IMG/VR virus record: IMGVR_UViG_3300036846_000555
Span: 58,350 to 122,349 of that record
Strand: one strand, 5' to 3'
Source: a virus
DNA: 64,000 bases
In this document: piece after piece, positions 1 through 64,000 of the stretch
How the letters are laid out: each line of letters begins with the position of its first letter
Numbering within the stretch: position 1 is the first letter of the stretch
Made by a program: the position numbers and the translations under genes
The notes under the pieces: model-generated
What the model saw: only the letters and a program-made list of their open reading frames with translations
Databases searched by the model: none
Told to the model about the DNA's origin: nothing

Positions 1-2
1 CG

Positions 3-752
3 TTGCCGGTGGGTTACCGCCCCAAGACCGACCAAGTCTTCGACAACCTCCAAGCGAGCGGAACGGCCGGAACCTATGTGGGGGTAGGCGCAGCAGGCAA
101 CGTCTCACCGACCTACGCGGGGACCGGTGTTTACATCGACCTCAGCTTCGACACCGAGACCGTGACGCAGATGCCGACCGGGCCGACCGGGCCGACCGGG
201 CCGCAGGGGCCGCCCGGCAACCCCGCGCCGACCGTCACCTCGCTCCCGGGCAGCCCCGTCGATGGGCAGGAGTGCTACTTCGTCGCTGACGCCACGAACG
301 GCATCGTCTGGCATCTGAAGTACCGGGCCGCATCCTCGTCAACGTACAAGTGGGAGTGTGTTGGCGGGCCACCACTCCGCGCCGACGTGACCACGGGGCA
401 GACCGCATCGACAGCCAGCGCATGGGTTGACCTGGCGACTCCCGGCCCGCTTGTCACCCCGCCGCTTGGCGGTGACTTCGACGTGCTGTACGGCTGTTTC
501 ATGAGCGCAGCACCGACCAGCGGGTTCATCTGGATCGCAGGGGTTGGAGTAGGCGGCGGCGCCCCAACGCGCATGGCTAGGCTGGACGGCCCGTCGGGCG
601 GCGGAGCGGCCGTCACCTCGACTCCGTCAGACAAGTTCCGGGCGACCGGCATTGCCGCGGGCACCACGTTCAAGATGCAGTACCAGTACGTCAACGTCAC
701 CCCGACGTGGTCCCAACGTTACCTTGAGGTGCGGCCCGTGCGAGTCGGCTGA
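3..752 (+). CDS. 5'-truncated minor tail/fibre-associated protein with short collagen-like GPT/GPQ run
   Basis: Open from window edge; GPTGPTGPQGPPG repeat; beta-rich Gly/Thr/Val C-terminus; directly upstream of baseplate genes. Confidence 0.6.
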   Translation: MPVGYRPKTDQVFDNLQASGTAGTYVGVGAAGNVSPTYAGTGVYIDLSFDTETVTQMPTGPTGPTGPQGPPGNPAPTVTSLPGSPVDGQECYFVADATNGIVWHLKYRAASSSTYKWECVGGPPLRADVTTGQTASTASAWVDLATPGPLVTPPLGGDFDVLYGCFMSAAPTSGFIWIAGVGVGGGAPTRMARLDGPSGGGAAVTSTPSDKFRATGIAAGTTFKMQYQYVNVTPTWSQRYLEVRPVRVG

Positions 753-772
753 CGTCACCAGAGGAGAGGAAG

Positions 773-1465
773 ATGACCCTGATCGCAGAGCTGGACCACG
801 AGCAGGACCCCGCCGTCGTCGTCACGCTGTACGACTACGGCGCGGACACCGTACCGCCGCACATGACCGCGCCCGCGTTCGTGGACGTGACCGACGAGGA
901 CCCGCGACCCGAGCCGGGCTACATCTACGACGGGGAGGCGTTCGCGCCGGGTGCGCCGCAGCAACAGGAGGCAGTCAGGCAGCAGGCTGCGAGCAACGCT
1001 CTGGCGGCGGTCGATGCCAACGCGGACTTTCTGGCGTTGGCGAGCCCTACGCCTGAGCAGGTCATTGCGCAGGTAACGATCCTGACCCAGCACGTCAACG
1101 CACTGACCCGTGTGCAATTGTCGCGGGTGGCCCCGGGGCAGTATCCGATCGAGGGACTGCCGGGATTCCCGGCTACGCTGCCGCCGGTGCCGCCGGACGT
1201 CGAGCCGTCGCCTCCCGTCGCGTCGTTCACATTCACACCGGCCGACCCCCAGAAGGGCGACCAGATCCAGTTCGATGCGAGCGCGTCAACGGCGGGCTCG
1301 ACTCCGATCACCCGCTACGACTGGAGCTTCGGAGACACGGCTGCGCCCGATGCAGGCCCGACGCCGACGTACACGTTCACCAAGTTCGGCGACTATGACG
1401 TGACGCTGACGCTCACCGACGAGGACGGGCTCACCGACCAGGCCACCCAAACGATCACGATCTAA
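773..1465 (+). CDS. Virion-associated protein with C-terminal PKD (Ig-like) domain
   Basis: SD GAGAGGAAG; PVASFTFTP...IQFDASAS...YDWSFGD...GPTPTYTFTKFGDYDVTLTLTDEDG is a typical PKD signature. Confidence 0.7.
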   Translation: MTLIAELDHEQDPAVVVTLYDYGADTVPPHMTAPAFVDVTDEDPRPEPGYIYDGEAFAPGAPQQQEAVRQQAASNALAAVDANADFLALASPTPEQVIAQVTILTQHVNALTRVQLSRVAPGQYPIEGLPGFPATLPPVPPDVEPSPPVASFTFTPADPQKGDQIQFDASASTAGSTPITRYDWSFGDTAAPDAGPTPTYTFTKFGDYDVTLTLTDEDGLTDQATQTITI

Positions 1466-1469
1466 CGCC

Positions 1470-2000
1470 ATGAGCATCATCGAACCCGACTCGCTTGACT
1501 ACGACCTGATCCCACCCGACCCGGGGCTGATCAACCCGGACCTCCAGCTCGACGCGGCGCTCGCGCCCGTCGAGGATGCCGGGCCAGACGCGCCGATCCC
1601 GTTCGGCAAGAGCTGGCGCTTCGACTTCATCGCCGGACAGTTCATCCGCGACGGGTCCGCGCCCCAGGCGACCTACGAGCTGGACAGCCTGATCATGTGG
1701 ATCGAGAAGACCGCCCGCACCGCCCGGTACGCCCACCCGATCTACTCCGACCAGTACGGCGTCGAAGAGCCGTACGGGCTGATCGGCCAGCAGGCCGACG
1801 ACGCGCTGCTGTCCGCGTACGAGGACGGGCTCACCGAGGCGCTGCTCGTCCACGACCGGATCGTCGCGGTCGAGGGCTTCGGGTTCTCGCAGGATCCGTT
1901 TGACGAGGCGCTCTACGCGTCGTTCACAGTGGTCGTTGACGCGGCGCCGCCGCTAGAGGCGCAGCCGCTTGAATTCAGCAATATTCCGATCGCGACATGA
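1470..2000 (+). CDS. Baseplate wedge/sheath-initiator protein, DUF2634 (XkdS/gp25-like)
   Basis: KSWRFDF...WIEKTARTARYAHPIYSDQYGVE...LIG...EALLVHDRI pattern; precedes baseplate J. Confidence 0.8.
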   Translation: MSIIEPDSLDYDLIPPDPGLINPDLQLDAALAPVEDAGPDAPIPFGKSWRFDFIAGQFIRDGSAPQATYELDSLIMWIEKTARTARYAHPIYSDQYGVEEPYGLIGQQADDALLSAYEDGLTEALLVHDRIVAVEGFGFSQDPFDEALYASFTVVVDAAPPLEAQPLEFSNIPIAT

Positions 2001-2173
2001 TCCCCCTGTCCCAGACCTGCATAGCTTGCGGCCGAGACAAGCCCGCAGACCAGTTCTACGTCAGGAGGGACGGGCGCGAGCCTCGGCTCACCGGACGATG
2101 CAACTCGTACGCCAACACGCAGCCAGCGTGCGGTCCCTGTAACTGTCGGAAGGGCGGAAGGGTGGTGATCTGA
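1997..2173 (+). pseudogene. Internally deleted HNH endonuclease remnant (58 aa)
   Basis: Own translation: MIPLSQTCIACGRDKPADQFY...RC then NSYANTQPACGPCNCRKG, i.e. N-terminal Zn finger joined to HNH C-terminal tail, catalytic core absent. Confidence 0.5.
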
Positions 2174-2174
2174 A

Positions 2175-3680
2175 ACGACCGACGTCACCGACCTCACCGA
2201 GATCTTCTCCGAGACGCTCGCGCGCGTCCGGGCCCGGATGGATCAGGACGCCAACGCCGGGCTGACCGACGACGACCCGGACTGGGTCGACACCCGCGAG
2301 GGCTCGTTCTACTGGGACATGACGCAGCCGTCCGCGATGGAGTGCGCGCGGCTGTGGGATGCGATGACCGAGACGATCGCCGCGGCGTTCCCGTCGACCG
2401 CGTGGGGCGACTATCTCGACGAGCACGGCACCACGTTCGGGCTGACGCGCAACCCGGCGACGCCCGCCACCGGGCAGCTCACGTTCCTCGCGTCAGCGGC
2501 GACGCTGATCGCGGCCGGGACGCAGGCGTCGGCGGTCGCTCCGCTGACCGGCGACGTGCAGAGCTACCAGACGACCGCGAGCGGCACGACCAGCGCGCCG
2601 CTGAAAGCGCCGACCGGCGTGGCGGTGGCCCCGAACAACGCGGGCGGCAAGCTGACCGCAGCCACCCGCTACTACCACGTGACCGCGCTGAACGCGTTCG
2701 GGGAGACGACCGGCACCGCCGACATCGCGGGCACGACGACGGGCACGGCGGGCCAGAACGTGATCACCTGGGGGGCGGTCACGGGCGCGACGTCCTACAA
2801 CGTGTACGTCACGCAGACGGCGCAGTCCACCGGCGCGCTGCTCGGGAACACGACCGCTCTGACCTACACCGACAACGGCAACGTCACGCCGAACGTCGCC
2901 GCGATCGAACCGACGACGAACACGACGTCGGGCATCACGCTCGACGCGGTCGCGTTGACGCCGGGCACGGCGGGCGACGTTGCCCCGAACGCCGTCACGT
3001 CGCTGGACACGGTGCTGCCGACGGTGATCTCGGTCACGAACCCGGTGCCGATGGATGGCGGCACCGAGCTGGAGTCAGACGACGACTTCCGGCTGCGGAT
3101 CCTCGGCGAGTACGTCGGCACGTCGGGCGGCGGGAACGTCACCGACTATCGGCGCTGGTCGGCGGGGGAGGGCGTCTCGCGCGTGGCGGTGATCCCGTGC
3201 TGGAACGTGACGGCGCAGAATCCAACGGGTGCCGGGACGGTGCTGGTCGTCGCGATGAACGCGGACGGCTCTCCGGTCGCGACCGCGACGGTCACCGCGC
3301 TGCAGGAGTTCCTTGACCCGGTGCCGGGGCTTGGGCAGGGCCAGGCTCCGGTTGGCGCGACGGTGACGGTGGTCACGTCCTCGATCCTGACGGTTACGAT
3401 CTCGGCCACGGTCGTCGCCGAGAAGGGCTACTCGCTGGACGGCACCGGCAACACCATCGCGACGCGGCAGGCGATCATGTCCGCGCTGGCGACCTACCTG
3501 CAGGGCCTGCAGCCGGGCGACACGATCATCTACGAGCACGTCCAGGCGGCCTTCTTCGTCACCGGCGTCCACAAGGTCAACAGCCTGCTGGTCAACAACG
3601 CCACCAACGACATCACGCTCGCGGCGGGCGCGTCGCCGCAGGTGGCGCTGCTGGGCACCGTGACCCTGACGGACGGCTGA
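2175..3680 (+). CDS. Baseplate J-like protein (XkdT family) with inserted FN3-like domain; probable ACG start at 2175 (first ATG 2238)
   Basis: DTREGSFYWD, GDYLDEHG...GLTRNPAT, ESDDDFRLRI, GGNVTDY motifs. Confidence 0.9.
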   Translation, partial: TTDVTDLTEIFSETLARVRARMDQDANAGLTDDDPDWVDTREGSFYWDMTQPSAMECARLWDAMTETIAAAFPSTAWGDYLDEHGTTFGLTRNPATPATGQLTFLASAATLIAAGTQASAVAPLTGDVQSYQTTASGTTSAPLKAPTGVAVAPNNAGGKLTAATRYYHVTALNAFGETTGTADIAGTTTGTAGQNVITWGAVTGATSYNVYVTQTAQSTGALLGNTTALTYTDNGNVTPNVAAIEPTTNTTSGITLDAVALTPGTAGDVAPNAVTSLDTVLPTVISVTNPVPMDGGTELESDDDFRLRILGEYVGTSGGGNVTDYRRWSAGEGVSRVAVIPCWNVTAQNPTGAGTVLVVAMNADGSPVATATVTALQEFLDPVPGLGQGQAPVGATVTVVTSSILTVTISATVVAEKGYSLDGTGNTIATRQAIMSALATYLQGLQPGDTIIYEHVQAAFFVTGVHKVNSLLVNNATNDITLAAGASPQVALLGTVTLTDG

Positions 3681-3682
3681 GC

Positions 3683-4801
3683 ATGGCGGTCTCCGATCCA
3701 CTCGCGGTCTTCTCCTCCGGCGTCATGACGACGGTCGCCCTGAGCGAGGACACTCCGGCTGATCTGCTCGGCGAGGTGCCGCCGTTTGAGCGCACGGCCT
3801 ACGAGGTCCAGGCGGTGCTGCAGGTCGTCGCCAACGAGCTGTTCCGGCTGGAGCAGGCGCGCCAGGCGGTGATCCTGAACTTCCTGCCCAGCACCGCCGA
3901 CGCGCTGCTGCCGATGTTCGAACAGCTCCTCGGCCTGCCGGTCGACCCGCCCGGGCTGACGCTCGCGTCCCGCCAGCAGCTCGTGCTCGCAACCATGCGG
4001 CGCCTGAAAGGCCAGGGTCGCGGCCTGGACTGGGAGGCGACCATCACCGCGCTGTTCGGGACGAGCTGGTCCTATCAGGAGTACAACCCGGCAGCGACCG
4101 TCACCGCGAACTTCGTACCGAACCCGTCGTTTGAGAAGGACACGGTCGGAAGCGCACCGGCGGTGTGGGCTTCGCGCGTCAACTTCAACAGCGCTGGCGG
4201 GGCGTTGACGTGCCAGGCGCAGGCCCAGGCGGGGTCGAAAGGCATGCAGGTCGTCGCCCCTAGCGGCGGCGCGGTCGGTGCGGAGGTCCCGCTCTCTGGC
4301 ACGTTCACCAGTGGCGAGCCGTACACGTTCTCGGTCTGGTTGAAGGGCAATGCCGGTGGGGAGCGCGTTGTCCTCCTGTTCGGCAGTGCGTCCGACGTGG
4401 TTCAGGGCGCGAACCTCACGCTGACCACCACGTGGACGCGGTATTCGGTCACCTGGACGCCGACCGCGAACCGCACGGGTGTCTCGGCCGGTTTCCAGAC
4501 GACCACGTCATCCGCCGTGACTGTGTTTGCGGACAGTGCGATGGTGTCGCAGGCGGCTGCGATGGGTCCGTACGTCGATGGGGACACGTCCGGCTACTCG
4601 TGGGCGGGTACGCCGGGGCAGAGCGCGACCATGCAGGCGAGTGGACCGCCCCCGAACACGGTCTCGATCCGGATCCCGCAGGCGTACGGCGGCTTTGGCT
4701 GGCCGTTCATCCGCGACCTCACGCCCGCGCACCTCGCGATCACCGAGGGCTACTCCGACGGCTTCTTCGTCGGCATCACGAACATCGGAGGCACTCTGTG
4801 A
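3683..4801 (+). CDS. Baseplate protein YmfQ/DUF2313 (XkdU-like) with inserted CBM4/9-like domain
   Basis: LLGEVPPFER...PSTADALLPMFEQLLGLP...RQQLVLA N-terminus; NFVPNPSFE...W beta-sandwich insert. Confidence 0.75.
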   Translation: MAVSDPLAVFSSGVMTTVALSEDTPADLLGEVPPFERTAYEVQAVLQVVANELFRLEQARQAVILNFLPSTADALLPMFEQLLGLPVDPPGLTLASRQQLVLATMRRLKGQGRGLDWEATITALFGTSWSYQEYNPAATVTANFVPNPSFEKDTVGSAPAVWASRVNFNSAGGALTCQAQAQAGSKGMQVVAPSGGAVGAEVPLSGTFTSGEPYTFSVWLKGNAGGERVVLLFGSASDVVQGANLTLTTTWTRYSVTWTPTANRTGVSAGFQTTTSSAVTVFADSAMVSQAAAMGPYVDGDTSGYSWAGTPGQSATMQASGPPPNTVSIRIPQAYGGFGWPFIRDLTPAHLAITEGYSDGFFVGITNIGGTL

Positions 4802-5952
4802 GCAAGCACCGGCAGCTCAACTACGGCCAGCCGATTCCCCAGGACTTCCTGGACGCGCTCCAGGAGTTCGTCGGCGTCGGCAGCCGCAACCTGTTCCTGA
4901 CGCAGATCGGCTCCAACCAGGTCCAGATTGCCGCGGGCGTCGGGAACGCGCAGGTGTCGCTCGGGATCGACGGCCTGTGGCGCTACATCTCAGCGACCGT
5001 CCAGACGACCGTCACCGGCGCGGCCGGGACGTACAGCATCTTCGCGACCACCGGCAACAACGCGTTCGCGACCAACCCGACGCCGCCGCCGCCCGAGACC
5101 GACTCGACCGACTACACGTTCGCGCTGACCGCGCTGCTGACCGGCAACCCCACGGCCGCGCACTACCGCAAGATCGGCGAGGCGGTCTTCGACGGGACGC
5201 GCATCCTGAACCTCCGCCAGCTCATCGACGGCGGCGTCGACGGCGCGCAGCTCTGGCAGCCGGGCGACCTCAAGCTGACCGCCGTGGCGGCCCCGCCCGC
5301 TGGATGGCTCGCCTGCGACGGCTCCGCAGTCAGCCGCACCACCTACCCGGCGCTGTTCGCGGCCCTCGGTGGCGCGACGTCGCCGTGGGGGCAGGGCGAC
5401 GGATCGACCACGTTCAACGTCCCGGACTTCCGCGGCCGCGTCCCGATCGGGGCAGGGCAGGGCGCGGGCCTGACCAACCGCGTCCGCGGCGAGTACGGCG
5501 GCGGGACGCTCGACACGGCCAGCCCCAAGCGCGGCGAAGAGGCTCACCTGCTCGCCGCGGCCGAGTCGGGCACCAACGGCAACGGCGGCACCGGCTACGT
5601 CTCCAACGACCACTCGCACGGCGTCAGCATCCAAAGCGGCGGCGCGAGCGCCCGGCACAATCACGCCACGGTTGACACCGGTCAGTTGGTACCAGCATCG
5701 AACAACTGGGTGTTCGCCGCTAACAACATGGCCATCACCGCTGGCTCGTACCCGTTGATCTACCCGGACCGTGCCAGCACCCAGAACCGCAACACGACCG
5801 GCGCGGACAGCCCGGACCATTCGCATGGCGTCAACGGCAACACCGCCGGGATCAGCTCCAACCACACGCACGCGCTCGGCGCCCGCAACGCCGACAGCTC
5901 GCACAACAACGTCCAGCCGTACGCTGCCGCGATCTACATCGTCAAGACGTAG
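4798..5952 (+). CDS. Tail fibre protein with phage tail-collar domain and HxH needle motifs
   Basis: GTGA overlap with upstream gene, SD GGAGG; PGDLK...PPAGWLACDGSAVSRTTYPALFAALG...TFNVPDFRGR; HSH/HNH/HTH repeats; HNNVQPY end. Confidence 0.88.
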   Translation: MSKHRQLNYGQPIPQDFLDALQEFVGVGSRNLFLTQIGSNQVQIAAGVGNAQVSLGIDGLWRYISATVQTTVTGAAGTYSIFATTGNNAFATNPTPPPPETDSTDYTFALTALLTGNPTAAHYRKIGEAVFDGTRILNLRQLIDGGVDGAQLWQPGDLKLTAVAAPPAGWLACDGSAVSRTTYPALFAALGGATSPWGQGDGSTTFNVPDFRGRVPIGAGQGAGLTNRVRGEYGGGTLDTASPKRGEEAHLLAAAESGTNGNGGTGYVSNDHSHGVSIQSGGASARHNHATVDTGQLVPASNNWVFAANNMAITAGSYPLIYPDRASTQNRNTTGADSPDHSHGVNGNTAGISSNHTHALGARNADSSHNNVQPYAAAIYIVKT

Positions 5953-6033
5953 CACCCGTCGTGTATCCTGCGAGGCGCGAGGCACGCGAACGACCCTCAC
6001 TCCTCGGTCGGGATGACTCGCTCGCGCGCTCGC

Positions 6034-6070
6034 AGAAACGGCCGCCCCGCAGAGGCGGCCGTTTCTTGTT
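6034..6070. terminator. Bidirectional intrinsic terminator between convergent operons
   Basis: AGAAACGGCCGCC-7nt-GGCGGCCGTTTCT 13-bp inverted repeat followed by T-rich tail. Confidence 0.75.
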
Positions 6071-6107
6071 CCCGGGCTCCCAGGTAGGGAGAGGGGCCCG
6101 GAAGGGC

Positions 6108-7046
6108 TCAGGCGGGCCGTGTGGGGCTCTCAGGAGCTTCCTCGATGGCCTCGCCCTCGATGGGAAGCGACCCGCCGTGACGCAGCACGAAGTCGGTGAC
6201 CTCCTGCAGGATCGCGGTCCGCTGCGCCTGGTCGGCTCCGGCGAGCTTGAGCCGCACCTTCTGGGGCAGGAAGCTGCCCGGCCGCAGCCGGTTGGCTTCC
6301 GTGAACGCGTCCTGCAGGCGCCGTCCGAGCGCCTCGTCGGGACCCCAGTCGGGCTCCTGATCGACCGGCCGATCCTGCTCGACGATCCCGCCGACCCGCT
6401 CGTCGTAGTGGGCGCCGACCTCGTCCTCGGGGATCAGGCCGGTGATCGAGAACGCCTTGCGCAGCGCCATCGACTCCGCGACCTTCAGGATCATCGCGTC
6501 CGGGTAGTTCGTCCACGCCTTGTTGCTGCGCTTGTAGCTCGCGTACTTGGCCAGGAAGAACGTCGGCTTGCGCCCGTCGCGGAACACGCGCGCCCATGAG
6601 CCGACGATGTTGGACGTCAGCCGTTCCATCGCCGCCACCGGCGCGTAGGTGTGGATGAAGCCGTCAGCGCCGCGGGCGATGACGTCCTGGGCGTAGATGA
6701 CGTCGCCCTCCATGCCGCCGAACGCGTCGTTGCGGTTGGCGATGGCCAGCAGCCCGTCGCGGGCGACGATCGTCTGATAGCTCGGCGGTTCGCCGTCCTT
6801 GCCCGGCATCTTGGCCAGGTACACCTGCTTGGCGAACGGGTCGAGCTGGTAGCGCCCGACCAGCTCCAGGAACATCAGGAACGCGTTGTCGTCCGCGCCG
6901 CGAGCGACGGTCCGTTTCATCAGGGCGAGCTGCTCGTTATCGAACGCGAACCGCGCCGGGTGCGTCACCGGCGTCGGCATCGCCCTGACCGGCATCAGCT
7001 TGCTTCCCGGCGTCTCTGCCTCTGGCTTTACCTCGGTCTCAGCCAT
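6108..7046 (-). CDS. bet: Bet/Red-beta family single-strand annealing recombinase
   Basis: QLALMKRTVA...FLELVGRYQLDPFAKQVY...RDGLLAIA...WTNYPDAMILKVAESMALRKAF; SD AGAGGAG before ATG 7046. Confidence 0.9.
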   Translation of the reverse strand: MAETEVKPEAETPGSKLMPVRAMPTPVTHPARFAFDNEQLALMKRTVARGADDNAFLMFLELVGRYQLDPFAKQVYLAKMPGKDGEPPSYQTIVARDGLLAIANRNDAFGGMEGDVIYAQDVIARGADGFIHTYAPVAAMERLTSNIVGSWARVFRDGRKPTFFLAKYASYKRSNKAWTNYPDAMILKVAESMALRKAFSITGLIPEDEVGAHYDERVGGIVEQDRPVDQEPDWGPDEALGRRLQDAFTEANRLRPGSFLPQKVRLKLAGADQAQRTAILQEVTDFVLRHGGSLPIEGEAIEEAPESPTRPA

Positions 7047-8244
7047 CTCGTCTCCTCTGTTCGGCCAGCTCCAGGGAGCGGCGGAGCTGCTCCTCCAGTT
7101 CGGGCTCTGGTTCCATCTGCGGCTTCGGGATGTGGATGTCAAAGCGCGTGCCGACCTCATCCCGATACAGATCCTCCGGTGACCGGCCCGCCGCCAGCGC
7201 GTTGGTGGTCTCTTCCCGCGTCGGCCGCCGCGTACGCACCTGGACGCGGTGGCCGTACACCCGGTTGGCTTTCGCGTCGCGGACCGGCACCGGCCCATGT
7301 ACCGCCGCCCACGCCTTCAGCGCCTCCTTGTTCTGCGCGATCGCCTTCTCGCCGACGAGCACCTGCGCGACCGCCAGCGCCGCCTCCTCCGCTGACCGGA
7401 TCGCGCCGCGGCGCCGCGCCTTGGGGAAGATCGGGCACGCCATCGGCCGGGGGCAGTGACCGCAATGGTTGCCGGGGCTCGGATGCCACACGTCCTCCTG
7501 CACCGACCGGTCAAACCGTTCGACCAGCGCCGTCATGCTCTCCTCGATCTCGGGGAGCTGCTCGCGGTACAGCGTCGCCTCCCGCGGCTGCGAGTACCGC
7601 GGGTAGAACTCCCGGAGCGTGATCGACGTGAACGTCGGATGGTTGCGGAAGCACAGCAGCGCGTACGCCCGCTGCTGAAAGAACCCGCCCTCGGAGATCT
7701 CCGACGGCGGCGGCAGCCACCAACCCGTCTTCCAGTCGATGACGATCCCGCGCTCCAGGTTCTCGCCCTCCGCGAACAGCGCGTCGAGCTGCCCGGAGAA
7801 GATTCGCTCGACCGACCCGCCCTCCGGGTTGGGGTAGTACAGCGTCGCCGCCAGGCGCTCCTCGACCGACACCAGCCCGGCGATGTTCCAGGAGTTCTCC
7901 GAGCAGAACTTTTTGGTCATCCAGATCAGGTCGTTGATCTCCTTCATCGGGCAGGTGACCATGTCCTCGATCGGCACGTCGGCCTGCCGCAGCGTCTCCA
8001 GCAGGATCGCCAGGCCGACGTCGACCTCGATCCGCTCCTCCTCCTGCGCGGCCATCTCGCGCAGCATCTTCGCCGCGGCGCGATGCCAGATGATCCCGCG
8101 TCCGGCCGCGGAGTCAGACCACGTCTTGCGGTAGCGGCGTTCGAACAGGCTGCCCAGCCCGCACTCATCGAAGGCGGAGAGAGTGCTCTGACGGACGCTG
8201 GGGAACTCCTCCAGCGCCTTGGGATACGGCGTGCGCGCGATCAT
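7039..8244 (-). CDS. PD-(D/E)XK (RecB/Cas4-like) exonuclease, partner of Bet
   Basis: GQLDAL...VIDWKTG...QQRAYA; C-terminal CGHCPRPMAC; coupled to bet. Confidence 0.85.
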   Translation of the reverse strand: MIARTPYPKALEEFPSVRQSTLSAFDECGLGSLFERRYRKTWSDSAAGRGIIWHRAAAKMLREMAAQEEERIEVDVGLAILLETLRQADVPIEDMVTCPMKEINDLIWMTKKFCSENSWNIAGLVSVEERLAATLYYPNPEGGSVERIFSGQLDALFAEGENLERGIVIDWKTGWWLPPPSEISEGGFFQQRAYALLCFRNHPTFTSITLREFYPRYSQPREATLYREQLPEIEESMTALVERFDRSVQEDVWHPSPGNHCGHCPRPMACPIFPKARRRGAIRSAEEAALAVAQVLVGEKAIAQNKEALKAWAAVHGPVPVRDAKANRVYGHRVQVRTRRPTREETTNALAAGRSPEDLYRDEVGTRFDIHIPKPQMEPEPELEEQLRRSLELAEQRRRDG

Positions 8245-8375
8245 GCGCGGGGTCCTCCTCGGTCGGTTCAGACCATCGTGTCAGGCAGCTCGGACATCAT
8301 CCCAATCGAAGTACCGACGCGTCGCGTCCGAGGCGTATCGTGGCCTCCTGTGTCCCGACCGCACCCGCCCGCTCC

Positions 8376-8972
8376 ATGACCGAAACCGCCGCGCGGGCTC
8401 GGGCCTGGCATCGGCAGGTAGTCGGTCGTCCGCCTAAGCAATGCCCGGCCTGCAAGGCCCGGCTGGCCAAGCATGGCCACCACGTGATCACCCGCGAGCG
8501 GCTGCGCCAGGTCGAGCGCAACCGGCATCTTGCGCCCGGGACGCTGATCTGGGATCCGCGCTCCGGGATCGGCCTGTGCGAGCGATGCCACACGCGGCAC
8601 ACCGACGCGTTCCACCGCGTGCCGCGGTCGCTGCTCACCGCGGAGAACTGGGCGTTCATCAACGAGCTGGACCTTGACTGGTGGATCGCCCGCTACTACC
8701 CGGCGTCCCCGGCGGGACACACCCCACTCCACTCAGACCCCGAAGGAGACCGCAATGGCACGGCAGAACAGCAACGGCCAAGTCGTGGACGAGCAGGGCG
8801 AGCACGAGTCGCTGGACGACATGGACGCCCCGACGGTGCTCGGCTCAGCGCTCACGGGCACGGTCGAGCAGCTCAGCTTCGACCTCGGGTCGGAGTGGGA
8901 TCTGTCGGACTCGACGCTGAAGCTGGCGCCGGTGCCGCCGCTGGCGGTGGAGGGACAGTTCTCGGAGGGTGA
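8376..8972 (+). CDS. HNH-like endonuclease (3' end overlaps next gene; true end uncertain)
   Basis: CPAC...HGHHVI...DPRSGIGLCERCHTRH motif. Confidence 0.55.
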   Translation: MTETAARARAWHRQVVGRPPKQCPACKARLAKHGHHVITRERLRQVERNRHLAPGTLIWDPRSGIGLCERCHTRHTDAFHRVPRSLLTAENWAFINELDLDWWIARYYPASPAGHTPLHSDPEGDRNGTAEQQRPSRGRAGRARVAGRHGRPDGARLSAHGHGRAAQLRPRVGVGSVGLDAEAGAGAAAGGGGTVLGG

Positions 8973-9105
8973 CCGGGTCCGGGTCGTGCTGGAGATCGAG
9001 GTCGAGTACGTCGCCTTCCCGCCGATCAAGGACAAGGGGTTCCGGGTCGGCACCGAGCGCCGACATTTCGGGCAGGTGCTGTCCGCGTCGCATCTGACGG
9101 ACTAG
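8755..9105 (+). CDS. Hypothetical acidic protein
   Basis: SD GAAGGAG before ATG 8755; strong GC3 codon bias. Confidence 0.7.
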   Translation: MARQNSNGQVVDEQGEHESLDDMDAPTVLGSALTGTVEQLSFDLGSEWDLSDSTLKLAPVPPLAVEGQFSEGDRVRVVLEIEVEYVAFPPIKDKGFRVGTERRHFGQVLSASHLTD

Positions 9106-9175
9106 CCCGCAAACTGCGGGATCTTTCAGGTTGTGGGCGCCCGGGGGCGGGTGTAACGTGAATGGTCTACCGGCC

Positions 9176-9194
9176 AAAGCGCATGATGTGTGCT
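9176..9194 (+). promoter_or_regulatory. Dyad operator copy upstream of primase (no intact -10)
   Basis: AAAGCGCATGATGTGTGCT, identical to 41487-41505. Confidence 0.55.
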
Positions 9195-9243
9195 CGGCTG
9201 CCTTGTTCGCGTGGAACGGGCCCGGCGGGCCCCTGGAGGTCTG

Positions 9244-11088
9244 ATGCCGTCTGAAGCCGTCACCAAGGTGCTGTCGCGTCTCTGGGCGCTGGACTGCGAC
9301 GCGAAGGGCTCGGAGCAGCATGGGTGGAACGCCAAGTGCCCGGCGCACGAGGACCGCAGCCCGAGCCTGAAGCTCGACCAGGGCAACGACGGCCGCGCGC
9401 TGATCTTCTGCCACGCCGGATGCACCCTGGAGGCGCTGACGGCCGCGATGGGCCTGGAGATGGGCGAGCTGTTCGAAGCCGAGCCCGCGCCGATCCCCGA
9501 GCGCGTCGTCATCGAACGCTACGACTACGTCGACGAGAACGACACGCTGCTGTTCCAGGTCGAGCGGATGCGGCCCAAGGCGTTCCGCCAGCGCCGCCCC
9601 AACGGCCACGGCGGCTGGGAGTACCAGCTCGGCAACACTCGCCGCGTCCTGTACCGGCTGCCGAAGGTGATCGAGGCGGTCAACGCCGGGGAGATCATCT
9701 GCGTCGTCGAAGGCGAACGCGACGTCCACACCCTGGAGGGCAAGGGCAAGGTCGCGACGACGTGCCCCGGCGGCGCCGGGAAGTGGCGCGACCAGTACTC
9801 CGAGACGCTCCGCGGCGCGAAGGTCGCGATCATCCAGGACGCCGACCCGGTCGACCCGAAGACCGGCAAACGCCCCGGGCAGGACCACGCCCTGCAGGTC
9901 CGCGCGGCGCTGGACGGCGTCGCCGTCGCTGTCAAGGTGTTCCAGCCCGCGATCGGCAAGGACGTCACCGACCACGTGAAGGGCGGCCTGCCGCTGTCCG
10001 AGCTGGTCGACGTCACCGACGGGGAGCCTGCTAGACCGAAGATGGAGGTGCTCACCGCGCGGGAGATCATGGCGCTGCCGGACCCCGACGAGGAGGGCTA
10101 CCTGCTCGGGCCGCTGCTGTACAGAGGCCACCGGATCGTGATCGGCGGCTGGACCGGCCACGGAAAGACCACCTTCACGATGCACATGGTCGCCTGCGCG
10201 GTCGAGGGCCGCGAGTTCTTGCGCCCCAAGTGGAAGGGCCGCAAGGACCGCGAGATCAACGCGCTCGTCGTCGACGTCGAGCAGGGCACCCGCACCGTCA
10301 AACGCGTGCTGCGTGAGGTCGGCCTGGACCGCTCAGACCACGTCAAGTACCTGCGCGTGCCGGACGGGCTCGGGCTCGACTCAGACCAGGAGGCGATCAC
10401 CTTCATGGAGAAGACGTTCGCCCAAGGCGGGTTCGACCTGGTGCTGTGCGATCCGCTGTACAAGTGCCACCGCGGCGACCCCAACGACACCAGGGCCGCA
10501 GCGGAGCTGATGCGCCGGTTCGACGACTGGCGCGACCGCTACCAGTTCGCCCTGATTCTGCCCATGCACTGCCGCAAGCCGCAGAACCAGCACGGCGCCC
10601 CGAAGCTCAGCCCGCACGACTTGTTCGGAAGCAGTGCATACCAGTGGGGCGCCGAGATGTTGTTGGGGGTCGAGCGCAAGTCGCCGGGCATGACCTGGGT
10701 TCACTGGTGGAAGGACAGGGAGGGCGACGCCGCCGAGGACGGCGCGACCGTCGGCAACCACTGGCCCGTCCACTTCGACCGGAAGCGCGGCTTCCAGCGC
10801 TACGTCGAGGGCAACCAGGAGCGCCTACCCACGTTCGACGCCACACCCCGATTCAGCCTGCGCGAGTACGTCTACCAGGCTGTTCGCGACCACGGACCGC
10901 AGACGTGCGCCCAGATCCGCGACAGCCTCTACCACCAGCGCAAGATCGGCTACGCGCACTCCAAGATCTACGAGGCCCTGGATGAGCTTGGCGATCGCGG
11001 CATCGTCTGCCGCCAGCCCACCAAGCTGAAGAAGACCTGGACCTACGAGCTGCAGCCCGAACTCTTGAGCGAGACGGCGTGCCCCTGA
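9244..11088 (+). CDS. DNA primase-helicase (Zn finger + TOPRIM + AAA_25/RepA-like ATPase)
   Basis: CPAHEDRSPSL...CHAGC; VVEGERD...DAD; Walker A GWTGHGKT; Walker B LVLCDP; SD GGAGG. Confidence 0.9.
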   Translation: MPSEAVTKVLSRLWALDCDAKGSEQHGWNAKCPAHEDRSPSLKLDQGNDGRALIFCHAGCTLEALTAAMGLEMGELFEAEPAPIPERVVIERYDYVDENDTLLFQVERMRPKAFRQRRPNGHGGWEYQLGNTRRVLYRLPKVIEAVNAGEIICVVEGERDVHTLEGKGKVATTCPGGAGKWRDQYSETLRGAKVAIIQDADPVDPKTGKRPGQDHALQVRAALDGVAVAVKVFQPAIGKDVTDHVKGGLPLSELVDVTDGEPARPKMEVLTAREIMALPDPDEEGYLLGPLLYRGHRIVIGGWTGHGKTTFTMHMVACAVEGREFLRPKWKGRKDREINALVVDVEQGTRTVKRVLREVGLDRSDHVKYLRVPDGLGLDSDQEAITFMEKTFAQGGFDLVLCDPLYKCHRGDPNDTRAAAELMRRFDDWRDRYQFALILPMHCRKPQNQHGAPKLSPHDLFGSSAYQWGAEMLLGVERKSPGMTWVHWWKDREGDAAEDGATVGNHWPVHFDRKRGFQRYVEGNQERLPTFDATPRFSLREYVYQAVRDHGPQTCAQIRDSLYHQRKIGYAHSKIYEALDELGDRGIVCRQPTKLKKTWTYELQPELLSETACP

Positions 11089-11093
11089 AATCC

Positions 11094-11121
11094 AAATGCG
11101 CCCCGTCGCCGGGGCGCATTT
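11094..11121. terminator. Hairpin/terminator after primase-helicase
   Basis: AAATGCGCCCC-6nt-GGGGCGCATTT 11-bp inverted repeat. Confidence 0.6.
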
Positions 11122-11369
11122 AGCCTTCCCTCATGCCAGAAAGAAGAGGGGACGCAGTGTAGACCGGGTCGCGGCAGATCGCGCGGAGTCGGACGCAGCG
11201 CACGCTGTTTGAAGTGAGCGCCGGGGCATCCGACAGGCCGATGACTGGAGCTGTGGCTAACCGCCACGCCCCTCTTCCTCGCCACCGCTCGCCGGTAGCC
11301 AGCCCGGCGGCAGAGTACGGGGAGGTTCGGCTCAAGGTCATCGCTCAGCCCCAGGCTTGACCACCGTCA

Positions 11370-11630
11370 GAGGGTGCTGCTCAGCCTGCCCGAAGCGCGG
11401 GGATCGCTCAAACTCATCCCGGCGGGGGGGACGACACGAGTCCGCCCTTCGGGCGGTAATCGACCGGGCTACCCGCCCGGACCCGGCTCCTCCCGGAGGG
11501 GGCAGGGTGCTCGATCGGGACCTTCGCCCGGGACACCGCGCGGCACCGCATCTCCGCGCGGCCGGGCGAAAGCTCCCGATCTCCGCTCCCCTGACTTCTT
11601 CTACGCGGGTGGTCGAAAAGGGGAGGGGCC
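11370..11630. ncRNA. Candidate structured non-coding RNA
   Basis: ORF-poor interval with several nested GC stems (see findings); no family recognised. Confidence 0.3.
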
Positions 11631-11637
11631 GGTTCGC

Positions 11638-12111
11638 TTAGTCGTTGAGCCGCCGCTTGAGTCGCTCGATGGCGGCTTTGGCGGCTTCGACTTCGCCGGG
11701 TTCGGCGTTCGCGGATGGGTCGAGGACGCGTTCCATCAGCTCGATCCGGCGTTGCAGCGGGCGGCGTTTGGCCATGCTGTTGAGCACGTCGTTGACGCTG
11801 TCGCGCAGGTATTCCAGCTCTTCGACGAACCGCTCCTCGTCGTACTCGTCGATCACCTTCTCGACGGCGTTGTCGTAGGTGCTGGTGTAGGTAAGGTCGG
11901 CCGCGATCAGCTTCTCGATGTACCGGATCACCGCGATCAGGTCTTCGGTCTTGCGGTGGTACTGGTCGCGCAGGCCGGGCCGGTGGCGGTAGCTCGGCTT
12001 GATCGTCCAGCCGTACCACTGCTGGAACGCGGGCTGGGTATAGATCGACCCTTCGTTGACGTGGTACAGCTCGCCGTCGATGACGGACCGGACGTAGACC
12101 TTCTTGGGCAT
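11638..12111 (-). CDS. Hypothetical protein
   Basis: Preceded by CCGACCGAGGAG SD and variant promoter. Confidence 0.7.
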   Translation of the reverse strand: MPKKVYVRSVIDGELYHVNEGSIYTQPAFQQWYGWTIKPSYRHRPGLRDQYHRKTEDLIAVIRYIEKLIAADLTYTSTYDNAVEKVIDEYDEERFVEELEYLRDSVNDVLNSMAKRRPLQRRIELMERVLDPSANAEPGEVEAAKAAIERLKRRLND

Positions 12112-12116
12112 TGGTG

Positions 12117-12157
12117 CTCCTCGGTCGGTTGCACCGCGCAGGATAGCGCAGGTTGGG
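12117..12157 (-). promoter_or_regulatory. Variant promoter (TGCGC-TATCCT) plus CCGACCGAGGAG SD
   Basis: Resembles repeated motif on minus strand. Confidence 0.45.
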
Positions 12158-12189
12158 TACCCTCCGACCCTGTGCTAGTCTTCTGCACC

Positions 12190-12366
12190 ATGGCAACTGT
12201 GACCATACGGTTTGAGACCCCCGAGGATCTCGGCCGCAAACGTGTTGAACGAGAGGTGGCGGACGCGGTGCAGGCCGTCAAGTGGGCTGCTCACGGTGGA
12301 CCGCGAAGAGTGGTCGCCGACCCGGAGACCGTCACCTACACCATCGACTACAAGCAGGAGGACTAA
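12190..12366 (+). CDS. Hypothetical protein (58 aa)
   Basis: MATVTIRFETPEDLG...; TAATG coupling to next gene. Confidence 0.55.
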   Translation: MATVTIRFETPEDLGRKRVEREVADAVQAVKWAAHGGPRRVVADPETVTYTIDYKQED

Positions 12367-13244
12367 TGAGCAGGAGAACGTGGGAGGACAACGCCAAGGA
12401 GTTCGGTGCGCTGTCCAGGCAGGGCAAGGACATGCGACTGGCGGTGCTGGTCGCGTGCTCGGTAGAGAAGGGCGCAGGCCAAGGTGCCCGGCAACCTCTT
12501 TCCGATCGGAAAGAGGTTCGTGGCAAGGCCAGCGCGGCGGAGTTCGGTCGAGTGGGAACCACCACCGCACAACGCGTGCTGCGTCATCTCACCGCCTGGA
12601 ACAAGCTGGCCCGCGAGGGGCTGGTCAAGGCGGCGGCGGAGCTGAAGCCGAATGACGCCACGACCATCGAGGTCTCAGACGAGGCGATCGAGCGGTTCGA
12701 CGAGGTGTTCGACGCCACCGATTCCGGTGGGCGCCCGCGCGCGAGCGTGGAGGAGATCAGCCGGGCGATCGTGACCAATCCGGAGTACGCCAAGAAGCTG
12801 GCACCGGCCATCGCCAAGGCGATGGAGACGCCGGAGGTGACGCAGGAGATCACCACGCAGGCCAGCCAGCAGGCGCTTGGCAACGTTGACACCGCCGCCA
12901 GCACCGAGAGCTACCTGCGGCGCAGGAAGGCCGCGGCCGAGCACGAGCCGCCGGAGGATGCCGCGAGCCGCCAGCTCGGCGGGGTTGGCCCGGCGGCGCT
13001 CGCCGACAAGCTCCACAAGGAGACGATGGAGCCGCGGCTCGATCGGATCATCAGCGCTTTCGACTTCGCTGCGATCCACTGGGGGCAGTACGGCTTCCGG
13101 CTGGCGCTGACCGACGTGGACGAGTTCGACGAGCTGGACGAGCGGCTCGCCCGGGTCGGCAAGTTGTACGCCGAGCTGATGGATCTCTACGACGCGGCCA
13201 AGGCGGCGAAGATCGCCAACGAGGCCGAGGGAGCGCGCCAGTGA
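12366..13244 (+). CDS. Hypothetical helical protein (possible HTH in N-terminal third)
   Basis: SD AGGAGG; good codon bias. Confidence 0.7.
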   Translation: MSRRTWEDNAKEFGALSRQGKDMRLAVLVACSVEKGAGQGARQPLSDRKEVRGKASAAEFGRVGTTTAQRVLRHLTAWNKLAREGLVKAAAELKPNDATTIEVSDEAIERFDEVFDATDSGGRPRASVEEISRAIVTNPEYAKKLAPAIAKAMETPEVTQEITTQASQQALGNVDTAASTESYLRRRKAAAEHEPPEDAASRQLGGVGPAALADKLHKETMEPRLDRIISAFDFAAIHWGQYGFRLALTDVDEFDELDERLARVGKLYAELMDLYDAAKAAKIANEAEGARQ

Positions 13245-13265
13245 CCCTCAAGGACAGGAGACGTC

Positions 13266-13712
13266 ATGAAGTCACGTAGGTTCCGCAGGTCTGGTCATCC
13301 GCTGACGCAGGCGATCGACGCTTCGGTCGATTCCCGCCAGGCGCTCGGGCTGCCGGTCACGACTGGCCAGGTCACATCTGACCTGGTCGGCACCGTTCCC
13401 GCTGCGTTGATGCTGACTGAGTTCGGTCGGCTGGTCGGCGGCAGGGTTCGTGACCGGCTACGAGCACGCGGGGAGCTGGTCATCGACGAGACGACGTGGG
13501 AGCGCGCCACGGACGTTGACGTCACCGACCAGCAGTTCAAGGTGACCGTCGCGATCAAGCAGGAGAACGTCAACCGGGTCACTGCTCGCCTGAAGGCCGA
13601 GAAGGAGATCGAGAAGTTCCTCGACCGCCAGGCCGCCCGGCTGAGCCGTCCGGTGACGATGGGCGAGTTCGAAGCGCAGATCGACAAGATCTACGCCAAG
13701 CACGGGTTCTAA
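13266..13712 (+). CDS. Hypothetical protein
   Basis: SD AGGAG; operon context. Confidence 0.65.
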   Translation: MKSRRFRRSGHPLTQAIDASVDSRQALGLPVTTGQVTSDLVGTVPAALMLTEFGRLVGGRVRDRLRARGELVIDETTWERATDVDVTDQQFKVTVAIKQENVNRVTARLKAEKEIEKFLDRQAARLSRPVTMGEFEAQIDKIYAKHGF

Positions 13713-13722
13713 GAGGTGCGCC

Positions 13723-14052
13723 ATGGCCGTCGTCGATGCCGACATCGAGATCCTTGTCGACAACGTCGACGGCCAGTACCGCCTGTTTGACATCGAGCAT
13801 GAGCAGGCGCACGCCGCCCGCGTCCTGAACAGCGAGGCGACTCAGCTCGCGCTCGACCTGGATCTGTTCCCGGAGTTCGCGTGGCCGACCGACGAGCCAG
13901 AGCCCGACTTCACGCCGATGTGGGAGGAGACAGCGCGTCTGTATCGGCCCCGGCGCAACACCTGGGGCCTGGACGTGGAGACGCTGCCGCTATTCGAAAC
14001 CTGGATCAAGAACATCCAGCAACTGCACCCGACCGAGGAGAACCATGGTTGA
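13723..14052 (+). CDS. Hypothetical protein
   Basis: SD GAGGTG; codon bias. Confidence 0.65.
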   Translation: MAVVDADIEILVDNVDGQYRLFDIEHEQAHAARVLNSEATQLALDLDLFPEFAWPTDEPEPDFTPMWEETARLYRPRRNTWGLDVETLPLFETWIKNIQQLHPTEENHG

Positions 14053-14209
14053 CACCGACTGGAGAGACGAGGCCGCTGAGGCGGCCGTCAACGGCGACAC
14101 GATGTACTGCGACTACTGCTATGAGGATCAGCCGGTGGAGCTTGGGCCGGACGGCTCGGTGGTCGTCTGCTCGGTCTGCCAGCACGGGCTAGCGCCAGTC
14201 TCGTCCTAG
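14045..14209 (+). CDS. Small Zn-ribbon protein (54 aa)
   Basis: CCGACCGAGGAG SD; CDYC...CSVC. Confidence 0.55.
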   Translation: MVDTDWRDEAAEAAVNGDTMYCDYCYEDQPVELGPDGSVVVCSVCQHGLAPVSS

Positions 14210-14229
14210 CCTGCCCGTAGACTCACACC

Positions 14230-14754
14230 GTGATCCAATTCACGGTCATCGGCAAGCCCGTCACAAAGGGTTCGACGACGTCGTTCGCCGCCAAGCGCAA
14301 GGACGGCAGCCTCGTCACCCGCGAGAACGGCAACCCGGTGGTGGTGACCCGCAACGCGTCCGGCGCCCGCGGCCGCACCTGGGAGAACGCCGTCGCGAGC
14401 TGCGCCCTGGAGGCCCGCGAGCTGGCCGGTGGCCGGATCGCCCGCGGCGAGCCCGTCGGCGTGGAGGTGATCTTCTACCAGCCCCGCAACGCTGGGCACT
14501 ACGGCACTGGTCGCAACGCGTGCAAGCTCAAGGATTCCGCGCCGCCGTTCCCGGCTGTGAGACCAGACGTCGACAAGCTCTTGCGCTCGACGCTCGACGC
14601 GCTCACCTCGGTGCTCTACGCCGACGACGGGCAGGTCGTGACCGTCCGCGCGGAGAAGCGGTTTGGCGATCCGGCGCGCGCGGAGATCAAGGTCTGGGTA
14701 GTGTCTGCGCTACCGGTCGACGGCCAGCTCGACCTGGAGCTGGCGGTCGCCTAA
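14230..14754 (+). CDS. rusA: RusA-family Holliday junction resolvase
   Basis: IQFTVIGKPVTKGS...RPDVDKLLRSTLDALTSVLYADDGQVV...EKR. Confidence 0.9.
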   Translation: MIQFTVIGKPVTKGSTTSFAAKRKDGSLVTRENGNPVVVTRNASGARGRTWENAVASCALEARELAGGRIARGEPVGVEVIFYQPRNAGHYGTGRNACKLKDSAPPFPAVRPDVDKLLRSTLDALTSVLYADDGQVVTVRAEKRFGDPARAEIKVWVVSALPVDGQLDLELAVA

Positions 14755-14813
14755 AGGTTCGTACCGAGGAGACGACCGGCCCGGGTTCCACGCACCTGGG
14801 CCGGTCACCCCGG

Positions 14814-15089
14814 CTAGGCCCAGCCCGCGAGCGCGTCGACCTGGTCGCGGCCCTCGCGGCTCTTCTTCAGCGCGGCCCGGTGCTCCTTACCCTCGGCGCG
14901 CGCCTGGTGGTAGAGATGCGACTCAAGCTCCGCGATCAGCACGTTGCGCAGCGCCCGCCGGTCGACGTCGGTCGAGAGCTGCGCGATCGCGATCGTGTGC
15001 AGGAGCGCGTCGACGCGCGCGGCTGACTTCTTGGCCAGCGTCCGCCAGCGCGGCGGCGCCATCACCTTGAGCTGCTCGCGGCTGGGCAT
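14814..15089 (-). CDS. Hypothetical protein
   Basis: Coupled minus-strand operon. Confidence 0.55.
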   Translation of the reverse strand: MPSREQLKVMAPPRWRTLAKKSAARVDALLHTIAIAQLSTDVDRRALRNVLIAELESHLYHQARAEGKEHRAALKKSREGRDQVDALAGWA

Positions 15090-15730
15090 CAGTCGTCCTC
15101 CTCGATCCAGACTCGCCCGTTGCCGCCGAGCGCCTGGGTGACGCGCCGGTCGAGCGCGTACTTGCTCTCGCCGGGCCGCGCCTGGACGTCCACGCCGTAG
15201 GCCTCACGGACCAGGCGCGCGTAGCAGCGCGCCCAGCGGTCGGTGTGCTTGGCGGTGGGCAGCGCGTAGTGCGCCAGCTCGTGGCAGGTGATCATCTTCA
15301 CCTCCGCGGCCGGGATGTCCCCGAGGCTCAGGTGGATCCGGCTGCGGGGCCAGGCACGGCCGCTGTAGCTGCCGTTGTCGGTCCGGTGCAGTGTCCAGTC
15401 GACCTTGCGGCCGCGCATCCGCGACGGCAGCTCGTCGCGCAGAGCGGGCAGCCGGACCAGCCGCGCGATCTCCTTGCCGACGTCGACGCCGTCGATGATC
15501 TCGCGCTGCGCCCGCGTCACTCGCGCGCGCTCGCGCTGCTTGGCGGTGCGCTCGGCGCGCTTGGTCTTGGCCTGCTCGCGCTGGCGCTCCAGCGCCGGGC
15601 TCGATCGCTCGACCAGGCGGCCGGTCGTTTCGCTACAGCGCAGGCACCACCGTCGGACGTCGTCGCGCCGCGGCCGGTCGGGTCCGTTGACGCCGCCGCC
15701 GCATACGGGGCACACCCACCGCCGGGCCAT
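15089..15730 (-). CDS. Zn-ribbon + zincin-like (HEXXH) metallopeptidase, SprT/YgjP-like
   Basis: CPVC...CLRC; GRAW; CHELAH...H motif. Confidence 0.6.
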   Translation of the reverse strand: MARRWVCPVCGGGVNGPDRPRRDDVRRWCLRCSETTGRLVERSSPALERQREQAKTKRAERTAKQRERARVTRAQREIIDGVDVGKEIARLVRLPALRDELPSRMRGRKVDWTLHRTDNGSYSGRAWPRSRIHLSLGDIPAAEVKMITCHELAHYALPTAKHTDRWARCYARLVREAYGVDVQARPGESKYALDRRVTQALGGNGRVWIEEDD

Positions 15731-16038
15731 CAGGCGCTCTCTTTCAGCGCCGCGTCGATGGCCTGAGCGCGCGTCGTGGACTCCCAGTCCACCGGCCCGG
15801 TCCAGTCGTCGCTGTCGTAGACGAGGTTCTCGTAGGTCTCGCTGTCGAGCCCGTCCTGCCAGGGGATCCGCCCGATGTACTTCCATGCGCCCCAGAACGT
15901 CCGATCTCGCGGCCACTCCTCCAGCCCGTAGGACGGGCCGTCTTCGTACCGGCGGATCCGCCAGAGTGTCTGGCCGTCGTTGGACGGCAGCAGGTAGTCA
16001 CCCTGCGCGATCTTGATCAGCGAGTAGTTGCGGTCCAT
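15730..16038 (-). CDS. Hypothetical protein
   Basis: TGATG coupling. Confidence 0.6.
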   Translation of the reverse strand: MDRNYSLIKIAQGDYLLPSNDGQTLWRIRRYEDGPSYGLEEWPRDRTFWGAWKYIGRIPWQDGLDSETYENLVYDSDDWTGPVDWESTTRAQAIDAALKESA

Positions 16039-16238
16039 CAGTCGTACCTCGGTGTCCGCCGCGTGGCGAGATGCCACCCGCCGCAGAATGTGCAGGGGTA
16101 GACAAGGACGCTGTAGCCGTAGGTCTCGGCGTAGGCCTCCGCTTCCGCGTGAGTGTCGAACCGGCGCTTGGGTTTGCCGTCGGCGGTGAAGTGCTCGCCG
16201 ACGATCCGTTGGCGGGGCTGCTGGCGCTTGCGCATCAT
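16038..16238 (-). CDS. Small Zn-binding protein (YPCxFCxGWH)
   Basis: Coupled; common phage motif. Confidence 0.6.
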   Translation of the reverse strand: MMRKRQQPRQRIVGEHFTADGKPKRRFDTHAEAEAYAETYGYSVLVYPCTFCGGWHLATRRTPRYD

Positions 16239-16444
16239 CCGCTCCCCCGATCCGGATGCTCGGGGCAGCCCCGGCAGCGCGGCAGATGCCACTTCTCGCG
16301 GCCTGCCGCGTAGTCGAGATACCCGTCGTACCACGCGTCGGGCGCGTTCATCGCGTCGCCGCGCTCCAGCGTGGCGGTGACGCCGCTGGAAGAGCGCCAG
16401 CCCTTGTTGTACCAGCGCTTGTACTCAGCGCTCATCTCGATCAT
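16235..16444 (-). CDS. Hypothetical protein
   Basis: Follows promoter-hairpin-SD cassette. Confidence 0.6.
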   Translation of the reverse strand: MIEMSAEYKRWYNKGWRSSSGVTATLERGDAMNAPDAWYDGYLDYAAGREKWHLPRCRGCPEHPDRGSG

Positions 16445-16449
16445 CAAAG

Positions 16450-16510
16450 CTCCTCGGTCGGATGGTGCGGCCACACTGACCGCACCACCATTGTAGCACA
16501 CGACGTGTGT
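16450..16510 (-). promoter_or_regulatory. Dyad promoter-hairpin-SD cassette
   Basis: ACACACGTCGTGTGC-TACAAT, hairpin GGTGCGGTCA/TGGCCGCACC, CCGACCGAGGAG. Confidence 0.75.
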
Positions 16511-17169
16511 CAGTCGATGCGCGACTGGGCCCAGGCCTCGATGCCTGCTTCGCGCAGGACATTGGCGATGGCCGTGGCCGCCGCGTCCCAGCGGACGTAG
16601 GACTGGGAGTACCGGTCCCCGCACATCTTCCAGGTGCTCAGGGCGATGCCGCCGTTGTAGCTGTCGCGCCGCGCCATGCCCTCGCTGAGCAGGTAGCGCG
16701 CGAACCGTGAGCCGCCCGGCTTGACGTTCACCCAGGCCGTCCCGCAGATGCCCTCGTTGACTGCGTAGACGGGCTCGTTGGGATCCGCTCCGCCGTCATC
16801 GCCGCCCATCAGGGAGCCCAGTACGTCCCGGGGCGTATACACGATCATCGGCGTCGGCACGGCGCCGCGGAACGCGGCCTCACCGGCCTCACCGGCGCGG
16901 GCGATCAAGGCCTTCATCGCGGCCTTGCTCATCTTCACCGAGCCGCCGCCCTCGATCTTCGTCCGGCAGCGAGCGCAGACGTAACCGTCACGGCCGATCT
17001 CGTTCGCGTCCTGGCGCTCGATCCGCCCGCGGCTCCATGAGCCACGACGGTCGCCCTTCACCTGCGCGACGTCGATGCCGCACATCGTGCGGCTAGACTC
17101 AGCGTCGGCGGCGTAATGCCAGCGCGGTTGACGGTAGGCGCCCGGATTGGTCTTCCGGATCACTTCCAC
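16510..17169 (-). CDS. Conserved phage hypothetical protein (possibly two fused modules)
   Basis: GTG 17169 after cassette SD; C-half GICGTAWVNVKP...YNGG...QS...SRID resembles a widespread phage family. Confidence 0.65.
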   Translation of the reverse strand: MEVIRKTNPGAYRQPRWHYAADAESSRTMCGIDVAQVKGDRRGSWSRGRIERQDANEIGRDGYVCARCRTKIEGGGSVKMSKAAMKALIARAGEAGEAAFRGAVPTPMIVYTPRDVLGSLMGGDDGGADPNEPVYAVNEGICGTAWVNVKPGGSRFARYLLSEGMARRDSYNGGIALSTWKMCGDRYSQSYVRWDAAATAIANVLREAGIEAWAQSRID

Positions 17170-17179
17170 TGTTTCGATA

Positions 17180-17258
17180 CCTCCTCGGTCGGGGAGTCGC
17201 GGCCAATCCGGCCGCACCTACATTGTAGCACACATCGCGTGTTAGGGTGTGCTATCCT
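17180..17258. promoter_or_regulatory. Back-to-back divergent promoters; leftward one has hairpin and SD
   Basis: Minus: ACACGCGATGTGTGC-TACAAT, GCGGCC/GGCCGC stem, CCGACCGAGGAGG; plus: GTGTGC-TATCCT. Confidence 0.75.
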
Positions 17259-17298
17259 TCCAGGGCGAACGTCCCGACCACAACCAAAGGAGTGAGCA

Positions 17299-17799
17299 GT
17301 GAAGTTGACCGAAGTCACAATCCTCAACGTGCCGACCGAGGTTCACATCAATGCGGGCGGCACCTTCCGCGTGTACCTGAAGGGTCACGCGGAGGACGAC
17401 GACGCGCAAGCGCTGTCGACCGGTGCCTCGCTCAGCGAGGCCGTTGAGAGGGCCAAGCCGCAGGTCCGGCAGCGCAAGGTGAAGGTGAACGTGCCGTTCT
17501 ACCGGATGACGCACTTCCAGAAGGACGACGGCGTGTCGTTCCAGCAGGGCACCGCGACCGGGTTCCATGCAGGCACCGGCAACGTGCTCGCGGTCGTCAA
17601 CGGCGAAAACGAGCAGCTCGGCAGCTCGGGCTACCGCAGCGGAACCGCATACCGGGGCGACATGCCGCAGGAGGCTCGCGACGAGCTGATCCGGCTGCGC
17701 CGGGAGATCCGCGAGCGAAGCGACCGGCAGCGGGAGATCGACGGCACGTGGAGCTTCGACCTCGCCGAGGCGGTCCGCGAGGCCATCGAGGCATCATGA
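17299..17799 (+). CDS. Hypothetical protein
   Basis: SD AAGGAG; codon bias. Confidence 0.65.
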   Translation: MKLTEVTILNVPTEVHINAGGTFRVYLKGHAEDDDAQALSTGASLSEAVERAKPQVRQRKVKVNVPFYRMTHFQKDDGVSFQQGTATGFHAGTGNVLAVVNGENEQLGSSGYRSGTAYRGDMPQEARDELIRLRREIRERSDRQREIDGTWSFDLAEAVREAIEAS

Positions 17800-18080
17800 C
17801 GACGACGGATCCGCGCGCGGAGGAGCAAGCCGCGCGCGCCCGTCACCGGCAGCTTGAGCGTGCTCGCAAGGAGGCCAAGCGCAAGCGCGACAACGAAGCA
17901 AGCACCAAGCTCCAGGGGATCATTCGCGAGGAGATGGCGCGCCCCCGCGCGCGAGCTTGCCGGTGCGGGATCACGACGCGCACGACGCGTGCTGAGCTGG
18001 ACGCGCTGGGCGCGGGCTGCACCGCTGGCCGGTGGGTGTGCGAGACGCTGGCGGCAATCCGGCGCCGGATGGACCGGTAA
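17796..18080 (+). CDS. Hypothetical basic protein
   Basis: ATGA coupling. Confidence 0.55.
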   Translation: MTTTDPRAEEQAARARHRQLERARKEAKRKRDNEASTKLQGIIREEMARPRARACRCGITTRTTRAELDALGAGCTAGRWVCETLAAIRRRMDR

Positions 18081-18187
18081 CGCCAATCGTGTGCTACCCT
18101 GAAGGAATCATGACGACCACCAGGGGGAGCGCGAAAGCGAAGTCGGATCGCGGCCAGGCTCACGCGAGTCGCTCCAGAGGGAGAACG

Positions 18188-18451
18188 ATGAGCAAGGAGA
18201 ATGGCAGCGAGCCGATCGGCCCGCCCAAGCAGCCGCGCGCGGTCAGGCAGCTCGACATCGTCGGGACGGCCGAGGCCGCCGCGCTGCTCGGCGTCGAACG
18301 ACCGCGCATCGGACGATGGGTCAAACGCGGCGTGATGCCGCCGACAGCGGCGATGCTGCAGGCGACGCCGGTGTGGTATCGCCGGGACATCCTGAAGATG
18401 CAGAGCTGGGTTGAGCGCAACCGCCGCAACCGCGAGCCGGTGGCGGGCTGA
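18188..18451 (+). CDS. HTH DNA-binding protein (MerR/excisionase-like)
   Basis: IVGTAEAAALLGVERPRIGRWVKRGVMP...PVWYRRDI. Confidence 0.8.
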   Translation: MSKENGSEPIGPPKQPRAVRQLDIVGTAEAAALLGVERPRIGRWVKRGVMPPTAAMLQATPVWYRRDILKMQSWVERNRRNREPVAG

Positions 18452-18455
18452 CTGC

Positions 18456-18668
18456 ATGCACCGAGCCGAACGCGCCCGGCTGGCGCGCGAGGCCGCGCTG
18501 GAACGCATCCGCCGTCAGCAGGAGGACGGAGTGCTCACCATCCGTCAGATGACCCCCGAGGAGCGGGAGCACTGGGGGCCGCCGCCCGACCACCCAACGG
18601 GACGCAAGCCGAGCTACCGGCCGTCGCTGGCCCGGTTCAAGCAGGCGCCGCCCGACGACGACGAGTAG
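18456..18668 (+). CDS. Hypothetical protein
   Basis: Operon context. Confidence 0.5.
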   Translation: MHRAERARLAREAALERIRRQQEDGVLTIRQMTPEEREHWGPPPDHPTGRKPSYRPSLARFKQAPPDDDE

Positions 18669-18685
18669 AACCGAGGAGACCAGAG

Positions 18686-18961
18686 ATGGCAGCAACCAAC
18701 GATCGCCCGGCGACGACCGCGACCGAGTACGTGGTGTTGGAGCAGCGCGAGTTCAAAGACGACTCGTCCGGTGAGGTCACCGTCGCCTGGGTCGAGTCCG
18801 GCCACACCACCGGCACGACCCGCAACGGCGTGGTCCTGGAGATCGCCGGGGACAAGGAGGGCATCTGGCGCCCGGTGCCGACCCGCAACTGGGCCGACGC
18901 CATCCGGACGCGCGAGGAAGTCAGCCGCAAGATGAAGGCCGAGCCCGTCGAACCGTTTTGA
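18686..18961 (+). CDS. Hypothetical protein
   Basis: ACCGAGGAG SD. Confidence 0.65.
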   Translation: MAATNDRPATTATEYVVLEQREFKDDSSGEVTVAWVESGHTTGTTRNGVVLEIAGDKEGIWRPVPTRNWADAIRTREEVSRKMKAEPVEPF

Positions 18962-19278
18962 CCGAGCCCGAGACGCCCGCGCCCGAGGAGGAGAAGGACC
19001 CGTTCGAAGAGCTGCGGAAGATCGCGGACTTCGGCGACTACGACGAGCGCGCGCTGGACGACTACCAGGCGCTGTCCTACTACTTCTCGCTGCGCAAGGA
19101 AGGCATGCCGCGCCCGACCGCCAGAGTGCAGACGTGCGCCATGTTCGGCCATGACGCGCCGCGCGGCCAGTGCCTGCGCTGCGGCATCGGGGTCGACCCC
19201 AACAGCGACGAGGCCGGAGCCAAGCGCGAGCGCAGACGGATGGCTGAGCGTGACGCGTGGCTGGCTTCCCGATGGTGA
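18958..19278 (+). CDS. Hypothetical protein with Cys/His motif
   Basis: TTGA coupling; CAMFGH...CLRCG. Confidence 0.55.
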   Translation: MTEPETPAPEEEKDPFEELRKIADFGDYDERALDDYQALSYYFSLRKEGMPRPTARVQTCAMFGHDAPRGQCLRCGIGVDPNSDEAGAKRERRRMAERDAWLASRW

Positions 19279-19302
19279 TCTGAGCGTCGGTACGATGGCG
19301 CC

Positions 19303-19875
19303 GTGGACGACGACGGCGACCGCTCACTTGACGATCTGACCGGGCGCCACATGCGCAAGCGGGGGCGGATCCCCGGGATGAGCGAGATCGAGCGCGAGGA
19401 GCGCAACGCCGAGATCGTCCGCGACCGGCTGCGCGGCCAGAGCTGGGAGTACCTGGCGGAGAAGTACAACCTGACCATCCGCCAGATCCGAGACATCTAC
19501 AACGGCTGGCGCGCCGACAACCAGCCGACCTACCAGGGCCGCGACCCGATCGAGATCGTCCACTCGATGCTCGACCGGCTCAATAGCTGGGTCGAGCAGC
19601 TCGCCGAGGTGGCCGACACCGCCAGCGCCGACGCGACGAGGATCGCCGCGATCAACGCGCAGCTCAACGCGCTGACCCGCACCGCCGAGCTGATGCAGGC
19701 CACCGGCATCCTGCCGCACGATCTCGGCACCCTGCGCCTGGAGCTGGACGTCCAGACGCTCGCCGTCAAGCTCGTCACCGTCCTGACCGACCAGGGCGCC
19801 ACGCCGGAGATGAAGCGCGCGATCCTGGAGACGCTGAGAGCCGATGCGCTGCAGCAGCCCGCGCTGCCCGCTTGA
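19303..19875 (+). CDS. Putative terminase small subunit
   Basis: N-terminal HTH (RNAEIVRDRLRGQSWEYLAEKYNLTIRQIRDIY), helical body, directly upstream of terminase large subunit. Confidence 0.65.
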   Translation: MDDDGDRSLDDLTGRHMRKRGRIPGMSEIEREERNAEIVRDRLRGQSWEYLAEKYNLTIRQIRDIYNGWRADNQPTYQGRDPIEIVHSMLDRLNSWVEQLAEVADTASADATRIAAINAQLNALTRTAELMQATGILPHDLGTLRLELDVQTLAVKLVTVLTDQGATPEMKRAILETLRADALQQPALPA

Positions 19876-20098
19876 CCGCGTCGACGGCTCCCGCTTCTGC
19901 GCAGGCCACCGCGAGCTGTTCGCGTCCATCGCGACCGAGATCGACGACGGCCGCGACGCGCGCCGCCGGTCGCCCGAGCGCCGCCGCCGCACCCTGTTCA
20001 AGGAGTGCGACTGGGCAGGCTGCCCCGAGTGCGCCGCGCCGCGCGAGTCCTACTGCGCATACCACGTGAGGGTGCTGAGCGGTGCCTCTGCGACTTGA
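19844..20098 (+). CDS. Small Cys/His-rich protein
   Basis: Two CxxxxC...CxxH units; overlaps both terminase genes. Confidence 0.45.
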   Translation: MRCSSPRCPLDRVDGSRFCAGHRELFASIATEIDDGRDARRRSPERRRRTLFKECDWAGCPECAAPRESYCAYHVRVLSGASAT

Positions 20099-21839
20099 CC
20101 CGCGCGAGCACTTCGGGCTGACCGTCTCCGACGCGTTCCTGGACGCGCTGGAGTCAGACATCGCCGCGCATGAGCAGCGCCGCGCCAGCTTTCTGCAGTG
20201 GGCGATCAAGGTCCCCGAGACCCGCGGCCCACTGAACTTCGACCGCTGGCCGTTCCAGCGCGAGCTGTACGAGCAGGGGTTCGACGACAAGGAGGTCGTC
20301 GTCATGAAGGCCACGCAGCTCGGGATCTCCGCGTGGCTGGTCCGGTGGGCGCTGTGCTGGGCCGACATGCACGCTGCCCGCGTCCTGTACATCTTCCCCC
20401 GCGAGCGCCAGCTCCTGGACTTCTCTGACGGCCGCATCAAGCCGCTTATCTTGGGTGAGTACCTGAGGACTCGTGTGCCTGCCGCGTCGGTGCAGAACAA
20501 GACGCTGAAGTCCGTCGGCCTGGGGATCATCTACTTCCGCGGCTCCGAGGCCGAGGCCGGGCTGGAGTCGATTGACGCCGACGCGCTGTGCCTCGACGAG
20601 CACGACCTCCTGGTGCAGGCGCACATCCCGATCGCCGAGCGCCGCGTCGGCGGCCAGGACTCGCTCGGGCTGATCCGCCGGATCGGCTTCCCGACCATCA
20701 GCGACCACGGCATCCACAAGGAGTACAAGAAGACCGACCAGCGCGAGTGGACCGTCCGCTGCGAGTTCTGCGGCGAATGGCAGTCGCTGACGTGGGCTGA
20801 CAACGTCGACGTCGAGCGCGAGATCCGCGTGTGCCGCAAGTGCCGCAAGCCGCTCGACGTCGCCACCGGCGAGTGGGTCGCGACGCACCCGGACCGCAGC
20901 ACCCGCGGCTACCACATCACCAAGCTGATCCTGCCGCGCCCCGAGATCGTCAGCACGCTCGTCGCCGCCTCCCGCGAGCAGGTGGCCTACCAGCGCCAGA
21001 TCTTCTTCAACCGCGATCTCGGTGAGCCGTGGGAGGCCGAGGGCGCCCGGCTGACCCCCGCGATGATCGCCGCGGCGCAGCGCGGCTACGCGCAGCTCAC
21101 TGCCTACACCGGCACCAACCCGGTGATCATGGGCGTCGACGTCGCGTCGGTTCGCGCGCTGAACGTGTGGGTGACCGAGCAGGTGTCAGAGACGCAAGGC
21201 CGCGTCCTGTACCTCGGCCTGGTCGACAGCTTCGACGAGCTGGCCAAGCTCATGGACCGCTTCCGGGTGGTCATGGCCGGGATCGACCACCTGCCCGAGA
21301 ACCGGCTGGCGCAGGCGTTCGCGAACCGCTTCGCCGGACGGGTGTACATCATCAGCTACGGCACCGAGACTCAGCGCGACGTGCTCAGCGTCGACGATCA
21401 GCAGCGGCGCGCGTCGGTCCGGCGCACCGAGGCCATCGACGCCGCGCAGGAGCGCGTCCGCGCGCAGCGCGAGTATCTGCCGCAGGATCTCCCGACCGGG
21501 TTCGTGGAGCAGATGTGCGCCAACGTCCGCTCCGTCGAGCGCAACGACGTCGGCCGCGTCCAGGTGCGCTACCGCGCCGACGGCCCGGACGACTGGATGC
21601 AGGCGCTCACCTACGCCATCGTCGCGAACGAGTGCTGGTGGATCCGCCAGCAGGTTGATCACGAGGAGATCACCTCCATCGACGAGATGACCGAGCTGGG
21701 GTTCGAACGCTCGACGCTGCGCGACCCCGACTCGATGGAGTACTCGCCGGGCCGGTCCGATGGCGACTACCAGCTCCACGACGGCCAGGTCAACGGGAAC
21801 GGGTACGGGTACGACGATGGCTACGGCTGGGACGAATAG
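20082..21839 (+). CDS. Terminase large subunit, lambda GpA-like
   Basis: VVVMKATQLGIS, LCLDEHD, GFPT, CEFC/CRKC Zn ribbon, FNRDLGEPW, nuclease MGVDV. Confidence 0.9.
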   Translation: MPLRLDPREHFGLTVSDAFLDALESDIAAHEQRRASFLQWAIKVPETRGPLNFDRWPFQRELYEQGFDDKEVVVMKATQLGISAWLVRWALCWADMHAARVLYIFPRERQLLDFSDGRIKPLILGEYLRTRVPAASVQNKTLKSVGLGIIYFRGSEAEAGLESIDADALCLDEHDLLVQAHIPIAERRVGGQDSLGLIRRIGFPTISDHGIHKEYKKTDQREWTVRCEFCGEWQSLTWADNVDVEREIRVCRKCRKPLDVATGEWVATHPDRSTRGYHITKLILPRPEIVSTLVAASREQVAYQRQIFFNRDLGEPWEAEGARLTPAMIAAAQRGYAQLTAYTGTNPVIMGVDVASVRALNVWVTEQVSETQGRVLYLGLVDSFDELAKLMDRFRVVMAGIDHLPENRLAQAFANRFAGRVYIISYGTETQRDVLSVDDQQRRASVRRTEAIDAAQERVRAQREYLPQDLPTGFVEQMCANVRSVERNDVGRVQVRYRADGPDDWMQALTYAIVANECWWIRQQVDHEEITSIDEMTELGFERSTLRDPDSMEYSPGRSDGDYQLHDGQVNGNGYGYDDGYGWDE

Positions 21840-21847
21840 GCTTCCAT

Positions 21848-21910
21848 AAGCGCACGATGTGTGCTATCCTGTAGGTGGACCCGGAGAGGGTTCAGCTCCC
21901 GACCGAGGAG
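21848..21910 (+). promoter_or_regulatory. Dyad promoter-hairpin-SD cassette
   Basis: AGCGCACGATGTGTGC-TATCCT; TGGACCC/GGGTTCA stem; CCGACCGAGGAG. Confidence 0.8.
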
Positions 21911-21916
21911 GACAAG

Positions 21917-22153
21917 ATGGAGGCCACGACGATCTACCTCGCCAATGGCCAGGTGCGGACGGTCAAGGGCCGCGCCGAGGACATCGCCGTCGCGCTGCGG
22001 CGCCGGACGATGACCGAGGACGACCGGATCCGTCAGTTCACCACCACCGACGGCGGCACGCTGACGATCAACGCCGACGCCGTCGCCATGACCGAGACCG
22101 CGACCACGCGGGCCGACCGAGCGTTCGGCTTCGCCCGAGCCCTGGAGGCCTGA
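21917..22153 (+). CDS. Hypothetical protein
   Basis: First gene after cassette. Confidence 0.7.
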   Translation: MEATTIYLANGQVRTVKGRAEDIAVALRRRTMTEDDRIRQFTTTDGGTLTINADAVAMTETATTRADRAFGFARALEA

Positions 22154-22407
22154 TGAGCGACTGGACCACCAAGTACTACCCGGTCGGATCGCGCTACTGG
22201 GTGCTGCCCGGCACCGAGTACACGATCGAGACCACCGGCTACAACACGACGACCTGGAAGTCCGGGGCTGAGAAGGGGCGCCGCATGGGCGGCGGCTACT
22301 GCCCGCGCCGCGGGCGGCAGCGCCTGGGGAGCTACCCCACGCTGCAGATGGCCAAGGACCGGGTTACCCGCGACATCGCCCGCCGGGCGGAGAGGGAGGC
22401 AGCATGA
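22153..22407 (+). CDS. Hypothetical protein
   Basis: TGATG coupling. Confidence 0.6.
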   Translation: MSDWTTKYYPVGSRYWVLPGTEYTIETTGYNTTTWKSGAEKGRRMGGGYCPRRGRQRLGSYPTLQMAKDRVTRDIARRAEREAA

Positions 22408-22607
22408 GGACCGCAAGCGAACGGTTCCCGATCGGAACGCGCATCGAGCACACCACCGACGGTGAGACCGGCACGGTGATCGGCCACCTCTCCTTCGGCA
22501 TTCGCGTCGCGGTGGACGTCAACCCCGACGAGTGGCGCTGGTGCGTCATCGGCCCGCCGTCCAACGTGACCGCGGTGTGGGAGTCCTGGACCTGCGCGCG
22601 GACCTAG
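22404..22607 (+). CDS. Hypothetical protein (SH3-like)
   Basis: ATGA coupling. Confidence 0.55.
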   Translation: MRTASERFPIGTRIEHTTDGETGTVIGHLSFGIRVAVDVNPDEWRWCVIGPPSNVTAVWESWTCART

Positions 22608-22611
22608 TAAG

Positions 22612-22674
22612 AGCACACGACGTGTGCTATGATGTGTGTGCGGTCAGAGAGGCCGCAATCCCCCGACCGAGGAG
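22612..22674 (+). promoter_or_regulatory. Dyad promoter-hairpin-SD cassette (perfect palindrome)
   Basis: AGCACAC-GAC-GTGTGCT overlapping TATGAT; GCGGTC/GGCCGC stem; CCGACCGAGGAG. Confidence 0.8.
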
Positions 22675-22680
22675 ATCACG

Positions 22681-22899
22681 ATGGCAGCACGACAGATCAT
22701 GGACGCCACCGACCAGATCGAGGTCGAGGGCTACACCGGCCGCGTCAAGGTGATCGTCGAGGGTGACGACATCGTCGCCATCGCCTGCACCTGGTTCGCG
22801 CGCTGCGAGAACGAGGCCACGACCACCCGGTCGCATCCCGTCCTGGGCGACGCGCCCATCTGCGAGCGCTGCGACAAGAGGATCGAGGCGCTGGCATGA
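22681..22899 (+). CDS. Small Zn-binding protein
   Basis: C..WFARC...H...ICERC. Confidence 0.6.
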   Translation: MAARQIMDATDQIEVEGYTGRVKVIVEGDDIVAIACTWFARCENEATTTRSHPVLGDAPICERCDKRIEALA

Positions 22900-23081
22900 C
22901 CTCGACCGTCACCGCCTGCTGGTCCGCGCACTGCGCGAAGGAGGCTGTGACGACCTGCGAGCACCCCATCTGGGGCCGGATCAAGGTCTGCGACGGGTGC
23001 GACGCGAAGCTTGCGGGGCTATGCGCCCCGTACGAGGAGCACGTCCGACAGACCAAGACCGAGGAGACCAAGACCACATGA
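22896..23081 (+). CDS. Small Zn-binding protein
   Basis: CWSAHC...H...CDGC, similar pattern to upstream gene. Confidence 0.55.
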   Translation: MTSTVTACWSAHCAKEAVTTCEHPIWGRIKVCDGCDAKLAGLCAPYEEHVRQTKTEETKTT

Positions 23082-23338
23082 CCATCACCGCCACGCCAGG
23101 CACCGTCGGCAAGCGCAAGGCCGCCCGGCGCCGAGTCCGTAACTGGCTCGGCACGTCCAGCGACCCCGCACCGAGGCTGCGCTCCGTGCTGCTGGCCGCG
23201 ACGTCGCTGAACTACCTGCTCAAGCTCACGACCGGCCGCGCCTACGAGCTGCGGCTGCTGCGAGGCACCGAGCTGATCACCATCGACCAGGCGATCACTG
23301 AGATCGACCAACAGACCGAGGAGACCAACACCGCATGA
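23078..23338 (+). CDS. Hypothetical protein
   Basis: GACCGAGGAG SD. Confidence 0.55.
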   Translation: MTITATPGTVGKRKAARRRVRNWLGTSSDPAPRLRSVLLAATSLNYLLKLTTGRAYELRLLRGTELITIDQAITEIDQQTEETNTA

Positions 23339-23979
23339 CCACCACCATGACACCGCGAGAGACCGATATGGCGCTCGCTGAGCTGTGGCGCGAGATGTAC
23401 CGCATGCGCGACAAGCTTGGCTGGAACGCGAGCACCCTGCTGCGCCTCGCGGGCGCGAAGTACTACTACCGCGGACGCCAGCGCGTCACCGACATGAAGC
23501 TCAGCGAGGCGATCGAGATCCTGAACGCCGAGATCACCAGGCTCGATGCGTACAAGGCGTCGCACAAGGTCACCGAGGCCGACGGCTGGGAGCGCACCGA
23601 CTGGACGGAGTGGAGCGGCCTCGTCCGCGGCTACGACGCCGACGCGCCCGCGGAGACGCTCGCTGAGCGCGACACGCTGCTCGACGAGCTGCACGCGCTG
23701 CAGGAGCGCGCCGACGACCTGGAGGCGACGTACACCGGCTGGTCGCGGTTCTTCCTGGTGACGTCGAGCCCCGGCCACGTCCACAGCTCGATGAGCTGCT
23801 CGACCTGCTACCCGACGACCCGCTTCGGCTGGATGCCCGAGCTGTCGGGCCACACCGAGGCCGAGGCCGTCGACGAGCTGGGGCCGACGCTCTGCACCGT
23901 CTGCTTCCCCAGCGCGCCGGTCGACTGGACCACCGGCAAGAAGCTGACCAAGGCGCAGGCCGAGAAGAAGGCGGCGTGA
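23335..23979 (+). CDS. Conserved actinophage-type hypothetical protein, Zn-binding C-terminus
   Basis: WSRFFLV...HVHSSMSCSTC...LCTVCFPSAPV. Confidence 0.7.
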   Translation: MTTTMTPRETDMALAELWREMYRMRDKLGWNASTLLRLAGAKYYYRGRQRVTDMKLSEAIEILNAEITRLDAYKASHKVTEADGWERTDWTEWSGLVRGYDADAPAETLAERDTLLDELHALQERADDLEATYTGWSRFFLVTSSPGHVHSSMSCSTCYPTTRFGWMPELSGHTEAEAVDELGPTLCTVCFPSAPVDWTTGKKLTKAQAEKKAA

Positions 23980-24179
23980 TGCGTGCGTATCAGACCGGCT
24001 ACGGCGCCGGGAAGGTTCACCTTGGTGAGCCCGCCCGGCGCCAGCGCTTCTACACGATCCTGTACTGCACCGGGCGCGCCGTGAGCGGCGCGTACACCAC
24101 CGGCGCCGCCGTTGACTGCAAGGCGTGCCTCAAGCGCGCCAAGGCCAACGGCATCGACCCGACCGAGGAGACCCCATGA
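23979..24179 (+). CDS. Hypothetical protein
   Basis: Coupled; VH...C...CKAC. Confidence 0.55.
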   Translation: MRAYQTGYGAGKVHLGEPARRQRFYTILYCTGRAVSGAYTTGAAVDCKACLKRAKANGIDPTEETP

Positions 24180-24394
24180 CCACAACCACGATCAAGCTGA
24201 GCCCGAAACAGCGCGAGATGCTGGAGAAGGCTGCCGCCGACCCGGACTTCCGCGCGGGCGTCGGCTTTCACGTAGCCACGCGACGCACCGCCGAGAAGCT
24301 GGTGGAGTACGGGCTGGGCACGATCGCCTTCTACGGCGCGACCGTGTTCTACATCAACCGCGCCGGGCTGGCCTACCTGGCCGAGGCCGGATGA
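24176..24394 (+). CDS. Small winged-helix-like protein
   Basis: LSPKQREML...RRTAEKLVEYGL...YINRAG. Confidence 0.55.
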   Translation: MTTTTIKLSPKQREMLEKAAADPDFRAGVGFHVATRRTAEKLVEYGLGTIAFYGATVFYINRAGLAYLAEAG

Positions 24395-24618
24395 CCGAGC
24401 CGGTCCTCCGGCGGCGCCGTCGCATCTACGTCGACGGCGTCTACGTCGGCTGGGTGGTCAAGCGCGACGGCGAGTTCCGCGCGTACGTCACCCACCCGCA
24501 GGGCGGCTTCATGAGCGTCGAGGGCAGCTCCCGCCGCGCCGCCGCAGCAAACGCCTGGAGCGCACGATGTGTGCTAGAATCACTGTACAACGAGCAATCG
24601 ACCGAGGAGACGAAATGA
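24391..24618 (+). CDS. Hypothetical protein
   Basis: Coupled; 3' end reads through promoter motif. Confidence 0.5.
   Translation: MTEPVLRRRRRIYVDGVYVGWVVKRDGEFRAYVTHPQGGFMSVEGSSRRAAAANAWSARCVLESLYNEQSTEETK
24559..24609 (+). promoter_or_regulatory. Dyad promoter plus SD (no hairpin)
   Basis: AGCGCACGATGTGTGC-TAGAAT; CGACCGAGGAG. Confidence 0.75.
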
Positions 24619-24911
24619 GCGCGCCAAAGATCCGCGCCGTGTATCGCCTTGAGCCCGCCGGGCTCATTGACCGCACCGACAAGCGCGTGACGGCGTACGC
24701 CGGACGCGAGGTGCAGATGATCCAGCCGTGGGGTTGCCCCCGCAACGGGACGATGGGGATGGTGTACGTCCAGCTCGCCGAGGAGGGCGAGTTCATCGGG
24801 CTCGTCAGCAAGGCGTCGCTGGTCAAGACCGGCCGCACCGCGCCGGTGCGCGACCTGGCCGCCGAGGCTCGCGACGCGCGCTCGGCCGCGATCATGCGGG
24901 GGGTGAGGTGA
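24615..24911 (+). CDS. Hypothetical protein
   Basis: After promoter; QPWGCPRNGTMGMVYV. Confidence 0.7.
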   Translation: MSAPKIRAVYRLEPAGLIDRTDKRVTAYAGREVQMIQPWGCPRNGTMGMVYVQLAEEGEFIGLVSKASLVKTGRTAPVRDLAAEARDARSAAIMRGVR

Positions 24912-25183
24912 TGGCAGACCTGACGCCCTTCCTCATCCATGTCCACGTCGATGACCGGCCGAAGCCGACGCTGACCGAGTGGCTCGACGAGAGCTACGAC
25001 CGCGCCGACCGGCAAGTCAAGGCCCGGATCGAGGACGCCAACCGAATCCACCGGGGGAAGCCGAAGGGCTACACCAAGCATCTCGCGGCGATCGAGCGAG
25101 ACATCGCCGCCGTCCGCGGCTATCGCAACGCGGTCAACGAGCTGCGCGAGGCGATCGAACGCGGGGACGTGATCCTGCCATGA
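24911..25183 (+). CDS. Hypothetical protein
   Basis: TGATG coupling. Confidence 0.6.
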   Translation: MADLTPFLIHVHVDDRPKPTLTEWLDESYDRADRQVKARIEDANRIHRGKPKGYTKHLAAIERDIAAVRGYRNAVNELREAIERGDVILP

Positions 25184-25479
25184 GGATCACCGACGAGCTG
25201 GTGCAGCAGGCGTGCCTCGCTTACGGCGGGGGCGCCTTCCCGGCACGCATGCGCGCTGCCCTGGAGGCGGCGCTTGCCGACGCGCAGCCCGGCCTGCGCG
25301 CGCCGATGCTGGAGCTGGAGAAGCTCCAGAAGCTCGCGCGCGAAGCCGTCGAGATCTGGACCGCCGGATCCGCCATGTACTCCGCTCACGAATACGAGAC
25401 CGCGATGGGCGACCTGGCCCGCGCGCTGCCGCCCAAGCCGCACGCGCCGATCGAGACGCATCCCGATGACCCATTTTGA
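25180..25479 (+). CDS. Hypothetical protein
   Basis: ATGA coupling. Confidence 0.55.
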   Translation: MRITDELVQQACLAYGGGAFPARMRAALEAALADAQPGLRAPMLELEKLQKLAREAVEIWTAGSAMYSAHEYETAMGDLARALPPKPHAPIETHPDDPF

Positions 25480-26092
25480 GGACGCGGTTGTCGCTATCGC
25501 GAACGAGGTGCTGGCGCCGCTGGAGGACTGGGCGGCCCAGTGCCATGCCGCGTCGGTGAAGCTGGTGCAGTCCGGGCGCTTCGACGTCTGCCGTGTCGCA
25601 CGCGGATCCTGCACCGGCGTTGGCGGCCAGCACTCCTGGGTGGTGCTCGGCGACGACTGCTACGACATGGATGCGACACTCATCGACCCGACGCTCTGGA
25701 GTTACGACGACACCGTCACCGGCGTTTGGGTCGGCACCTACCGCGATGGGAAGCACACGCCGCACGGCAAGGGCTCGATTTGGGCGTGGGGCCGCCCCGA
25801 CGAGGCGACCGGCCCGGTGATCGAACTGACGCCCCGCGAGCCGTTCTCACAGTCGGCGCTCGACTTCCTGGAGCTGCTCGGCCCGCTCGACCGCGAGGGC
25901 TGGATCATGCTGGCGCACGCGCCCGTCGAGTTCTGGCCCGCCGCCGAGATCATCGACGCGATGTGCGAGACGCCGCACCCCACGATCCCCAACCAGACCC
26001 TGGAGGGCTACGTCCCGATCGACATCGTCGGGATGGTGACCACCCGCAACCCGGGCGGGCTGTACCTGCCCGAGGAGGACGCTGATGCCTGA
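25466..26092 (+). CDS. Putative papain/transglutaminase-fold enzyme
   Basis: Cys-His-Asp pattern QCHAAS...QHSWV...IDPT. Confidence 0.55.
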   Translation: MTHFEDAVVAIANEVLAPLEDWAAQCHAASVKLVQSGRFDVCRVARGSCTGVGGQHSWVVLGDDCYDMDATLIDPTLWSYDDTVTGVWVGTYRDGKHTPHGKGSIWAWGRPDEATGPVIELTPREPFSQSALDFLELLGPLDREGWIMLAHAPVEFWPAAEIIDAMCETPHPTIPNQTLEGYVPIDIVGMVTTRNPGGLYLPEEDADA

Positions 26093-26474
26093 GCTGGTGA
26101 CCTGCACCGTCTGCGGCGACGAGGACACGCTCACGTTCTCCGGCGACATCGGCGCGCGGATGCGCGAGCGCCGCGAATGCTTCCGCTGCGCGTTCTGGCT
26201 GACGCTGGCCGAGCAGGACAAGGCGGCGCCCGAGAACGTCGCGATCATCAGCGGCCGCCACTACGTGATCGCGCCGGACCTCACCCGCGGCCCCCGCTCG
26301 CTGGCGGGCATGGGCGGCGCCCGGTGCGTCATCGCCTTCCACGACGGGCGCGAGGTAGTCACGCACAACCTGTGGCACCAGGGCTCGATCCCTGACCGCT
26401 TCCGCGACCTGTTCCCGGACAACGCGTCCTGGGGCGAGCAGGGGCGACTGACGGTCCGCCAGAGGACACCATAA
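26085..26474 (+). CDS. Hypothetical protein with Zn motifs
   Basis: CTVC...CFRCAFW; THNLWHQG. Confidence 0.65.
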   Translation: MPELVTCTVCGDEDTLTFSGDIGARMRERRECFRCAFWLTLAEQDKAAPENVAIISGRHYVIAPDLTRGPRSLAGMGGARCVIAFHDGREVVTHNLWHQGSIPDRFRDLFPDNASWGEQGRLTVRQRTP

Positions 26475-26495
26475 GCGCACGATGTGTGCTACAAT
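26473..26495 (+). promoter_or_regulatory. Dyad promoter, probably for a leaderless mRNA
   Basis: AAGCGCACGATGTGTGC-TACAAT; GTG 7 nt after -10. Confidence 0.75.
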
Positions 26496-26501
26496 GAACT
26501 T

Positions 26502-26702
26502 GTGACCAGAGACAAAGAACAGGCCCGATACACCGTCGTCGACCGGTACGCCACCACGGCGTCTGAGCTACGCCCCAAGTCGACCGCGATCAACCCCCGC
26601 TACTGGGTGTGGGACACGGTCGAGCACACCATCGTCGACGAGTTCACCACCAAGCGCCCGGCCACGATGGCCGTGCGCGACCTGAACAGGGAGGCACGCT
26701 GA
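26502..26702 (+). CDS. Hypothetical protein (probably leaderless)
   Basis: GTG at predicted TSS, no SD. Confidence 0.55.
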   Translation: MTRDKEQARYTVVDRYATTASELRPKSTAINPRYWVWDTVEHTIVDEFTTKRPATMAVRDLNREAR

Positions 26703-26962
26703 TGATCAAGCCGATCGAAGGCTGGACCTGGTGGCTCGACGAGGGCCAGGAGTCCGGCGTCTGGCCGTGCGAGGTGCTCGACTACCTGGGGCCGGTGTTC
26801 GGCGTCAAGGTCAGGCCCACACACGAGGGCAGCCTGTACTACGGGCAGACCCTCTGGGTCGACCACAACCGCGTCTACGACTCCGGATTCCACCGGGTCC
26901 GCGAGGCGCAGATCCGCGCCGAGGACCGCCCGTCCGACCGTCCGGCGACGAGCTGGCTCTAG
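26702..26962 (+). CDS. Hypothetical protein
   Basis: SD GGAGG; TGATG coupling. Confidence 0.6.
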   Translation: MIKPIEGWTWWLDEGQESGVWPCEVLDYLGPVFGVKVRPTHEGSLYYGQTLWVDHNRVYDSGFHRVREAQIRAEDRPSDRPATSWL

Positions 26963-27019
26963 CGCACAACGTGCGCTAGAATGAACAAGGCGGCATGAGC
27001 CGCCACCCCGACCGAGGAG
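26961..27019 (+). promoter_or_regulatory. Dyad promoter-hairpin-SD cassette
   Basis: AGCGCAC-AAC-GTGCGCT perfect dyad, TAGAAT; GGCGGC/GCCGCC stem; CCGACCGAGGAG. Confidence 0.8.
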
Positions 27020-27024
27020 ACCAC

Positions 27025-27294
27025 ATGAAGCTGACACTGACGGACGCGACCGCGCGCCTGTCCACCCTGGTGCGCGAGAACCTGCTGGGCGCTGAGCTGC
27101 AGGAGTTCCGGCTCGTCGAGGAGTACGACGACGAGAGCGCCTACGTCGTGCGCTGGAGCCGGGACATCGGCCGCGGCCGCACCGAGTACGGCACCCACCG
27201 CGCCGCGATCAACATCGAGGGCGGCATGCTGCTCTGGGGCCACTACACCCGAGACGAGGCCGACGCCTGTCGCGACTACCAGGAGCGCACATGA
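27025..27294 (+). CDS. Hypothetical protein
   Basis: After cassette. Confidence 0.7.
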   Translation: MKLTLTDATARLSTLVRENLLGAELQEFRLVEEYDDESAYVVRWSRDIGRGRTEYGTHRAAINIEGGMLLWGHYTRDEADACRDYQERT

Positions 27295-27500
27295 CCACCA
27301 TCGAGGCCATCATCGAGCGCGACGGCGACGGCTACACCGTTCTGACGCGCCGCGACGGCAGCAACCCCTGGGGCGTCGGCGTGACCTTCCCGAGCTGGAG
27401 CGGCGCGCGCAGCGTGGCCGTAGCCATCCTGAACGCCACCCACTGGGGCGACAACAGGCCCGAACAAAAGCTGACCGACACGACCGAGGAGAAAGCATGA
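27291..27500 (+). CDS. Hypothetical protein
   Basis: ATGA coupling. Confidence 0.55.
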   Translation: MTTIEAIIERDGDGYTVLTRRDGSNPWGVGVTFPSWSGARSVAVAILNATHWGDNRPEQKLTDTTEEKA

Positions 27501-27928
27501 CCATCACCACCACCGAGCCGCGCATCACCTTCAACAAGAGCGCGAGGACGATCAAGGCCGACTACCTGATCGCCACCGACAACGGAGGACTCAGCGGGCG
27601 CGAGCGCCGCGTCCTCGCGAGCTTCCGCGTCGGCTACGACAAGGGCGGGCCGAATTACTTCAGCGGCGGAACGACGCCGCGGAGCTACAGCGCGTCCATC
27701 AGCCGCGTGACTGAGGAGGAGATCTTCGATCGCGACGGCAACCGGATCGGCACGTCGCAGAGCTTCACCCTGTTCAAGGGGCTCGGCCTGATGCGCTCCG
27801 AGCCGGTGGGGCGCTACAGCGAGAAGGGGCTGCGCGCCTTCTACGACGAGGCCAAGGCCCGCTTCGACGAGCTGCGGCTGGAGGACGAGCGCATCGCCCG
27901 CTACTTCGATCCCGACGCCGACGCATGA
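27497..27928 (+). CDS. Hypothetical protein
   Basis: CGACCGAGGAG SD. Confidence 0.7.
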   Translation: MTITTTEPRITFNKSARTIKADYLIATDNGGLSGRERRVLASFRVGYDKGGPNYFSGGTTPRSYSASISRVTEEEIFDRDGNRIGTSQSFTLFKGLGLMRSEPVGRYSEKGLRAFYDEAKARFDELRLEDERIARYFDPDADA

Positions 27929-28170
27929 GCGAGTTCTCGCTCAACCACGAGATGCCTAACGGCGCGTCCATCGCCGACTGGCTCGGCACTGCCGCATCCG
28001 CCGCGCGCGGCGCGGCGTGGTACATCGAGGACGTCCGCGGCGCGGAGACCGAGCACCAACGCAAGGTGGGCACCGCGCGGATGAAGCTGCGCAAGGCCAT
28101 GGAGCAGCTCAAGCAGGCGCAGAGCGAGATCGAGGCCGTCCTGCTTTACACCCGCGGGGAGGAGGAGTGA
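27925..28170 (+). CDS. Hypothetical protein
   Basis: ATGA coupling. Confidence 0.6.
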   Translation: MSEFSLNHEMPNGASIADWLGTAASAARGAAWYIEDVRGAETEHQRKVGTARMKLRKAMEQLKQAQSEIEAVLLYTRGEEE

Positions 28171-28721
28171 GCAAGGGCAACCCCCGCACGTGGGATCCGC
28201 TGGTCATCGGACCGGCCTCCCGCGGCGACGGGCGCCCGAGCATGGCGCAGGCCTTCTACGAGAGCGGCGGCCGCAAGCACTTCTTCACCTACCGGGAGAA
28301 CATCCCCGCGACGAAGTGCCTCGGCTTCCGCAACCGGCTGTACAACGGGTTCGCGCTCGTGTTCGAAGACGGGTCCATGCACCTGAGCTTCAAACGCAAC
28401 GACCGCGCCGCCGTCCGCGACTGGCGTCACTTCCAGGCGATCAAGAACGAGGTCGCCGGGCCCGAGCGCGAGGCGGTCGAGATCTTCCCGCCCGAGTCGA
28501 TGCTGGTCGACGCCGCCAACGAGTACCACCTTTGGGTGCTGCCGGAGGGCAAGATGAGCCCGCTCGGCTTCATCGTCCGGCAGGTAGCGGAGCAGGTACA
28601 GGACGACACCGTCCACCACGACCACGCGCTGTACCGCCAGACCGGCCAGTCCGGCTACCGGCAGCGGGCGTGGGAGCCCGGCCTGCCGACCGGCCCGACG
28701 ACCGGGCCAGTCACCACTTAG
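28167..28721 (+). CDS. DUF7694-like protein
   Basis: HLSFKRND...DWRHFQAIKNEVAGPEREAVEIFPPESMLVDAANEYHLWV. Confidence 0.7.
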   Translation: MSKGNPRTWDPLVIGPASRGDGRPSMAQAFYESGGRKHFFTYRENIPATKCLGFRNRLYNGFALVFEDGSMHLSFKRNDRAAVRDWRHFQAIKNEVAGPEREAVEIFPPESMLVDAANEYHLWVLPEGKMSPLGFIVRQVAEQVQDDTVHHDHALYRQTGQSGYRQRAWEPGLPTGPTTGPVTT

Positions 28722-28783
28722 CGCACGATATGTGCTACAATGTAGGTGCGGTCAGAAGAGCCGCGAATCCCCCGACCGAGGAG
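28720..28783 (+). promoter_or_regulatory. Dyad promoter-hairpin-SD cassette
   Basis: AGCGCACGATATGTGC-TACAAT; GCGGTC/GAGCCGC stem; CCGACCGAGGAG. Confidence 0.8.
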
Positions 28784-28788
28784 AAACA

Positions 28789-29109
28789 GTGAGCACAGCA
28801 GCCGAGTTCCGTGAGTGCGACACCCAGCAGATCGTCGCGCAGATCGGCTTCATGAACATCGCCGCGATCAGCGGCGGGCGGATCATCCGCCGCGACACCG
28901 GGATCACCCTGCCCGTCGGCGCCGGATACAGCGTCACCGTCGACCTGGACTGGGGCGACGACTACGTCGTCCGGCGCGTCTTCAAGCGCGGCGCCAAGGT
29001 CTGGATCAAGGGCGAGCAGCGCGGCGTCTACTGCGACGAGGTGGGCGAGGTGGCCTACCGCGCGTCCTGCTTCCGCAACGGCGCCTGGGGCGAGGAGGTG
29101 ACGGCGTGA
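28789..29109 (+). CDS. Conserved actinophage-type hypothetical protein
   Basis: QIGFMNIAAISGGR...VDLDWGDDYVVRR...VYCDEVGE. Confidence 0.7.
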   Translation: MSTAAEFRECDTQQIVAQIGFMNIAAISGGRIIRRDTGITLPVGAGYSVTVDLDWGDDYVVRRVFKRGAKVWIKGEQRGVYCDEVGEVAYRASCFRNGAWGEEVTA

Positions 29110-29321
29110 GCATCGAAGCAGCAGAGATAGCGGCCCGGCGCTCGATCACCGAGGAGCAGGCCGAGGCGCTCGTCGAAGCGGCCCGGCCGCTCTGGTCAGC
29201 GCTGGAGGACGTCGGCTTTGTCGATGCCCACGGCGGCGCGGAGTTCGCGCGGATCTTCCCGGAGACCATCGACGCGATCCACAAGCTCGCCAACCCCCTG
29301 GCCTACGAGGAGATCGCATGA
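29106..29321 (+). CDS. Hypothetical protein
   Basis: GTGA coupling, SD GAGGAGG. Confidence 0.6.
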   Translation: MSIEAAEIAARRSITEEQAEALVEAARPLWSALEDVGFVDAHGGAEFARIFPETIDAIHKLANPLAYEEIA

Positions 29322-29611
29322 CGAGCGCGCTCTCAGCCTACGAGCAGTGGATGGTGACCAGCAACCTGAAGACCATCCGCGAGACCCGCGTGACCGCTGC
29401 CGAGCAGGCCGCGATCCTGCGAGCGAATGGCTACTCCCGCATCGCAGACGCGATCGAGATCGAGACCGCCAAGGCGGAGATCCGCCGCACGGTCATGGCC
29501 CGCTTCGGCGGCCACTTCGGCGGCGCCTTGACCGGCGTCGAAGTCAGCGACGACGACGCCCGCCGGTACATCGGCGGCGCCACCATCGACGAGCTGCTGG
29601 AGGCATCATGA
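29318..29611 (+). CDS. Hypothetical protein
   Basis: ATGA coupling. Confidence 0.6.
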   Translation: MTSALSAYEQWMVTSNLKTIRETRVTAAEQAAILRANGYSRIADAIEIETAKAEIRRTVMARFGGHFGGALTGVEVSDDDARRYIGGATIDELLEAS

Positions 29612-29820
29612 CCAAGCTCGTGATCGCCTACACGCGCGGGCGCAAGCTGCACGCCGCCCGCCTTGACGAGGGCCGCACCAGTGGCGCGACGCTCTGCGGA
29701 AGCTACGGCTTCCAGCACCCGCGCTTCGACAGCGGCACCGGCACGGCAGTGGGGTTGACGCTCCGCTTCAACGGCGGCTGCGCGCACTGCATCCGCGCAC
29801 TGGACAGGACAGGCGCATGA
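29608..29820 (+). CDS. Small Zn-binding protein
   Basis: KLH...TLCG...CAHC. Confidence 0.55.
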   Translation: MTKLVIAYTRGRKLHAARLDEGRTSGATLCGSYGFQHPRFDSGTGTAVGLTLRFNGGCAHCIRALDRTGA

Positions 29821-30161
29821 GCCTGTCCTTCACCACGAGCCGCGACGGCGCCCGGCGAGCAACGGTCCGGCTCGACCACCGAGTCGGCCTGGAGCAGCTC
29901 GCGACGGCAGCGGCGCTGGCGCTGGACGAGGGCTACCTGGAGGGCGAGGATCTCGACGCGCGCGCGGCCCGCCTGACCAGGCGCGACATCGAGCGAGAGC
30001 TGCGCGACCGACTGCAGGCCGGTGGCGACGACGGCTTCCTGTTCGTCGGCGAGCGCAGCTTCATGGGCTACGAGCTGTTCGACGAGACCGTCGCAGGCGC
30101 CTGCCGTGCCCGCGTGCTGGCGCTGTGGCCCGAGCTGACCCCGACCGAGGAGACGACATGA
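29817..30161 (+). CDS. Hypothetical protein
   Basis: ATGA coupling. Confidence 0.6.
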   Translation: MSLSFTTSRDGARRATVRLDHRVGLEQLATAAALALDEGYLEGEDLDARAARLTRRDIERELRDRLQAGGDDGFLFVGERSFMGYELFDETVAGACRARVLALWPELTPTEETT

Positions 30162-30772
30162 CCATGACCACCACCGAGACACCACGCATCTGGATCGCCG
30201 ACCTGGCCGCCTACAACAACGGCGTGCTGCACGGCCGGTGGGTTGACGCCACCGACGCCGCCGAGCTGACCGAGGCCAAGGACCAGATCCTCGCCTCCAG
30301 CCCCGAGCCCGGCGCGGAGGAGTGGGCCATCCACGACTACGACGGCTTCGGCAGCGACCTGACCTACAAGCTCGGCGAGTACGCCAGCTTCGACACGATC
30401 GCGAAGCTCGGCGCGCTGATCGAGGAGTACGGCGACGAGTTCCTCGCCTACGTCTCCGCGGTCGAGCCCGCCCCCGAGGACATTGACGAGCGCAGCTTCC
30501 AGGAGGCCCGCCGCGGCGCCTGGGACAGCGAGGCCGACTGGGCCCGCGACCGCGTCGAGAGCCTCGGCTACGAGGGCGTCCAGCCCGGCGAGTACGTCCC
30601 CAAGGACGACCGCGGCTGGAGCAGCAGCGACGGCGCGATCGACGTGATCGACCTGCTGCTGAATCACCTTGACCTGGACATGGTCGCGCGCGACTGCAGC
30701 GCCAACGGCGAGGTGGACTTCGCGACCGTCAACGGCACCGTTTACGCCTTCGACCCGAACGCGGGTAGGTGA
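30158..30772 (+). CDS. ardA: ArdA antirestriction protein (type I RM DNA mimic)
   Basis: RIWIADLAAYNNGVLHGRWVD...EEWAIHDYDGF...LGEY; highly acidic. Confidence 0.9.
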   Translation: MTMTTTETPRIWIADLAAYNNGVLHGRWVDATDAAELTEAKDQILASSPEPGAEEWAIHDYDGFGSDLTYKLGEYASFDTIAKLGALIEEYGDEFLAYVSAVEPAPEDIDERSFQEARRGAWDSEADWARDRVESLGYEGVQPGEYVPKDDRGWSSSDGAIDVIDLLLNHLDLDMVARDCSANGEVDFATVNGTVYAFDPNAGR

Positions 30773-30797
30773 GGCGACAAAGCTGCGGATGGGGGCA

Positions 30798-30823
30798 CCG
30801 GGTGAGCGGGGCGGCTCACCCGG
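30798..30823 (+). terminator. Hairpin after ardA
   Basis: CCGGGTGAGC-6nt-GCTCACCCGG 10-bp stem; second stem follows. Confidence 0.5.
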
Positions 30824-30872
30824 ACGCAGACCGAGCAAGGGGGCCGCGTGGGGCGCGCGGCCCTCAGCTCAA

Positions 30873-30923
30873 AACACAAGACTTGTGCTACACTGAGCGC
30901 ATTGACCAACCCGACCGAGGAGG
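30873..30923 (+). promoter_or_regulatory. Variant promoter plus SD
   Basis: AACACAAGACTTGTGC-TACACT; CCGACCGAGGAGG. Confidence 0.65.
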
Positions 30924-30927
30924 AAAC

Positions 30928-31242
30928 ATGAGCAGCAGCAAGGTCAAGATCATGGGCGCTGACACCGTCATCGCCCTGAACAAGAAGGCAGTCCTGAAGA
31001 GATACAACCGCACGCTGAGCAGCAAGTTCATCGGGCGGCTTGACGACGACGGCGTCAACATCGTCGTCACGCAACTGCTGCACGGCGACGGCGACTACGT
31101 CCGCACGCTGACGATGTTCAAGCTCGCCGACCGCGACGAGCCCGTCGAGGCCTGGTTCGACATCAGCCTGGACGGCTTCAACCGGCTCGCTGAAGTCGAG
31201 CGCCAGCCCGACGGCACGTACGACGTCAAGGCGGCGACGTGA
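30928..31242 (+). CDS. Hypothetical protein
   Basis: After promoter and SD. Confidence 0.7.
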   Translation: MSSSKVKIMGADTVIALNKKAVLKRYNRTLSSKFIGRLDDDGVNIVVTQLLHGDGDYVRTLTMFKLADRDEPVEAWFDISLDGFNRLAEVERQPDGTYDVKAAT

Positions 31243-31514
31243 GCGCCAGGATCCTGGTAGGCCATGAGGAGGGCGACAGCGGCTACGAGACCGCGCTCGC
31301 TTGCCTGTTTGACAGCGTCACCGGCTGGGCGTTCGGCCCGGTGTTCCGCCGCGGCGACGACGGCGAGTCCCCCGAGGACGCCGCGCAGGCGTTCCTCGAC
31401 TGGCTGGAGGAGACCGAAGGGACCGACCCGCGAGTGGTCGGTCCGCGCGAGCTGGAGGAGCTGCACGGCCGCTGGCACAAGGAGCACTACCCGCAGGCGC
31501 GCACGAACCTGTAA
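31239..31514 (+). CDS. Hypothetical protein
   Basis: GTGA coupling; ACLFDSVTGWAFGPVF. Confidence 0.65.
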   Translation: MSARILVGHEEGDSGYETALACLFDSVTGWAFGPVFRRGDDGESPEDAAQAFLDWLEETEGTDPRVVGPRELEELHGRWHKEHYPQARTNL

Positions 31515-31608
31515 GCCGTTTGACCCGTCCGGCCCGGCCGGACGTACGCTCGGATCGTGGGTGCGATCCGCCTGTGGAGGCCCGCGAGGGCGGCAGTAAG
31601 GTTGGCGC

Positions 31609-31983
31609 GTGAGCGAGTACTTCGAACGCGTCGTCGTACCGCACCCCGCCGAGCCGCCCTGCCCCGCCGGTGCCCTGGTCTCGGAAGCGGCTGGGGGCAC
31701 CGGCTGCATCTGTCGCATCACCCGGAACCTGATCGACAGCCGACGGAACCCTTCGACACTGCGGGCCTACTGCTTCAGCTCGGACGGCTATCAGACGTGC
31801 CCCACGTGGCGCGCCGACCGCGAGGAGCTATGGCGCAGCAAGACGACCCGCGACCTACTGGACCGCCGCGGGGATCTCGTCGCGGGACACCCGGAGGACC
31901 GGGAGCGCAACCAGGGGCTGGCGATGGCGATCGAAGCACAGGAGCGCGAGGCGTGGCTGTCGCAGAAAGAACGCGAGCGCTAG
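31609..31983 (+). CDS. Cys-rich hypothetical protein, possibly part of the head module
   Basis: C...CIC...C...CPTW; codon bias. Confidence 0.6.
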   Translation: MSEYFERVVVPHPAEPPCPAGALVSEAAGGTGCICRITRNLIDSRRNPSTLRAYCFSSDGYQTCPTWRADREELWRSKTTRDLLDRRGDLVAGHPEDRERNQGLAMAIEAQEREAWLSQKERER

Positions 31984-32150
31984 CCACGCACGTGTACGTG
32001 ACGGACGAGAGCACGCTCCTGTACGTGCTGGAGATCGGCGCTCCCGACGCCGCCGTCGTCGAGGACGTGCTGACCGGCAACATCGTCAAGATGAGAGCGT
32101 CGGCGCTGCGCGAGTGGCGCGTCGTCACCCCGATGGAGAGCGATGGCTGA
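31953..32150 (+). CDS. Hypothetical protein
   Basis: Overlaps portal start. Confidence 0.5.
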   Translation: MAVAERTRALATHVYVTDESTLLYVLEIGAPDAAVVEDVLTGNIVKMRASALREWRVVTPMESDG

Positions 32151-34191
32151 CTGGCTGAACCGGCTGCAGGAGGCCGCCGAGATCCGGACCGGCAAGAAGG
32201 TCGTCGACGCCGACTACGTCGAGCTGCTGGAGGCCTCAGACGTCGAGCGGCGCGCCATGCAGAAGGAGCTGGATCTCCTCGGCTGGTACGTGCTCGACTA
32301 TATAGGCGGGCAGCCTCAGGAGGTCAAGCCTCAGGAGCGCCGTCGGATGGCGGCGCAGGCGCGCATGGTGTGGGTGCAGGACCCGGTCGCTGGAGCCAAC
32401 GTCGAGCTGTCCTGCAACTTCATCTTCGGCCGCGGCGTCCCGAAGCCGAAGGCCGCCGACGAGAAGGTGCAGGAGGTCATCGACGAGGCGTGGGACGACT
32501 CGGACAACAAGGCGGTGCTGACCACCTACCCGGCGCAGGTGGCGCTCTGCACCGATCTCGTACTCCAGTCCAACCTGTTCCTGCTGTTCTTCCAGGGCGA
32601 CGACGGCAAGGTCAAGCTCGGCCTGCTCGACCACGACTCCGTCGAGGACGTCGTCCGCGACTCCAACAACCGGCTGCGGGTCCTGTACTACGTCGCCCGG
32701 CGCCGCACCTACGGCTGGGACTTCGACAACGACCGGCCGTCCATCCGGGCTCAGATGGACAGCCAGGATCCCAGCAAGCCGCGGGTCATGTACTACCAGT
32801 CGCTCGCCGCCACCGACTCCGAGACCGGCGAGCTGGACACCGAGGACAACCAGTGCCCGCCGACCAAGCTCGGCGACGGGCTCGTCTACCACATCGCCAT
32901 CAACCGCGGCTCCGAGCAGGTGTTCGGCGTCCCGGCGATGCGCCGCCTCGTCAAGTGGATGGCCGCCCTGAACGACTTCATGGCCGCCCGCGTCGACCTG
33001 ACGCAGGCCGCCGCCGCGTTCATCATGCGCCGGTCGGTGAAAGGCTCACCGCAGCAGGTGGCGAACATCGCCGCCAAGGCCATCTCCCGCCGGTCGAACC
33101 TCGCGGCGACGTCGATCGACGACCCGTCAATGGGCATGATCCAGCCGGGCCCGCGACCCGGCTCGATCCTGAACGACTCCGACGCGGTCACGACGCAGCC
33201 GTTCACCGTCCCGACGCAGGCGGCGCAGGCGGCGCAGGACGCGCAGATGATCCGCTCCCAGATCAGCGCCGCGACCTGGCCGCAGCACTACCTCGGCGAC
33301 CAGTCCAACGCGAACCTCGCGACCGCGACCGCGCTGGAGCTGCCGGTCGTCAAGAAGGTCGAAGCGTTCCAGGAGCTGTTCGAAGGCCTGTTCCGCACGT
33401 TCATCGACCGGTCCATCCAGCAGGCCGTCGACAACGGCACGCTGCCGACCGCGCTCACGCCCGAGGAGCGCGCCAGGCTCAAGTCAAAGAAGCCGGAGAA
33501 CCAGGTGCCGGGCGCGCCGGGGATCACGCCGCCCGCCGCTCCGATCCAGACCGAGCCGCCGTCGTCGCAGACCGAGCCGAGCACGAACGGTGCCGCGCCA
33601 ACCGCGCTCAGCGCGGGCTACGAGGGCCAGACCGAGGACGAGGAGGACACCGAGCGCGACCTGAGCTATGAGTTCTCGATGCCGAATCCGCTGAAGCGCC
33701 AGATGGCCGACCTGGTCAACTCGATCGCGAACATCGCGCGCACCTTCGACCCGAACAACACCAACGTCGAGCTGTCCCGCACGCTGCTGGGCGTCGCACT
33801 CGGCCAGGGTCTGGAGCTGGCCGACCCGGCCGCCGCCGTCGAGCGGATCCTGCCCGAGGGGTACGTCGACCCGATGCTCGCGGCGCAGATGCAGGCAGGC
33901 GGCGGCGGAGGTCCGCCACCGCCGCCGCCGCCGCTGATCCCGGACGAGCCGAATATGTTCGGGCCCGGCGGCCCGGCACCCGGCGAGGGTCCGACGCCCG
34001 GCCAGGGCCCGGACGGCGAGCAGAACCCGTACGGCGCGCAGGGCTTCAGCTCCGCATACCAGGGCAACCAGGGCCAGATCGGCGAGGCGTCCGCGCGCCA
34101 GGCGGAGCTGGAGGCGCTGCTGGAGCAGGAGCTGGGCGCGATCGTCGACGGGCTGCTGGCCGAGGCCAGCACGAACGGCGACGGGCACTAG
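32143..34191 (+). CDS. Portal protein
   Basis: 682 aa; DPVAGANVELSCNFIFGRGV, HIAINRGSEQVFGVP, WPQHYLGDQSNANLATATALELP...FQELFE; followed by MuF protein. Confidence 0.85.
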   Translation: MADWLNRLQEAAEIRTGKKVVDADYVELLEASDVERRAMQKELDLLGWYVLDYIGGQPQEVKPQERRRMAAQARMVWVQDPVAGANVELSCNFIFGRGVPKPKAADEKVQEVIDEAWDDSDNKAVLTTYPAQVALCTDLVLQSNLFLLFFQGDDGKVKLGLLDHDSVEDVVRDSNNRLRVLYYVARRRTYGWDFDNDRPSIRAQMDSQDPSKPRVMYYQSLAATDSETGELDTEDNQCPPTKLGDGLVYHIAINRGSEQVFGVPAMRRLVKWMAALNDFMAARVDLTQAAAAFIMRRSVKGSPQQVANIAAKAISRRSNLAATSIDDPSMGMIQPGPRPGSILNDSDAVTTQPFTVPTQAAQAAQDAQMIRSQISAATWPQHYLGDQSNANLATATALELPVVKKVEAFQELFEGLFRTFIDRSIQQAVDNGTLPTALTPEERARLKSKKPENQVPGAPGITPPAAPIQTEPPSSQTEPSTNGAAPTALSAGYEGQTEDEEDTERDLSYEFSMPNPLKRQMADLVNSIANIARTFDPNNTNVELSRTLLGVALGQGLELADPAAAVERILPEGYVDPMLAAQMQAGGGGGPPPPPPPLIPDEPNMFGPGGPAPGEGPTPGQGPDGEQNPYGAQGFSSAYQGNQGQIGEASARQAELEALLEQELGAIVDGLLAEASTNGDGH

Positions 34192-34229
34192 TTTGCGCTA
34201 GCCGGTCAAGGCGCCCGTAGCCTTCAGGC

Positions 34230-37200
34230 GTGGCGGTCCCCGACCAGCAGGCACCACCGCAGACGCATCCGCAGGTTCAGCGCCTGCTCGACGCTGCGCA
34301 GACCGGCGCGACCATCGCCGCCGCCGGTCAGGTCACGAAGGCGGCGACCGTCGGTCCGGGAATCGCGGTCGCGGCGCCAGCGGTCGCCGCGGGCAAGATC
34401 GTATCGGCGGCCGCCGAGCCGGTGGAGTTCGGCATCAAGGTCGCGCTCGCGCTCCGGATCCTGCGCCGCCTGTTCCGCGGCCACAAGATGGAGAGCGCGA
34501 GCTGGCTGGAGAACGAGCTGCGCCGCCGCTTCCCCGACGCCGACCCGGCCGTGATCCGCGCCGCGGTGCAACGCGAGATGACGTTCGAACAGGCGTTCCA
34601 ACGCAAGGCGCTGGCCCGCACCGAGACCGACATGCACGCCGCCGGGCAGCTCCCGACGCCGCGGGCGCGCGCCAAGCGTGCCGGGGAGATCATCGCCCGC
34701 GAGAAGCACTACAACGCGCTGCGCGAAAAGGCGCTGCTGAACCGCGCGGTCGCGCATGTCGAGAACGCCGGGGTCAAGGCCGTCTCACCGCAGGGCGCGA
34801 AGTGGGTGCTCGGCCAGCGCAAGAACCACACGCTCGGGTGCCTGGCGCTGGCGGGCAAGAACTGGCCGTGGGAAGTGCTGGACATGATTCCGCCGCCGCT
34901 GCACACCGGCTGTGGCTGCAGCCTTGCGCCGCTGAAGCCGGGCGACACGGTGCCGCCGGTGGCGCAGGCGCTGCGCGCCGCGCAGGCCGCCATGGCGCTG
35001 GAGGAGGCTGTCCGCAGCGTCGCTGACGCCGGGGAGATCAACGCCTACCTGGACGGCTGGCCGGTCCGGCCGAGCGTCGAGCGCGCGCTCATGCAGCTCA
35101 CCGAGGCCGACTACAAAGAAGCGCTTCATCCCCGTGGCCGCGGTGGCCGCTGGGTGCAGATCCTGAACAAGATCAAGGCCGCGAAGATGGACGACATCAC
35201 CGACGTCGAGGGCCACAGCGTCATGCGGCTCAAGGACGAGGGCTACAGCGTCCGCGTCGGCGCCGGGAACCGGGTCAGGACGCACGATCCGGAGGTGGTC
35301 GCTGACGCGATCGTGAAGCATCTGGACGAGCGGGCGAAGCTGGGCACGCCGGTGACGCTGGCGAACATGGACGACAACTTCCAGAAGTGGTTCAGCCCGC
35401 AGAAGCTGGACGGCGGCAAGGAGACCCATCCGAAGTCCGGCTACGACGTGCATGTCGGCAAGTGGCTGTCGGTCAAGCAGCCCGAGCCCGACGTCGACGG
35501 CCCGCCGATCTTCAAGGTGACCGACTACGGCGCGCACGCTGGCGAGCAGATGTTCCCGACGGATGCCGGGACGCAGCCGATCCGGGAGCTGTACCGCGGC
35601 ATGAGCATCGACGAGTGGAACCAAGCCGTCGAACGTGGGTACATCCAGTCAGACCGGCGCGGCGTGATCGGAAGCTGGGAGGGCACGAACGCCGGGATCG
35701 ACCCGCAGACGTCGCAGTCCTACCTGCCGCGCGGCGCGGAGTCGGTGATCGCGAAGATCGCCGTGCGGCCCGAGGATGGGTGGTTCGCCCGCAACGAGGA
35801 CGGTTACCTGCGCACACGCAACCGGGTCCCGATGAGCCAGGTGACGGCCGTCTCGCCCGTCCTGTACAAGGATCCCGACGAGGGCCTGTTCGTGCGGTCT
35901 GACTCAACCTCGGCTGCTAAACTCACAAAGGAAGCTAATGGACAACGAACAGCTCAAACAAGAGGCGCTGCTGGGAGCGGTGGACGAGCACGGGGAGCCA
36001 ACCTGGTTTCACTCGCCTCGCTCGATGCGTCCACCGACGCCGGATACAAGCGCTACACCGACGCCGTCCGAGCCAACCCCCACTCCGAGTACGTCACCCA
36101 GCCGTCCCAAGCAGAGCTAGGCGCCAAGCGGGTCTGGCTCTCGGACGACGGTCAGACCGGCGTCACCGTCTCGGCGGACGGCGAGGTCGGGAACCTGTTC
36201 GCCAACAACGACCAGGGCGCCGGAGGCGCGGCGCTTGATCACGCCGTCGCGAACGGCGGCACGTGGCTGAACTGCTTCGACGGGGCGCTCCCGAAGATCT
36301 ACCAGCGCCACGGGTTCACCGAGGTCGCGCGCCTGAAGTTCGACCCGGAGCACAAGCCTGAGGGCTGGGACATGGCGAGCCTGGACTCGCCCGACGTCGT
36401 GTTCATGGGCCACGGCGGCGAGCCGGTGCATCCGGTGCCGACGTTCACCGACTGGGACACTGCCGAGCGCGCCGTGCTGGAGCACATCGGGGCGCTGCAG
36501 GAGGCGCACTGGACCGAGTGGCTGCACCCCCGCGGCCGGGGTGGTGTCTGGGTGGACGCGATCCACCACGAGATCAAGGAGCCCAAGGCCGAGAAGCCGC
36601 ACGCGGAGTTCACCGGCGAGGACTTCGCCCGGGCGATGGACGGCTTCACGCACGGCGGGATCACCGCGGTGCGCGCGAACCGCACCAGTGTCCAGAACCT
36701 GTACGGCGAGGTGTGGCTGAACCTGCAGAAGCAGGGCGAGATCCGGCCGGTCGGGCTGGCGCGCGTGATCGTCAAGCCGCCCAACCACCGCGGCGAGCGT
36801 GTCGCGGAGCTGGCGAACATCTACCTGCACGAGGACGAGCAGGAGCACGGCTTCGGCCGGGCGTTCACCGACTACTTCCTCAAGACGCTGCGCGACGGCG
36901 GCGTGGACAAGGTCAACGTCGAGGCCGTCTCCGTCGGCGGCTACGCGTGGGCCCGGCGCGGCTTTCAGTGGACGGCCGACAAGAAGGCCGAGCAGCAGCG
37001 GATCGTCGCCGACGCCAAGACCGACGGGCGCTGGGCGGAGATCGCCCGGCGCACACCACCGGCGGCGCTGGCCGAGTTCGAAGGCAAGATCGAGCGCGGA
37101 GAGTTCTCCTCCGAGGCGGAGCTGGCCGCCTACGGCATCGACCAGGGATGGCGCGAGTCTGACCCGGCGACCGGCGCGAGCACCGGCGCGCGGATGTGGC

Positions 37201-38036
37201 TCGGCAAGCAGCTCATGCTCGGCTCGCGCTGGAAGGGATCACGGCCGGTCACCGTCACGGCCAGCCTGCAGGAGGCGCTCGACGAGCTGGAGCTGAGCGA
37301 GCGCGCCGAGGAGATCCGCCTGCTGTGGGATCCGGCCAAGCACGCGCGAGGCTGGCACGGGCACTTCGCCGAGATGCTCAAGCAGCTCCCGAAACCAGGC
37401 CTGCGCGGCCGCGGCGGCGGGCGGATCGAGGTGACCGACGGCCACCGCGTCACCCGCACCCGCCACGGCTTTGAGGTCACGCATCCCAGCGGCCACACCG
37501 AGACGGTCGCGACGGCGGAGGAGGCCGCCACGATGGTCCACGACCGCTACGAGTCCGCGCGGATGGAGGCCGAGGTCAAGGCAGAGCTGGCCACCTCCGC
37601 GATCGAACGCGAGACACGCAAGCAGCGCGAGCGCGAGCAGCGCAAGGCCGAGATCGCCAGCCGCACCTTCTACCGCTTCGAACCACCCGAGATCGCCCGC
37701 AGGATCGCGGAGACCGGCGAGATCTGGGGACTGCCCGGCACGCAGGGCCGCGGCACCACGGAGGTCCGCGCTCTGCCGGGCCGCCCCGACGCGAGCCAGA
37801 TCGCGTACGAACGCAGCCACAACGGCCGGGTGGTGGTCGAGTTCCACACCAACGTCGCGCCGGACAACCCGTACGGCGAAACGCACTTCTCATGGTCGCC
37901 CGAATCGTCCGCGCAGCGTCGCAACGAGGAGTCCTCCGGCGTCGTCCACGAGCTGAAGTTCGAACCCGAGACGACCAAGTACGGGCACGTGCCGGTGGCG
38001 AAGCTGCACGTCCACCACGTCCACCCCGGTAACTAA
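34230..38036 (+). CDS. MuF-like head morphogenesis polyvalent protein (MuF + ART-like + 2 GNAT + C-terminal toxin-like domain; 3 HPR motifs)
   Basis: MuF motif W...NHTLGC...G...PPPLHTGCGC; LYRGMS..E; CFDGALPKIYQRHGF..PDVVFM; EQEHGFG..GGYAWARRGF. Confidence 0.8.
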   Translation: MAVPDQQAPPQTHPQVQRLLDAAQTGATIAAAGQVTKAATVGPGIAVAAPAVAAGKIVSAAAEPVEFGIKVALALRILRRLFRGHKMESASWLENELRRRFPDADPAVIRAAVQREMTFEQAFQRKALARTETDMHAAGQLPTPRARAKRAGEIIAREKHYNALREKALLNRAVAHVENAGVKAVSPQGAKWVLGQRKNHTLGCLALAGKNWPWEVLDMIPPPLHTGCGCSLAPLKPGDTVPPVAQALRAAQAAMALEEAVRSVADAGEINAYLDGWPVRPSVERALMQLTEADYKEALHPRGRGGRWVQILNKIKAAKMDDITDVEGHSVMRLKDEGYSVRVGAGNRVRTHDPEVVADAIVKHLDERAKLGTPVTLANMDDNFQKWFSPQKLDGGKETHPKSGYDVHVGKWLSVKQPEPDVDGPPIFKVTDYGAHAGEQMFPTDAGTQPIRELYRGMSIDEWNQAVERGYIQSDRRGVIGSWEGTNAGIDPQTSQSYLPRGAESVIAKIAVRPEDGWFARNEDGYLRTRNRVPMSQVTAVSPVLYKDPDEGLFVRSDSTSAAKLTKEANGQRTAQTRGAAGSGGRARGANLVSLASLDASTDAGYKRYTDAVRANPHSEYVTQPSQAELGAKRVWLSDDGQTGVTVSADGEVGNLFANNDQGAGGAALDHAVANGGTWLNCFDGALPKIYQRHGFTEVARLKFDPEHKPEGWDMASLDSPDVVFMGHGGEPVHPVPTFTDWDTAERAVLEHIGALQEAHWTEWLHPRGRGGVWVDAIHHEIKEPKAEKPHAEFTGEDFARAMDGFTHGGITAVRANRTSVQNLYGEVWLNLQKQGEIRPVGLARVIVKPPNHRGERVAELANIYLHEDEQEHGFGRAFTDYFLKTLRDGGVDKVNVEAVSVGGYAWARRGFQWTADKKAEQQRIVADAKTDGRWAEIARRTPPAALAEFEGKIERGEFSSEAELAAYGIDQGWRESDPATGASTGARMWLGKQLMLGSRWKGSRPVTVTASLQEALDELELSERAEEIRLLWDPAKHARGWHGHFAEMLKQLPKPGLRGRGGGRIEVTDGHRVTRTRHGFEVTHPSGHTETVATAEEAATMVHDRYESARMEAEVKAELATSAIERETRKQREREQRKAEIASRTFYRFEPPEIARRIAETGEIWGLPGTQGRGTTEVRALPGRPDASQIAYERSHNGRVVVEFHTNVAPDNPYGETHFSWSPESSAQRRNEESSGVVHELKFEPETTKYGHVPVAKLHVHHVHPGN

Positions 38037-38052
38037 CGTCGTGCGCTAGAAT
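38032..38052 (+). promoter_or_regulatory. Dyad-family promoter overlapping MuF stop
   Basis: ACTAACGTCGTGCGC-TAGAAT; ATG 9 nt downstream. Confidence 0.6.
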
Positions 38053-38060
38053 TGGGTGAA

Positions 38061-38408
38061 ATGGCCAAACCATGGACAAGCGACCCGAACGCACCGGCGG
38101 TGCCTGACGAGTTCTTCCAGATGCGCCAGGTGGCCGTCCTGCCGCTCGGACCGGACTGGTTTGAAGGCCAGGGCGTGGCGATGAAGGAGGAGGAGATCGA
38201 GGACAACTGGCCGCTGCTGTACGGCACGATCCGCACCGACGCCGGAACGTTCATCGTGGTCGGCACGCCCGGCGCCGACAGCGTCGAAGTGTGGGCGTCC
38301 CGAGACATGACGCCGCAGGAGGCCGCCGACGAGCTGGAGGCGACACTGGAGCACGGCGCCGAGTCGACCGTGTTCGACAGCGACGCCGGATACTGGGGCG
38401 GGTCCTGA
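38061..38408 (+). CDS. Acidic hypothetical protein, candidate immunity protein (probably leaderless)
   Basis: Directly after MuF C-terminal domain, own promoter, coupled to next gene. Confidence 0.6.
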   Translation: MAKPWTSDPNAPAVPDEFFQMRQVAVLPLGPDWFEGQGVAMKEEEIEDNWPLLYGTIRTDAGTFIVVGTPGADSVEVWASRDMTPQEAADELEATLEHGAESTVFDSDAGYWGGS

Positions 38409-41400
38409 TGGACTGGGCGACCGCGGCGGCGATTGTCGCCGACGGGATGCCGAGCCTGTCCGATCCGCCCGACGCGCCCGGCGACGACTACGAGTTCTGG
38501 CAGCGAGTCAAGGCGCTCGTTGACAGCAACGGCAACGGCGAGCTGAGCGAGGCGTACCTGGAGGATCTCCACCCCCGCGATCGCAGTGGTAAGTGGATGG
38601 AGAAGCTGGGGCTGTCGCATCTGCGCGAGGTCGGCGGAGCGCCCCGCGACGAGCTGATGGGCAGGACGCCGAAGGACATCGACTACGTCGCGGCCGAGAC
38701 GCCGGAGCGGATCAAGCAGGCAGTCGAGCAGGCAGGCGGAAAGGCCGAGGAGCTGATGGTCCGCGACCGGCTGGTCGGCGTCCGCGCCACGCATCCCGAC
38801 CTGCCGCCCGACGGCGTCGAGATCGTCCCGCCGCGCATCGAGCAGTCCACCGGCGCCAGCCGTCACGACTTCACCATCGTCCCGCACCCCGGCCTGGACG
38901 GCTCAGCCACACCCGAGCGGATGCTCGCCGACGACGCGCAGCGCCGCGACTTCACCGTCAACGCGCTGTACCGCGACCCCGTGACCGGCACGCTGACCGA
39001 CCCGACCGGCCGCGGTGAGCAGGACGCGCGCAACCGGGTGCTGCACATGGTCCACGACACCAGCTTCCAGGAGGATCCGCTGCGGATGCTGCGCGGCGCA
39101 CGGTTCGTCTCCCAGCACGGGCTGGAGCCCGACGCCGAGACGCTGGCGGCGATGCGCCGCGACTCCGGCGGTATGACCGCGCTGACCAACAAGGGCGTCT
39201 CCGGCACCGTCCAGACCGAGCTGGGCAAGCTGCTGATGGGCGACAGCCCGGGCAAGGCGCTGCGCGTCATGCGCGACACCGGAATGTTCCAGACGCTGCT
39301 GCCCGAGCTGGCGCCGATGGTCGGATTTGATCAACGTTCGCCCTACCACGAGCACGTGCTTGACGAGCACACGTTCAACGTCATCGACGAGCTGGCGCGG
39401 ATGGGCGCCAGCCACGACGCGCGGCTGGCGGCGCTGTTCCACGACTCGGGCAAGCCGCTGACCGCCAACCTCAAGCCGGGCACCGACACGTTCCGCTTCC
39501 ACTCCCACCCCGAGCACGGCGATCACGCCGACGTCGGCGCCGACATCGCGCGCAGCACCCTGAACCGCCTGAACTACCCGGCCGACACGATCAACCACGT
39601 CACCGGGCTCGTCCGCGATCACATGCTCACCGCCGTCGAGAAGCCGACGCCGGTCAAGGCGCGACGTCTGCGCGCCGCGCACTCCGACCGGTTCCTGACC
39701 GACCTGCTGGACCACAAGCAGGCCGACATGGAGGGCCATGGCGAAGCGATCGCCAAGAGCCTGGAGGGCGTCCACAAGCTACGCGGCCTGCTGGCCGAGA
39801 ACGCCACGGCGCCGCGGTCGCTCAAGGATCTGAACGTGACCGGCAGCGACCTGATCGCCAACGGCATGGAGCCCGGCCCGCGAATGGGCGCCGTGCTGCG
39901 CCAGCTCCTCACCGAGGTGGTGGTCGACCCGACCCTGAACCGCCACGAATGGCTGCTGCACCGCGCCGAACGCCTGGCGGCCACGCCGGTGCAGGAGGCC
40001 GAGCTGGAGGAGGCCAAGAGCATCTACGAGGAGGTGCTCCACCCCCGCGACAGGCTGGGCCGCTGGATGCTCAAGCGCGGCTACAACGTCCATTTCGAGC
40101 AGGCCGACAAGCCGTCGGCGACCCGCAAGAGCAAGACGATCACCGTCCGCGGGCCGACGCCCGAGCACCAGTACGACGCGCTGCTGAACGCCGGGGAGGG
40201 GCTCACCGGCGTCTTCCCGAAGGGCCCGCCGCGGCCGATCGAACGCGCCGCGATGGTCAACGCGGCCCGGCCGACACGCGTCGAGCAGCGGCTGCGGACC
40301 ATCGACAAGATCGCCACCCGCGCGCACGCGGGCCAGACCGACAAGTCCCAGCGCCCGTACATCGACCACGTCCACGCGGTCGCCGACTCGGTCGGGCCCG
40401 AGGCGCGTCCCGTTGCGCTGATGCACGACGCGCTGGAGGACACGCACCTCACCGAGCGCGACCTGGAGCCGGTCCTCAGCCCCGACGAGCTGGACGCGGT
40501 CAAGCTGCTGACCCGCCCGCACAGCCCCGACTACAACTACGACGACTACATCGACCGGATCGCCAACAAGACCGGCAAGGCCGGGGAGCTGGCGCGCGAG
40601 GTCAAGCGCGCCGACCTGCAGCACAACCTGGGGCGGCTCGGCAACCTGGACGCCAAGACGCAGGCGCGGCTGCGCCCCAAGTACGAGGACGCGCTCCGGC
40701 GCCTGGCGCGCACGCCGCACGTGTTCGAACAGGAGGGCGCGCCGGATAACCTCTCCGGGCTCAGCGCCGAGCAGGTCGAAGCCAACCTCCGCAGCTTCTA
40801 CCAGGGCAGCCTCAAGTCACCCGACCACCACACCGACCTGGCGTGGTACGACATCCAGCACGCCCTGATCGACAAGACGGCCAAGGAGCACGGCATCGAC
40901 CCGGTCACGTGGGCGGCGATGATCTCGGCGACGTCGCCGCAGCTCGCGTGGGACTTCACCACCAAGGCCGGGGTGTTCAAACGGCCGAACATGGACCTGG
41001 CCGAGAACGCGCTGCGGCTCGCGCGCCGCTACCCCGACGAGCCCGCGCCCAAGCTGGTCGACCGGCTGCTGAAGGCGTCGGAGGGCAAGAAGGGCCCGAG
41101 CGAGGTGGGCGGTCTCGGCGGGTCGGTCGAGAACGCGATCAGGATCTACCGCGGCGAGGATCCCGACAAGGTGCTCAACGCGCCGAAGACCCGCAGCTTC
41201 TACAACAACCTCGTCTGGCCCGAGCGCAGCACCACGGTCACCGTCGACGCGCACATGGCGCGCGCCGCGATGGGGATCGTCGAGAAGAAGGGCTACGCGC
41301 GCGCCGACAAGGCCATCGACGTCAAGGCCAAGGGCAGCGGCTACACGTGGGTGGCGGACATCGTCACCAAGCTCGCTGACGAGTACCACGTCCGGCCGCA

Positions 41401-41497
41401 CGAGATGCAGGCGGCCATCTGGATGGAGCGCAAACGCCAGTCCGACGCGCGCGAGGCTGCCGAGAAGGCCGCCAAGAAGGCAGCTAAAAGCGCATGA
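38408..41497 (+). CDS. Polyvalent protein: class II CCA-adding/poly(A)-type nucleotidyltransferase + HD, RelA/SpoT-type small alarmone hydrolase HD, C-terminal DUF7178-like domain; 2 HPR motifs
   Basis: VGGAPRD..G..PKDID, RRDFTVNA, EDPLRMLR, ALFHDSGKP; AHAGQTDK..PYIDH...MHDALED...VKRADLQHN; WY...SATSPQ...KTRSFYNN...VTVDAH. Confidence 0.88.
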   Translation: MDWATAAAIVADGMPSLSDPPDAPGDDYEFWQRVKALVDSNGNGELSEAYLEDLHPRDRSGKWMEKLGLSHLREVGGAPRDELMGRTPKDIDYVAAETPERIKQAVEQAGGKAEELMVRDRLVGVRATHPDLPPDGVEIVPPRIEQSTGASRHDFTIVPHPGLDGSATPERMLADDAQRRDFTVNALYRDPVTGTLTDPTGRGEQDARNRVLHMVHDTSFQEDPLRMLRGARFVSQHGLEPDAETLAAMRRDSGGMTALTNKGVSGTVQTELGKLLMGDSPGKALRVMRDTGMFQTLLPELAPMVGFDQRSPYHEHVLDEHTFNVIDELARMGASHDARLAALFHDSGKPLTANLKPGTDTFRFHSHPEHGDHADVGADIARSTLNRLNYPADTINHVTGLVRDHMLTAVEKPTPVKARRLRAAHSDRFLTDLLDHKQADMEGHGEAIAKSLEGVHKLRGLLAENATAPRSLKDLNVTGSDLIANGMEPGPRMGAVLRQLLTEVVVDPTLNRHEWLLHRAERLAATPVQEAELEEAKSIYEEVLHPRDRLGRWMLKRGYNVHFEQADKPSATRKSKTITVRGPTPEHQYDALLNAGEGLTGVFPKGPPRPIERAAMVNAARPTRVEQRLRTIDKIATRAHAGQTDKSQRPYIDHVHAVADSVGPEARPVALMHDALEDTHLTERDLEPVLSPDELDAVKLLTRPHSPDYNYDDYIDRIANKTGKAGELAREVKRADLQHNLGRLGNLDAKTQARLRPKYEDALRRLARTPHVFEQEGAPDNLSGLSAEQVEANLRSFYQGSLKSPDHHTDLAWYDIQHALIDKTAKEHGIDPVTWAAMISATSPQLAWDFTTKAGVFKRPNMDLAENALRLARRYPDEPAPKLVDRLLKASEGKKGPSEVGGLGGSVENAIRIYRGEDPDKVLNAPKTRSFYNNLVWPERSTTVTVDAHMARAAMGIVEKKGYARADKAIDVKAKGSGYTWVADIVTKLADEYHVRPHEMQAAIWMERKRQSDAREAAEKAAKKAAKSA

Positions 41498-41510
41498 TGT
41501 GTGCTACGAT
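41487..41510 (+). promoter_or_regulatory. Dyad promoter overlapping the stop of the CCA polyprotein
   Basis: AAAGCGCATGATGTGTGC-TACGAT. Confidence 0.7.
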
Positions 41511-41524
41511 ATGTGTGGAATGAC

Positions 41525-43651
41525 ATGATCGACCCGACACGACAGCCCCTCACCGTCGACGACGGCCCCCTTGACCTGGAGCCGCCGGACGACGAGCTGC
41601 AGGAGTGGGTGTCCGGCGGAGGTCTCGACGACGTCGTTGACGGTCTGATCGCCGCCAAGGACGTGCAAGAGGCCAGCTACGCCGAAGAGCTTCACCCCCG
41701 TGGCAGGGGTGGAAAGTGGATTCGCAAGCTCGGCGGGCCAGCGCGCGAGATGAGCGGAGACGAGTGGGCCGACTTCAAGGACAGGGCGCGCGCCGACCCG
41801 TTCTCTCACGTTCACCCCGGCGACGACGCCGACCCGATCGTCAACGCGCTGCACCAGATCGACAGCGGCTGGACGATGAAGATGTCCAAGAACCGCGACG
41901 AGCTGCCGACCGGCAGCCTGCCGTTCGGCGTCGAGGGCGTCACCCGCTTCGACAAGCAGGTCGGTCCCGGCGAGACGCCCGACTCGCTGGTGCTCCACAT
42001 GCGCCAGAAGGAAGGCGGCGGGCTGGAGGTCATCAACGCGGGCCACGGGTCGATGGTCTGGGACCACATGATCGCCACGCCCGAGATGCGCGCTGACGAG
42101 GAGCGAGTGTGGAAAGAGGGCCAGGCCCAGATCGCGGCCCAGCAGGCCGAGCGCGAACGCGAACGCGACGAGCAGGGACGCAAACAGGCTCAGACCATCG
42201 CCGCGATCGGACCGGCGGTCACCAGCGGCAACACCGAGGCGCTGCGCGCCGCACTGGGAGGCCACAGCATGAGCGGGGCTGTCGGGCTCCTGGCCGCCGC
42301 CGGACTTCAGCATCGCGAGCGTCTCACCGACGCGAACGAGAAGAGCCAGATCGACATCCTTCGCGGCGAGCATGGTGAGACCGTGAAGATCGTGGGTCGG
42401 GCGCCGGAGAAGGACTGGTTCAAGGAGATGGAGGACACGGTCGACCAGGCGCTGGACCCCAACGGGCAGATCGACGACCGCCTCGTCACGCAGGCAGCGA
42501 CCGCGCTCCGTCCCGAGGGCGACCGGCGCCCCGACGATCCGGAGGGAGCGGCAGCGTGGCGCGCCCGGCGCGACGCGCTCGTCCAGCGGCTGGCATCCCA
42601 GCACTACACCTGGGTCGGCCGGGCCGAATCGCCCCAGGCCTACCCTGACGTCGGCCTGTGGGCCACCCTGCAAGGCGAGGACGGCAACCAGTACTGGGTG
42701 GACTGGGGCGGCAACCTGCAATCGGCCACCAAGCATGCGCAGGGCGACTCCGAGGCCGTCGGGGACCGAGCCGTGATCCGCGGGCGACGCGACGACCGGC
42801 GGCTGACAGAGGAGCAGAGGCGCGGAGGCGTCACCGATGTGCGGATCACGCCCAACCCGCAGGGCGGCAACCGCACCCGGCTACCGGACGGCCAGGCCCC
42901 GAAGACCGTCGGTGAGCTGCTGATCGACACGCTCGGCCGCGCCGACGAGCTGGGACGGAAGTACGACACGGGCGTCAGCGTGCAGGCCGTCGTCCACGAC
43001 GTCGTTCCCGACGGTTCCGCAGCCGTCCACGAATGGAACGGCACGATCTCGATCGACGAGCGCTACCTCGATGACATCAAGAAGTACCTGGACACCCGCG
43101 CGCTCGTGGCCAAGCACGCCGAGCACGGCATATCGCCGATCAGCGACCGGGAGCACCTGGACTTCTACAACGCCCTGGAGATCCTGCAGCACGAGATCAA
43201 CCACGGCGTCGGCGTCAACGGCGGCATCGACACCAAGAACTACCAGGGGCTCGGCAAGAACGTCGAAGAGGGGCTCACCGAGGAGACCGCGCGCCTGGAC
43301 GTCGCCGACTGGCTGCGCTCCTACGGCATGACCGACGTGCTCGCCGCGGTCAAACGCAACCCGGACGATTGGCGCGTTCAGGGCACCTACTTCGACTACC
43401 GCACGCAGCTCAAGAAGCTCATGGACGACGCGGGCCTGAACGACGAGCAGCGGCGAGCGAAGCTCCGCCAGATGAAGTTCCAGATGACCCCGAACCAGCA
43501 GTACGCGGAGATCATCCGGCTGGCGCAGGTCAAGCGGCCGAACGTCACCGACCTCGGTGCTGCGCTGCCGTCGCCCGGCCTGCCCGCCCGGCTGGAGTTC
43601 CAGCCGGTGGTCAACCCCGACCTGTCCGACATCCGCGAGGAGGTGAGGTAA
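41525..43651 (+). CDS. Polyvalent protein with HPR motif and C-terminal zincin metallopeptidase
   Basis: VQEASYAEELHPRGRGGKW; ILQHEINHG...VEEGLTE; start could be 41513-41525. Confidence 0.75.
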   Translation: MIDPTRQPLTVDDGPLDLEPPDDELQEWVSGGGLDDVVDGLIAAKDVQEASYAEELHPRGRGGKWIRKLGGPAREMSGDEWADFKDRARADPFSHVHPGDDADPIVNALHQIDSGWTMKMSKNRDELPTGSLPFGVEGVTRFDKQVGPGETPDSLVLHMRQKEGGGLEVINAGHGSMVWDHMIATPEMRADEERVWKEGQAQIAAQQAERERERDEQGRKQAQTIAAIGPAVTSGNTEALRAALGGHSMSGAVGLLAAAGLQHRERLTDANEKSQIDILRGEHGETVKIVGRAPEKDWFKEMEDTVDQALDPNGQIDDRLVTQAATALRPEGDRRPDDPEGAAAWRARRDALVQRLASQHYTWVGRAESPQAYPDVGLWATLQGEDGNQYWVDWGGNLQSATKHAQGDSEAVGDRAVIRGRRDDRRLTEEQRRGGVTDVRITPNPQGGNRTRLPDGQAPKTVGELLIDTLGRADELGRKYDTGVSVQAVVHDVVPDGSAAVHEWNGTISIDERYLDDIKKYLDTRALVAKHAEHGISPISDREHLDFYNALEILQHEINHGVGVNGGIDTKNYQGLGKNVEEGLTEETARLDVADWLRSYGMTDVLAAVKRNPDDWRVQGTYFDYRTQLKKLMDDAGLNDEQRRAKLRQMKFQMTPNQQYAEIIRLAQVKRPNVTDLGAALPSPGLPARLEFQPVVNPDLSDIREEVR

Positions 43652-43833
43652 TGGACGCGAACGCATACGCCGACAAGATCGAACGCAGCTACGACGACCC
43701 GGGCGAGCTGAAAGCCATCCGGGCGCAGATCGAAGCCGACCCCGAGCTGGCCGCGGACGACAAGTGGCGGCTGAGCACCCGAGTCGGAACCCACCTGCTC
43801 GGCGCCCAGCCCAACCCGCCAGGCACGCCCTGA
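43651..43833 (+). CDS. Small hypothetical protein (60 aa)
   Basis: SD GAGGAGGTGA; TAATG coupling. Confidence 0.65.
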   Translation: MDANAYADKIERSYDDPGELKAIRAQIEADPELAADDKWRLSTRVGTHLLGAQPNPPGTP

Positions 43834-43925
43834 GCGCCCCACACGGGCCGCTGGAGGCCCTCCGAGCCGCTGCCTGAACCCCCGGGTCAAGTCGGAATCC
43901 CATCCCGTCAGCGGCCGCGCGTACA

Positions 43926-44558
43926 GTGCCAGACGTGAGCTTGAACGGGCGCCTGACCGCCAGCGAGCTGTCGCCGATCGCGGGCGGCGTGCTCGCCCAC
44001 GACGCCGCCGCCGCGTGGAACGCCATGAACGTCGAATGCCGACGCAACGGCGTCGAGCTGCGCCCCAACGGATCGAAGTCCAGCTACCGCACCTACGCCC
44101 AGCAGCAGGAGCTGTGGAACCTGTACGTGTCCGGACGCGGCAGCCTCGCCGCGCACCCCGGCACGTCGAACCACGGCTGGGGTCTGGCCGTCGACCTCGC
44201 CACGCACGAGATGCGCGCAATGCTCGACCGCGTCGGCGACAAGTACGGCTGGAGCAAGCGCACGTCAGACGCCCAGTCGGAGTGGTGGCACATCGCCTGG
44301 CGCACCGGCTCATGGCGCGGACCCGACCCCGGACCGTATGGTCCCAGCACACCACCCCCCACACCCCTACCAGAAGGAGCCGCGATGGCGGATCTCGTCG
44401 CCGTCCTCAAAGACAACAAGGCCATCGAACTGTTCGTGATGGACAAGAACGGCACCGTCTGGCACGCCTGGCAGACCGCCCCAAACGGCGGCTGGGCGGG
44501 CGCCCAAGCGGGCAAACGCAACGCCGCCTGGTACTCGCTGGGCGCGCCGGGCAAATGA
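43926..44558 (+). CDS. Endolysin 1: M15 (VanY-like) Zn peptidase + C-terminal lectin-blade module
   Basis: SYRTYAQQ...AAHPGTSNHGWGLAVD...EWWHI; Pro linker; 57-aa module. Confidence 0.88.
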   Translation: MPDVSLNGRLTASELSPIAGGVLAHDAAAAWNAMNVECRRNGVELRPNGSKSSYRTYAQQQELWNLYVSGRGSLAAHPGTSNHGWGLAVDLATHEMRAMLDRVGDKYGWSKRTSDAQSEWWHIAWRTGSWRGPDPGPYGPSTPPPTPLPEGAAMADLVAVLKDNKAIELFVMDKNGTVWHAWQTAPNGGWAGAQAGKRNAAWYSLGAPGK

Positions 44559-44932
44559 ACCTCGGCCAGATCGCCAGCGACAAGCCGGTCGTGACGATCC
44601 TGACGCTCGTCGCCGCGACCGTCGCGATCGTCGTCGGCGGGATCGTCACCATCACCAATCCGCAGTCGCTCAGCTTCCACCAGTACGTGCAGGACATCGC
44701 GTTCATGGCCGGAGCGCTCGGGCTCGGCTCCGGGATCGGCCGCGGCATCGACAGCTACGGCGGCCGCGTCACCGCCACGCAGCGGACCATGATGGATCAG
44801 CAGATCGCCGCCATGCAGGGCACACAGCAGCCGCCGCCGCCGCCCGGGCCGCCGCCCGCCGCCGATCTGGCGTCCGGACCACCCGGCATGCCGCCGCCAC
44901 CACCCGAGCCGCCGCCCGCCCGTCACGCCTGA
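44555..44932 (+). CDS. Putative holin (2 TM, Pro-rich tail)
   Basis: ATGA coupling to endolysin; two hydrophobic helices. Confidence 0.7.
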   Translation: MNLGQIASDKPVVTILTLVAATVAIVVGGIVTITNPQSLSFHQYVQDIAFMAGALGLGSGIGRGIDSYGGRVTATQRTMMDQQIAAMQGTQQPPPPPGPPPAADLASGPPGMPPPPPEPPPARHA

Positions 44933-44948
44933 CCACTAAGGAGAGCCG

Positions 44949-45185
44949 ATGGCCATCACCGTCACCACCAGCGCCACCAAGATCTACGCCGCGTCCACCG
45001 CCGAACACTTCGTGACCGTCCGCAACAACGGCGCCGCCGTCATCTCGATGGGCAAGTCTTCAGCCGTCACCGTTGCGTCCGGCATGAGTCTCGCATCCGG
45101 CGCCAGCGAGAGCGTCGATCTCGCGCCCGGCGAAGAGCTGTACGCCATCGTCCCGTCCGGCACCGCCACCGTCGACGTCCTCTGA
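44949..45185 (+). CDS. Small beta-rich protein, possibly virion decoration
   Basis: SD AAGGAG; Thr/Val/Ser-rich. Confidence 0.6.
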   Translation: MAITVTTSATKIYAASTAEHFVTVRNNGAAVISMGKSSAVTVASGMSLASGASESVDLAPGEELYAIVPSGTATVDVL

Positions 45186-45373
45186 TGGACGAACCGAAAG
45201 ACCAGCTCGCCGTCATGCGCGCCCAGCTTGACCAGATGATCGCGCTCATGCCCGAGATCGCGCACACCGCGCGAGCCTGGCACGAAGCGTTCATGGCCGA
45301 AGGGTTCGCCGACAGCCAGGCGCTCTACCTCACTGCCGCGGAGATCCTCCAGAACCCCGGCTCCGCGCCCTGA
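45185..45373 (+). CDS. Hypothetical protein
   Basis: TGATG coupling; GFADSQALYL. Confidence 0.6.
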   Translation: MDEPKDQLAVMRAQLDQMIALMPEIAHTARAWHEAFMAEGFADSQALYLTAAEILQNPGSAP

Positions 45374-45609
45374 TGACCGACATCGCCGCCCTCTCCGACG
45401 TCGAGTTCGACCGCCACGTCCAGGAGAAAGCGCTGGCGCACCTGGAGGCCTGCCTGGAAGCCGAAGACGACTGGGAGGCCGTCAGCCCCGCATACGCCCC
45501 GTTTGACGGCTGTTACACCTGCATCGTCCGCGAAGTGCTGATGGTCGCCTGGGACGAGATGTGGGCGCGCGCCCAAGCCGACGCCCGCCGGGCACTCGAC
45601 ACGAGCTAG
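45373..45609 (+). CDS. Hypothetical protein
   Basis: TGATG coupling; CYTC. Confidence 0.6.
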   Translation: MTDIAALSDVEFDRHVQEKALAHLEACLEAEDDWEAVSPAYAPFDGCYTCIVREVLMVAWDEMWARAQADARRALDTS

Positions 45610-45677
45610 CCGAAAAGCTCGCAACGTGCGGTAAGACGCCGCGGCGCGGTCTCGACCGATGGCGTACGATGCGAGCG

Positions 45678-45968
45678 ATGCCGCTGTCGAAGATGACCGG
45701 GAAGTCCGAGGAGCCCGGCGACCGGCTCGGCCGGATCGCCGCCGCCATGCTCAAAGCAGGCGAGGACCATGTCGAGTCCCACGTGGACGACAAGGTGATC
45801 ATCATGCTCGACTCCGGCGAGACCGGCATGCTCGCCCACGGCGGCTACGACCGCGAGCAGGACGGCGCCGACGCGTTCGTGAACCTGCTCGCGCACCTCG
45901 ACGCGCTCGCGCAGGCCAACGGCATGCAGCTCAGCTTCATCCCGATGGCCGAACCGGGACAAGGCTGA
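45678..45968 (+). CDS. Hypothetical protein
   Basis: Codon bias; start uncertain (45669 or 45678). Confidence 0.55.
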   Translation: MPLSKMTGKSEEPGDRLGRIAAAMLKAGEDHVESHVDDKVIIMLDSGETGMLAHGGYDREQDGADAFVNLLAHLDALAQANGMQLSFIPMAEPGQG

Positions 45969-45970
45969 CC

Positions 45971-46282
45971 GTGCCGAACTGTCCACCGCACTACCTCTGC
46001 ACGTTCACGCCCCAGCAACGCTACGTCGTGACCCGCCACCTCGGCGAATGGTGGCACGGCACCGGCGGGCTCGTCGTCGCCATCATCGCCGTCGTCGCCA
46101 TCGCCGTCGTGCTCACCACCGCCGTCGTGTTCGCCTACAACTCCCGCGAAGCCGGACGCATCCGCGGCGAGCGCGAAGCCGAACGCCAGCACAAGCTCGC
46201 CATCGAAGAACAGCGCACCATGCAGGCCGACATGGCCAAAGGCAACCCCGACCTGCTGCGGGCCATCCGCGCGAACCAGTGA
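45971..46282 (+). CDS. Membrane protein (1 TM + coiled coil)
   Basis: LVVAIIAVVAIAVVLTTAVVFAY. Confidence 0.6.
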   Translation: MPNCPPHYLCTFTPQQRYVVTRHLGEWWHGTGGLVVAIIAVVAIAVVLTTAVVFAYNSREAGRIRGEREAERQHKLAIEEQRTMQADMAKGNPDLLRAIRANQ

Positions 46283-46476
46283 CCGACGGCGAGCCCGACG
46301 TGACCGAATGGGAAGCGTTCCTGGAGGAGGCGCTCCGGATCCCCGAGCCCGCCGCCGACAAGGACCGCAGGCTCCGTCAGCTTCAACGCGACATGCTCAC
46401 CGCCAACCTCCCACCCGGCGCCGACGCGCTGCTCGCCCGCACCGAATCCGTGATCGCCGCCCTGGAGAACCGATGA
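46279..46476 (+). CDS. Hypothetical protein
   Basis: GTGA coupling. Confidence 0.5.
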   Translation: MTDGEPDVTEWEAFLEEALRIPEPAADKDRRLRQLQRDMLTANLPPGADALLARTESVIAALENR

Positions 46477-46955
46477 CCGCCTGCCCTGACTGCGGCGTCG
46501 ACGACGCGCTCGGCCGCCACGACCCCGCCTGCGCGCACGCCATCGCCATCGACCTGCCGCGGCTCGCCGAAGGCGAAGACCCGATCGCGCCGCACGAGGA
46601 CGATGACCCGCTCGCCGAATCCGGCTACGACGGCCCACCCTCCGACACCGTCTCACCCAACCACCCCGCCTACCAGATCCGCGACGAGCCCGGCGACATC
46701 CAACGCGCACCCGACGAGGACTACGTCGCGCGCCAGCGACCCGACGGCCAGTGGGAGCCCGTACCGCGCAGCCAGAACCCCGACGCCGGGCTGTACACCG
46801 GCCTGTGGATCTCCTACCGCGGCGAACGCGACGACGGCAAGTTCGACGCCGTCGTTTTCGCATCCGAACTCGACGCGCTCCGCCACGCCGTCCGCGAGGG
46901 CTACAACGTCCATCCGCTGGAACTCGGCCGCAGCCTCCGCGAGCAAGTCCAGTGA
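46473..46955 (+). CDS. Hypothetical protein
   Basis: ATGA coupling; CPDC. Confidence 0.55.
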   Translation: MTACPDCGVDDALGRHDPACAHAIAIDLPRLAEGEDPIAPHEDDDPLAESGYDGPPSDTVSPNHPAYQIRDEPGDIQRAPDEDYVARQRPDGQWEPVPRSQNPDAGLYTGLWISYRGERDDGKFDAVVFASELDALRHAVREGYNVHPLELGRSLREQVQ

Positions 46956-47025
46956 CCCTCTACAAGAACAGCATCGCCTGGCGGTTCGTCATCTTCGACG
47001 ACGGCGCCTGGGCGTGGATCCGGCA

Positions 47026-47655
47026 ATGGCGATGAGCGGCCACGAACACACCCGCGCGCACATCCACATCCGCATCCACCCCGGCCTGCTCCGCGCCACC
47101 AAGGCCCGCGGCGAAGAACACGACCTCGGCGTCCCGCAAATGATCGAATGGGCGCTCGCCAACCTCCTCGACATCCCGCCCTACGTCGAAGGCGCCGGAC
47201 AGCCGCTGTCGCTGTGTCCCGATTGTGAGCACGCGCTCATCGTCAACAACAACTGCCCCAACTGCGACTGGCACGCCATCGGCAAACGCGACACCCTCGC
47301 CTACAACAAAGGCACCCGCCGCCGGTTCTACGACCTCACCGACAAGCACGGACCCGTCCCCGACCACGCGCCCGACCTCGACCACTGCTGGACCTGGAAC
47401 GGCCCGACCGACCACCAAGACCGCCCCATCTACATGGTCACCACCCGCTTCCGGCTAGCCCGCACCCTCGCCTGGGAGGACACGCACGGGCCGCTTCCCA
47501 ACGCCCGCCAGCTCATGACGATGTGCGGCACCCCGACCTGCATCCGCCCCAGCCACCACACGCCCGTCCGCGTCACCTGGCACGACTACAAACCGGTGAC
47601 GGCCAGCGCGCGCGCGCTGAACCCCGACCCACAACACCCTAACCACACGCAATGA
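47026..47655 (+). CDS. RHH-like + Zn ribbon + degenerate HNH_3-like domain
   Basis: HIHIRIHPGLL...; CPDC..CPNC; CWTWNG...ARTLAW...CGTPTCIRPSH. Confidence 0.6.
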   Translation: MAMSGHEHTRAHIHIRIHPGLLRATKARGEEHDLGVPQMIEWALANLLDIPPYVEGAGQPLSLCPDCEHALIVNNNCPNCDWHAIGKRDTLAYNKGTRRRFYDLTDKHGPVPDHAPDLDHCWTWNGPTDHQDRPIYMVTTRFRLARTLAWEDTHGPLPNARQLMTMCGTPTCIRPSHHTPVRVTWHDYKPVTASARALNPDPQHPNHTQ

Positions 47656-47849
47656 GCGAACCCCTCCTCATAGCACTCATCTGGGGCTTAGCAGTCATCC
47701 TCGCGCTCATTCTCGCACGCCTCATCCGACACCGCCGACACCGCCGCCCCGCCTGCATCACCGAATGGCAAGCCCGACAGAACGCCGCACCGCTCACCAA
47801 CGCGTTCATCGCCCGCCACACCCGCACCGACTACCCCCGCAAACCATGA
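47652..47849 (+). CDS. Small membrane protein
   Basis: N-terminal TM helix. Confidence 0.55.
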   Translation: MSEPLLIALIWGLAVILALILARLIRHRRHRRPACITEWQARQNAAPLTNAFIARHTRTDYPRKP

Positions 47850-48097
47850 CGCCCGCCAGCCGCAAGAAACCCGCCAAGACCGAACCCGCCAAACCCGCCG
47901 CACCACGCGGCCACAGCACCGACAACTATCCTGGCGCGCCGACCGACCCGACCGACCGGCTCGCGTACATCCGCCGCCGCAACGCGCTCATCCAAGGCGT
48001 CGACCCCGACACCTACATGACCCTCATCCAAGACCAAGACCGCCGACGCCAGACCATCGCCCAACGAGACCCGACCGGAGCCCGCAACCACACATGA
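47846..48097 (+). CDS. Hypothetical protein
   Basis: ATGA coupling. Confidence 0.5.
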   Translation: MTPASRKKPAKTEPAKPAAPRGHSTDNYPGAPTDPTDRLAYIRRRNALIQGVDPDTYMTLIQDQDRRRQTIAQRDPTGARNHT

Positions 48098-48351
48098 CCC
48101 AACCGTTCAAAGTCATCTGCACCATCAGCATCGCGTTCGACACCCCGAGCTACCAATCCGCAGGCGAGAAGCTCGACCAGATCGACCGCAAGCTCACCAA
48201 GATCCTCGACGGCCACGGCCACCACGAGATCACCGGCTTCCAGACCCGCCCCTGCAAAGCCATCCAGTTCGAACGCCGCCTCGACCACGAAGACCAGGCG
48301 ATGATGGCCCAACCCGAGATGCTGCCCGGACCCGAGCCCAGCTACCGATGA
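48094..48351 (+). CDS. Hypothetical protein
   Basis: ATGA coupling. Confidence 0.55.
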   Translation: MTQPFKVICTISIAFDTPSYQSAGEKLDQIDRKLTKILDGHGHHEITGFQTRPCKAIQFERRLDHEDQAMMAQPEMLPGPEPSYR

Positions 48352-48812
48352 GCCACCCCAACGACCCGATCCACCAGCTCATCGGCAACAACAACGCGCA
48401 GGACTGGGCCCGAGCGTTCATCGACATGCTCACCGAGCAGGAAGGCGCAGGCGCGCAGCTCCCCGTAGACGAAGGCACGATGATCGGCTGGTTCGCGAAC
48501 GCGATCATGACCGGCTACGACGCAGGCGCCGAATACGAACGCAAACGCGACCTCCTCGACAAGATCCGCGAGATCGTCTTCACCGCCGCAGGCGCCGCCA
48601 CCGGGCCGCTGCTGGAAGACAACCCCGACTACACCTTCCCGTCCCGCCGCGTCAAGGACGCCGTCGACCACGCGCTCATGGAGTTCGGCATCCCCGTCGA
48701 CCCGCCCGAGCCCGAGCCCGCACCATCAACGCTCGCCCGCGCCATCCACGACGAACAAGCACCACCCGACCCCAAGCACTCCGCCTACCACAACCCGCCG
48801 CCCGCAGCGTGA
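48348..48812 (+). CDS. Conserved phage hypothetical protein
   Basis: NAQDWARAF...DEGTMIGWFANAIMTGYD. Confidence 0.7.
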   Translation: MSHPNDPIHQLIGNNNAQDWARAFIDMLTEQEGAGAQLPVDEGTMIGWFANAIMTGYDAGAEYERKRDLLDKIREIVFTAAGAATGPLLEDNPDYTFPSRRVKDAVDHALMEFGIPVDPPEPEPAPSTLARAIHDEQAPPDPKHSAYHNPPPAA

Positions 48813-48937
48813 CCATGCTGCTCGCCGCAGGCTTCGCGACCATCACCGCCATGAGTCTCACCATCCGCCACCACCACCGCCGGATCCGCCGCACGCTTGA
48901 CCGCGTCGACCGTCGCCTTGACCGGATCCGCGCATGA
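48809..48937 (+). CDS. Small membrane peptide (42 aa)
   Basis: GTGA coupling; hydrophobic N-half, basic tail. Confidence 0.45.
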   Translation: MTMLLAAGFATITAMSLTIRHHHRRIRRTLDRVDRRLDRIRA

Positions 48938-48939
48938 CC

Positions 48940-49140
48940 ACTGTGGGGCGCAGCCCGGCAGCGGGCGGCGTCAACGAAGACGCCGCCCGCCACGATGCCC
49001 GGCCGTGTGCCAGCCGGGCAGCCCCAAGTATCGCCCCGCCAGCAGGGCGATGGCCAGATGGGAACTGGCTAGGCGCGGGTAGCGGGAAGGACCGACGCGG
49101 GGCTGGCATACCGTCGCCGGTGAACCGCCCCGCGCTCCCA
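48940..49140 (+). ncRNA. Candidate structured RNA element
   Basis: Five or six perfect stems in 200 nt, see findings. Confidence 0.35.
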
Positions 49141-49145
49141 GGCCG

Positions 49146-49319
49146 ATGACCAGACCAGAGCCACCGCTTCCGCCTCAGTGGGGCCTGCCGAAGCCACCCG
49201 CTCAGGAGCGCGACGAGGCCATCACCGAGCTAGCCCGAGCAGCGACAGAGGTGCTCCGCGGGGAGCTGCCCGAAGCGATCGCCGAAGCCCTCCGCGCCTG
49301 GACGCGCGCACACTCATGA
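49146..49319 (+). CDS. Hypothetical protein (57 aa)
   Basis: Own translation; coupled to next gene. Confidence 0.45.
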   Translation: MTRPEPPLPPQWGLPKPPAQERDEAITELARAATEVLRGELPEAIAEALRAWTRAHS

Positions 49320-49645
49320 CCACCACCACGCACCAGCACAAGTGGACCACCACCGTCCACCTCGACGGCTGCCACTACTACACCACCACCGCCACCTGCC
49401 GCTGCGGCGCCGTCCTGTCCATGACCAGCGAACGCAACCCGCAAGAGGACCCGTACTCACTCATCTGGATGGAACCCAAGGTCGAACGCGTCACCCGCGA
49501 CGAACGCGGCCGGTACTGCACGCCGCGGTGGGTCGAACGCCCGTGTGAACGTTGCCAGGCGTTACAGGCAGGCGCCCAACCCAAGTTCGATCTTGTCATC
49601 ACCGACAACCGCGGCGAGATCCTCCGCGAAGAGCACCATGGCTGA
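49316..49645 (+). CDS. Hypothetical Zn-binding protein
   Basis: HQHKW...CRC...CERC. Confidence 0.6.
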   Translation: MTTTTHQHKWTTTVHLDGCHYYTTTATCRCGAVLSMTSERNPQEDPYSLIWMEPKVERVTRDERGRYCTPRWVERPCERCQALQAGAQPKFDLVITDNRGEILREEHHG

Positions 49646-49898
49646 GACCTGCAGCGCCTGCCACTGCCGACTCGTGTGGGCGGTCACCCCGACCGGCGCC
49701 CGCGCCCCGATCGAACGCGACCCCGACCCGGACGGGAACGTGCTGATCCTCGACGTCTCACACCTCGGCCTGATGGCCGTCACGCTCAGCAAGGAAGGCC
49801 TGCAGCTCGCGCGTGATCACGGGCTCCCGCTCCGCCTGAACCACTTCGCGAGCTGCGAGTTCAAGGAGCAGTTCCGCCGCCAGAAAGCTCCGGCGTGA
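49638..49898 (+). CDS. Small Zn-binding protein
   Basis: CSAC...W...P..DGNV...HFASC. Confidence 0.65.
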   Translation: MAETCSACHCRLVWAVTPTGARAPIERDPDPDGNVLILDVSHLGLMAVTLSKEGLQLARDHGLPLRLNHFASCEFKEQFRRQKAPA

Positions 49899-49981
49899 AC
49901 TGGCAGGGCTGGGCGTTCATCGCGCTGCTCGTCGTGCTGCTCGGGCTCGGCTACTGGTACTGGTACACCAACCGACCGTAA
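49895..49981 (+). CDS. Tiny membrane peptide (28 aa)
   Basis: MNWQGWAFIALLVVLLGLGYWYWYTNRP; GTGA coupling. Confidence 0.5.
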   Translation: MNWQGWAFIALLVVLLGLGYWYWYTNRP

Positions 49982-50001
49982 CGCGCATCATGTGGTACCC
50001 T
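49980..50001 (+). promoter_or_regulatory. Variant dyad promoter
   Basis: AACGCGCATCATGTGG-TACCCT, followed by 150-nt structured leader. Confidence 0.45.
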
Positions 50002-50158
50002 GAGCGCGACCAGACGCGGCGGCCGTCAGGTGCGCGGAACGAGGCAACCGAGGGACGCTCCGGTTGAACCCTCCCAGGACTCCGGAGCGCGGACGCCGGT
50101 CCGCGACCCCCGCCGATCCCGCGGCCGCCGCTCTGGCCTAAATCGACCGAGGAGACCG

Positions 50159-50389
50159 ATGGCCTATCTGAAGATCACCCGCTACGGCTGCCGACCGCTT
50201 GGCTACGGCCCGCTCGCGCTCGGCGGCGAACCCGTGCTCGCATGGCGGCACATCGCCACCGGCATCCGAGTGTTCACCTGCCCCGAAATGCCCGGGTTCG
50301 GCTGGCACATCGAGGGCGACGACTCCGACGCGTTCTCCAGCTCGCTGCGCGCCGTCGCCGCCCGCCTGGAACGGAGGATCCGAGCATGA
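50159..50389 (+). CDS. Hypothetical protein
   Basis: CGACCGAGGAG SD. Confidence 0.65.
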   Translation: MAYLKITRYGCRPLGYGPLALGGEPVLAWRHIATGIRVFTCPEMPGFGWHIEGDDSDAFSSSLRAVAARLERRIRA

Positions 50390-50604
50390 GCGAACTGAGC
50401 CGCGACAAGCTGTACCTGTGGGCGCTGCTGCGCATCGCTCGCGGCGACCCGACCGGCGACCCGGAGCTGGACGCTGCAGGCTTCAACAAGCCGGTCAGCG
50501 ACCCGTCCGCGCTCGCTGAGGCCGCGCTGCGCGGCGAGGAGGAGATCGTCACCGAGAGCTGCCCGGTGGGCCTTGACCGCGCGATGATCATCTTCTCGCC
50601 ATGA
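50386..50604 (+). CDS. Hypothetical protein
   Basis: ATGA coupling. Confidence 0.55.
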   Translation: MSELSRDKLYLWALLRIARGDPTGDPELDAAGFNKPVSDPSALAEAALRGEEEIVTESCPVGLDRAMIIFSP

Positions 50605-50912
50605 CCGACGCTGACCGCGCCGACCCCGACGAGCACATCGACCAGGATGACCCGCGCTACGACGGCTTCCGGATCCGGGAGATCTGGGCCATGACCGCCA
50701 TCGCCCCCGACAATCAGGAGGCGCTGCTGTGGGTCGAACCGCACGACGCTAGGCCGTTTCACCTGTCGCCCGGGCCCGCGTTCGCATCCGACGCGCGACG
50801 CCTGAAGCATCTCCGCGAGTACGCGAAGGCGCAGGCGGGTCTCTACGGGATTGAGGTCCGGATCCGTCACTTCGTGCCCGCCGCCGATGACGGCGAGGTG
50901 ATCACACCGTGA
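50601..50912 (+). CDS. Hypothetical protein
   Basis: ATGA coupling. Confidence 0.6.
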   Translation: MTDADRADPDEHIDQDDPRYDGFRIREIWAMTAIAPDNQEALLWVEPHDARPFHLSPGPAFASDARRLKHLREYAKAQAGLYGIEVRIRHFVPAADDGEVITP

Positions 50913-51229
50913 GCACGCCCGACCACTACGACCCGACCGCGGCCGAGCACGACCCGCCGCTCGCGAACGGCTGGTTCGCGATGAGGATCCAGTGCGACCG
51001 GCACCTGACCGCCGGGGATGTCAGCGACGCCCTGTACGCGCAGTTCGAAGCCCGGCCCGGGTTCACCGCATCGGTCGTGAAGGTCCGCGAGCGGACGCAC
51101 GACCGGCTCAACGAGGCCCGGGTGCTGCGCGAGGCGCTGGAACGCATCGTCCGCGAGGATCACGCGGGTGGAGCGGGCTGGATGGCGGAGATCGCGCAGG
51201 CGGCGCTCGACGCGGCCGATGAGCCATGA
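50909..51229 (+). CDS. Hypothetical protein
   Basis: GTGA coupling. Confidence 0.55.
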   Translation: MSTPDHYDPTAAEHDPPLANGWFAMRIQCDRHLTAGDVSDALYAQFEARPGFTASVVKVRERTHDRLNEARVLREALERIVREDHAGGAGWMAEIAQAALDAADEP

Positions 51230-51390
51230 CCGGCGAGGAGCTGCTGGAACGCATCGACCGGACGGTTCGAATGATCGTCGAGCTGGACCAGCCCGACCTG
51301 TCTGAGGATGACCGCGAGACGCTGATCGGGCACTTGACCGGCGCCGTGTTCGTCACGGTGTCGAAGCCTTCCGCGACCGACGAGGCTTGA
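51226..51390 (+). CDS. Hypothetical protein (54 aa)
   Basis: Own translation; ATGA coupling. Confidence 0.5.
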   Translation: MTGEELLERIDRTVRMIVELDQPDLSEDDRETLIGHLTGAVFVTVSKPSATDEA

Positions 51391-51504
51391 CGCCGGGTCT
51401 ACGATTCGGCGCGAGAACGCTGCACGCCGGATCGCCGGACGTTGAATGCGCCGGGCGAGGATGGAAGCGGCGGGATCCCATCGCGAATACAGTCCTCTCG
51501 CGTT

Positions 51505-51568
51505 AGCACGCGATGTGTGCTAGACTGTGGGTGGAGGCTGAGAGCCTCCGATTCCCGACCGAGAGGAG
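51505..51568 (+). promoter_or_regulatory. Dyad promoter-hairpin-SD cassette
   Basis: AGCACGCGATGTGTGC-TAGACT; GGAGGCT/AGCCTCC stem; CCCGACCGAGAGGAG. Confidence 0.75.
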
Positions 51569-51573
51569 CAAGG

Positions 51574-51792
51574 GTGCCGAGCACAACCGAGCGGCTTGCT
51601 ATCGAGCTGCGCGCCGAACGCGCTCGCTTGATCCGCAGCCAGCACGCGCTGGCGGCGGAGATCAACCGCTACTACCCCCGCGTGAGCGCTGGGTCTCGTC
51701 CGCTGGGCGAGGCGCAGGCCTGCGCCAGAGCGGAGGCCAACACGCTGAGGCTGCGTGAGATCAAGGCCGACCTGGAGCGGCTCGGAGGATGA
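51574..51792 (+). CDS. Hypothetical protein
   Basis: GTG after cassette. Confidence 0.6.
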   Translation: MPSTTERLAIELRAERARLIRSQHALAAEINRYYPRVSAGSRPLGEAQACARAEANTLRLREIKADLERLGG

Positions 51793-52025
51793 GCTACGAG
51801 CGGATCACGTACCGGCCCGTCGGCGCGACCCGGTCACGGACAGTCATCCTCCGCGACGTGCGCGAGCTGGACGCGGTGCCTGCGGTCACCGGCATCGAGG
51901 TGAACCGCCACGGCGAGACCGTCGCTCCGCGCGGCGTTGACGAGCGGCGGCACATCATCGCCGTGGAGCTGATCTCCCGGCGCCGGGAGCTGCACTGGGA
52001 TCTGCACTACGGGGTGCTGGCATGA
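51789..52025 (+). CDS. Hypothetical protein
   Basis: ATGA coupling. Confidence 0.6.
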   Translation: MSYERITYRPVGATRSRTVILRDVRELDAVPAVTGIEVNRHGETVAPRGVDERRHIIAVELISRRRELHWDLHYGVLA

Positions 52026-52180
52026 CCGTGACCCCGAGGATGATCGAGGCGGCCGCGCGCGTCATCGCGCACAGCGAGGAGTTCAACGCCGAGCTGTGGC
52101 GCAAGTACGCCGCGGTGGCCGAGCGCGCCGTGAGGGCGGCGCTGGAGGCTGAACGTAAACCCGACCGAGGAGCAGCATGA
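52022..52180 (+). CDS. Hypothetical protein (52 aa)
   Basis: Own translation; ATGA coupling. Confidence 0.5.
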   Translation: MTVTPRMIEAAARVIAHSEEFNAELWRKYAAVAERAVRAALEAERKPDRGAA

Positions 52181-52182
52181 CT

Positions 52183-52230
52183 AAACGCACGACGTGTGCT
52201 AAACTGTAGGTAGGACCCCGACCGAGGAGG
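52183..52230 (+). promoter_or_regulatory. Dyad promoter plus SD
   Basis: AAACGCACGACGTGTGC-TAAACT; CCGACCGAGGAGG. Confidence 0.75.
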
Positions 52231-52237
52231 AAGTGAA

Positions 52238-52381
52238 ATGGACAAGCCCGTCTACTACGACGAACGCCGCCCCGCATCGCGCGGCAAGTGGGTCGTGATC
52301 GAGCGATCCGGGTGCATCGTCGAGCACATCGGCTACGCCACCGAAGCAGAGGCCCGCGAGGCCGCCCGGGGGAGCGCATGA
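52238..52381 (+). CDS. Hypothetical protein (47 aa)
   Basis: ATG after cassette SD. Confidence 0.55.
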   Translation: MDKPVYYDERRPASRGKWVVIERSGCIVEHIGYATEAEAREAARGSA

Positions 52382-52689
52382 CCAAGCCGCCGGTAGACAC
52401 GTTCTGGATCGGTGACGAGCCGATCAAGTACACGGTCCGCCGGACCGAGGGCACCATTGAGCGCGGCGCGGGCGTGACGATCGTCCGCTGCGAGGGCAGC
52501 GACGAGGACTGCCAGCAGGCGCTGCTGGAGATCCGGCATGACGGCGACACGCTGCGGCTCGTGCAGGTCGACGGTGACCTGGACGCGCGGAAGGTGATCG
52601 CGGCTGATCAGCACTCGGCGTCGTTCGGCGGCCGGACTCGTCCGCCGCTGAACATCTGGCGCCGCGTCTGGAAGGTGGCGACCGGATGA
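52378..52689 (+). CDS. Hypothetical protein
   Basis: ATGA coupling. Confidence 0.55.
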   Translation: MTKPPVDTFWIGDEPIKYTVRRTEGTIERGAGVTIVRCEGSDEDCQQALLEIRHDGDTLRLVQVDGDLDARKVIAADQHSASFGGRTRPPLNIWRRVWKVATG

Positions 52690-52922
52690 ACCCGCGCCTG
52701 CAGCGAGCCATCGACAGCGAGACGGCCGATCTCGCGCGCATCACGGCGAACATCACCCGGGCGTGGGAGAACGGCCTGATCTCGGAGCATGACCGCGATG
52801 AGCGGATCGCCCGCCGGGAGCATTGGACGGAGGGCCGGATCGCGCACCTGAAGGGTGAGAGGGCGCCGCGGATGCGTGAGCGCCAGCCGCTTGACGACGA
52901 GAACGCCGGGCGGGTCGGATGA
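52686..52922 (+). CDS. Hypothetical protein
   Basis: ATGA coupling. Confidence 0.5.
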   Translation: MNPRLQRAIDSETADLARITANITRAWENGLISEHDRDERIARREHWTEGRIAHLKGERAPRMRERQPLDDENAGRVG

Positions 52923-53185
52923 CCGAGCGCTTCAGTTCGGCGCAGCGCGATGCGCTGACCTGGCTGAGGGGCGACTGGCCGGACACGCCCGGCTTCAACG
53001 GCGCGACTCGCAGCACGCTGGTGGCGCTGGAGCGCCGAGGCCTGGTGCGCTGGGTGCTGTGGGACAGCTCAGAGACCGGCCCGCGCCCGTACTGGGTGGA
53101 GCCGCTGGACCCGTCGCAGTGGACGGATCACTACGGGCCGGTGCTCACCCAAGAAGGCGAACGCGTAGCGCACGACGTGTGCTAA
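52919..53185 (+). CDS. Winged-helix-like hypothetical protein
   Basis: SSAQRDAL...TLVALERRGLV...LTQEG; stop inside promoter motif. Confidence 0.55.
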   Translation: MTERFSSAQRDALTWLRGDWPDTPGFNGATRSTLVALERRGLVRWVLWDSSETGPRPYWVEPLDPSQWTDHYGPVLTQEGERVAHDVC

Positions 53186-53219
53186 ACTGTAGGTGTAACC
53201 GAGAAACCGACCGAGGAGG
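53167..53219 (+). promoter_or_regulatory. Dyad promoter plus SD
   Basis: AGCGCACGACGTGTGC-TAAACT; CCGACCGAGGAGG. Confidence 0.75.
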
Positions 53220-53223
53220 ATGG

Positions 53224-53523
53224 ATGAGCTTCTTCTACGACGAAGAGCTGCCCGCCGGATACCAGGACGCCGACATCGAGATGGCTGAGATGGAGGCCGA
53301 GGGCCGCCGGATCGCGGCTCTGCACCGCCGGGGCGTCTGCACGCACGGCGCCGGGCTGGGCCACAAGAGCCCGAGCATCTACGACGCGGCAGCGATCGCG
53401 GGGATGCTGGAGCGCGGCCGGTTCGGTAACCGCGGCGGGTTCGCGGGCGAGCAGTCCGACATCGGCGAGGGCCGCGTGCTCTGCACCGACTGCGGCATCG
53501 TCCAGGACGACCGCTTCGCATGA
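53224..53523 (+). CDS. Hypothetical protein with Zn motif
   Basis: After cassette; CTH...CTDCG. Confidence 0.65.
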   Translation: MSFFYDEELPAGYQDADIEMAEMEAEGRRIAALHRRGVCTHGAGLGHKSPSIYDAAAIAGMLERGRFGNRGGFAGEQSDIGEGRVLCTDCGIVQDDRFA

Positions 53524-53771
53524 GCGGCGCTCCCTACGACATGCTCGCCTACTTCGGCGTTGACGACGACTCCCTGAACATCGTCGAGGTGGCAGGCGAC
53601 GACCGCGAGTGGATCGCGGTCACGCCGTTCGCGCCCGACGCGACGCTGCTCGTCGTGCTCTACCAGCGCGGAGTCCGTCGCGTCGCTGTCCGTTCCGCTG
53701 ACCGGGTGGCCGAGTTCGACCTGAAGGCGGTCATCCTCCGCGACGGCAGCCCGATCGGTGTTGACCGATGA
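53520..53771 (+). CDS. Hypothetical protein
   Basis: ATGA coupling. Confidence 0.55.
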   Translation: MSGAPYDMLAYFGVDDDSLNIVEVAGDDREWIAVTPFAPDATLLVVLYQRGVRRVAVRSADRVAEFDLKAVILRDGSPIGVDR

Positions 53772-53953
53772 CCGTCGAGGCCTACTCAGAGGAGCGCTAC
53801 GAGCATCATCACGCCGAGTGGATCGAAGCGCGCAGCCGCCGTGACCACAGGCAGGCGGCGCGGCATCTGTACGCGCTCCGCGCTCACCTGCACCAACTGG
53901 GGTGGCTGGACCCGAGGTACGACGTGCCCGGCTACGGCGTGCGCCCGCGATGA
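53768..53953 (+). CDS. Hypothetical protein
   Basis: ATGA coupling. Confidence 0.5.
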   Translation: MTVEAYSEERYEHHHAEWIEARSRRDHRQAARHLYALRAHLHQLGWLDPRYDVPGYGVRPR

Positions 53954-54237
53954 CCCTCGATGACATGACGTTCACCGCGTGGGAGCTGATCGGCTTTGAC
54001 GGCACCACCGAGGTGATCGACCGGCTATGGCAGCGCAACCCGAGCTACGCCGAGCCCGACTACGAGGCCGAGGCCGCGACCGTCCGGATCCGCGGCGGCC
54101 GCGCGCTGTACGAGGCGGTCGGCAACGACGGCGGCGATCTCGTCCGGCTGTCGCGGCTGGCCATCGACGCTGACGGCCTGCGCCCGGTCGTCCGCTACGT
54201 CGACCCGGACACCGAGCTGGAAGTGATCGTTGACTAG
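53950..54237 (+). CDS. Hypothetical protein
   Basis: ATGA coupling. Confidence 0.6.
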   Translation: MTLDDMTFTAWELIGFDGTTEVIDRLWQRNPSYAEPDYEAEAATVRIRGGRALYEAVGNDGGDLVRLSRLAIDADGLRPVVRYVDPDTELEVIVD

Positions 54238-54424
54238 GCGGCAGCTAGAGGCGATTGAGTGGCTGGAGCGTGTTGGGAAGGCGACACCGAAGGTGGTGCG
54301 CGCCAGCGGCTTCGCTCAGCGCACGTTTGACTCGCTGGCCGACGATGGCTTCATCCGGCGCGAGTACATGCCGCGCACGGTCGGCGGCCCGTTCCCCGTC
54401 TATCGCCCGCTTGTGAACCGCTGA
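54230..54424 (+). CDS. Small winged-helix-like protein
   Basis: LTRRQLEAIEWL...TFDSLADDGFI. Confidence 0.5.
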   Translation: MTRRQLEAIEWLERVGKATPKVVRASGFAQRTFDSLADDGFIRREYMPRTVGGPFPVYRPLVNR

Positions 54425-54555
54425 GAAGAGTCACAGGATCGCCTCTGATTTGTGACCGGCGCTTGTCAATGGGGTATGTGTGTGCTGTTAGGAATTGACG
54501 AGTAGGGCGCGTCGGGGATCGCCTCAGCACATATCCTGTTCTAAGTGAGGCCCTG

Positions 54556-54762
54556 ATGAGTTGGACTGAGATCGCTATCGAAGCGGCGGAGATGATCGCT
54601 AGGCAGCGCGGCTGCGACCTGGCGTCCTTCAGCGTCGACGACGTCGACTGCTACGAGGCCGAGGACGGCACCGAGGTCGTGATGGTCAAGGCGTCCTGCC
54701 AGGTCACCCGCGCGGACGACGACGACGAGATCCCCGGGTTCCGACTAGCCGCCGCCGAGTAG
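54556..54762 (+). CDS. Hypothetical acidic protein
   Basis: SD GTGAGG; follows AT-richer gap. Confidence 0.6.
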   Translation: MSWTEIAIEAAEMIARQRGCDLASFSVDDVDCYEAEDGTEVVMVKASCQVTRADDDDEIPGFRLAAAE

Positions 54763-54771
54763 CCTGTCGGC

Positions 54772-54957
54772 ATGCCGCCGGGCGTGTCGCTGTCGAAGCT
54801 GGGCCTGGTCGCGCCCGATGGCCTAGAGTGCCCCGCGGGCGGTCAGCATCATGTGCTGGAGCCCGAACTCTTGATTGCGGCCGCGTCGGGTGGTGGCAGC
54901 CCCCTCTGCCAGAAGTGTGGGCAGCCGGTCGCGTTGGCGTCGGCGCGCGAGCTTTGA
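54772..54957 (+). CDS. Small Zn-ribbon protein
   Basis: ECP...H...CQKCG. Confidence 0.5.
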   Translation: MPPGVSLSKLGLVAPDGLECPAGGQHHVLEPELLIAAASGGGSPLCQKCGQPVALASAREL

Positions 54958-55150
54958 GACGGGCTCGCGCGCCGACAATGTCGTACCTGCGCTGCTAGCT
55001 CACGACGTATTCCTCGCAAAGAGCACGAAGCTAGTCACACGCGCGCCGGGTGACGGGGTATCGTGGCTGCGTGATCGTTCACGCTGGCCAGCAGAAGCGC
55101 GGTAACGCCCGGGAAGCCGAGGAGCGCGACGTGGTGAACCGGGGTCCAGC

Positions 55151-55471
55151 GTGACGATCCGGACCGGGACGGACGCGGTCGGGCATCACAGCCACACGAT
55201 GAGACGCGCGCGCCTGCCGTCGGCGCCGGTCCGTCCGACGGTCACGCAGCAGGGCATCAAGCGCCTGCCGCGTGAGCGCCAGGCAGCCGATCTCCCGCTC
55301 ACCGAACGCCAGCAGGCGGTGTACGACGCGATGGGCGACGGACTGGTCTCAGCGACCGCGCTGGCGCGCGAGATGAGCCAGCCGATCGGTGGCGTCCAGT
55401 CGATGATGTACCGCTTGGCGGACCGCGGCCTGGTCGAGCGGATCCCGCGCAAGGGCTGGCGCCGGACGTGA
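55151..55471 (+). CDS. Winged-helix (MarR/IclR-like) DNA-binding protein; start uncertain
   Basis: LTERQQAVYDAM...SATALAREM...VQSMMYRLADRGLVER. Confidence 0.7.
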   Translation: MTIRTGTDAVGHHSHTMRRARLPSAPVRPTVTQQGIKRLPRERQAADLPLTERQQAVYDAMGDGLVSATALAREMSQPIGGVQSMMYRLADRGLVERIPRKGWRRT

Positions 55472-56121
55472 TCGTCCCGGCGTTCATCTTCGACTCCGCG
55501 GAGAAGTGGCTGCCGTCGCCGGTTGAGACGATCATCCTCCGCGGCGCGAAGATCGGCGGCGAGCAGATCACCGACCTGGATGAGCTGACCGCTGACGTGT
55601 CCCCGCGCGCGCAGATCGACTTCCCGGCCGACATGCGGCCCGTCAACGATCAGCCGACCGGCTACCACCGCGTCGTGACCGGCGGCTCGCTGTGGTGGTT
55701 CCAATACTGGCTGTTCTTCCTCTACAACCCGAAGGTGTACGCCGGGTTCGGCGCGCATGAGGGCGACTGGGAGATGGTGCAGCTCGGCTGCCGCGACCCG
55801 GAGGGCAACGTGCCGATCCTGATGACGTTCAGCCAGCACGGGTCCGGCGAGAAGAAGGAGTTCTGGAGCACCGAGCTGGTCGGCGGGCGTCCCGCCGTCT
55901 ACGTCGCAAGAGACTCGCACGCGAACTACCCGAGCCCGCACCGCGACGTGACGGACGTCGCGGACGGCAAGATGGGCGCCGTCTCGATCCGCTGGCAGGA
56001 GTTCGGGGACTGGGCGGCCTGGCCGGGCAAGTGGGGCAACAGCACCAACAGCCCGGGCCCGCTGACAACCCGGCGCGCATGGCAGGCGCCGCACGCGTAC
56101 CACAGCCAGGCGCGAGGATGA
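55468..56121 (+). CDS. Vps62/NPP1-like domain protein
   Basis: EKWLPSPVE...QYWLFFLYN...HEGDWE...SQHGSG...PAVYVARDSHANY. Confidence 0.65.
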   Translation: MIVPAFIFDSAEKWLPSPVETIILRGAKIGGEQITDLDELTADVSPRAQIDFPADMRPVNDQPTGYHRVVTGGSLWWFQYWLFFLYNPKVYAGFGAHEGDWEMVQLGCRDPEGNVPILMTFSQHGSGEKKEFWSTELVGGRPAVYVARDSHANYPSPHRDVTDVADGKMGAVSIRWQEFGDWAAWPGKWGNSTNSPGPLTTRRAWQAPHAYHSQARG

Positions 56122-56306
56122 AGCGCCCGCGTGGCATCTGCCCGGTCTGCGGACGCAGCGTGACGGTCCGCAGCGACGGCGAGCTGCGCGACCATCAGGG
56201 ACGCAGCGTGCTGGTCGAGACGGCTTCCGGGCGCAGAGCCTACGCGTGGTGTCCCGGGTCCGGGACCAACGTGATTGACGCCGACATCCATCCGCGAGCA
56301 GGATGA
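56118..56306 (+). CDS. Small Zn-ribbon protein
   Basis: CPVCGR...H...CPGSG. Confidence 0.6.
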   Translation: MKRPRGICPVCGRSVTVRSDGELRDHQGRSVLVETASGRRAYAWCPGSGTNVIDADIHPRAG

Positions 56307-56319
56307 CCGAGGAGGACTG

Positions 56320-56952
56320 ATGGAACTGAACATGATCGAGATCCCCGAGGAGCAGGCCCGCAGCGCGTACGAGGAGTACGCGGCCGCGGTCAAGGTCAAC
56401 CGAGACGAGGAGGACCGCGCGATCGCTGAGGGCTACAAGGCGCTGGCGGAGGGCAAGCGGCTGATTCATCTCGGGCAGACGCTGCAGATCGGCGGCACCA
56501 GCATCGTCGAGGTCCGCTCGCGCTGGGACGGCCGCGACGTCCAGGTGGCCGTCCCGAACCTGGCGTGCTGCCGCGCGGACGCGAAGATCGCGTGGACGTC
56601 AGGCGTGGACAGCGATGGCGGCTGCGTGATCACCGCCGACCGGCAGGCCAACCAACTGCACGCCGCCAACCGCAAGGACCGGTTCGTGATCGCCGACGGT
56701 ACGTTCGAACGCCCGGAGAGGACGCTGCTGCGGCCGCTGCGCGCCATCGTCCCGAACGTCCCGCCCAGATTGCGGCCCAAGCGTGGCCTGCAGCTCTACA
56801 CGCTGCTGTGGGAGGCGGAGTGGGCGCCCGATCCGAGCGCGCCCGAGGATCCGGCGCTGCTGCGGCGGCTCGGCGGGGAGCTGTACATCGTGCTCGGCAC
56901 CTGGGATCTGACCGAGCTGGAGCGCACGGTCCTGTCGGGCCGGGCGAACTGA
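56320..56952 (+). CDS. Hypothetical protein
   Basis: GACCGAGGAGG SD; P.VPP.LRP...LWE...DPALL...WDLT. Confidence 0.7.
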   Translation: MELNMIEIPEEQARSAYEEYAAAVKVNRDEEDRAIAEGYKALAEGKRLIHLGQTLQIGGTSIVEVRSRWDGRDVQVAVPNLACCRADAKIAWTSGVDSDGGCVITADRQANQLHAANRKDRFVIADGTFERPERTLLRPLRAIVPNVPPRLRPKRGLQLYTLLWEAEWAPDPSAPEDPALLRRLGGELYIVLGTWDLTELERTVLSGRAN

Positions 56953-56979
56953 AGTCAAACCCACCAACGAGGAGGACGC

Positions 56980-57183
56980 ATGTCGACCGAGACACCACCC
57001 GCACCGCCGCCTGAGCCTGGGCCGGGGGAGACTCCGGCACCGCCGCCCGAGCCCGCGCCGGGCACGACGCCACCGCCGCCACCCGAGCCAGGCGTGACGC
57101 CGGAGTCAGACCCGAACGTCGACACGCCGACGCCGGAGACCGACCCGAACGTCGACGCCGAGACCGGCGGCGAGGTCGAGTAG
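56980..57183 (+). CDS. Pro/Glu/Thr-rich repeat peptide
   Basis: SD GAGGAGG; 3x PPPPEP-like and 2x DPNVD repeats. Confidence 0.55.
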   Translation: MSTETPPAPPPEPGPGETPAPPPEPAPGTTPPPPPEPGVTPESDPNVDTPTPETDPNVDAETGGEVE

Positions 57184-57195
57184 CAGGGCCGCAGC

Positions 57196-57840
57196 ATGAA
57201 CCTGAGTCCACGGGGGGCTGAGCTGATCGCGGAGTTCGAAGGTTTCAGCTCGGCCCCGTATCGAGACCCGGTCGGCGTCTGGACCCAAGGGTTTGGCAGC
57301 ACGAAGGGCGTCGGGCCGAACTCGCCGCCCGTGACTCGCCAGCAGGCGCTTGACCGGATGATGCGCGAGGTCGACCAGACCTACGGCGCGGCTGTGAACG
57401 CGCTGAACCTGCCGCTGAACCAGAACCAGTTCGACGCGTTGACGAGCTTCGTCTACAACGTCGGGCCGGGCGGCATCGCGCCGAGCACCAATGTCGGACG
57501 CGCACTGCGAGCGGGCAACTATCAGGCGGCCGCGGACGGTCTGCTGGCGTGGGATCACGCGGGCAGTCAGCGTCTGCCGGGACTGACGCGCCGCCGCCAG
57601 GCGGAGCGCGCGCTGTTCATGAGCAAGGCGCCGCCGCCGCCGACACCTCTACCGAAGGAAACGACGATGGCTGATCTGGTGGCTGTGCTGAAGGCGAACA
57701 AGGCGATCGAGCTGTTCGTCATGGACAAGAACGGGACGGTCTGGCACACGTGGCAGACCGGGGAGGGCGGAGGCTGGGCGGGCGCGCAGGCAGGCAAGCG
57801 CAACGCGGCGTGGTACAGCCTGGGCGCGCCCGGGAAGTGA
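57196..57840 (+). CDS. Endolysin 2: GH24 lysozyme + C-terminal lectin-blade module
   Basis: LIAEFEG...YRDPVGVWTQGFGST...LNQNQFDALTSFVYNVG...GLTRRRQAERALF; 57-aa module shared with endolysin 1. Confidence 0.92.
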   Translation: MNLSPRGAELIAEFEGFSSAPYRDPVGVWTQGFGSTKGVGPNSPPVTRQQALDRMMREVDQTYGAAVNALNLPLNQNQFDALTSFVYNVGPGGIAPSTNVGRALRAGNYQAAADGLLAWDHAGSQRLPGLTRRRQAERALFMSKAPPPPTPLPKETTMADLVAVLKANKAIELFVMDKNGTVWHTWQTGEGGGWAGAQAGKRNAAWYSLGAPGK

Positions 57841-58181
57841 CGCACGCGATCATCCGGTTCGCGACGCCGCCGCTGACGCTGAAGGACTGGGAGGCGTTCT
57901 GTGCCGAGCATAAGCTCAAGCACTCCAGCGCGCTGGCGGGCGGGAACGTGTGGACGCGCGGCGGCCGGACGGGGATCGAGGCGGCGTTCGGGCAGCCGAC
58001 CCGCGGGGTGCGTGACCCGCCGCCGCCGGATGAGGCGACCGACGTCGTGTTCATGACGCCGTTCGGCGGGGAGAAGGCCCGGGAGCTGGCGCGGCTCGCG
58101 GCGGAGTTCTGGACGCGGTATGGCGGCGCGATGCAGGCGGAGGAGAGCATCCGGCTGATGGTGGTGGGGCGGGAGCCGTGA
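57837..58181 (+). CDS. Hypothetical protein
   Basis: GTGA coupling. Confidence 0.55.
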   Translation: MTHAIIRFATPPLTLKDWEAFCAEHKLKHSSALAGGNVWTRGGRTGIEAAFGQPTRGVRDPPPPDEATDVVFMTPFGGEKARELARLAAEFWTRYGGAMQAEESIRLMVVGREP

Positions 58182-58378
58182 CCGGCTCGGAGATCACGCA
58201 GGAGAACGTCGACAATCTCCGCGACTGGCTGAAGCGTCAGCACGCGCCGGGCGCGGACGCGTCTGACGAGGTGCTGCGCGAGGCGTTGGAGGGCGCCGTG
58301 AAGTGGATCGGCGGCACCCGCCGGTCGTTCACGATCGTCGCGGCGAACTATCTGCGGGACGGCACCTTTCACGGGTAG
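58178..58378 (+). CDS. Hypothetical protein
   Basis: GTGA coupling. Confidence 0.5.
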   Translation: MTGSEITQENVDNLRDWLKRQHAPGADASDEVLREALEGAVKWIGGTRRSFTIVAANYLRDGTFHG

Positions 58379-58399
58379 CGCGTACGCTGTCCCCCGGCG

Positions 58400-58720
58400 A
58401 TGAGCGACGAGATGCTCGACTACCTCCGGACGCTCCGCACCAAGTACCTCAAGTTCTGGCCCCTCACCAACCTGTTGGAGGCAATGATGGCGGACATCGA
58501 GCAGATCAAGGCTGACGTGAAGGCGCTGCAGGACGCGCAGGCTGCCGCGGCGGACGAGCTGGAGGACTTGACGAACATCGTCGCGGAGCTGCAAGCCGGG
58601 ACGGTCACGCAGGCGCAGCTCGACAACCTGCACGAGAGCCTGCAGTCGGTGACGTCGCAGCTCACCGCGGCGACGCAGGCCGCGGATCAGGCCGAGCCGC
58701 CGCACGCGACGACGGAGTAG
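58400..58720 (+). CDS. Coiled-coil protein (alternative start 58484 with SD GGAGG)
   Basis: Heptad Ala/Gln/Leu pattern. Confidence 0.6.
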   Translation: MSDEMLDYLRTLRTKYLKFWPLTNLLEAMMADIEQIKADVKALQDAQAAAADELEDLTNIVAELQAGTVTQAQLDNLHESLQSVTSQLTAATQAADQAEPPHATTE

Positions 58721-58808
58721 CGCGCGCATCGTGCGTTAGCCGAGTTATCGGCCCCGAGATTCGGGTAGGCACAAGCTACGTGCTAACAACCCGGAATCCG
58801 GAGGTCGT

Positions 58809-60278
58809 ATGAGTGCTGTGAAGGATGCTGCAGGCAAAGCGAAGGACACGGCGGGTGATGCCGCTGACGGGGCGAAGGGCGCGACCGATGGCGTGACCGG
58901 CGGGCTGCGCAAAGAGATCCTGTCGAGCTTCGGCGACGTGCTCGGCCCGGCGATCAAGGAGATGTCCTCGCAATCGGCCGAGAAGATCCTGGCCTACGCC
59001 AAGGAGCAAGGTCCGACGATCTTCAAGGACCAGGCGCTCCCGAAGATCATGAAGTCGGCCGGGGTCGATAACCCCGAAGATCTCGCCAAGGCCGGGGTCG
59101 GCAAGGTGGGCCAGATGATGTCCGGCAGCGGCGGGATCACCGGCATCGCCGGGAAGATCATGGGCAAGATCGGCGGCAAGGGCGGCAAGAAGGCGGCCGC
59201 GACCGGCTACGGGCAGGGCCGCCGGATCATGATCCAGCAGCACCAGTTCATCCCGGTCGAGACCGAGGCGGTCTACCGCGCGTGGACGACGAGCGAGTGG
59301 CCGGAGTACATGCACCGCGTCAACACGCTGGACCGCCAGGTCGAGGACGACGCGGTCCGCTACGCGATCGGCGTGAAGGGCTTCTGGTTCAAGAAGAACT
59401 TCACCGCGCAGATCCAGGAGGCGGTGCCGTTCCGGTTCATCGTGTGGTCGACGACGCAGGGGAACATCAAGAACACCGGCCGGGTCAGCTTCCACGCCGC
59501 GGGCGACGACATGACGCTGATGGTCCTGAACCTGGACATGGCGCCGTCGGGGCTGCGCGAGAAGTGGGTGCGCGGCTTCCGCTACCACAAGCGCGGCGTC
59601 CGCTCTGACTTCCACCGCTTCTCGGCGTGGGTGCAGATGCGCACGCAGGAGCAGCTCGATGACATGGAGGGCTGGCTCGGGACCATCGAGGGCGGCAAGG
59701 TCGTCAAGAGCCACGAGGACGAGCAGCAGGAGATCGAGGAGCGCGATCAGCGCGAGGAGGACGGCCCGCCGTCACTGGAGGACGACGAGCGCGACGGTGA
59801 GCCCGAGCAGGACGAGGGCGAGGAGGACGCCGACGACAGCGACGAGCCCGCCGAGGAGGATGAGGACGACGACGCTGACGCCGACGAGGACACCGGCGAG
59901 GACGAGGATCAGCCCGAGGTCGCGGCCGAAGCCGAGTCGGATGACGAGGAGCCGGACGAGGAGCCCGACGCCGAAGAAGCCGACGACGACGAGGACGAGG
60001 AGGAGGTAGACGACGACGAGCCGGACGATGAAGACGAGGATGAAGAAGAGGACGACGACGAGCCCGAGGACGAGAGCGACGACTACGACGAGATGAGCGT
60101 CACGGAGCTGCGCAACGAGCTGCGCGACCGCGATCTACCGCACCGCGGGCGGCGCGCGGAGCTGGTCGACCGGCTGCGTGAGGCCGACGAGCAGGATGAG
60201 GGGGAGGACGACGAGGAGCCGGAGGAGGAGCCCGAGCCGCCGCGCCGTCGTCGCCGCGCGAAGGCTGGGAGCCGCTAG
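58809..60278 (+). CDS. SRPBCC-domain protein with long Asp/Glu tail and Rho_N/HeH-like C-terminal motif
   Basis: IPVETEAVYRAWT..EWPEYMHRV...IQEAVPFRFIVWS...GRVSF...EGWLGTIEGGKVV; YDEMSVTELRNELRDRDL.HRGRRAELVDRL. Confidence 0.75.
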   Translation: MSAVKDAAGKAKDTAGDAADGAKGATDGVTGGLRKEILSSFGDVLGPAIKEMSSQSAEKILAYAKEQGPTIFKDQALPKIMKSAGVDNPEDLAKAGVGKVGQMMSGSGGITGIAGKIMGKIGGKGGKKAAATGYGQGRRIMIQQHQFIPVETEAVYRAWTTSEWPEYMHRVNTLDRQVEDDAVRYAIGVKGFWFKKNFTAQIQEAVPFRFIVWSTTQGNIKNTGRVSFHAAGDDMTLMVLNLDMAPSGLREKWVRGFRYHKRGVRSDFHRFSAWVQMRTQEQLDDMEGWLGTIEGGKVVKSHEDEQQEIEERDQREEDGPPSLEDDERDGEPEQDEGEEDADDSDEPAEEDEDDDADADEDTGEDEDQPEVAAEAESDDEEPDEEPDAEEADDDEDEEEVDDDEPDDEDEDEEEDDDEPEDESDDYDEMSVTELRNELRDRDLPHRGRRAELVDRLREADEQDEGEDDEEPEEEPEPPRRRRRAKAGSR

Positions 60279-60301
60279 CCCGGTTACCCTGTCCAGGACG
60301 G

Positions 60302-60338
60302 GGGCGGGTCGGCTGCAGCGCCCCAAGCCGACCCGCCC
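60302..60338. terminator. Hairpin between convergent genes
   Basis: GGGCGGGTCGGCT-11nt-AGCCGACCCGCCC 13-bp stem. Confidence 0.6.
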
Positions 60339-60401
60339 TAGCCCTGTCGCACTCATTATCGGCACTTTGGGCGGGGACTTGAGCCCGGAGCGCCGTCTAG
60401 G

Positions 60402-60692
60402 TCAGTGATCTGACGCGAAGAACGGCATGCGCCCGTCGTCGTGCGCGGCGTTCATCCGCTGCCGGGGCGTGAACCGCCGGTCGATGAGCGTCGCGAACCC
60501 CATGCCCTTGTCGTGCGTGACGGCGGCGTGCGCCGCCTGGATCTGAAACGGCCACGTGCGGATCGGCCGGAACCGCTGCGGCGCGAAGCGCACGGGCTGG
60601 AGCGCGGGCGCTGGCTTGCGCCGGATGACGGTCAGCGTGAGATGGTTGACCCGGACGCGCCCGTCCTTGATGGTGATGCTTGAGATGTCCAT
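60402..60692 (-). CDS. Hypothetical basic protein
   Basis: SD AGAGAGG before ATG; fills gap between plus-strand genes. Confidence 0.5.
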   Translation of the reverse strand: MDISSITIKDGRVRVNHLTLTVIRRKPAPALQPVRFAPQRFRPIRTWPFQIQAAHAAVTHDKGMGFATLIDRRFTPRQRMNAAHDDGRMPFFASDH

Positions 60693-60726
60693 ACCTCTCT
60701 AGAAGGTGGCGTCGGGCCGAATGTGT

Positions 60727-60748
60727 AAAACAAGACGTGCGTTAGACT
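60727..60748 (+). promoter_or_regulatory. Degenerate dyad-family promoter
   Basis: AAAACAAGACGTGCGT-TAGACT, resembles 30873 copy. Confidence 0.4.
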
Positions 60749-60913
60749 CGGCGGACCCCTCGCGTCCGGCACCGGTGCCGGGCTGCCTCATGAGCACCCC
60801 GGGGATCCCGCTGGCGGAGTTCGGGGCGCGAGGGACCAATTTCGCCCAAGATGTGTGCAAATAGCGAGGAAGCGACTAGCTCACGTCTGGAGCCGCCTGC
60901 TAGGGTCCGGCGC

Positions 60914-61234
60914 ATGAGCCGAATCATCCTGACCCGTTGGCCGTCCGGGCAAGAACGCTTCGTTGTCGGCTGGGATCATCCGCAGAAGGGGGCGTTCTGG
61001 CAGGAGTTCACCGAGGAGCCTGCCGACGGCGAGTACCCCGACGACTTCGAAGAGCTGATCCGCGAGGGCGGCTTCTTCGTCGGCATCCCGCTGGCGGAGT
61101 TCCGCGCGGACGTGCCCGAGGATCTGCGGCCGCTGATCACCGATGACGTGATGGGGCTGCTGGCCCGGCATGAGCGGGATCCCAGCTCGGGTTACGTCGG
61201 TCATGGCGCGCAGACGGTTGACTTGAGTGGATGA
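60914..61234 (+). CDS. Hypothetical protein
   Basis: VVGWDHP...FW pattern; codon bias. Confidence 0.65.
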   Translation: MSRIILTRWPSGQERFVVGWDHPQKGAFWQEFTEEPADGEYPDDFEELIREGGFFVGIPLAEFRADVPEDLRPLITDDVMGLLARHERDPSSGYVGHGAQTVDLSG

Positions 61235-61464
61235 GCGTCGAGCCTCAGGAGTGCGGCCACAAGCTGTGTCACGAGCCCGCGACCAAGGCGATCACCGTGT
61301 TCAACCCGTGGGTGAAGTGCGTGTTCACGCCTGACCGTGACGAGGACCGGCGCGAGTACGCGCTGTGCCCGGCTCACTTTGAGCGCTACTTCCCGCAGGG
61401 CGTCGGCTACATGCAGCGCGAGCATGCGGTTGCGCTGCGCATCCAGTGCCGGGTGGCGGCATGA
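61231..61464 (+). CDS. Small Zn-binding protein
   Basis: CGHKLC...CPAH. Confidence 0.55.
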   Translation: MSVEPQECGHKLCHEPATKAITVFNPWVKCVFTPDRDEDRREYALCPAHFERYFPQGVGYMQREHAVALRIQCRVAA

Positions 61465-61841
61465 CCGCGGCGGCGACCGAGGTGCGGCGCCGTCGCGTTG
61501 ACCTGACCGACGAGCAGATCAAGGCGCTCTGGGACCTGTACCCGCTCGATCCGGAGCTGATCGCGCTGCACTGCCGCGAAGCGCTGGCCCACCTGAGCAT
61601 CCCGCGCAAGACCGGCGTCTGGACGCGCTGGAACGTCCGCTGCTACTACGACGACGGGTTCATGGGCAGCGGATACCTGCTGGTCCACTGGGATGACGCG
61701 GAGCGGGCGCCGAACTGTCAGAGCAACGGCTACTGCACCGACCCGAACTTCCGCTCGGAGGAGATCGTCTGGGATGAGAACCCCGAGCGTGAGCGGCTGC
61801 TGAGCATCCAGCACACGCTGGCCCACTGGGCGTACCGATGA
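61461..61841 (+). CDS. Hypothetical protein
   Basis: ATGA coupling. Confidence 0.6.
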   Translation: MTAAATEVRRRRVDLTDEQIKALWDLYPLDPELIALHCREALAHLSIPRKTGVWTRWNVRCYYDDGFMGSGYLLVHWDDAERAPNCQSNGYCTDPNFRSEEIVWDENPERERLLSIQHTLAHWAYR

Positions 61842-62281
61842 GTAAGCCGCCGCCGGAGGATCTGATGGAGTGGCCGAAGGCCGAGCTGGCCAAGGAGGTC
61901 GCGCGGCTGCGCGCGATCAACCGCGAGTTCGCCGACCGGCCGCACGACGACGCGACGTCCGGCGGCGGGATCACCGACGTCGCCGGTGACCCGCACGCTC
62001 GCGGCGGCGTGATCCTCGACGCGCGCGGAGCGGTGCTGATGGACACGGTCGACGTGTCGCTGATCGACACCAAAAAGGAGGAGGAGCGCCCGGCGATGTT
62101 CCTGGTGATCGGCGGCCGCGTGAACTTTGAGACGCGCCGGACCAGTCAGGCGTTCATGTTCGGCGCGGACGGCGCCGCGGGGCTCGCGACAGAGCTGATC
62201 GCGCTGGCCGGGCGCGCGGGCGGCGACTTCTTTGACGAGTTCAGGGAGTCGTTCACGCAGCGGATGGGCGAGATGCCGTGA
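61838..62281 (+). CDS. Hypothetical protein
   Basis: ATGA coupling. Confidence 0.65.
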   Translation: MSKPPPEDLMEWPKAELAKEVARLRAINREFADRPHDDATSGGGITDVAGDPHARGGVILDARGAVLMDTVDVSLIDTKKEEERPAMFLVIGGRVNFETRRTSQAFMFGADGAAGLATELIALAGRAGGDFFDEFRESFTQRMGEMP

Positions 62282-62472
62282 TCGTGTTCTGGGACAAGGC
62301 GTGCTACTGGACTGAGCGGGTCGGGGACTGGCTGTCGACGCCGTGGTTCCGGCTGAGCCGTTACTGCTATGCGCGCTGGCGGGCCGCCGACAGCTACTGG
62401 CGCTGCCCGCGCTGCGGCGAAGCGAACGGCGCCCGGCGATCCTGCTACGCCTGCGGATGGCCCTATGACTGA
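62278..62472 (+). CDS. Small Zn-ribbon protein (WRCPRCG...CYACG)
   Basis: RanBP2-like Zn finger pattern. Confidence 0.55.
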   Translation: MIVFWDKACYWTERVGDWLSTPWFRLSRYCYARWRAADSYWRCPRCGEANGARRSCYACGWPYD

Positions 62473-62620
62473 GGGCCAAGGCGCAACATCAGATCGGCTT
62501 GGCCTGATCGGCATTGTGCTGGTGCTGGCGATCAAGGACAACGACGCGAAGCTCAGAGCCATCGCGGAGCGCGAGCTTGATCGGGCCGTGCGCGAGCACC
62601 GGGGGCGATCCGAGACGTGA
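62465..62620 (+). CDS. Hypothetical protein
   Basis: Overlap coupling. Confidence 0.45.
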   Translation: MTEGQGATSDRLGLIGIVLVLAIKDNDAKLRAIAERELDRAVREHRGRSET

Positions 62621-62997
62621 GCAGCCTGATGCCCGGTTCGCTGGTCGCTGCCGAGGCGCGGCTGAAACGCCACCGCTGGAAGCAGCACACGCCCGGCATG
62701 GACGGGCTCGGCCGGTGGACGCACGGGCCCCGGCGGCTGCGGATGGTTCACTCCATCGCGATCGAGCAGGACGGCGAGCTGTGGGAGCACGTCTCCGTCT
62801 CGCGCGATGATGGGACGATGCCATCCTGGGAGCAGACCCGCGACGTGTTCCGCGAGGTCGCGGGCGACACCGCGCTCGGGATCATCGTCGTCCCGCCGAA
62901 GTCCGAGCACGTCGACATTGCCGAGGTCGCGCACGTGTGGCACTGCCTGACCCGGCGTCCGCTCCCTGACTTCGCCCGTGGCGGCGGCTCGATATGA
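62617..62997 (+). CDS. DUF7694-like protein (second, divergent paralog)
   Basis: WEHVSVSRDD..MPSWEQ...VVPPKSEHVD...HVWH. Confidence 0.7.
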   Translation: MSSLMPGSLVAAEARLKRHRWKQHTPGMDGLGRWTHGPRRLRMVHSIAIEQDGELWEHVSVSRDDGTMPSWEQTRDVFREVAGDTALGIIVVPPKSEHVDIAEVAHVWHCLTRRPLPDFARGGGSI

Positions 62998-63248
62998 CCG
63001 AGCCGCCCTACGACCGTGAGGCCGACGTTGGTGGCCCCCCCACCGGCCCCATCGTCGGTCTCACCATCGACGTCGCCTGGCAGGACGGCTGGCGGATCAC
63101 GCTCGGCGTCGGCAAGCTCGGCGTCGAGATGACCGGCCTCAGCGACGCGATCCTCCGCGAGCTGCTGGGCGTCGAGACGACGGACATCCTGGTCGCCCGG
63201 CGTGATGAGGTGACCGAGGTTCATCAACCCCTACCGAAGGAGCAGTGA
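62994..63248 (+). CDS. Hypothetical protein
   Basis: ATGA coupling. Confidence 0.5.
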   Translation: MTEPPYDREADVGGPPTGPIVGLTIDVAWQDGWRITLGVGKLGVEMTGLSDAILRELLGVETTDILVARRDEVTEVHQPLPKEQ

Positions 63249-63457
63249 TGCAGCTCTTTGAGTACGCCGTGATCCTGAACGAGAAGCGCGACAAGGACGG
63301 CGAGGTCACCGAGGACGCCGAGATCGTCGTGCCGCTGACCGCCACGCTTGCCCGCGACCCCGAGCAGGCGCAGTTGCTCGCTGCTCGGGCGATCCCCAGC
63401 GAGATGGTCAACAACGGCAAGCTTGACCGGCTGGTGGTCGTTGTTCGCCCTTTTTGA
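63248..63457 (+). CDS. Small phage protein ending VVVRPF*, first half of predicted frameshifted pair
   Basis: SD AAGGAG; ends in C CCT TTT TGA. Confidence 0.7.
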   Translation: MQLFEYAVILNEKRDKDGEVTEDAEIVVPLTATLARDPEQAQLLAARAIPSEMVNNGKLDRLVVVVRPF

Positions 63458-63481
63458 GGGCGCCCGCTGACGAGGCGGGCG
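63448..63481 (+). other. Predicted -1 programmed ribosomal frameshift signal
   Basis: In-frame heptamer C CCT TTT, 6-nt spacer, 7-bp stem CGCCCGC/GCGGGCG. Confidence 0.65.
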
Positions 63482-63711
63482 AGATCCTGGAGGCCGCCGC
63501 GAGCGGCGGGATCGTGATGCCGCACAACCAGGGCATCGGCTACGGCCTGGAGGGTGAGCCGGGCCATTTCGGCGGCTCCTACCGCACGCTGGCGCCATCG
63601 CCGGGCCCGCAACCGAACGTGTGGGGTGTCACTGGCTCGCCGAACGTGATGGTCAGCGGCAACACGGCTCAGGCGACGTACACGAACGCGTCGGCGCTGC
63701 TGGCGAAGTGA
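63454..63711 (+). CDS. -1 frame extension ORF (85 aa)
   Basis: Opens exactly at slippery site, lacks SD. Confidence 0.55.
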   Translation: MRAPADEAGEILEAAASGGIVMPHNQGIGYGLEGEPGHFGGSYRTLAPSPGPQPNVWGVTGSPNVMVSGNTAQATYTNASALLAK

Positions 63712-64000
63712 CCGACCGGCACAGCTACTCCGGGCTGTCGGCGCTCCCGGCATGGTGGCTGCTGGACGCCGACGACAACCTGGTCGCATCCATCCGCGCG
63801 GAGTCCGCCGTCGCAGCTCGCGATCTCTTCAAGCGCGAGGGCCTGCAGGGCGTCCGGGTGCGCAAGGCGGACATCGCGCCGGTGGATGAGACAACCCCGG
63901 AGCCGGGCGCGCGCTGCGAGATGTGCAAGCGGCTGATCAACGAGGCGATCGACTACCGGACCGTGACCGGTTGGGAGCGGATCTCGCGCGGCGGCGCGGG
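63708..64000 (+). CDS. 3'-truncated hypothetical protein
   Basis: GTGA coupling; open to window end. Confidence 0.5.
   Translation, partial: MTDRHSYSGLSALPAWWLLDADDNLVASIRAESAVAARDLFKREGLQGVRVRKADIAPVDETTPEPGARCEMCKRLINEAIDYRTVTGWERISRGGA

Follow-up and report, generated by a model that had tools for sequence, protein, structure and literature searches.

Three cargo genes lie immediately 3' of the portal gene in an uncultured, contractile-tailed phage of 122 kb and 69% GC. In their products a short site of the form [LIVM]-x-E recurs together with an HPR motif, and the question is what these repeated junctions do to the enzymes between them. The window analyzed is a stretch of 64,000 nucleotides (positions 58,350 to 122,349 of IMG/VR record IMGVR_UViG_3300036846_000555). 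The close relatives of the source phage are all uncultured as well. Cargo protein 1 starts 39 nt after the end of the portal gene, an arrangement shared by 17 relatives, and some 50 kb separate the portal and cargo genes from those for the protease and the capsid. ATG 38408 is the most likely start of cargo protein 2, judged from the sequence, because the relatives have a stop just 5' of the same MDWATAAA start. This ATG overlaps the TGA of a 118-aa ORF (TGATG), for which a family search gave no match. Cargo protein 3 starts at GTG 41501 or ATG 41525, and an external gene call begins at residue 9. The features are collected in Table 1.

Table 1. Portal, cargo modules, junctions and protease. 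Positions are those of the window unless marked as genome positions; ↓ marks the putative cut.
Feature	Position (nt)	Strand	Remarks
Portal protein, 682 aa	32143..34191	+	phrog_10963 portal, E 2e-28
Cargo protein 1 ORF, 1268 aa	34230-38036		Stop-free (translation)
Cargo protein 1 N-terminal unit, aa 1-289	34230..35096	+	Directly 3' of portal; HTGCGC at aa 225
Junction 1, LTE↓A-DYKEAL-HPRGRGGRW	35097..35153	+	LTEA 35097, His 35127; aligned with relatives
Cargo module 1, aa 309-755	35154..36494	+	phrog_2563, E 2.5e-13
Junction 2, LQE↓A-HWTEWL-HPRGRGGVW	36495..36551	+	LQEA 36495, His 36525; aligned with relatives
Cargo module 2, aa 775-1012	36552..37265	+	Weak GNAT match
Junction 3, degenerate, LQE↓A, 21 residues, WDPAK-HARGWHGHF	37266..37367	+	LQEA 37266, HARGWHGHF 37341
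Cargo module 3, aa 1047-1268, then stop codon	37368..38036	+	Shared by relative L005 alone
Small ORF, 118 aa	38052..38408	+	GC3 0.87
Cargo protein 2 ORF	38291-41497		Stop-free (translation)
Cargo protein 2 N-terminal leader, MDWATAAA...DDYEFWQRVKALV...	38408..38542	+	Ends at L-S-E site
Junction 4, LSE↓A-YLEDL-HPRDRSGKW	38543..38596	+	LSEA 38543, His 38570; aligned with relatives
Cargo module 4, CCA-adding tRNA nucleotidyltransferase with HD domain	38597..39988	+	Pfam, PHROG, TIGR
Junction 5, two sites, VQE↓A and LEE↓A, KSIYEEVL-HPRDRLGRW	39989..40066	+	VQEA 39989, LEEA 40004, His 40040; aligned with relatives
Cargo module 5, RelA/SpoT-type HD hydrolase-like domain and DUF7178, then stop	40067..41497	+	PHROG, Pfam
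Cargo protein 3 ORF, 716 aa	41501-43651		Stop-free (translation)
Cargo protein 3 N-terminal leader	41501..41662	+	Ends at V-Q-E site
Junction 6, VQE↓A-SYAEEL-HPRGRGGKW	41663..41719	+	VQEA 41663, His 41693; aligned with relatives
Cargo module 6, N-terminal region and zincin-like metallopeptidase, then stop	41720..43651	+	HEINH aa 564 (nt 43190)
Protease-scaffold fusion, 501 aa	Genome 31721-33226 (outside window)		Upstream of decoration and capsid genes

The original prediction listed six HPR motifs, each behind an [LV]-x-E-A site, and all six (6/6) lie where it placed them. Sites of the form [LVIM]xEA occur eight times in the 3,052 residues of the three cargo proteins, about five being expected from composition, and 7 of the 8 are found at most 25 residues upstream of an HPR motif. 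At a site density of 0.0026 per residue, the probability that all six 25-residue spans are hit is about 1e-7; the association is beyond chance. The tag that follows has the consensus x-[YWF]-x-E-x-L-H-P-R-x-R-x-G-x-[WF], about 5-6 residues past [LIVM]-x-E. The distance from Glu to His is 7-8 residues in four junctions, 10 in junction 5 (counted from LEEA) and 23 in junction 3. A subtype of the tag comparable to that of junction 3, WDPAK-HPRGRGG, recurs in other phages. The claim that every HPR motif is preceded by [LV]-x-E-A holds for the six cargo junctions and fails for a seventh full tag outside the window. A peptidoglycan-binding protein (genome 20166-21596) carries this tag at its N-terminus, with no x-E-A ahead of it. 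The tag also heads a protein remote from the head genes. The LQEA foreseen at the portal N-terminus is present (LQE↓A, aa 8-11), together with LLE↓A at aa 28-31, and these sites are mostly conserved in 16 relatives.

Among phages with portals 68-91% identical, 36 tags were found downstream of the portal, nearly all with [LMIV]-x-E at positions -10 to -8. In 33 aligned junctions drawn from phages of the same identity range, the Glu is as invariant as His-Pro-Arg, and the residue after it is A, S, V, G, N, M or I. The proposed conservation of E-A before HPR therefore applies to the Glu of [LIVM]-x-E and not to the following Ala. Relatives exchange their cargo exactly at the junctions, where a stretch of about 25 residues is all that can still be aligned, and this supports the reading of the junctions as real module boundaries. 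The further claim that the junctions stand at domain boundaries agrees with this, except that the HD hydrolase and DUF7178 meet without a junction and form one shared module.

Of cargo protein 1, all relatives share the N-terminal unit alone (47-84% identity), which is possibly a MuF-like anchor. The MuF domain originally assigned to protein 1 was not recovered, because Pfam PF04233 finds no match in the whole genome and no MuF PHROG matches; the Atlas gives one MuF-rich cluster (0.89, rank 14) as a weak lead, and the post-portal position and the H-x-G-C-x-C motif are only suggestive. Cargo module 1 carries a YRG motif at aa 455 in its first half and an acetyltransferase-like second half (aa 618-704). 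Its tblastn hits are phage genes labeled acetyltransferase or minor capsid protein, and the module is common to relative L005 only, with different cargo at that place in other relatives. Cargo module 2 matches PF00583 at aa 829-897 (E 0.0027), under the curated cut-off, and cargo module 3 has no family match in Pfam, PHROG or NCBIfam. The leader of cargo protein 2, conserved in L004, L005, L007 and L013, is a candidate propeptide. Cargo module 4 matches PF01743 (9.4e-19), PF01966, PF12627, PF13735 and phrog_2244 (1.1e-52), as well as TIGR02692 (2.4e-40), under its equivalog cut-off. Cargo module 5 matches phrog_990 (4.7e-28), PF23802 (3.9e-20), RelA/SpoT models (1e-5) and, weakly, PF13328. Cargo module 6 has no match in Pfam, PHROG or NCBIfam; in the Atlas, a low-confidence model of protein 3 (mean pLDDT 0.58) has MuF-fused, M78/ImmA and ArdC-linked peptidase clusters as structural neighbors (TM 0.58). 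Among the enzyme labels, the CCA-adding enzyme and the HD domains are confirmed, the acetyltransferase-like parts are weak to moderate, an HD hydrolase of RelA/SpoT type is likely, and ART and 'toxin-like' are candidate labels only. The zincin label keeps its HExxH motif (HEINH) and the structural lead, and no family model matches it.

L-x-E and the tag could still be a single element. In that case, L-x-E-A would begin a longer tag or a linker helix that is never cut, and intact multi-enzyme chains would be packaged or would act in the cell. A register that is fixed in most junctions fits such a helix, and the virion RNA polymerase of N4 is packaged unprocessed (PMC5512222). About one third of the tags in diverse phages have L-x-E-A in exactly the same register, in a sample drawn with a profile built from the source phage's own clade. 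Among diverse phages, L-x-E precedes 61% of internal tags against a background of 12%, and it is all-or-none in 17 of 30 multi-tag proteins (6.4 expected; 0 of 10,000 shuffles). It is absent before N-terminal tags such as that of gp67 of Gordonia phage GodonK, and in cargo protein 2 of L005 the L-Q-E stays with the leader, 25 residues from the tag. Phages with a protease 34-50% identical again have L-x-E before most tags. A 77-kb phage (record 76% complete) has V-x-K-x-Y in its place 12 times, and no gp21-like protease of this type was found in that record; lineages negative for L-x-E are few. By comparison of sequences, L-x-E is not part of the tag. An uncut helix is unlikely, since it also leaves the variable P1' next to an invariant Glu and the stretching of the spacing to 10-23 residues to be accounted for, and this motif is also kept in untagged proteins, namely capsid, scaffold and protease.

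A protease that could cut these sites was predicted to lie outside the window, and one was found there. It is fused to the scaffold, has 402 relatives and belongs to no Pfam family. The consensus of T4 gp21 is a motif of the L/I-x-E type. The N-domain model (pLDDT 92) was compared with 48,161 PDB representatives, and the three chains with Z of at least 5 are all capsid maturation proteases, namely T4 gp21 (5jbl_A; Z 9.6, rmsd 3.1, 125 aligned), VZV (7.3) and HCMV (5.5). The full-length model matches gp21 with Z 8.3. An alignment of 48 sequences, with identities as low as 26%, shows no change at Y82, H103, S172 or D203; of these, H103 and S172 are the conserved His and Ser and the candidate catalytic residues. 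A Pfam S77/S78 search of the genome gave no match at E up to 1, and hhalign against the T4 gp21 sequence gave nothing (probability 0.1); the protein is therefore a separate family with the same fold. Foldseek E-values were not significant, and what assigns it as a protease is the modeled fold only.

The prohead proteases of T4, phiKZ, 201phi2-1 and SPN3US all cleave after Glu (PMC5694885). The protease-scaffold family keeps L16 and E18 without exception, and its ALME↓A, ALQE↓A and L-x-E-[AS] at 435-438 show almost no variation. The capsid protein has L-L-E↓A and, exactly at the start of the Pfam capsid model, L-E-E↓A; both sites are retained in relatives at 46-72% capsid identity despite intervening indels. 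The usual points of attack of head proteases in capsid, scaffold and protease thus carry conserved [LIV]-x-E-[A/S/T] motifs, and comparison supports the view that L-x-E is used as a target by the prohead protease that the phage itself encodes. The zincin-like metallopeptidase of protein 3 might instead process the polyproteins, in the head or after injection, with the head protease uninvolved. Its HEINH motif and its MuF-fused and ArdC-linked structural neighbors agree with this, and processing by zincins was predicted for polyvalent proteins by Iyer et al. (PMC5512222). Such processing is nevertheless highly improbable. In the closest complete relative, which has 125 kb, terminal repeats and a portal 91% identical, the junctions are kept and BLAST gives no match to the zincin region, the 89%-complete G004 likewise lacks the zincin region, and the sites in capsid and scaffold proteins would be left unexplained.

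Since junctions of L-x-E and tag divide multi-enzyme proteins, the enzymes are probably cut apart in the head by the prohead protease and delivered to the host. Each cargo protein would be a string of exchangeable enzyme modules, with a junction of two elements at the head of each module. Of these elements, [LIVM]-x-E would most likely be cut after Glu by the scaffold-fused protease of gp21/assemblin fold, and the tag would be retained at the new N-terminus of the freed module. The means of entry into the prohead may be the conserved portal-adjacent N-terminal unit for protein 1 and, for proteins 2 and 3, perhaps the leaders ending in L-x-E. After cutting inside the prohead, the pieces would be ejected into the host, among them a CCA-adding/HD tRNA repair enzyme, an alarmone-hydrolase-like HD domain, acetyltransferase-like domains and the zincin. 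Taken as a whole, this account of a portal-adjacent polyvalent cargo that is cut, packaged and ejected is rather likely to be right.

Packaging, processing and injection of polyvalent proteins were predicted by Iyer, Burroughs, Anand, de Souza and Aravind in 2017 (PMC5512222). Such proteins, from phages or conjugative elements, combine at least two unrelated effector or enzyme domains in a single polypeptide and are encoded with virion head genes (portal, MuF). Here, protein 2 has CCA-NTase, HD, HD_4-like and DUF7178 domains, protein 1 has two acetyltransferase-like regions, and protein 1 follows the portal. The placing of unrelated enzyme domains in one chain beside head and portal genes, the mosaic shuffling and the zincin are also alike. 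In that work, processing is assigned to carried zincins or, where fused, to an assemblin-like domain, whereas the present evidence points to a separate head protease of gp21 fold and a defined site-plus-tag junction. Neither the HPR motif nor a reiterated junction occurs in PMC5512222.

The internal proteins of T4 have a capsid targeting sequence and are cleaved by gp21 (Mullaney and Black 1996, as cited in PMC5694885; PMC3012670). Like the present cargo, they are diverse proteins with one short peptide in common, and they are processed, along with capsid and scaffold, by a protease of the fold modeled here. They differ in that here several cargos share one chain and the protease has no sequence similarity to gp21. 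The T4 signal is an N-terminal propeptide of 10-20 residues upstream of the cut that is discarded, whereas the HPR tag lies downstream and would be kept. The tag was rejected as a capsid targeting sequence of T4 type, being downstream of the putative cut in 6 of 6 junctions. A better positional match to the T4 propeptide is offered by the leaders of proteins 2 and 3, which could be targeting signals; the suggestion that the tag alone directs packaging, made because these two proteins lack MuF, is not upheld.

In the giant phages phiKZ, 201phi2-1 and SPN3US, many of the proteins packaged in the head, among them ejection proteins, are likewise cut after Glu by a gp21-type protease. Their propeptides have several sites and the protease is self-cleaving. 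Their site, S/A/G-x-E, has a small P3 where Leu stands here, their descriptions mention no common tag behind the cut, and genomes and hosts differ. MuF-fused polymorphic toxins of temperate phages (Jamet et al. 2017, PMC5576092) are likewise portal-adjacent head proteins with variable C-terminal effectors, but they carry one toxin rather than several modules, and the MuF of protein 1 is a candidate only. Neither a junction motif nor cleavage is described in PMC5576092.

The weakest step of the proposal is the role of the tag itself, and that it anchors cargo or licenses ejection, as originally predicted, is a conjecture. The tag may have nothing to do with the virion and may be a peptide that binds nucleic acid or a host factor on early takeover enzymes, with portal adjacency incidental. 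Its PRGRGG core, basic and rich in glycine, resembles nucleic-acid-binding peptides (from the sequence), the tag heads proteins remote from the head genes too, and the cargo enzymes would be useful in early infection. This is nonetheless improbable, as tagged proteins directly follow the portal in the source clade and in GodonK, the junctions bear a site like that of a head protease, and Iyer et al. tied the architecture to head packaging (PMC5512222); binding to DNA is in any case compatible with packaging in the head. For the head-packaged cargo preferred here, phages whose head proteins are unrelated share the conserved tag, which would survive the cut. Its function is therefore more likely to retain the freed cargo or to let it out by way of a shared component, for example packaged DNA, than to be recognized by a lineage-specific head protein. 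A bolder and rather doubtful idea is that very different tailed phages use the HPR tag as a portable address label, which would tie freed cargo to a component found in every head, most likely the packaged DNA bound through the basic core, and carry it out together with the genome. We found no description of a widespread HPR tag in the literature. If the idea is true, any protein given a lineage-matched cut site and the tag could be loaded and injected. The source genome also contains a second helix motif that is flanked by L-x-E.

The three cargo proteins encoded directly after the portal translate cleanly, and six HPR motifs (tags) were found in them at the predicted positions. Cargo protein 2 probably starts at ATG 38408, which overlaps the stop codon of a small ORF and is kept in relatives. 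A single gene split into three by errors was rejected, because relatives keep this start and the stop just upstream. Eight [LVIM]xEA sites occur in 3,052 residues, near the five expected from composition, and seven of them are located within 25 residues upstream of an HPR motif. Four junctions, each consisting of an L-x-E site ([LIVM]-x-E) and a tag, share a common register of L-x-E-A, then x-[YW]-x-E-x-L, then HPR. Two sites are present in the fifth junction, and the tag of the third is a degenerate version of the WDPAK-HPR subtype, which is also seen repeatedly in other phages. The original observation that [LV]-x-E-A precedes each HPR motif holds for the six window junctions but does not extend to a seventh full tag outside the window, which has no L-x-E.

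Positions of features discussed in the text (genome coordinates refer to the whole viral record; L001 and L002 are genome stretches outside the window)
Feature	Position	Remark
Large terminase	window 20082-21839	
Terminase to portal	window 20082-34191	about 10 kb of small genes between
Anti-restriction-type protein	window 30125-30772	phrog_2059; between terminase and portal
Portal	window 32143-34191	
118-aa ORF	window 38052-38408	between cargo proteins 1 and 2
Leader of cargo protein 2	window 38408-38542	
VanY-type carboxypeptidase-like protein	window 43926-44558	PF02557, 1.3e-12; just after cargo protein 3
Peptidoglycan-binding protein	genome 20166-21596 (L002:166-1596)	outside window; seventh full tag
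(S)TEFVRARARE..L-x-E motif	genome 21400-22100 (L002:1400-2100)	outside window
Protease-scaffold protein	genome 31721-33226 (L002:11721-13226)	outside window
Zeta-toxin-like protein	L001:10672-13485	outside window; PF06414, 3e-22
Tail sheath		outside window
Head decoration protein		outside window
Capsid protein		outside window; PF25209

Seventeen related loci with 68-91% identical portals contain 36 tags downstream of the portal, nearly all of which are preceded by [LMIV]-x-E at -10 to -8. An alignment of 33 junctions shows no variation in the Glu or in the tag's His, Pro, Arg, Arg, and Gly. The predicted conservation of E-A before HPR in homologs is thus borne out for the Glu but not for the Ala, as the next residue may be A, S, V, G, N, M, or I. 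The proteins of the relatives were split at their tags, and the pieces were compared with those of the window. A portal-adjacent unit of 290 residues is present in every relative compared (47-84% identity). The cargo after the first junction comprises 466 aa in the window phage and locus L005. In L004 and L009 it amounts to 276 plus 221 aa; L007 has 456 aa at this place, and L008, L012, and L017 have 712-775 aa. Where this cargo differs, the alignable part is only the 20-30-residue junction. Judged from these alignments, the junctions are conserved module boundaries.

The prohead proteases of T4, phiKZ, 201phi2-1, and SPN3US cleave after Glu; in these systems several sites are often present in one propeptide, and the proteases also process themselves (PMC5694885). 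A prohead protease had been expected outside the window, and a candidate of 501 aa was found immediately 5' of the genes for the decoration and capsid proteins, with a model fold that matches T4 gp21. In an alignment of 40 protease-scaffold sequences, L16 and E18 are invariant (L-E-L-R-E-[A/S]), and three further sites are nearly invariant: A-L-M-E-[A/S], where the protease domain ends, A-L-Q-E-A, where the scaffold helix begins, and L-x-E-[A/S] at 435-438. The capsid protein, whose true start is MNGNPYG, contains L-L-E|A, and L-E-E|A exactly at the beginning of the Pfam capsid model. Five relatives whose capsid proteins are 46-72% identical retain both sites, the first as [LI]-x-E-A and the second as [LVI]-x-E-[A/T], with changed residues and indels between them. 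The portal N-terminus carries L-Q-E and L-L-E in most relatives. From these patterns, L-x-E looks like the cut site of the gp21-fold head protease.

The protease protein has no match in Pfam, PHROG, or PDB sequences, and belongs to a family with at least 402 relatives. Its C-terminal half is long, helical, acidic, and scaffold-like. The N-terminal domain was modeled with a pLDDT of 92, and its comparison with 48,161 PDB representatives placed T4 gp21 first (Z 9.6, rmsd 3.1, 125/165 residues), followed by the VZV protease (Z 7.3) and the HCMV protease (5.5); no other chain reached Z 5. gp21 was also first for the full-length model (Z 8.3). Foldseek searches of the PDB with the full-length and domain models gave no significant match; many of the top rows for the domain model, all of them weak, were herpesvirus proteases (five in all) or gp21. 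Residues Y82, H103, S172, and D203 are invariant in the family down to 26% identity. Pfam S77, S78, and MuF were not found in the genome, and hhalign of the family against the T4 gp21 sequence detected nothing. On its predicted structure, the protein combines a domain of gp21/assemblin fold with a scaffold, and it belongs to a new family that is outside S77 and S78 by sequence. With at least 402 members and no Pfam model, this family represents a gap in current annotation.

Processing of the cargo proteins could instead be performed by the putative zincin-type peptidase of cargo protein 3, which contains HEINH and has weak structural neighbors among MuF-fused, M78, and ArdC-linked peptidases. 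Such peptidases have been proposed by Iyer et al. as processing enzymes of polyvalent proteins (PMC5512222). However, the closest relative (complete, 125 kb) has the same junctions with no detectable match to the zincin region, and the capsid and scaffold sites are left unexplained by this enzyme.

The peptidoglycan-binding protein with the seventh tag is free-standing and has a Gly/Pro/Ala-rich start that lacks L-x-E, followed by FEQL-HPRGRGGKW (aa 22-34) and three peptidoglycan-binding domains; the same combination of low-complexity head and tag opens several polyvalent proteins of other phages. A tblastn search with a 27-aa tag sequence gave only five records and led to the cultured Gordonia phage GodonK, whose gp67, encoded directly after the portal, has an N-terminal tag with no preceding L-x-E. 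In L005, L-Q-E ends a conserved leader, and 25 inserted residues precede the tag. A tag profile built without the L-x-E columns gave at least 178 matches at E up to 0.001 among 1.84 billion protein representatives. The predicted co-occurrence of xEA with HPR was examined in 149 proteins retrieved from these matches, with 308 tags, and [LIVM]-x-E at -6 to -12 was frequent before internal tags (169/267) and less so before N-terminal ones (14/41). Among 30 of these proteins with at least three internal tags, L-x-E precedes 61% of internal tags against a 12% background in the same proteins, and is all-or-none in 17 proteins against 6.4 expected (0/10,000 shuffles). These comparisons indicate that the tag does not simply include L-x-E.

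In phages with a 34-50% identical protease, most internal tags again follow [LV]-x-E-[A/S/G/N/V]. The stretch examined of L043, a high-GC IMG/VR record of 77.5 kb, has 12 tags of an HPRDE-x-G-x-W subtype in several adjacent ORFs, in the pattern V-x-K-x-Y-D-E-S-E-HPRDE, with V-x-K-x-[YF]-D-E before most tags. No homologue of the gp21-fold protease was found in this record, which is 76% complete, and PHROG scans of neighboring genes recognized no head protease. P0233, a polyvalent protein without L-x-E, is encoded on an 18-kb fragment; S78 was not found in this fragment, L043, or GodonK. P0185, an L-x-E-type polyvalent protein of another lineage, had no IMG/VR match. Across these few independent lineages, the upstream pattern appears to co-vary with the protease in the expected direction.

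Unlike the targeting sequence of T4, the HPR tag is located downstream of the putative cut and would therefore stay on the freed cargo. Phages whose capsids and proteases are unrelated share the conserved tag, and thus its ligand may be one present in all of them, such as DNA, or the tag may act in a shared process such as exit; binding to a co-evolving head protein is less likely. The proposal that the tag alone directs packaging is unsupported, as proteins 2 and 3 have leaders ending in L-x-E and a further helix motif flanked by L-x-E is encoded in the genome. The protein 2 leader (MDWATAAA...D-D-x-x-F-W-x-x-V) is kept in L004, L005, L007, and L013, and this conservation and its terminal L-x-E make it a candidate removable propeptide. 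The second motif, (S)TEFVRARARE..L-x-E, is flanked by L-x-E sites and occurs at the C-terminus of the peptidoglycan-binding protein and again at the N-terminus of each of the two small ORFs that follow. In other phages, polyvalent proteins have a similar helix, RARERVLRARL-x-E, immediately before tags. The second motif may be the real targeting element.

Phages are known to bring proteins as well as DNA into the host, and polyvalent proteins are regarded as cargo of this kind. How the cargo is selected, cut, and released has, to our knowledge, been worked out in detail only in a handful of model phages, T4 among them. The searchable literature, including Iyer et al. 2017 (PMC5512222) and Jamet et al. 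2017 on MuF toxins (PMC5576092), gave no description of the tag, and no Pfam, PHROG, or NCBIfam model covers it. The locus has a grammar of anchor or leader, protease site, tag, and enzyme, of which the last three are repeated. It offers a candidate protease, precise putative scissile bonds, and named candidate catalytic residues, so that a small number of constructs would suffice to test the model. If the tag, which is found in very different phages, serves as an address label, chosen proteins could be loaded into phage heads and injected effectors could be flagged in sequence data.

The viral record has 122,349 bp and 68.7% GC and is estimated to be 99% complete; the window is its second half (58350-122349). 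The relatives are IMG/VR contigs of 105-134 kb, one with terminal repeats. No cultured close relatives were found: megablast of the locus against phages gave no match, tblastn with protein 1 matched only acetyltransferase-like pieces, and tblastn with the protease gave two remote matches and no near cultured phage. Searches of PDB sequences with protein 1, the capsid protein, or the protease yielded no informative match. The portal and cargo genes are about 50 kb away from those for the protease and capsid protein. The 118-aa ORF ends in TGATG, where its stop overlaps the protein 2 start, and is apparently absent from L004. The VanY-type D-Ala-D-Ala carboxypeptidase-like protein also has partial matches to tape-measure and endolysin PHROGs. 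The Zeta-toxin-like protein (937 aa) has a kinase domain and, near its N-terminus after GLQE|T, a degenerate tag without His-Pro (DIFNRRIL-RGRGGRF-AGSLGG).

Follow-up and report, generated by a model that had tools for sequence, protein, structure and literature searches.

Polyvalent proteins of phages (Iyer et al. 2017, PMC5512222) carry several unrelated enzymatic domains in one chain, their genes adjoin packaging genes, and their domains are heavily shuffled among orthologues. Their delivery with the DNA has been predicted, and their processing into separate units is likewise a published concept. MuF polymorphic toxins, including the Apk2/IapK/Aph1 systems (PMC5576092, PMC10083569, PMC12226406), combine a conserved portal-adjacent N-terminal anchor with variable C-terminal effectors and are associated with an Aph1-family hydrolase, the immunity enzyme of MuF-Apk2 toxins (PMC10083569, PMC12226406). 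MuF/gp7 binds the portal, and co-injection has been proposed in the discussion of PMC10083569 and in PMC5576092.

In this study, we analyzed P0001, a protein encoded in a window of 64,000 nucleotides (positions 58,350 to 122,349 of IMG/VR record IMGVR_UViG_3300036846_000555) on a high-GC, uncultured 122-kb contig whose record is rated 99% complete. The genome is that of a phage, with terminase, portal, tape measure and baseplate genes, and the host lineage of this ~122-kb myophage is probably actinobacterial. Similar to the polyvalent proteins, P0001 has four unrelated enzymatic domains in a single chain, a gene adjoining packaging genes, and modules that are shuffled among its relatives; P0001 is likewise proposed to be split into separate units and delivered with the DNA. 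Unlike those proteins, P0001 shows no MPTase autoprotease, and a conserved LxE[AS]...LHPRxRxGxW junction divides its modules; the main text of PMC5512222 makes no mention of a CCA-adding enzyme, a phosphohydrolase or a glycosylase. As in the MuF toxins, a conserved portal-adjacent N-terminal anchor and variable C-terminal effectors occur here together with an Aph1-family hydrolase. In contrast, the anchor is MuF-like by fold only, with no match of the PF04233 Phage_Mu_F profile anywhere in the genome; the Aph1-like domain is cargo and not a separate immunity gene, with no (p)ppApp synthetase found in the genome; and this phage looks lytic and large, whereas MuF toxins are known from small temperate prophages. 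P0001 is best read as a new domain combination inside the known polyvalent/MuF cargo protein class.

Architecture of the locus

The P0001 gene starts at an ATG at 38408, which shares bases with the TGA of an upstream 118-aa ORF in a TGATG overlap, and the same start Met is used by the P0001 homologues. The module order is leader, junction, CCA-type nucleotidyltransferase with HD domain, junction, Aph1-like hydrolase and DUF7178. The features of the locus are as follows.

20082-21839, terminase (match 3e-80)
32143..34191, + strand, portal protein (phrog_10963, 2e-28)
34230..38036, + strand, 1268-aa cargo protein with a MuF-like N-terminal anchor (PPPLHTGCGC) and a weak GNAT-like match
38052..38408, + strand, 118-aa ORF, translationally coupled to P0001 by the TGATG overlap
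38408..41497, + strand, whole P0001 ORF, 1029 aa, stop at 41495-41497
38408..38542, + strand, N-terminal leader, aa 1-45
38543..38596, + strand, junction motif 1, LSEA-YLED-LHPRDRSGKW, aa 46-63, with a candidate prohead-protease site ahead of an HPR motif
38630..39043, + strand, class II nucleotidyltransferase head (GGAPRD, DID, RRDFTVNA), aa 75-212 (PF01743 PolyA_pol, 8.7e-19)
aa 222-233 of P0001, motif D, EDPLRMLRGARF, just upstream of the neck segment
39209..39316, + strand, neck/RNA-binding segment, aa 268-303 (PF12627 PolyA_pol_RNAbd, 6.7e-8)
39362..39664, + strand, HD phosphohydrolase domain of the CCA enzyme, aa 319-419 (PF01966, 4.8e-8)
39818..39961, + strand, tRNA nucleotidyltransferase tail segment, aa 471-518 (PF13735 tRNA_NucTran2_2, 2.2e-7)
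40004..40066, + strand, junction motif 2, LEEA-KSIYEEV-LHPRDRLGRW, aa 533-553
40274..40732, + strand, Aph1-type small alarmone hydrolase (SAH), aa 623-775 (7SMG, 7.6e-12; phrog_990, 4.3e-28)
40754..41425, + strand, DUF7178, aa 783-1006 (PF23802, 3.6e-20), all-alpha HhH-GPD glycosylase-like fold
41501..43651, + strand, 716-aa cargo protein, leader-like at its N-terminus, with one junction motif

The cargo array spans 34230-43651 in the order portal, MuF-like anchor, cargo. Two junction motifs of the 1268-aa protein are canonical and a third is degenerate, and neither the 118-aa ORF nor the 716-aa protein was assigned to a family in Pfam and PHROG profile searches. About 12 homologues have the same architecture as P0001 (55-70% identity), and the catalytic residues are invariant across ~20 homologues. 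The conservation counts given below refer to 22 sequences for the CCA-HD part and 18 for the hydrolase part, with homologues 44-78% identical.

An earlier note on this DNA had read the chain as three activities with a single HPR module, ending at 40720. Every motif that it quoted is present in the translation. In contrast, P0001 extends 777 nt further, to 41497, with DUF7178 as a fourth module that had been missed, and the HPR motif is found twice (aa 55 and 545; seven copies in the genome). The fusion was undescribed as far as the note knew, and no description was found in two published surveys or by motif search.

The CCA-type nucleotidyltransferase and its HD domain

Four Pfam families cover this part of P0001, and all exceed their curated cut-offs: PolyA_pol (68.5 bits against 23), PolyA_pol_RNAbd (32.6 against 22), HD, directly after the neck (33.7 against 22), and tRNA_NucTran2_2 (31.4 against 27). 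Additionally, the active sites are intact. In motif A, G76, G77, R80, D81, D90 and D92 are kept in 21/22 sequences; R179-R180-D181 of motif B and D198, G201, G203 and D206 of motif C are kept in all 22. The templating residues of motif D are kept in 19/22 (E222) and 22/22 (D223 and R226), and H321, H345, D346, G348, K349 and H405 of the HD domain in 22/22. These matches and residues confirm the class II nucleotidyltransferase motifs and HD domain claimed earlier.

The head-neck-HD order, motifs A-D and the HD residues are those of bacterial CCA-adding/repair enzymes (E. coli Cca, tRNA_CCA_actino). Unlike these, the P0001 enzyme forms part of a 1029-aa chain that also has a leader, junctions and two more enzymes. 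It scores 138.7 bits against the actinobacterial CCA equivalog TIGR02692 (cut-off 438.8), 124.8 bits against the E. coli CCA/repair equivalog NF008137 (cut-off 451) and 88.2 bits against the pcnB equivalog (cut-off 305.65). Such cut-offs tell CCA-adding enzymes apart from poly(A) polymerases and from enzymes that add only A or CC. Because all three cut-offs are missed, we file the P0001 enzyme, short of equivalog status, as a CCA-type class II nucleotidyltransferase by the rank order of the scores and by its domain company.

The Aph1-type hydrolase

The RelA/SpoT-type hydrolase reported earlier is confirmed and is, more exactly, Aph1-like. The match to the Aph1 (p)ppApp hydrolase of Bacteroides caccae (7SMG) covers 135 aa (aa 32-166 of the searched segment); the A. 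baumannii SpoT hydrolase also matches the segment (5.7e-8), and Pfam HD_4 stays under its gathering score (19.2 against 27.2 bits, E 0.0011). The catalytic residues H640, H654, H673-D674, E677-D678, D736 and N740 are kept in 18/18 sequences. Furthermore, D24, R119 and Y134, defined as the (p)ppApp-specificity residues of Aph1 (PMC10083569), align to D645, R743 and Y759 of P0001, each kept in 18/18. The HD and ED catalytic motifs and the specificity residues are thus common to both enzymes. In contrast to Aph1, the P0001 hydrolase, whose substrate is predicted, is fused N-terminally to the junction and linker and C-terminally to DUF7178.

The DUF7178 module

The AF2 model of DUF7178 (pLDDT 93.8) is two-lobed and all-alpha and aligns best to Tm1821 Ogg (3n0u; VIA-align Z 11.0, rmsd 4.4 over 179 aa). 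All matches at ranks 1-22 are HhH-GPD members (Z 11.0 to 5.8), the next match has a Z of 4.8, and Foldseek gives probabilities of 0.94-0.98 for the HhH-GPD fold. This fold is common to HhH-GPD glycosylases (Ogg, AGOG, EndoIII, MagIII, AlkA) and to the queuine-salvage protein QNG1/DUF2419. In particular, K927 and D947 are invariant in 56 DUF7178 sequences and lie 20 residues apart in a G.K....(V/T).D.H context, which resembles the HhH-GPD catalytic pair. D947 aligns to MjOgg D147 only in a profile match to PDB with E=1.6, in which the Lys is offset by one residue. Unlike HhH-GPD glycosylases, DUF7178 has no Fe-S cluster motif and no significant sequence match to the superfamily (none in Pfam, and only E 1.6 in the PDB profile search), and its substrate is a prediction. 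The family is almost entirely viral (1136 representative clusters), and other phages have it joined to Phage_portal, Phage_Mu_F and an ART. DUF7178 is probably an HhH-GPD-type glycosylase with an invariant Lys/Asp pair, which would excise a base from DNA or a nucleotide.

Leader, junction motifs and module shuffling

Many proteins that are encoded separately and bear different cargo begin with the conserved N-terminal leader of P0001, which has matches in P0002-P0010, P0012, P0013, P0015, P0020, P0023, P0034, P0036 and P0037. A composite junction opens every cassette: [LVIM]xE[AS] is followed, after 7-13 residues, by LHPRxRxG(K/R)(W/F); the compact form is LxE[AS]-x5-7-LHPRxRxGxW. The first element sits 7-13 aa upstream of 90/129 HPR motifs, against ~3% expected; elsewhere in the three cargo proteins such sites are rare, with 8 in 3013 aa. 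In the major capsid protein, LLE|A and LEE|A immediately precede the HK97-like region, and the Peptidase_S77 Pfam profile has no match in the genome. The conserved protease-type sites suggest that the chain is cut into separate enzymes.

The anchor domain of the 1268-aa protein is common to ~30 proteins with varied cargo (GNAT, Zeta+NUDIX, 2H, ART, cytidylate kinase), and the modules are reshuffled independently among the relatives of P0001. In P0014, P0017, P0018 and P0021 the anchor is joined directly to CCA-HD, and in P0038 to SAH-DUF7178. Its fold resembles 'phage head morphogenesis', MuF-like and minor capsid proteins in BFVD, a likeness drawn from a model with a pLDDT of 70.5 and matches with E-values of 5e-4 to 5e-2 (best 5.5e-4) and TM scores of 0.3-0.5. 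Because modules of the relatives are fused to a MuF-like anchor, the label 'virion-type' given to the chain earlier gains contextual support, together with the portal-adjacent position and the fusions of DUF7178 to portal and Phage_Mu_F; packaging itself is a deduction from this context.

Discussion

Based on these observations, we propose that P0001 belongs to a MuF-anchored effector array as a polyvalent cargo protein, which would be processed and delivered with the DNA; we hold the chances of this to be about even. P0001 would be made together with the head genes and loaded into the procapsid by means of the HPR motifs, the conserved N-terminal leader, or both. The prohead protease would then cut it at the LxE sites into two ~54-kDa enzymes: one would combine the CCA-adding nucleotidyltransferase with the HD phosphatase, the other the Aph1-type adenosine 3'-pyrophosphohydrolase with the HhH-GPD-like glycosylase. 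Both products would be carried into the cell along with the DNA, each working on its own in early counter-defence or host conditioning. The CCA-HD module would restore tRNA 3' ends, and the hydrolase would remove the 3'-pyrophosphate from adenosine substrates, namely (p)ppApp from FaRel/Apk/Tas-type toxins, with pyrophosphorylated tRNA A76 as a possible further substrate. On this reading, P0001 is probably cut into separate counter-defence enzymes. Domain identities, intact active sites, gene context, module shuffling and junction statistics are observations, whereas packaging, cleavage, substrates and function are deductions. Several observations count against this proposal. The Phage_Mu_F, Peptidase_S77 and RelA_SpoT profiles have no match in the genome, the MuF likeness of the anchor derives from a mid-confidence model, and LxE carries little information as a motif. 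P0001 itself carries no anchor, and the capsid, scaffold and tail genes lie >50 kb from the cargo array on the contig. Moreover, late expression is a presumption in view of two elements: a promoter-like palindrome of the type heading many small accessory genes, which overlaps the 3' end of P0001, and a half-site that has an extended -10 and precedes the 118-aa ORF.

The earlier note had instead described a dedicated, pre-packaged repair kit for tRNA 3' ends, with its three activities converging on damaged ends. On this view all of them would work on one and the same tRNA: the hydrolase would strip the A76 3'-pyrophosphate added by toxSAS enzymes (CapRel, PhRel, FaRel2), the HD domain would remove 2',3'-cyclic or 3' phosphates, and the nucleotidyltransferase would rebuild the CCA. 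Its literature premises hold. The SAHs MESH1 and ATfaRel restore aminoacylation of pyrophosphorylated tRNA, a reversal of the 3'-pyrophosphorylation (bioRxiv 10.1101/2021.04.30.441581), and the SSU5 phage SAH PaSpo neutralises toxSAS, while Actinobacteria commonly carry CapRel (PMC9712102). Additionally, pp-A76 is chemically an adenosine 3'-pyrophosphate, which would fit the adenosine-specific pocket of the Aph1 type. However, an intact CCA remains once the pyrophosphate is removed, so the hydrolase and the CCA enzyme need not act sequentially, and the word 'tRNA' is absent from the Aph1 paper (PMC10083569). The order CCA-HD then SAH is held in all full-length relatives, also in L005 with a different gene boundary, but a gene order kept by close relatives does not count as independent evidence, and CCA-HD and SAH-DUF7178 are also found apart, on other anchors.

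The unrelated Ceceduovirus Aeromonas T4-like phages (for example CC2 with gp108 and gp110) carry both enzyme types in the order seen in P0001, within 1.7 kb, the CCA-enzyme and SAH-like genes being 200 nt apart, and their SAH-like hydrolase is 32% identical to that of P0001. Unlike P0001, this pair consists of separate small genes in a nucleotide-metabolism/early region, with no HD on the nucleotidyltransferase annotation, no junction motifs and no DUF7178. Among five further SAH-bearing phage lineages, a CCA enzyme occurs only in phage 4MG, 37 kb away; a CCA enzyme is present in 2/6 sampled hydrolase-bearing cultured phage lineages and adjacent in 1/6. These 2/6 lineages, the independent shuffling, the protease-type sites, the (p)ppApp-specificity residues and the glycosylase-like fourth module, a poor fit to a tRNA-end role, all speak against convergence of the activities on tRNA ends. 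We consider the dedicated kit unlikely; a tRNA-end or anti-toxSAS role of P0001 is plausible, at a low probability.

Alternatively, the modules may be ordinary intracellular auxiliary enzymes, fused by chance and unpackaged, whose proximity to the portal is historical; the CCA enzyme would serve the maturation or turnover of tRNA in the infected cell, and the hydrolase would damp (p)ppApp/(p)ppGpp signalling. Free-standing CCA enzymes and SAH-like 'metal-dependent phosphohydrolases' are common in large phages (PMC7824862; PMC12846349), CCA enzymes are widespread among phages, and the SAH domain occurs in 316 records. Furthermore, P0001 is flanked by promoter-like elements, and the sole tRNA gene of the phage (Glu-CTC) ends in ...GCC-T and does not encode the full CCA. 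However, a single tRNA hardly justifies a phage CCA enzyme because the host must possess its own. The junction motifs, the common leader, the direct anchor fusions and the DUF7178-portal/MuF fusions would also be left unexplained, and we regard chance-fused auxiliary enzymes as an improbable account.

Far less credible is a poly(A) polymerase or other RNA-tailing enzyme that marks host or phage RNA: the top PDB sequence match is E. coli poly(A) polymerase (6e-15), slightly above CCA enzymes (1.5e-13), and the EDxxR motif is common to both enzyme types, but both CCA models outscore PcnB, HD and tRNA_NucTran2_2 are the company of CCA enzymes and not of PcnB, and the phrog_2244 tRNA nucleotidyltransferase matches P0001 at 9.5e-53. 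Self-immunity of the phage against its own (p)ppApp-synthesising toxin, as in the prophage MuF-Apk2/IapK/Aph1 cassettes, accords with the known function of Aph1 and with the best phage matches of the module, pneumococcal prophage Aph1 genes (1e-14), but is very hard to maintain, since even at E<=1 the RelA_SpoT profile has no match in this genome, rated 99% complete, and a Zeta toxin domain is the sole match of the genome's 937-aa protein in Pfam and PDB searches.

Three leads from the analysis hold irrespective of packaging. The LxE[AS]...LHPRxRxGxW junction marks cassette boundaries across a lineage of cargo polyproteins and could serve to find and dissect them; the Aph1-type (p)ppApp hydrolase takes the form of an offensive cargo module here and not of a toxin-linked immunity gene; and DUF7178 is a putative glycosylase. 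It is doubtful, though conceivable, that a large actinophage-like lineage pre-loads its capsid with translation-rescue enzymes, that is, a CCA-adding/3'-phosphatase and an A76-clearing adenosine 3'-pyrophosphohydrolase, as polyproteins cut at the LxE-HPR junction. If so, abortive infection of the CapRel, PhRel, FaRel2 and MenT/AbiE type, aimed at tRNA ends, would be disarmed ahead of any phage gene expression. If P0001 is packaged, it would be the first case found in which virion cargo includes a tRNA repair enzyme together with an alarmone/3'-pyrophosphate hydrolase, and a pre-emptive answer to abortive infection aimed at translation.

Phage genome and the portal-adjacent array

The source genome is a tailed phage, recorded in IMG/VR as a 122,349-bp single contig (GC 68.7%) with a completeness of 99% by CheckV, and the window is its final 64 kb. 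In addition to the large terminase, it encodes baseplate and tail-fibre genes, a tape measure, an HK97-type capsid protein, and endolysins. The closest cultured terminases are SPO1-like, at only ~28% identity. Megablast of the 18 kb surrounding the ORF found nothing among 50,697 phage records; protein-level matches among phage records cover at most 47% of P0001, the product of the ORF under study, and a cultured relative with the same fusion was not found in this set, which may lack the nearest records. The head-shell and tail genes lie more than 50 kb from the P0001 gene on the contig.

Features of the genome
Window 20082–21839: large terminase (phrog_675, 3e-80)
Window 32143–34191: portal (phrog_10963, 2e-28), directly upstream of P0001 together with the 1268-aa protein
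Downstream of P0001: 716-aa protein, matching no known family
L001:16440–16513, another stretch of the genome: tRNA-Glu(CTC), the sole tRNA gene, with the 3' end ...GCC then T, the full CCA not being encoded

Several neighboring genes are also recorded. A 215-aa ORF (window 30125–30772), 1.4 kb upstream of the portal, matches the anti-restriction family phrog_2059 (2.1e-25), and a VanY-type D-Ala-D-Ala carboxypeptidase (1.3e-12; window 43926–44558) follows the array. Similarly, lysins lie directly downstream of the arrays in the relatives' contigs L004 and L005. A recombination pair, comprising a RecT-like annealing protein and an exonuclease, occupies window 6108–8244 on the minus strand.

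A 17-bp palindrome, AGCRCAC-N3-GTGYGCT, occurs in 15 copies in the window with two or fewer mismatches, against 2.2 expected.

Palindrome copies in the window
41489–41505: overlaps the P0001 stop and the GTG start of the 716-aa ORF
14 further sites, for example 21849, 22612, 24559, 26474, 26961, and 53167

Additionally, a half-site with TGCGCTAGAAT lies at ~38040–38052, upstream of the 118-aa ORF, along with an extended -10-like element. These signals indicate that the cargo array may have its own regulation.

Domain architecture of P0001

The P0001 ORF runs from an ATG at 38408 to a stop at 41495–41497 and encodes 1029 aa. Because the ATG overlaps the stop of the 118-aa ORF (TGATG) and the homologues start at the same Met, the start proposed in the earlier note is correct, whereas its end at 40720 is wrong and cuts off the last 259 residues. 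Every motif listed there is present in the translation. Based on Pfam searches, the class II nucleotidyltransferase head (aa 75–212, 8.7e-19), the RNA-binding neck, the HD domain (aa 319–419), and the tRNA_NucTran2_2 tail each score above the curated cut-off, and the PHROGs call is tRNA nucleotidyltransferase (9.5e-53). Among NCBIfam profiles, the actinobacterial CCA enzyme (138.7 bits) and the multifunctional CCA/repair enzyme of E. coli (124.8) both outscore the PcnB poly(A) polymerase (88.2), all three being far under their equivalog cut-offs; in the PDB sequence search, poly(A) polymerase and CCA enzymes are nearly tied as best matches. From this rank order and the accompanying HD and tail domains, we infer that the nucleotidyltransferase is specific for CCA.

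The hydrolase (aa ~623–775) scores under the Pfam HD_4 cut-off and matches phrog_990 at 4.3e-28. Its best PDB match is the (p)ppApp-specific Aph1 (7SMG, 7.6e-12), well above the SpoT/Rel hydrolase domains and other small alarmone hydrolases (SAHs). In Aph1, D24 and R119 account for (p)ppApp specificity, and Y134 contacts the pyrophosphate (PMC10083569); in the 7SMG alignment, these residues correspond to D645, R743, and Y759 of P0001. The catalytic and specificity residues are essentially invariant across 22 homologues of the CCA module and 18 of the hydrolase module (identity 44–78%), and both modules thus look active.

DUF7178 is a candidate HhH-GPD-type glycosylase

The region following the hydrolase contains DUF7178 (residues 783–1006, 3.6e-20 in Pfam), a module absent from the earlier note. 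An exhaustive profile search collected 1136 representative clusters of this overwhelmingly viral family, and no literature on DUF7178/PF23802 was found. An AlphaFold model, built with a 56-sequence alignment, is all-alpha and confident (pLDDT 93.8). The sole consistent Foldseek matches are HhH-GPD DNA glycosylases (probability 0.94–0.98). A structure search independent of Foldseek placed members of this superfamily at all of ranks 1–22, headed by Tm1821 Ogg (Z 11.0) and including AGOG, MagIII, Mag1, hOGG1, the queuine-salvage enzyme QNG1, EndoIII, MutY, and AlkA, before a drop to Z 4.8. Furthermore, in the 56-sequence alignment, the invariant residues include K927 and D947, 20 apart, in G-P-K-x-R-S-F-Y-N-N ... 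V-T-x-D-x-H; judged by sequence, this arrangement resembles that of the HhH lysine and catalytic aspartate, and D947 aligns to MjOgg D147 in a sub-threshold profile match (E 1.6). Collectively, the modeled structure shows that DUF7178 belongs to the HhH-GPD fold, and glycosylase chemistry would be expected of it.

The modules are joined by a recurrent junction motif

The motif E-x-L-H-P-R-x-R-x-G-(K/R)-W is common to P0001 and the 1268-aa and 716-aa proteins, with seven copies in the genome. One copy (FEQLHPRGRGGKW) lies near the N-terminus of a 476-aa peptidoglycan-binding protein (L002:166–1593, genome 20166–21596), so the motif is not restricted to the portal-adjacent array. Across 77 distinct instances from the P0001 lineage and other DUF7178 proteins, the core consists of an aromatic residue at -5, E at -3, L at -1, HPR, G at +6, K/R at +7, and W/F at +8. 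A literature search on the motif strings returned irrelevant matches only.

A second element, [LVIM]xE[AS], starts 7–13 residues upstream in 90 of the 129 HPR motifs from 59 lineage proteins, while ~3% would be expected from site density. It is otherwise rare in the three cargo proteins: of eight occurrences in 3013 aa, five are at junctions. T4-type prohead proteases cut after L-x-E and also trim internal proteins. In this phage, LLE↓A and LEE↓A directly precede the HK97-like region of the capsid protein, and an adjacent 501-aa scaffold-like protein, a putative protease/scaffold with no Pfam or PHROG family match, is rich in LxE sites. As the T4-type prohead protease profile (Peptidase_S77) has no match in the genome, P0001 is regarded here only as putatively cleaved at its LxE sites.

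The modules shuffle on a MuF-like anchor

The 1268-aa protein opens with an anchor of ~290 residues that is conserved in ~30 proteins, and the cargo behind it varies: GNAT, Zeta toxin plus NUDIX, 2H phosphoesterase, ADP-ribosyltransferase (ART), and cytidylate kinase. The CCA-HD unit is carried on this anchor in four proteins (P0014, P0017, P0018, and P0021), and the SAH-DUF7178 unit in one (P0038). Similarly, the N-terminal leader of P0001 (45 residues) is found again on separately encoded proteins with different cargo, and, in a 44-sequence set of long DUF7178 proteins, other phages fuse DUF7178 to Phage_portal, Phage_Mu_F, and an ART. The anchor bears PPPLHTGCGC, which is reminiscent of MuF; Pfam Phage_Mu_F has no match in the genome, the anchor included. 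A mid-confidence anchor model (pLDDT 70.5) matches BFVD proteins annotated as 'phage head morphogenesis domain', 'MuF-like', and 'minor capsid' (E 5.5e-4 and weaker), among them ART and Zeta-toxin fusions, and in a Foldseek search of the PDB retrieves designed helical bundles only.

The full P0001 architecture is shared by ~12 metagenomic relatives on ~120-kb contigs. In L005 the gene boundary is elsewhere and the module order is kept. The 583-aa lineage protein P0013 was rejected as a natural CCA-only form: tblastn finds the remaining gene in shifted frames downstream on its contig, and the split is therefore a frameshift or assembly artefact. In the ENA metagenome contig L004 (11650–13300), the C-terminal half of an orthologous gene is scattered over all three frames, so that the gene is either decaying or affected by an assembly or frameshift error.

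Elsewhere in the genome, a 937-aa protein (L001:10672–13482, genome 10672–13485) combines a Zeta toxin/AAA_33 kinase domain (3.1e-22) with a match to a phrog annotated 'minor head protein', and is probably a further cargo protein.

Functional interpretation

The earlier note read the chain as a repair kit whose activities all converge on damaged tRNA 3' ends. The published premises are sound: MESH1 and ATfaRel restore pyrophosphorylated tRNA (bioRxiv 10.1101/2021.04.30.441581), PaSpo, an SAH of phage SSU5, counteracts toxSAS toxins, and Actinobacteria commonly carry CapRel (PMC9712102). Moreover, pp-A76 is an adenosine 3'-pyrophosphate and would suit the adenosine-specific pocket of the hydrolase. 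However, the CCA end is already intact once the pyrophosphate is removed, the fourth domain is glycosylase-like, and the modules are found apart on other anchors. Five further cultured SAH-bearing lineages were sampled (Seunavirus 4MG, Streptomyces phage Satis, Rhodococcus phage Peregrin, a Pakpunavirus, and a Paraglaciecola virus), and of these 4MG alone encodes a CCA enzyme, at a distance of 37 kb from its hydrolase gene; in Aeromonas T4-like phages, the CCA-enzyme and SAH genes are 200 nt apart. Both genes are thus present in two of six lineages and adjacent in one. The domain observation is confirmed and extended, and the interpretation in the earlier note is supported in part, with these results arguing against convergence on tRNA ends.

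Three of these neighborhoods merit separate mention. The Pakpunavirus (Pseudomonas phage vB_PaeM_C2-10_Ab1) has a phosphoesterase and an RNA ligase within 3 kb of its SAH-like gene, and in Paraglaciecola Antarctic GD virus 1 this gene lies beside a second RelA/SpoT-family gene and an RNA phosphodiesterase/ligase; each independently hints that phage SAHs may be linked to RNA-end repair. In Peregrin, a cultured 133-kb actinophage, a 149-aa SAH-like gene annotated 'hypothetical' (71870–72319) is flanked by the large terminase/HNH genes on one side and by a 654-aa protein on the other, a head-gene neighborhood like that of P0001.

The lone tRNA-Glu gene, without encoded CCA, lends weak support to a purely housekeeping role, but such a role leaves the junctions, leaders, and anchor fusions unexplained. 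Self-immunity conferred by the Aph1-like module is set aside because a RelA/SpoT synthetase is not detectable: the PF04607 genome search gave no candidate, and no synthetase was detected in the C-terminus of the 937-aa protein, which shows only the Zeta toxin domain in Pfam and PDB searches.

The context and modularity of the P0001 lineage are the signature of polyvalent and polymorphic head cargo (Iyer et al., PMC5512222; Jamet et al., PMC5576092), and the main texts of these two papers list no CCA enzymes, phosphohydrolases, or glycosylases as cargo. Collectively, P0001 is best read as a polyvalent, MuF-type cargo protein whose domain set and junction motif are undescribed. As to its working, we give roughly even chances to a scheme in which the chain, a cargo polyprotein in a system with a MuF-like anchor, would be loaded into the procapsid. 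Cleavage at LSE48↓A and LEE535↓A would yield a CCA-HD enzyme and a second enzyme combining the Aph1-like and glycosylase-like parts, and the two would reach the cell together with the DNA, each acting on its own.

Follow-up and report, generated by a model that had tools for sequence, protein, structure and literature searches.

In the two-polypeptide endolysins (CTP1L, CD27L, Lys170, LysIME-EF1, LysP7951, and Ms6 LysA), a linker connects the catalytic domain to a wall-binding domain at the C-terminus, and a ribosome-binding site (RBS) and a start codon are found at the domain boundary. In these enzymes, full-length and short chains come together in multimers (PMC4777826, PMC4110038, PMC7098653, PMC9430671), and in-frame internal starts and FL:CBD multimers, with ratios of up to 1:5, are common among endolysins (PMC9430671, PMC4777826, PMC7098653). 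The lysins described below share the domain order and the RBS and start codon at the boundary. However, in the two-polypeptide endolysins the wall-binding domain is already complete as a fold before it associates, whereas here the unit is a sub-domain blade that presumably acquires a functional fold only through assembly. In PlyC, the catalytic chain, a single PlyCA, is borne by eight identical copies of PlyCB, small wall-binding subunits arranged as a ring. PlyCB is encoded by a separate gene and has a fold unrelated to the blade, and both catalytic activities of PlyC reside in one chain.

On the side of the blade, the closest relatives are the Photorhabdus lectins PLL, PLL2, PLL3, PLL5, and PHL (PF26607/DUF346), with which the lysin module has the blade motif and the four-stranded A-B-C-D fold in common. 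The sugar-binding sites of the PLL lectins, specific for fucose or O-methylated sugars, sit between adjacent blades (PMC6943638, PMC5584973), and the residues forming these inter-blade pockets in PHL and PLL define the family (PMC5584973). Propellers can also be completed by oligomerised short chains with sugar sites at the interfaces, as would be the case for the lysin ring proposed here: lectins of the RSL/BambL type have two blades per chain and trimerise into a six-bladed propeller, and tachylectin-2, WRAP, and Pizza have given engineered propellers from fragments. The phage lysins differ from RSL/BambL in the blade family, which is PLL and not AAL/RSL, in having a single blade per chain, and in the attachment to an enzyme. 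In the literature consulted, natural propellers are said to be 'almost always' single chains, and assemblies with one blade per chain are described only as engineered constructs (PMC6805158, PMC9218822). A single-blade wall-binding unit was not found described there for natural propellers or phage lysins. Multimeric endolysins made of two polypeptides are a known kind, and what is new is a single propeller blade as the putative wall-binding unit.

The window analysed here, a 64-kb stretch of the 122,349-bp record of an uncultured phage, encodes two lysins of different catalytic families, in each of which the catalytic domain is N-terminal and a putative binding module is C-terminal. The features of the two loci are as follows.

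43926..44558, + strand: gene for an M15/VanY-type peptidoglycan peptidase lysin, 210 aa (Pfam; orthologue)
44340..44384, + strand: Pro-rich linker of the M15 lysin, with rare, A-ending codons (codon view)
44372..44379, + strand: SD-like AGAAGGAG, spaced 5 nt from the internal ATG at 44385 (-8.9 kcal/mol to the anti-SD)
44385..44558, + strand: single PLL-type propeller blade, 57 aa, from the internal ATG at 44385; predicted free product of ~6 kDa
44555..44932, + strand: gene for a holin-like membrane protein (by hydrophobicity), its ATG overlapping the stop codon of the M15 lysin (ATGA)
57196..57840, + strand: gene for a GH24 phage-lysozyme lysin, 214 aa (Pfam; PHROG 7 endolysin)
57196..57626, + strand: GH24 catalytic cassette, in place of which the 125-kb relative G001 has a GH25 domain
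57625..57666, + strand: Pro-rich linker of the GH24 lysin, homologous again from 57627 onwards to the GH25 lysin of G001
57654..57659, + strand: SD-like GAAGGA, spaced 7 nt from the internal ATG at 57667 (-6.5 kcal/mol)
57667..57840, + strand: second copy of the single blade, 57 aa, from the internal ATG at 57667
57837..58181, + strand: downstream gene, coupled to the GH24 lysin by a GTGA start/stop overlap

Both catalytic assignments are above the Pfam cut-offs: PF02557 (VanY/M15) is matched with E 1.3e-12 and 48 bits, against a gathering threshold of 25, and PF00959 (Phage_lysozyme/GH24) with E 1.3e-34 and 119.6 bits, against 22.3; the GH24 lysin also matches the PHROG 7 endolysin (E 7e-52). 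The M15 lysin starts with GTG at 43926, relatives use the GTG at 43935, and its orthologue, P0001/L004, is 91% identical. Among isolated phages, the M15 domain finds weak matches, solely lysins of Clavibacter phages and one peptidase of a Synechococcus phage. The gene overlapping the M15 lysin may encode a holin, judging from its membrane stretches, one of which exceeds the cut-off of 1.6 in those 19-residue Kyte-Doolittle windows that begin at residues 8-18 and the second of which is weaker and was judged by eye; a PHROGs search gave no match for it, nor for the genes next to the GH24 lysin, including 57837..58181. The large terminase of the virus is at most 29% identical to those of SPO1-like phages, and the 64-kb window contains no tRNA genes.

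A preliminary description of this DNA had claimed that these two unrelated lysins end in one common module, that the module is an old duplicate under strong selection at the protein level, and that both copies open with an ATG preceded by an SD-like word within the Pro-rich linker; all of this is borne out. BLASTP between the M15 and GH24 lysins aligns the last 57 residues and nothing else (52/57 identical, E 4e-26), with similarity beginning some 10 residues before the module, in the linker part P-P-P-T-P-L-P. Of 174 nt, 36 differ between the copies, which gives 23 synonymous and 5 non-synonymous codon differences and, by the Nei-Gojobori method, a dS of 1.55, a dN of 0.08, and an omega of 0.05, that is, strong purifying selection; four of the five residue differences fall in loops, outside the predicted strands. 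Recent gene conversion between the copies was considered and rejected, because dS is saturated and the third-position G/C skew of each copy fits its own neighbourhood.

Several lines of sequence and model evidence identify the module as exactly one blade (W-motif) of a seven-bladed lectin propeller of the PLL type. A phmmer search of 1.84 billion representatives returned 1,726 matches, and among the best 150 of them nearly all have five to eight matched stretches, mostly seven. The PDB sequence matches are PLL3, PLL2, PLL5, PLL, and PHL (E 6.5e-21 to 1.5e-16), and in the alignments with PLL3 and PLL2 the module pairs with the individual blades one by one. The blade signature is present in order, D-G-R-L-E-V-F, then W-H-x-W-Q, then G-W and S-L-G, and neighbours of the module in the ESM Atlas carry PF26607 or DUF346; in the local Pfam, which does not include PF26607, a sub-threshold match to FG-GAP_3 was the only one. 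The AF2 model of the module (pLDDT 83.9) has four strands, at residues 3-8, 14-19, 25-30, and 50-53, and the top 19 Foldseek hits of this model are PLL-family chains, with an rmsd of 1.6-2.3 A over 48-53 columns. The model of the full-length lysin is poor (pLDDT 58, from 9 sequences), its blade part alone being usable. The module had originally been likened to one blade of fucose-lectin/PLL beta-propellers, of which the PLL half (Beta-prop_PLL) stands by phmmer, PDB, AF2, and Foldseek. Kinship with the RSL/AAL type is rejected: SapL1, FleA, and AofleA appear in Foldseek at E > 1, below every PLL chain, and no AAL or RSL chains are among the PDB sequence matches.

In contrast to the PLL lectins, in which seven tandem blades in one chain close a propeller, each phage lysin carries one blade, which is fused to a peptidoglycan hydrolase. 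Lysin-borne blades are further set apart by an insertion of 8-11 residues in the C-D loop with a conserved basic G-K-R/K-N stretch, which canonical blades lack. The strand-B Glu, the W-H-x-W-Q motif, and the following G-W are invariant or nearly so in lysin blades; E, W, H, Q, and W of the PLL pocket are conserved, and the lysin blades may likewise bind glycans. Exactly two blade copies, on different genes, are present in the entire virus record. A multi-blade partner protein encoded by the phage was also considered and is rejected, the two lysin-borne blades being the only ones in the record.

Across the lysins examined, the single blade is combined with diverse catalytic partners, namely M15, GH24, GH25, and Amidase_2 (all assigned by Pfam), a sub-threshold CHAP-like domain, and two domains without a Pfam assignment. 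A tblastn search with the module found no match in 50,697 records of isolated phages. In G001, the same pair of blade-bearing lysins is retained though GH24 has been exchanged for GH25, and the recombination breakpoint at 57627 indicates that linker and blade move as one unit. In a second phage fragment, one blade subtype is present on a GH25 lysin (L047) and an M15 lysin (L049), the former with an internal start and the latter without; their blades are 62% identical.

When the 466 internal in-frame ATG/GTG codons are ranked by pairing energy with the anti-SD, the two SD sites of the window fall in the top 4.5% and the top 12%. This is only moderately unusual, and a comparative test on relatives was therefore carried out; the weight of the evidence for the internal start comes from its conservation there. 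A site was counted when GGAG, GAGG, or AGGA lay 4-12 nt before ATG, GTG, or TTG within codons -12 to -6 from the strand-B motif. Such an SD core with a start is found at the linker/blade junction in 21 of 27 metagenomic single-blade lysin ORFs, representing 15 of 21 clusters, against 3 sites in the 3,746 codons of the remainder of the same ORFs (0.08% per codon). The naive binomial P for this enrichment is ~1e-29, with ORFs counted as independent despite their shared ancestry. Across homologues, the SD core lies in differing codon registers and beneath differing amino acids, and Met occupies the junction position in merely 13.8% of 770 blades from multi-blade relatives. In addition, the mRNA around the internal start is less structured than control windows at 20/20 loci; the composition of the linker, which is purine-rich and lower in GC, adds both to SD-like words and to the low mRNA structure. 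The internal start, first proposed from the two sites of this virus, is thus conserved across many homologues, and it probably also yields, as far as sequence can tell, a free 6-kDa blade from the same mRNA. Because six of the 21 clusters (L009, L010, L013, L015, L048, and L049) have no clear SD and start, the free blade is not obligatory. Other metagenomes contain at least 20 short gene calls (53-62 aa) whose first codon is exactly this internal one. These may be gene-caller artefacts; their DNA context was not found in IMG/VR, and the partial P0159 is their sole overlap with the loci examined here.

It is conceivable, though rather doubtful, that only full-length chains are made, which would act as homo-oligomers or monomers, and that the SD and start are the relic of a mobile cassette, a by-product of linker codons, or a pause site. 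As a relic, the site would come from a mobile 'linker + blade' cassette that was formerly a separate gene, a notion that agrees with the joint displacement of linker and blade by recombination, and the absence of the signal from six clusters also suits full-length-only synthesis; furthermore, ~15% of portal genes likewise score for internal starts in a published screen (PMC9430671). A neutral relic should decay, however, whereas the SD core and start outlast changes of linker residues and of codon register and persist in single-blade modules that have already diverged to 38-60% identity. The low background in the same ORFs and the reduced mRNA structure at every locus speak against it as well.

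The reading favoured here, with moderate confidence, is that each lysin consists of an enzyme, a linker, and one PLL blade, and that a ring is built with internally started free blades. The Pro-rich linker would join the catalytic domain to a single, full PLL-type blade of four strands, which would serve as the cell-wall-binding unit, and the RBS and start at the junction would supply free 6-kDa blades from the lysin mRNA. Several blades would then stand side by side in a ring, about seven by analogy, with five to nine possible, and the working enzyme would comprise one or a few full-length chains together with free blades, comparable to the two-polypeptide endolysins. Because the sugar pockets of PLL lectins arise where two adjacent blades meet, a lone one should require oligomerisation. 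A single four-stranded propeller sheet lacks a hydrophobic core, and ring assembly is most likely because such a sheet, left alone, would have both faces exposed; an anchor made of several chains is likewise most likely.

The missing core of an isolated sheet also weighs against a very unlikely alternative in which no propeller forms and the lone blade is a small independent beta-sheet domain for wall binding or dimerisation, with a ligand site of a non-PLL kind. Such a domain would fit with the C-D loop insertion peculiar to lysin-borne blades and with the ability of AF2 to fold the module by itself (pLDDT 84), and blade-like units occur in non-propeller folds (PMC3797127). Against it, the residues of the inter-blade pocket, strand-B Glu, W-H-x-W-Q, and G-W, are kept invariant or nearly so (PMC5584973). 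As regards the favoured ring, it is not certain that a lone blade oligomerises, because an isolated WD40 blade (PkwA consensus) stayed an unfolded monomer in vitro (PMC6805158).

A further proposal, judged unlikely, is that one lectin ring is formed jointly by free blades and by those attached to the M15 and GH24 lysins; its wall-binding fold would exist only once assembled, and peptidase and muramidase would share a hub. In its favour are the 91% identity of the two blades after saturating synonymous divergence, the restriction of four of their five differences to loops rather than predicted strands, the retention of the lysin pair in G001 despite the exchange of GH24 for GH25, and the occurrence of one blade subtype on both L047 and L049. 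Yet all of these facts are equally expected if the enzymes bind the same wall ligand and the blade was duplicated in a lineage-specific manner; in addition, the two lysin genes are 13 kb apart, and the blades of L047 and L049 are just 62% identical. If the proposal were true, the phage would release a multi-enzyme lysis particle, and any catalytic domain could be fitted with this blade.

Propeller evolution is believed to have started from single blades functioning as oligomers, and a natural single-blade module, widespread and strongly conserved, would make this ancestral state directly testable. For phage biology, the blade is a new putative wall-binding module, seen on at least four Pfam-assigned catalytic types and missing from the isolated-phage collection searched, and the principle of the two-polypeptide endolysin would be extended to soil phages of high GC content, for which a high number of subunits is predicted. 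Enzyme engineering would gain a useful building block in a self-assembling multivalent lectin tag of 57 residues that is naturally exchanged among catalytic domains.

The window covers the final 64 kb of an IMG/VR virus record 122,349 bp long and, according to CheckV, 99% complete. Upstream of the lysin genes are those for a large terminase, a portal and large proteins associated with the head. Given a GC content of 68.8% and a large terminase at most 29% identical to that of any isolated phage, the phage belongs to an uncultured high-GC lineage. Two lysin genes are central here:

43926-44558, VanY/M15 peptidase ORF
57196-57840, GH24 lysozyme ORF

The start of a hydrophobic, holin-like protein overlaps the M15 stop codon (ATGA), which marks the M15 locus as a lysis cassette. 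By BLASTP, the alignment between the two lysins is restricted to their last 57 residues, 52 of which are identical, and the codon count gives 23 synonymous and 5 non-synonymous differences, in agreement with the common module reported in the preliminary description. Its reading of the module as an old duplicate under strong protein-level selection is upheld as well, with dS saturated at 1.55, dN at 0.08 and omega at 0.05 (Nei-Gojobori). The phage carries exactly two copies, each matching its own neighbourhood in third-position G/C skew, C3-rich near the M15 gene and G3-rich near the GH24 gene, which suggests that both have long been resident in place. The skew is about -0.28 at 43926-45609 (M15 lysin region) and +0.15 to +0.38 at 57196-58720 (GH24 region). 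Saturated dS and region-matched skew together rule out recent gene conversion between the copies, and the duplication is therefore old.

The module is a single propeller blade of the PLL lectin type (PLL, the Photorhabdus lectin family). A phmmer search of 1.84 billion representative proteins returned 1,726 matches, and nearly all of the best 150 contain five to eight matched stretches, mostly seven, identifying these best matches as seven-bladed propellers. In the PDB, the module matches Photorhabdus PLL3, PLL2, PLL5, PLL and PHL (E 6.5e-21 to 1.5e-16), blade by blade in the PLL3 and PLL2 alignments shown. An AlphaFold2 model built from 16 lysin-borne modules (pLDDT 83.9) has four strands, and every one of its top 19 Foldseek matches is a chain of the PLL family, with rmsd of 1.6-2.3 A over about 50 columns. 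Thus, of the fucose-lectin/PLL likeness noted earlier, the PLL part stands, whereas kinship with AAL/RSL-type lectins is rejected, as these reach only E > 1 in Foldseek. Each chain contains strands A-B-C-D, one complete W-motif, and no further part of a propeller. Most lysin-borne blades have a C-D loop insertion of 8-11 residues that may contact a wall polymer or another subunit. The insertion (module residues ~38-48 in A5, the alignment of blade modules) includes a conserved basic G-K-R/K-N stretch, and it is missing from canonical PLL blades and from lysin loci L009, L050 and L052 of other contigs.

A relative with a complete, terminally repetitive genome of 125,432 bp, G001, has the orthologous lysin pair, with dS of ~0.15 for each blade, but its second lysin has GH25 in place of GH24. 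DNA homology is lost in the flank upstream and picks up again at window position 57627, where the Pro codons of the linker begin, so that window 57196-57626 (GH24) corresponds to L003:2392-2985 (GH25); identity is 84-95% over flanks, linker and blade. Catalytic domains are therefore exchanged as cassettes, the linker and blade behind them staying constant. The GH24 lysin is immediately preceded by a 67-aa ORF (56980-57183) that encodes almost nothing but repeats rich in Pro, Glu, Thr and Gly, and conservation in the relative is 90% over the short flank at 57094-57173. The G001 lysin loci, L003 (1558-7755) and L004 (112817-118999), are separated by the physical genome end and hence lie at opposite ends of the packaged DNA, the genes being only ~14 kb apart across the terminus.

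Lysins ending in the same single blade occur on other viral and metagenome contigs, joined to M15, GH24, GH25 and Amidase_2 domains by Pfam, to a sub-threshold CHAP-like domain, and to two domains without Pfam assignment. Every blade-bearing lysin seen on the contigs examined has just one blade; relatives with several blades are ordinary proteins of bacteria, including some from Dormibacterota, Mycobacterium and other Actinomycetes MAGs. The 19.7-kb phage fragment IMGVR_UViG_3300036841_000048 bears two such lysins, L047 (GH25) and L049 (M15), whose blades share a distinct subtype (62% identical).

As first described, both window modules open with ATG preceded by an SD-like site in the Pro-rich linker, AGAAGGAG (44372) or GAAGGA (57654), encoded in rare A-ending codons. 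Taken alone, these sites are only moderately unusual in anti-SD pairing, at the top 4.5% and top 12% among internal ATG/GTG codons; the comparative evidence for an internal start is much stronger. Among 27 single-blade lysin ORFs, 21 (in 15 of the 21 clusters formed at 80% module identity) have an ATG, GTG or TTG between codons -12 and -6 relative to the strand-B motif, with a GGAG/GAGG/AGGA core 4-12 nt ahead of it; elsewhere in these ORFs, 3,746 codons contain three such sites (naive binomial P ~1e-29, ignoring shared descent). The residues encoded by the SD core vary (E-G, K-E, K-G, Q-G, T-E-A, E-D, E-E, G-G), as do the codon registers, yet the start codon remains just before strand A. Met occurs in the corresponding stretch of 13.8% of 770 blades from multi-blade relatives. 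At each of the 20 loci compared, the 45-nt segment spanning the site is less stably folded than other windows of the same ORF (-8.0 vs -13.1 kcal/mol, Wilcoxon P 2e-6), a gap to which linker composition contributes. A clear signal was not found in six of the 21 clusters, so the predicted free blade of ~6 kDa is frequent, not universal. In the L047/L049 pair, SD and ATG are present in the GH25 gene only.

A profile search of short proteins recovered at least 20 gene calls of 53-62 aa from other metagenomes (P0160-P0186), each a single blade starting exactly at the predicted internal start codon. Some are on contigs of 24-124 kb, and one falls in the same 90% cluster as a 243-aa CHAP-like fusion. 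They may be stand-alone blade genes, or spurious ORFs on the antisense strand may have driven gene callers to this choice. In the window, a 322-aa minus-strand ORF (43396-44364), probably a spurious product of high GC, overlies the M15 catalytic domain and stops 20 nt short of the internal ATG; misled by it, a gene caller could annotate the 57-aa blade alone.

In the PLL family, sugar sites lie between adjacent blades and are formed by the strand-B Glu, the Trp and Gln of W-H-x-W-Q, and the following G-W (PMC6943638, PMC5584973). Lysin-borne modules keep the strand-B Glu, the motif His and the Trp opening strand D invariant, and the strand-C Gln and G-W Trp in at least 90%, while the first motif Trp is often Phe or Tyr. 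In-frame internal starts that give free binding domains (CBD) are common in endolysins, with multimers reaching one full-length chain to five CBDs (PMC9430671, PMC4777826, PMC7098653). We lean, by a modest degree, towards a model in which blades of several chains would pack into a ring and thereby create the binding pockets, most blades being free 6-kDa products and one or few bearing an enzyme. By analogy, the ring might have seven subunits; engineered propeller fragments form rings of six to nine blades (PMC6805158). That blades of both lysins enter one ring seems unlikely, although the evidence weighs neither for nor against it. Four of the five residues differing between them are in loops, G001 keeps the pair despite the catalytic-domain swap, and the second phage fragment bears one blade subtype on a GH25 lysin with the internal start and an M15 lysin without it; these facts fit a shared ring and, equally well, two enzymes targeting a common wall ligand.

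A search of isolated-phage records gave no match to the module, and no description of propeller-blade wall-binding domains in endolysins was found in the literature surveyed, where single-blade propeller assemblies are treated as engineered or hypothetical. Canonical PLL lectins have seven blades, whereas these lysins carry one per chain. Their genes share the plan of the already known two-polypeptide multimeric endolysins; what is new is the predicted wall-binding unit, a lone propeller blade, which makes the lysin blade a candidate natural single-blade propeller.
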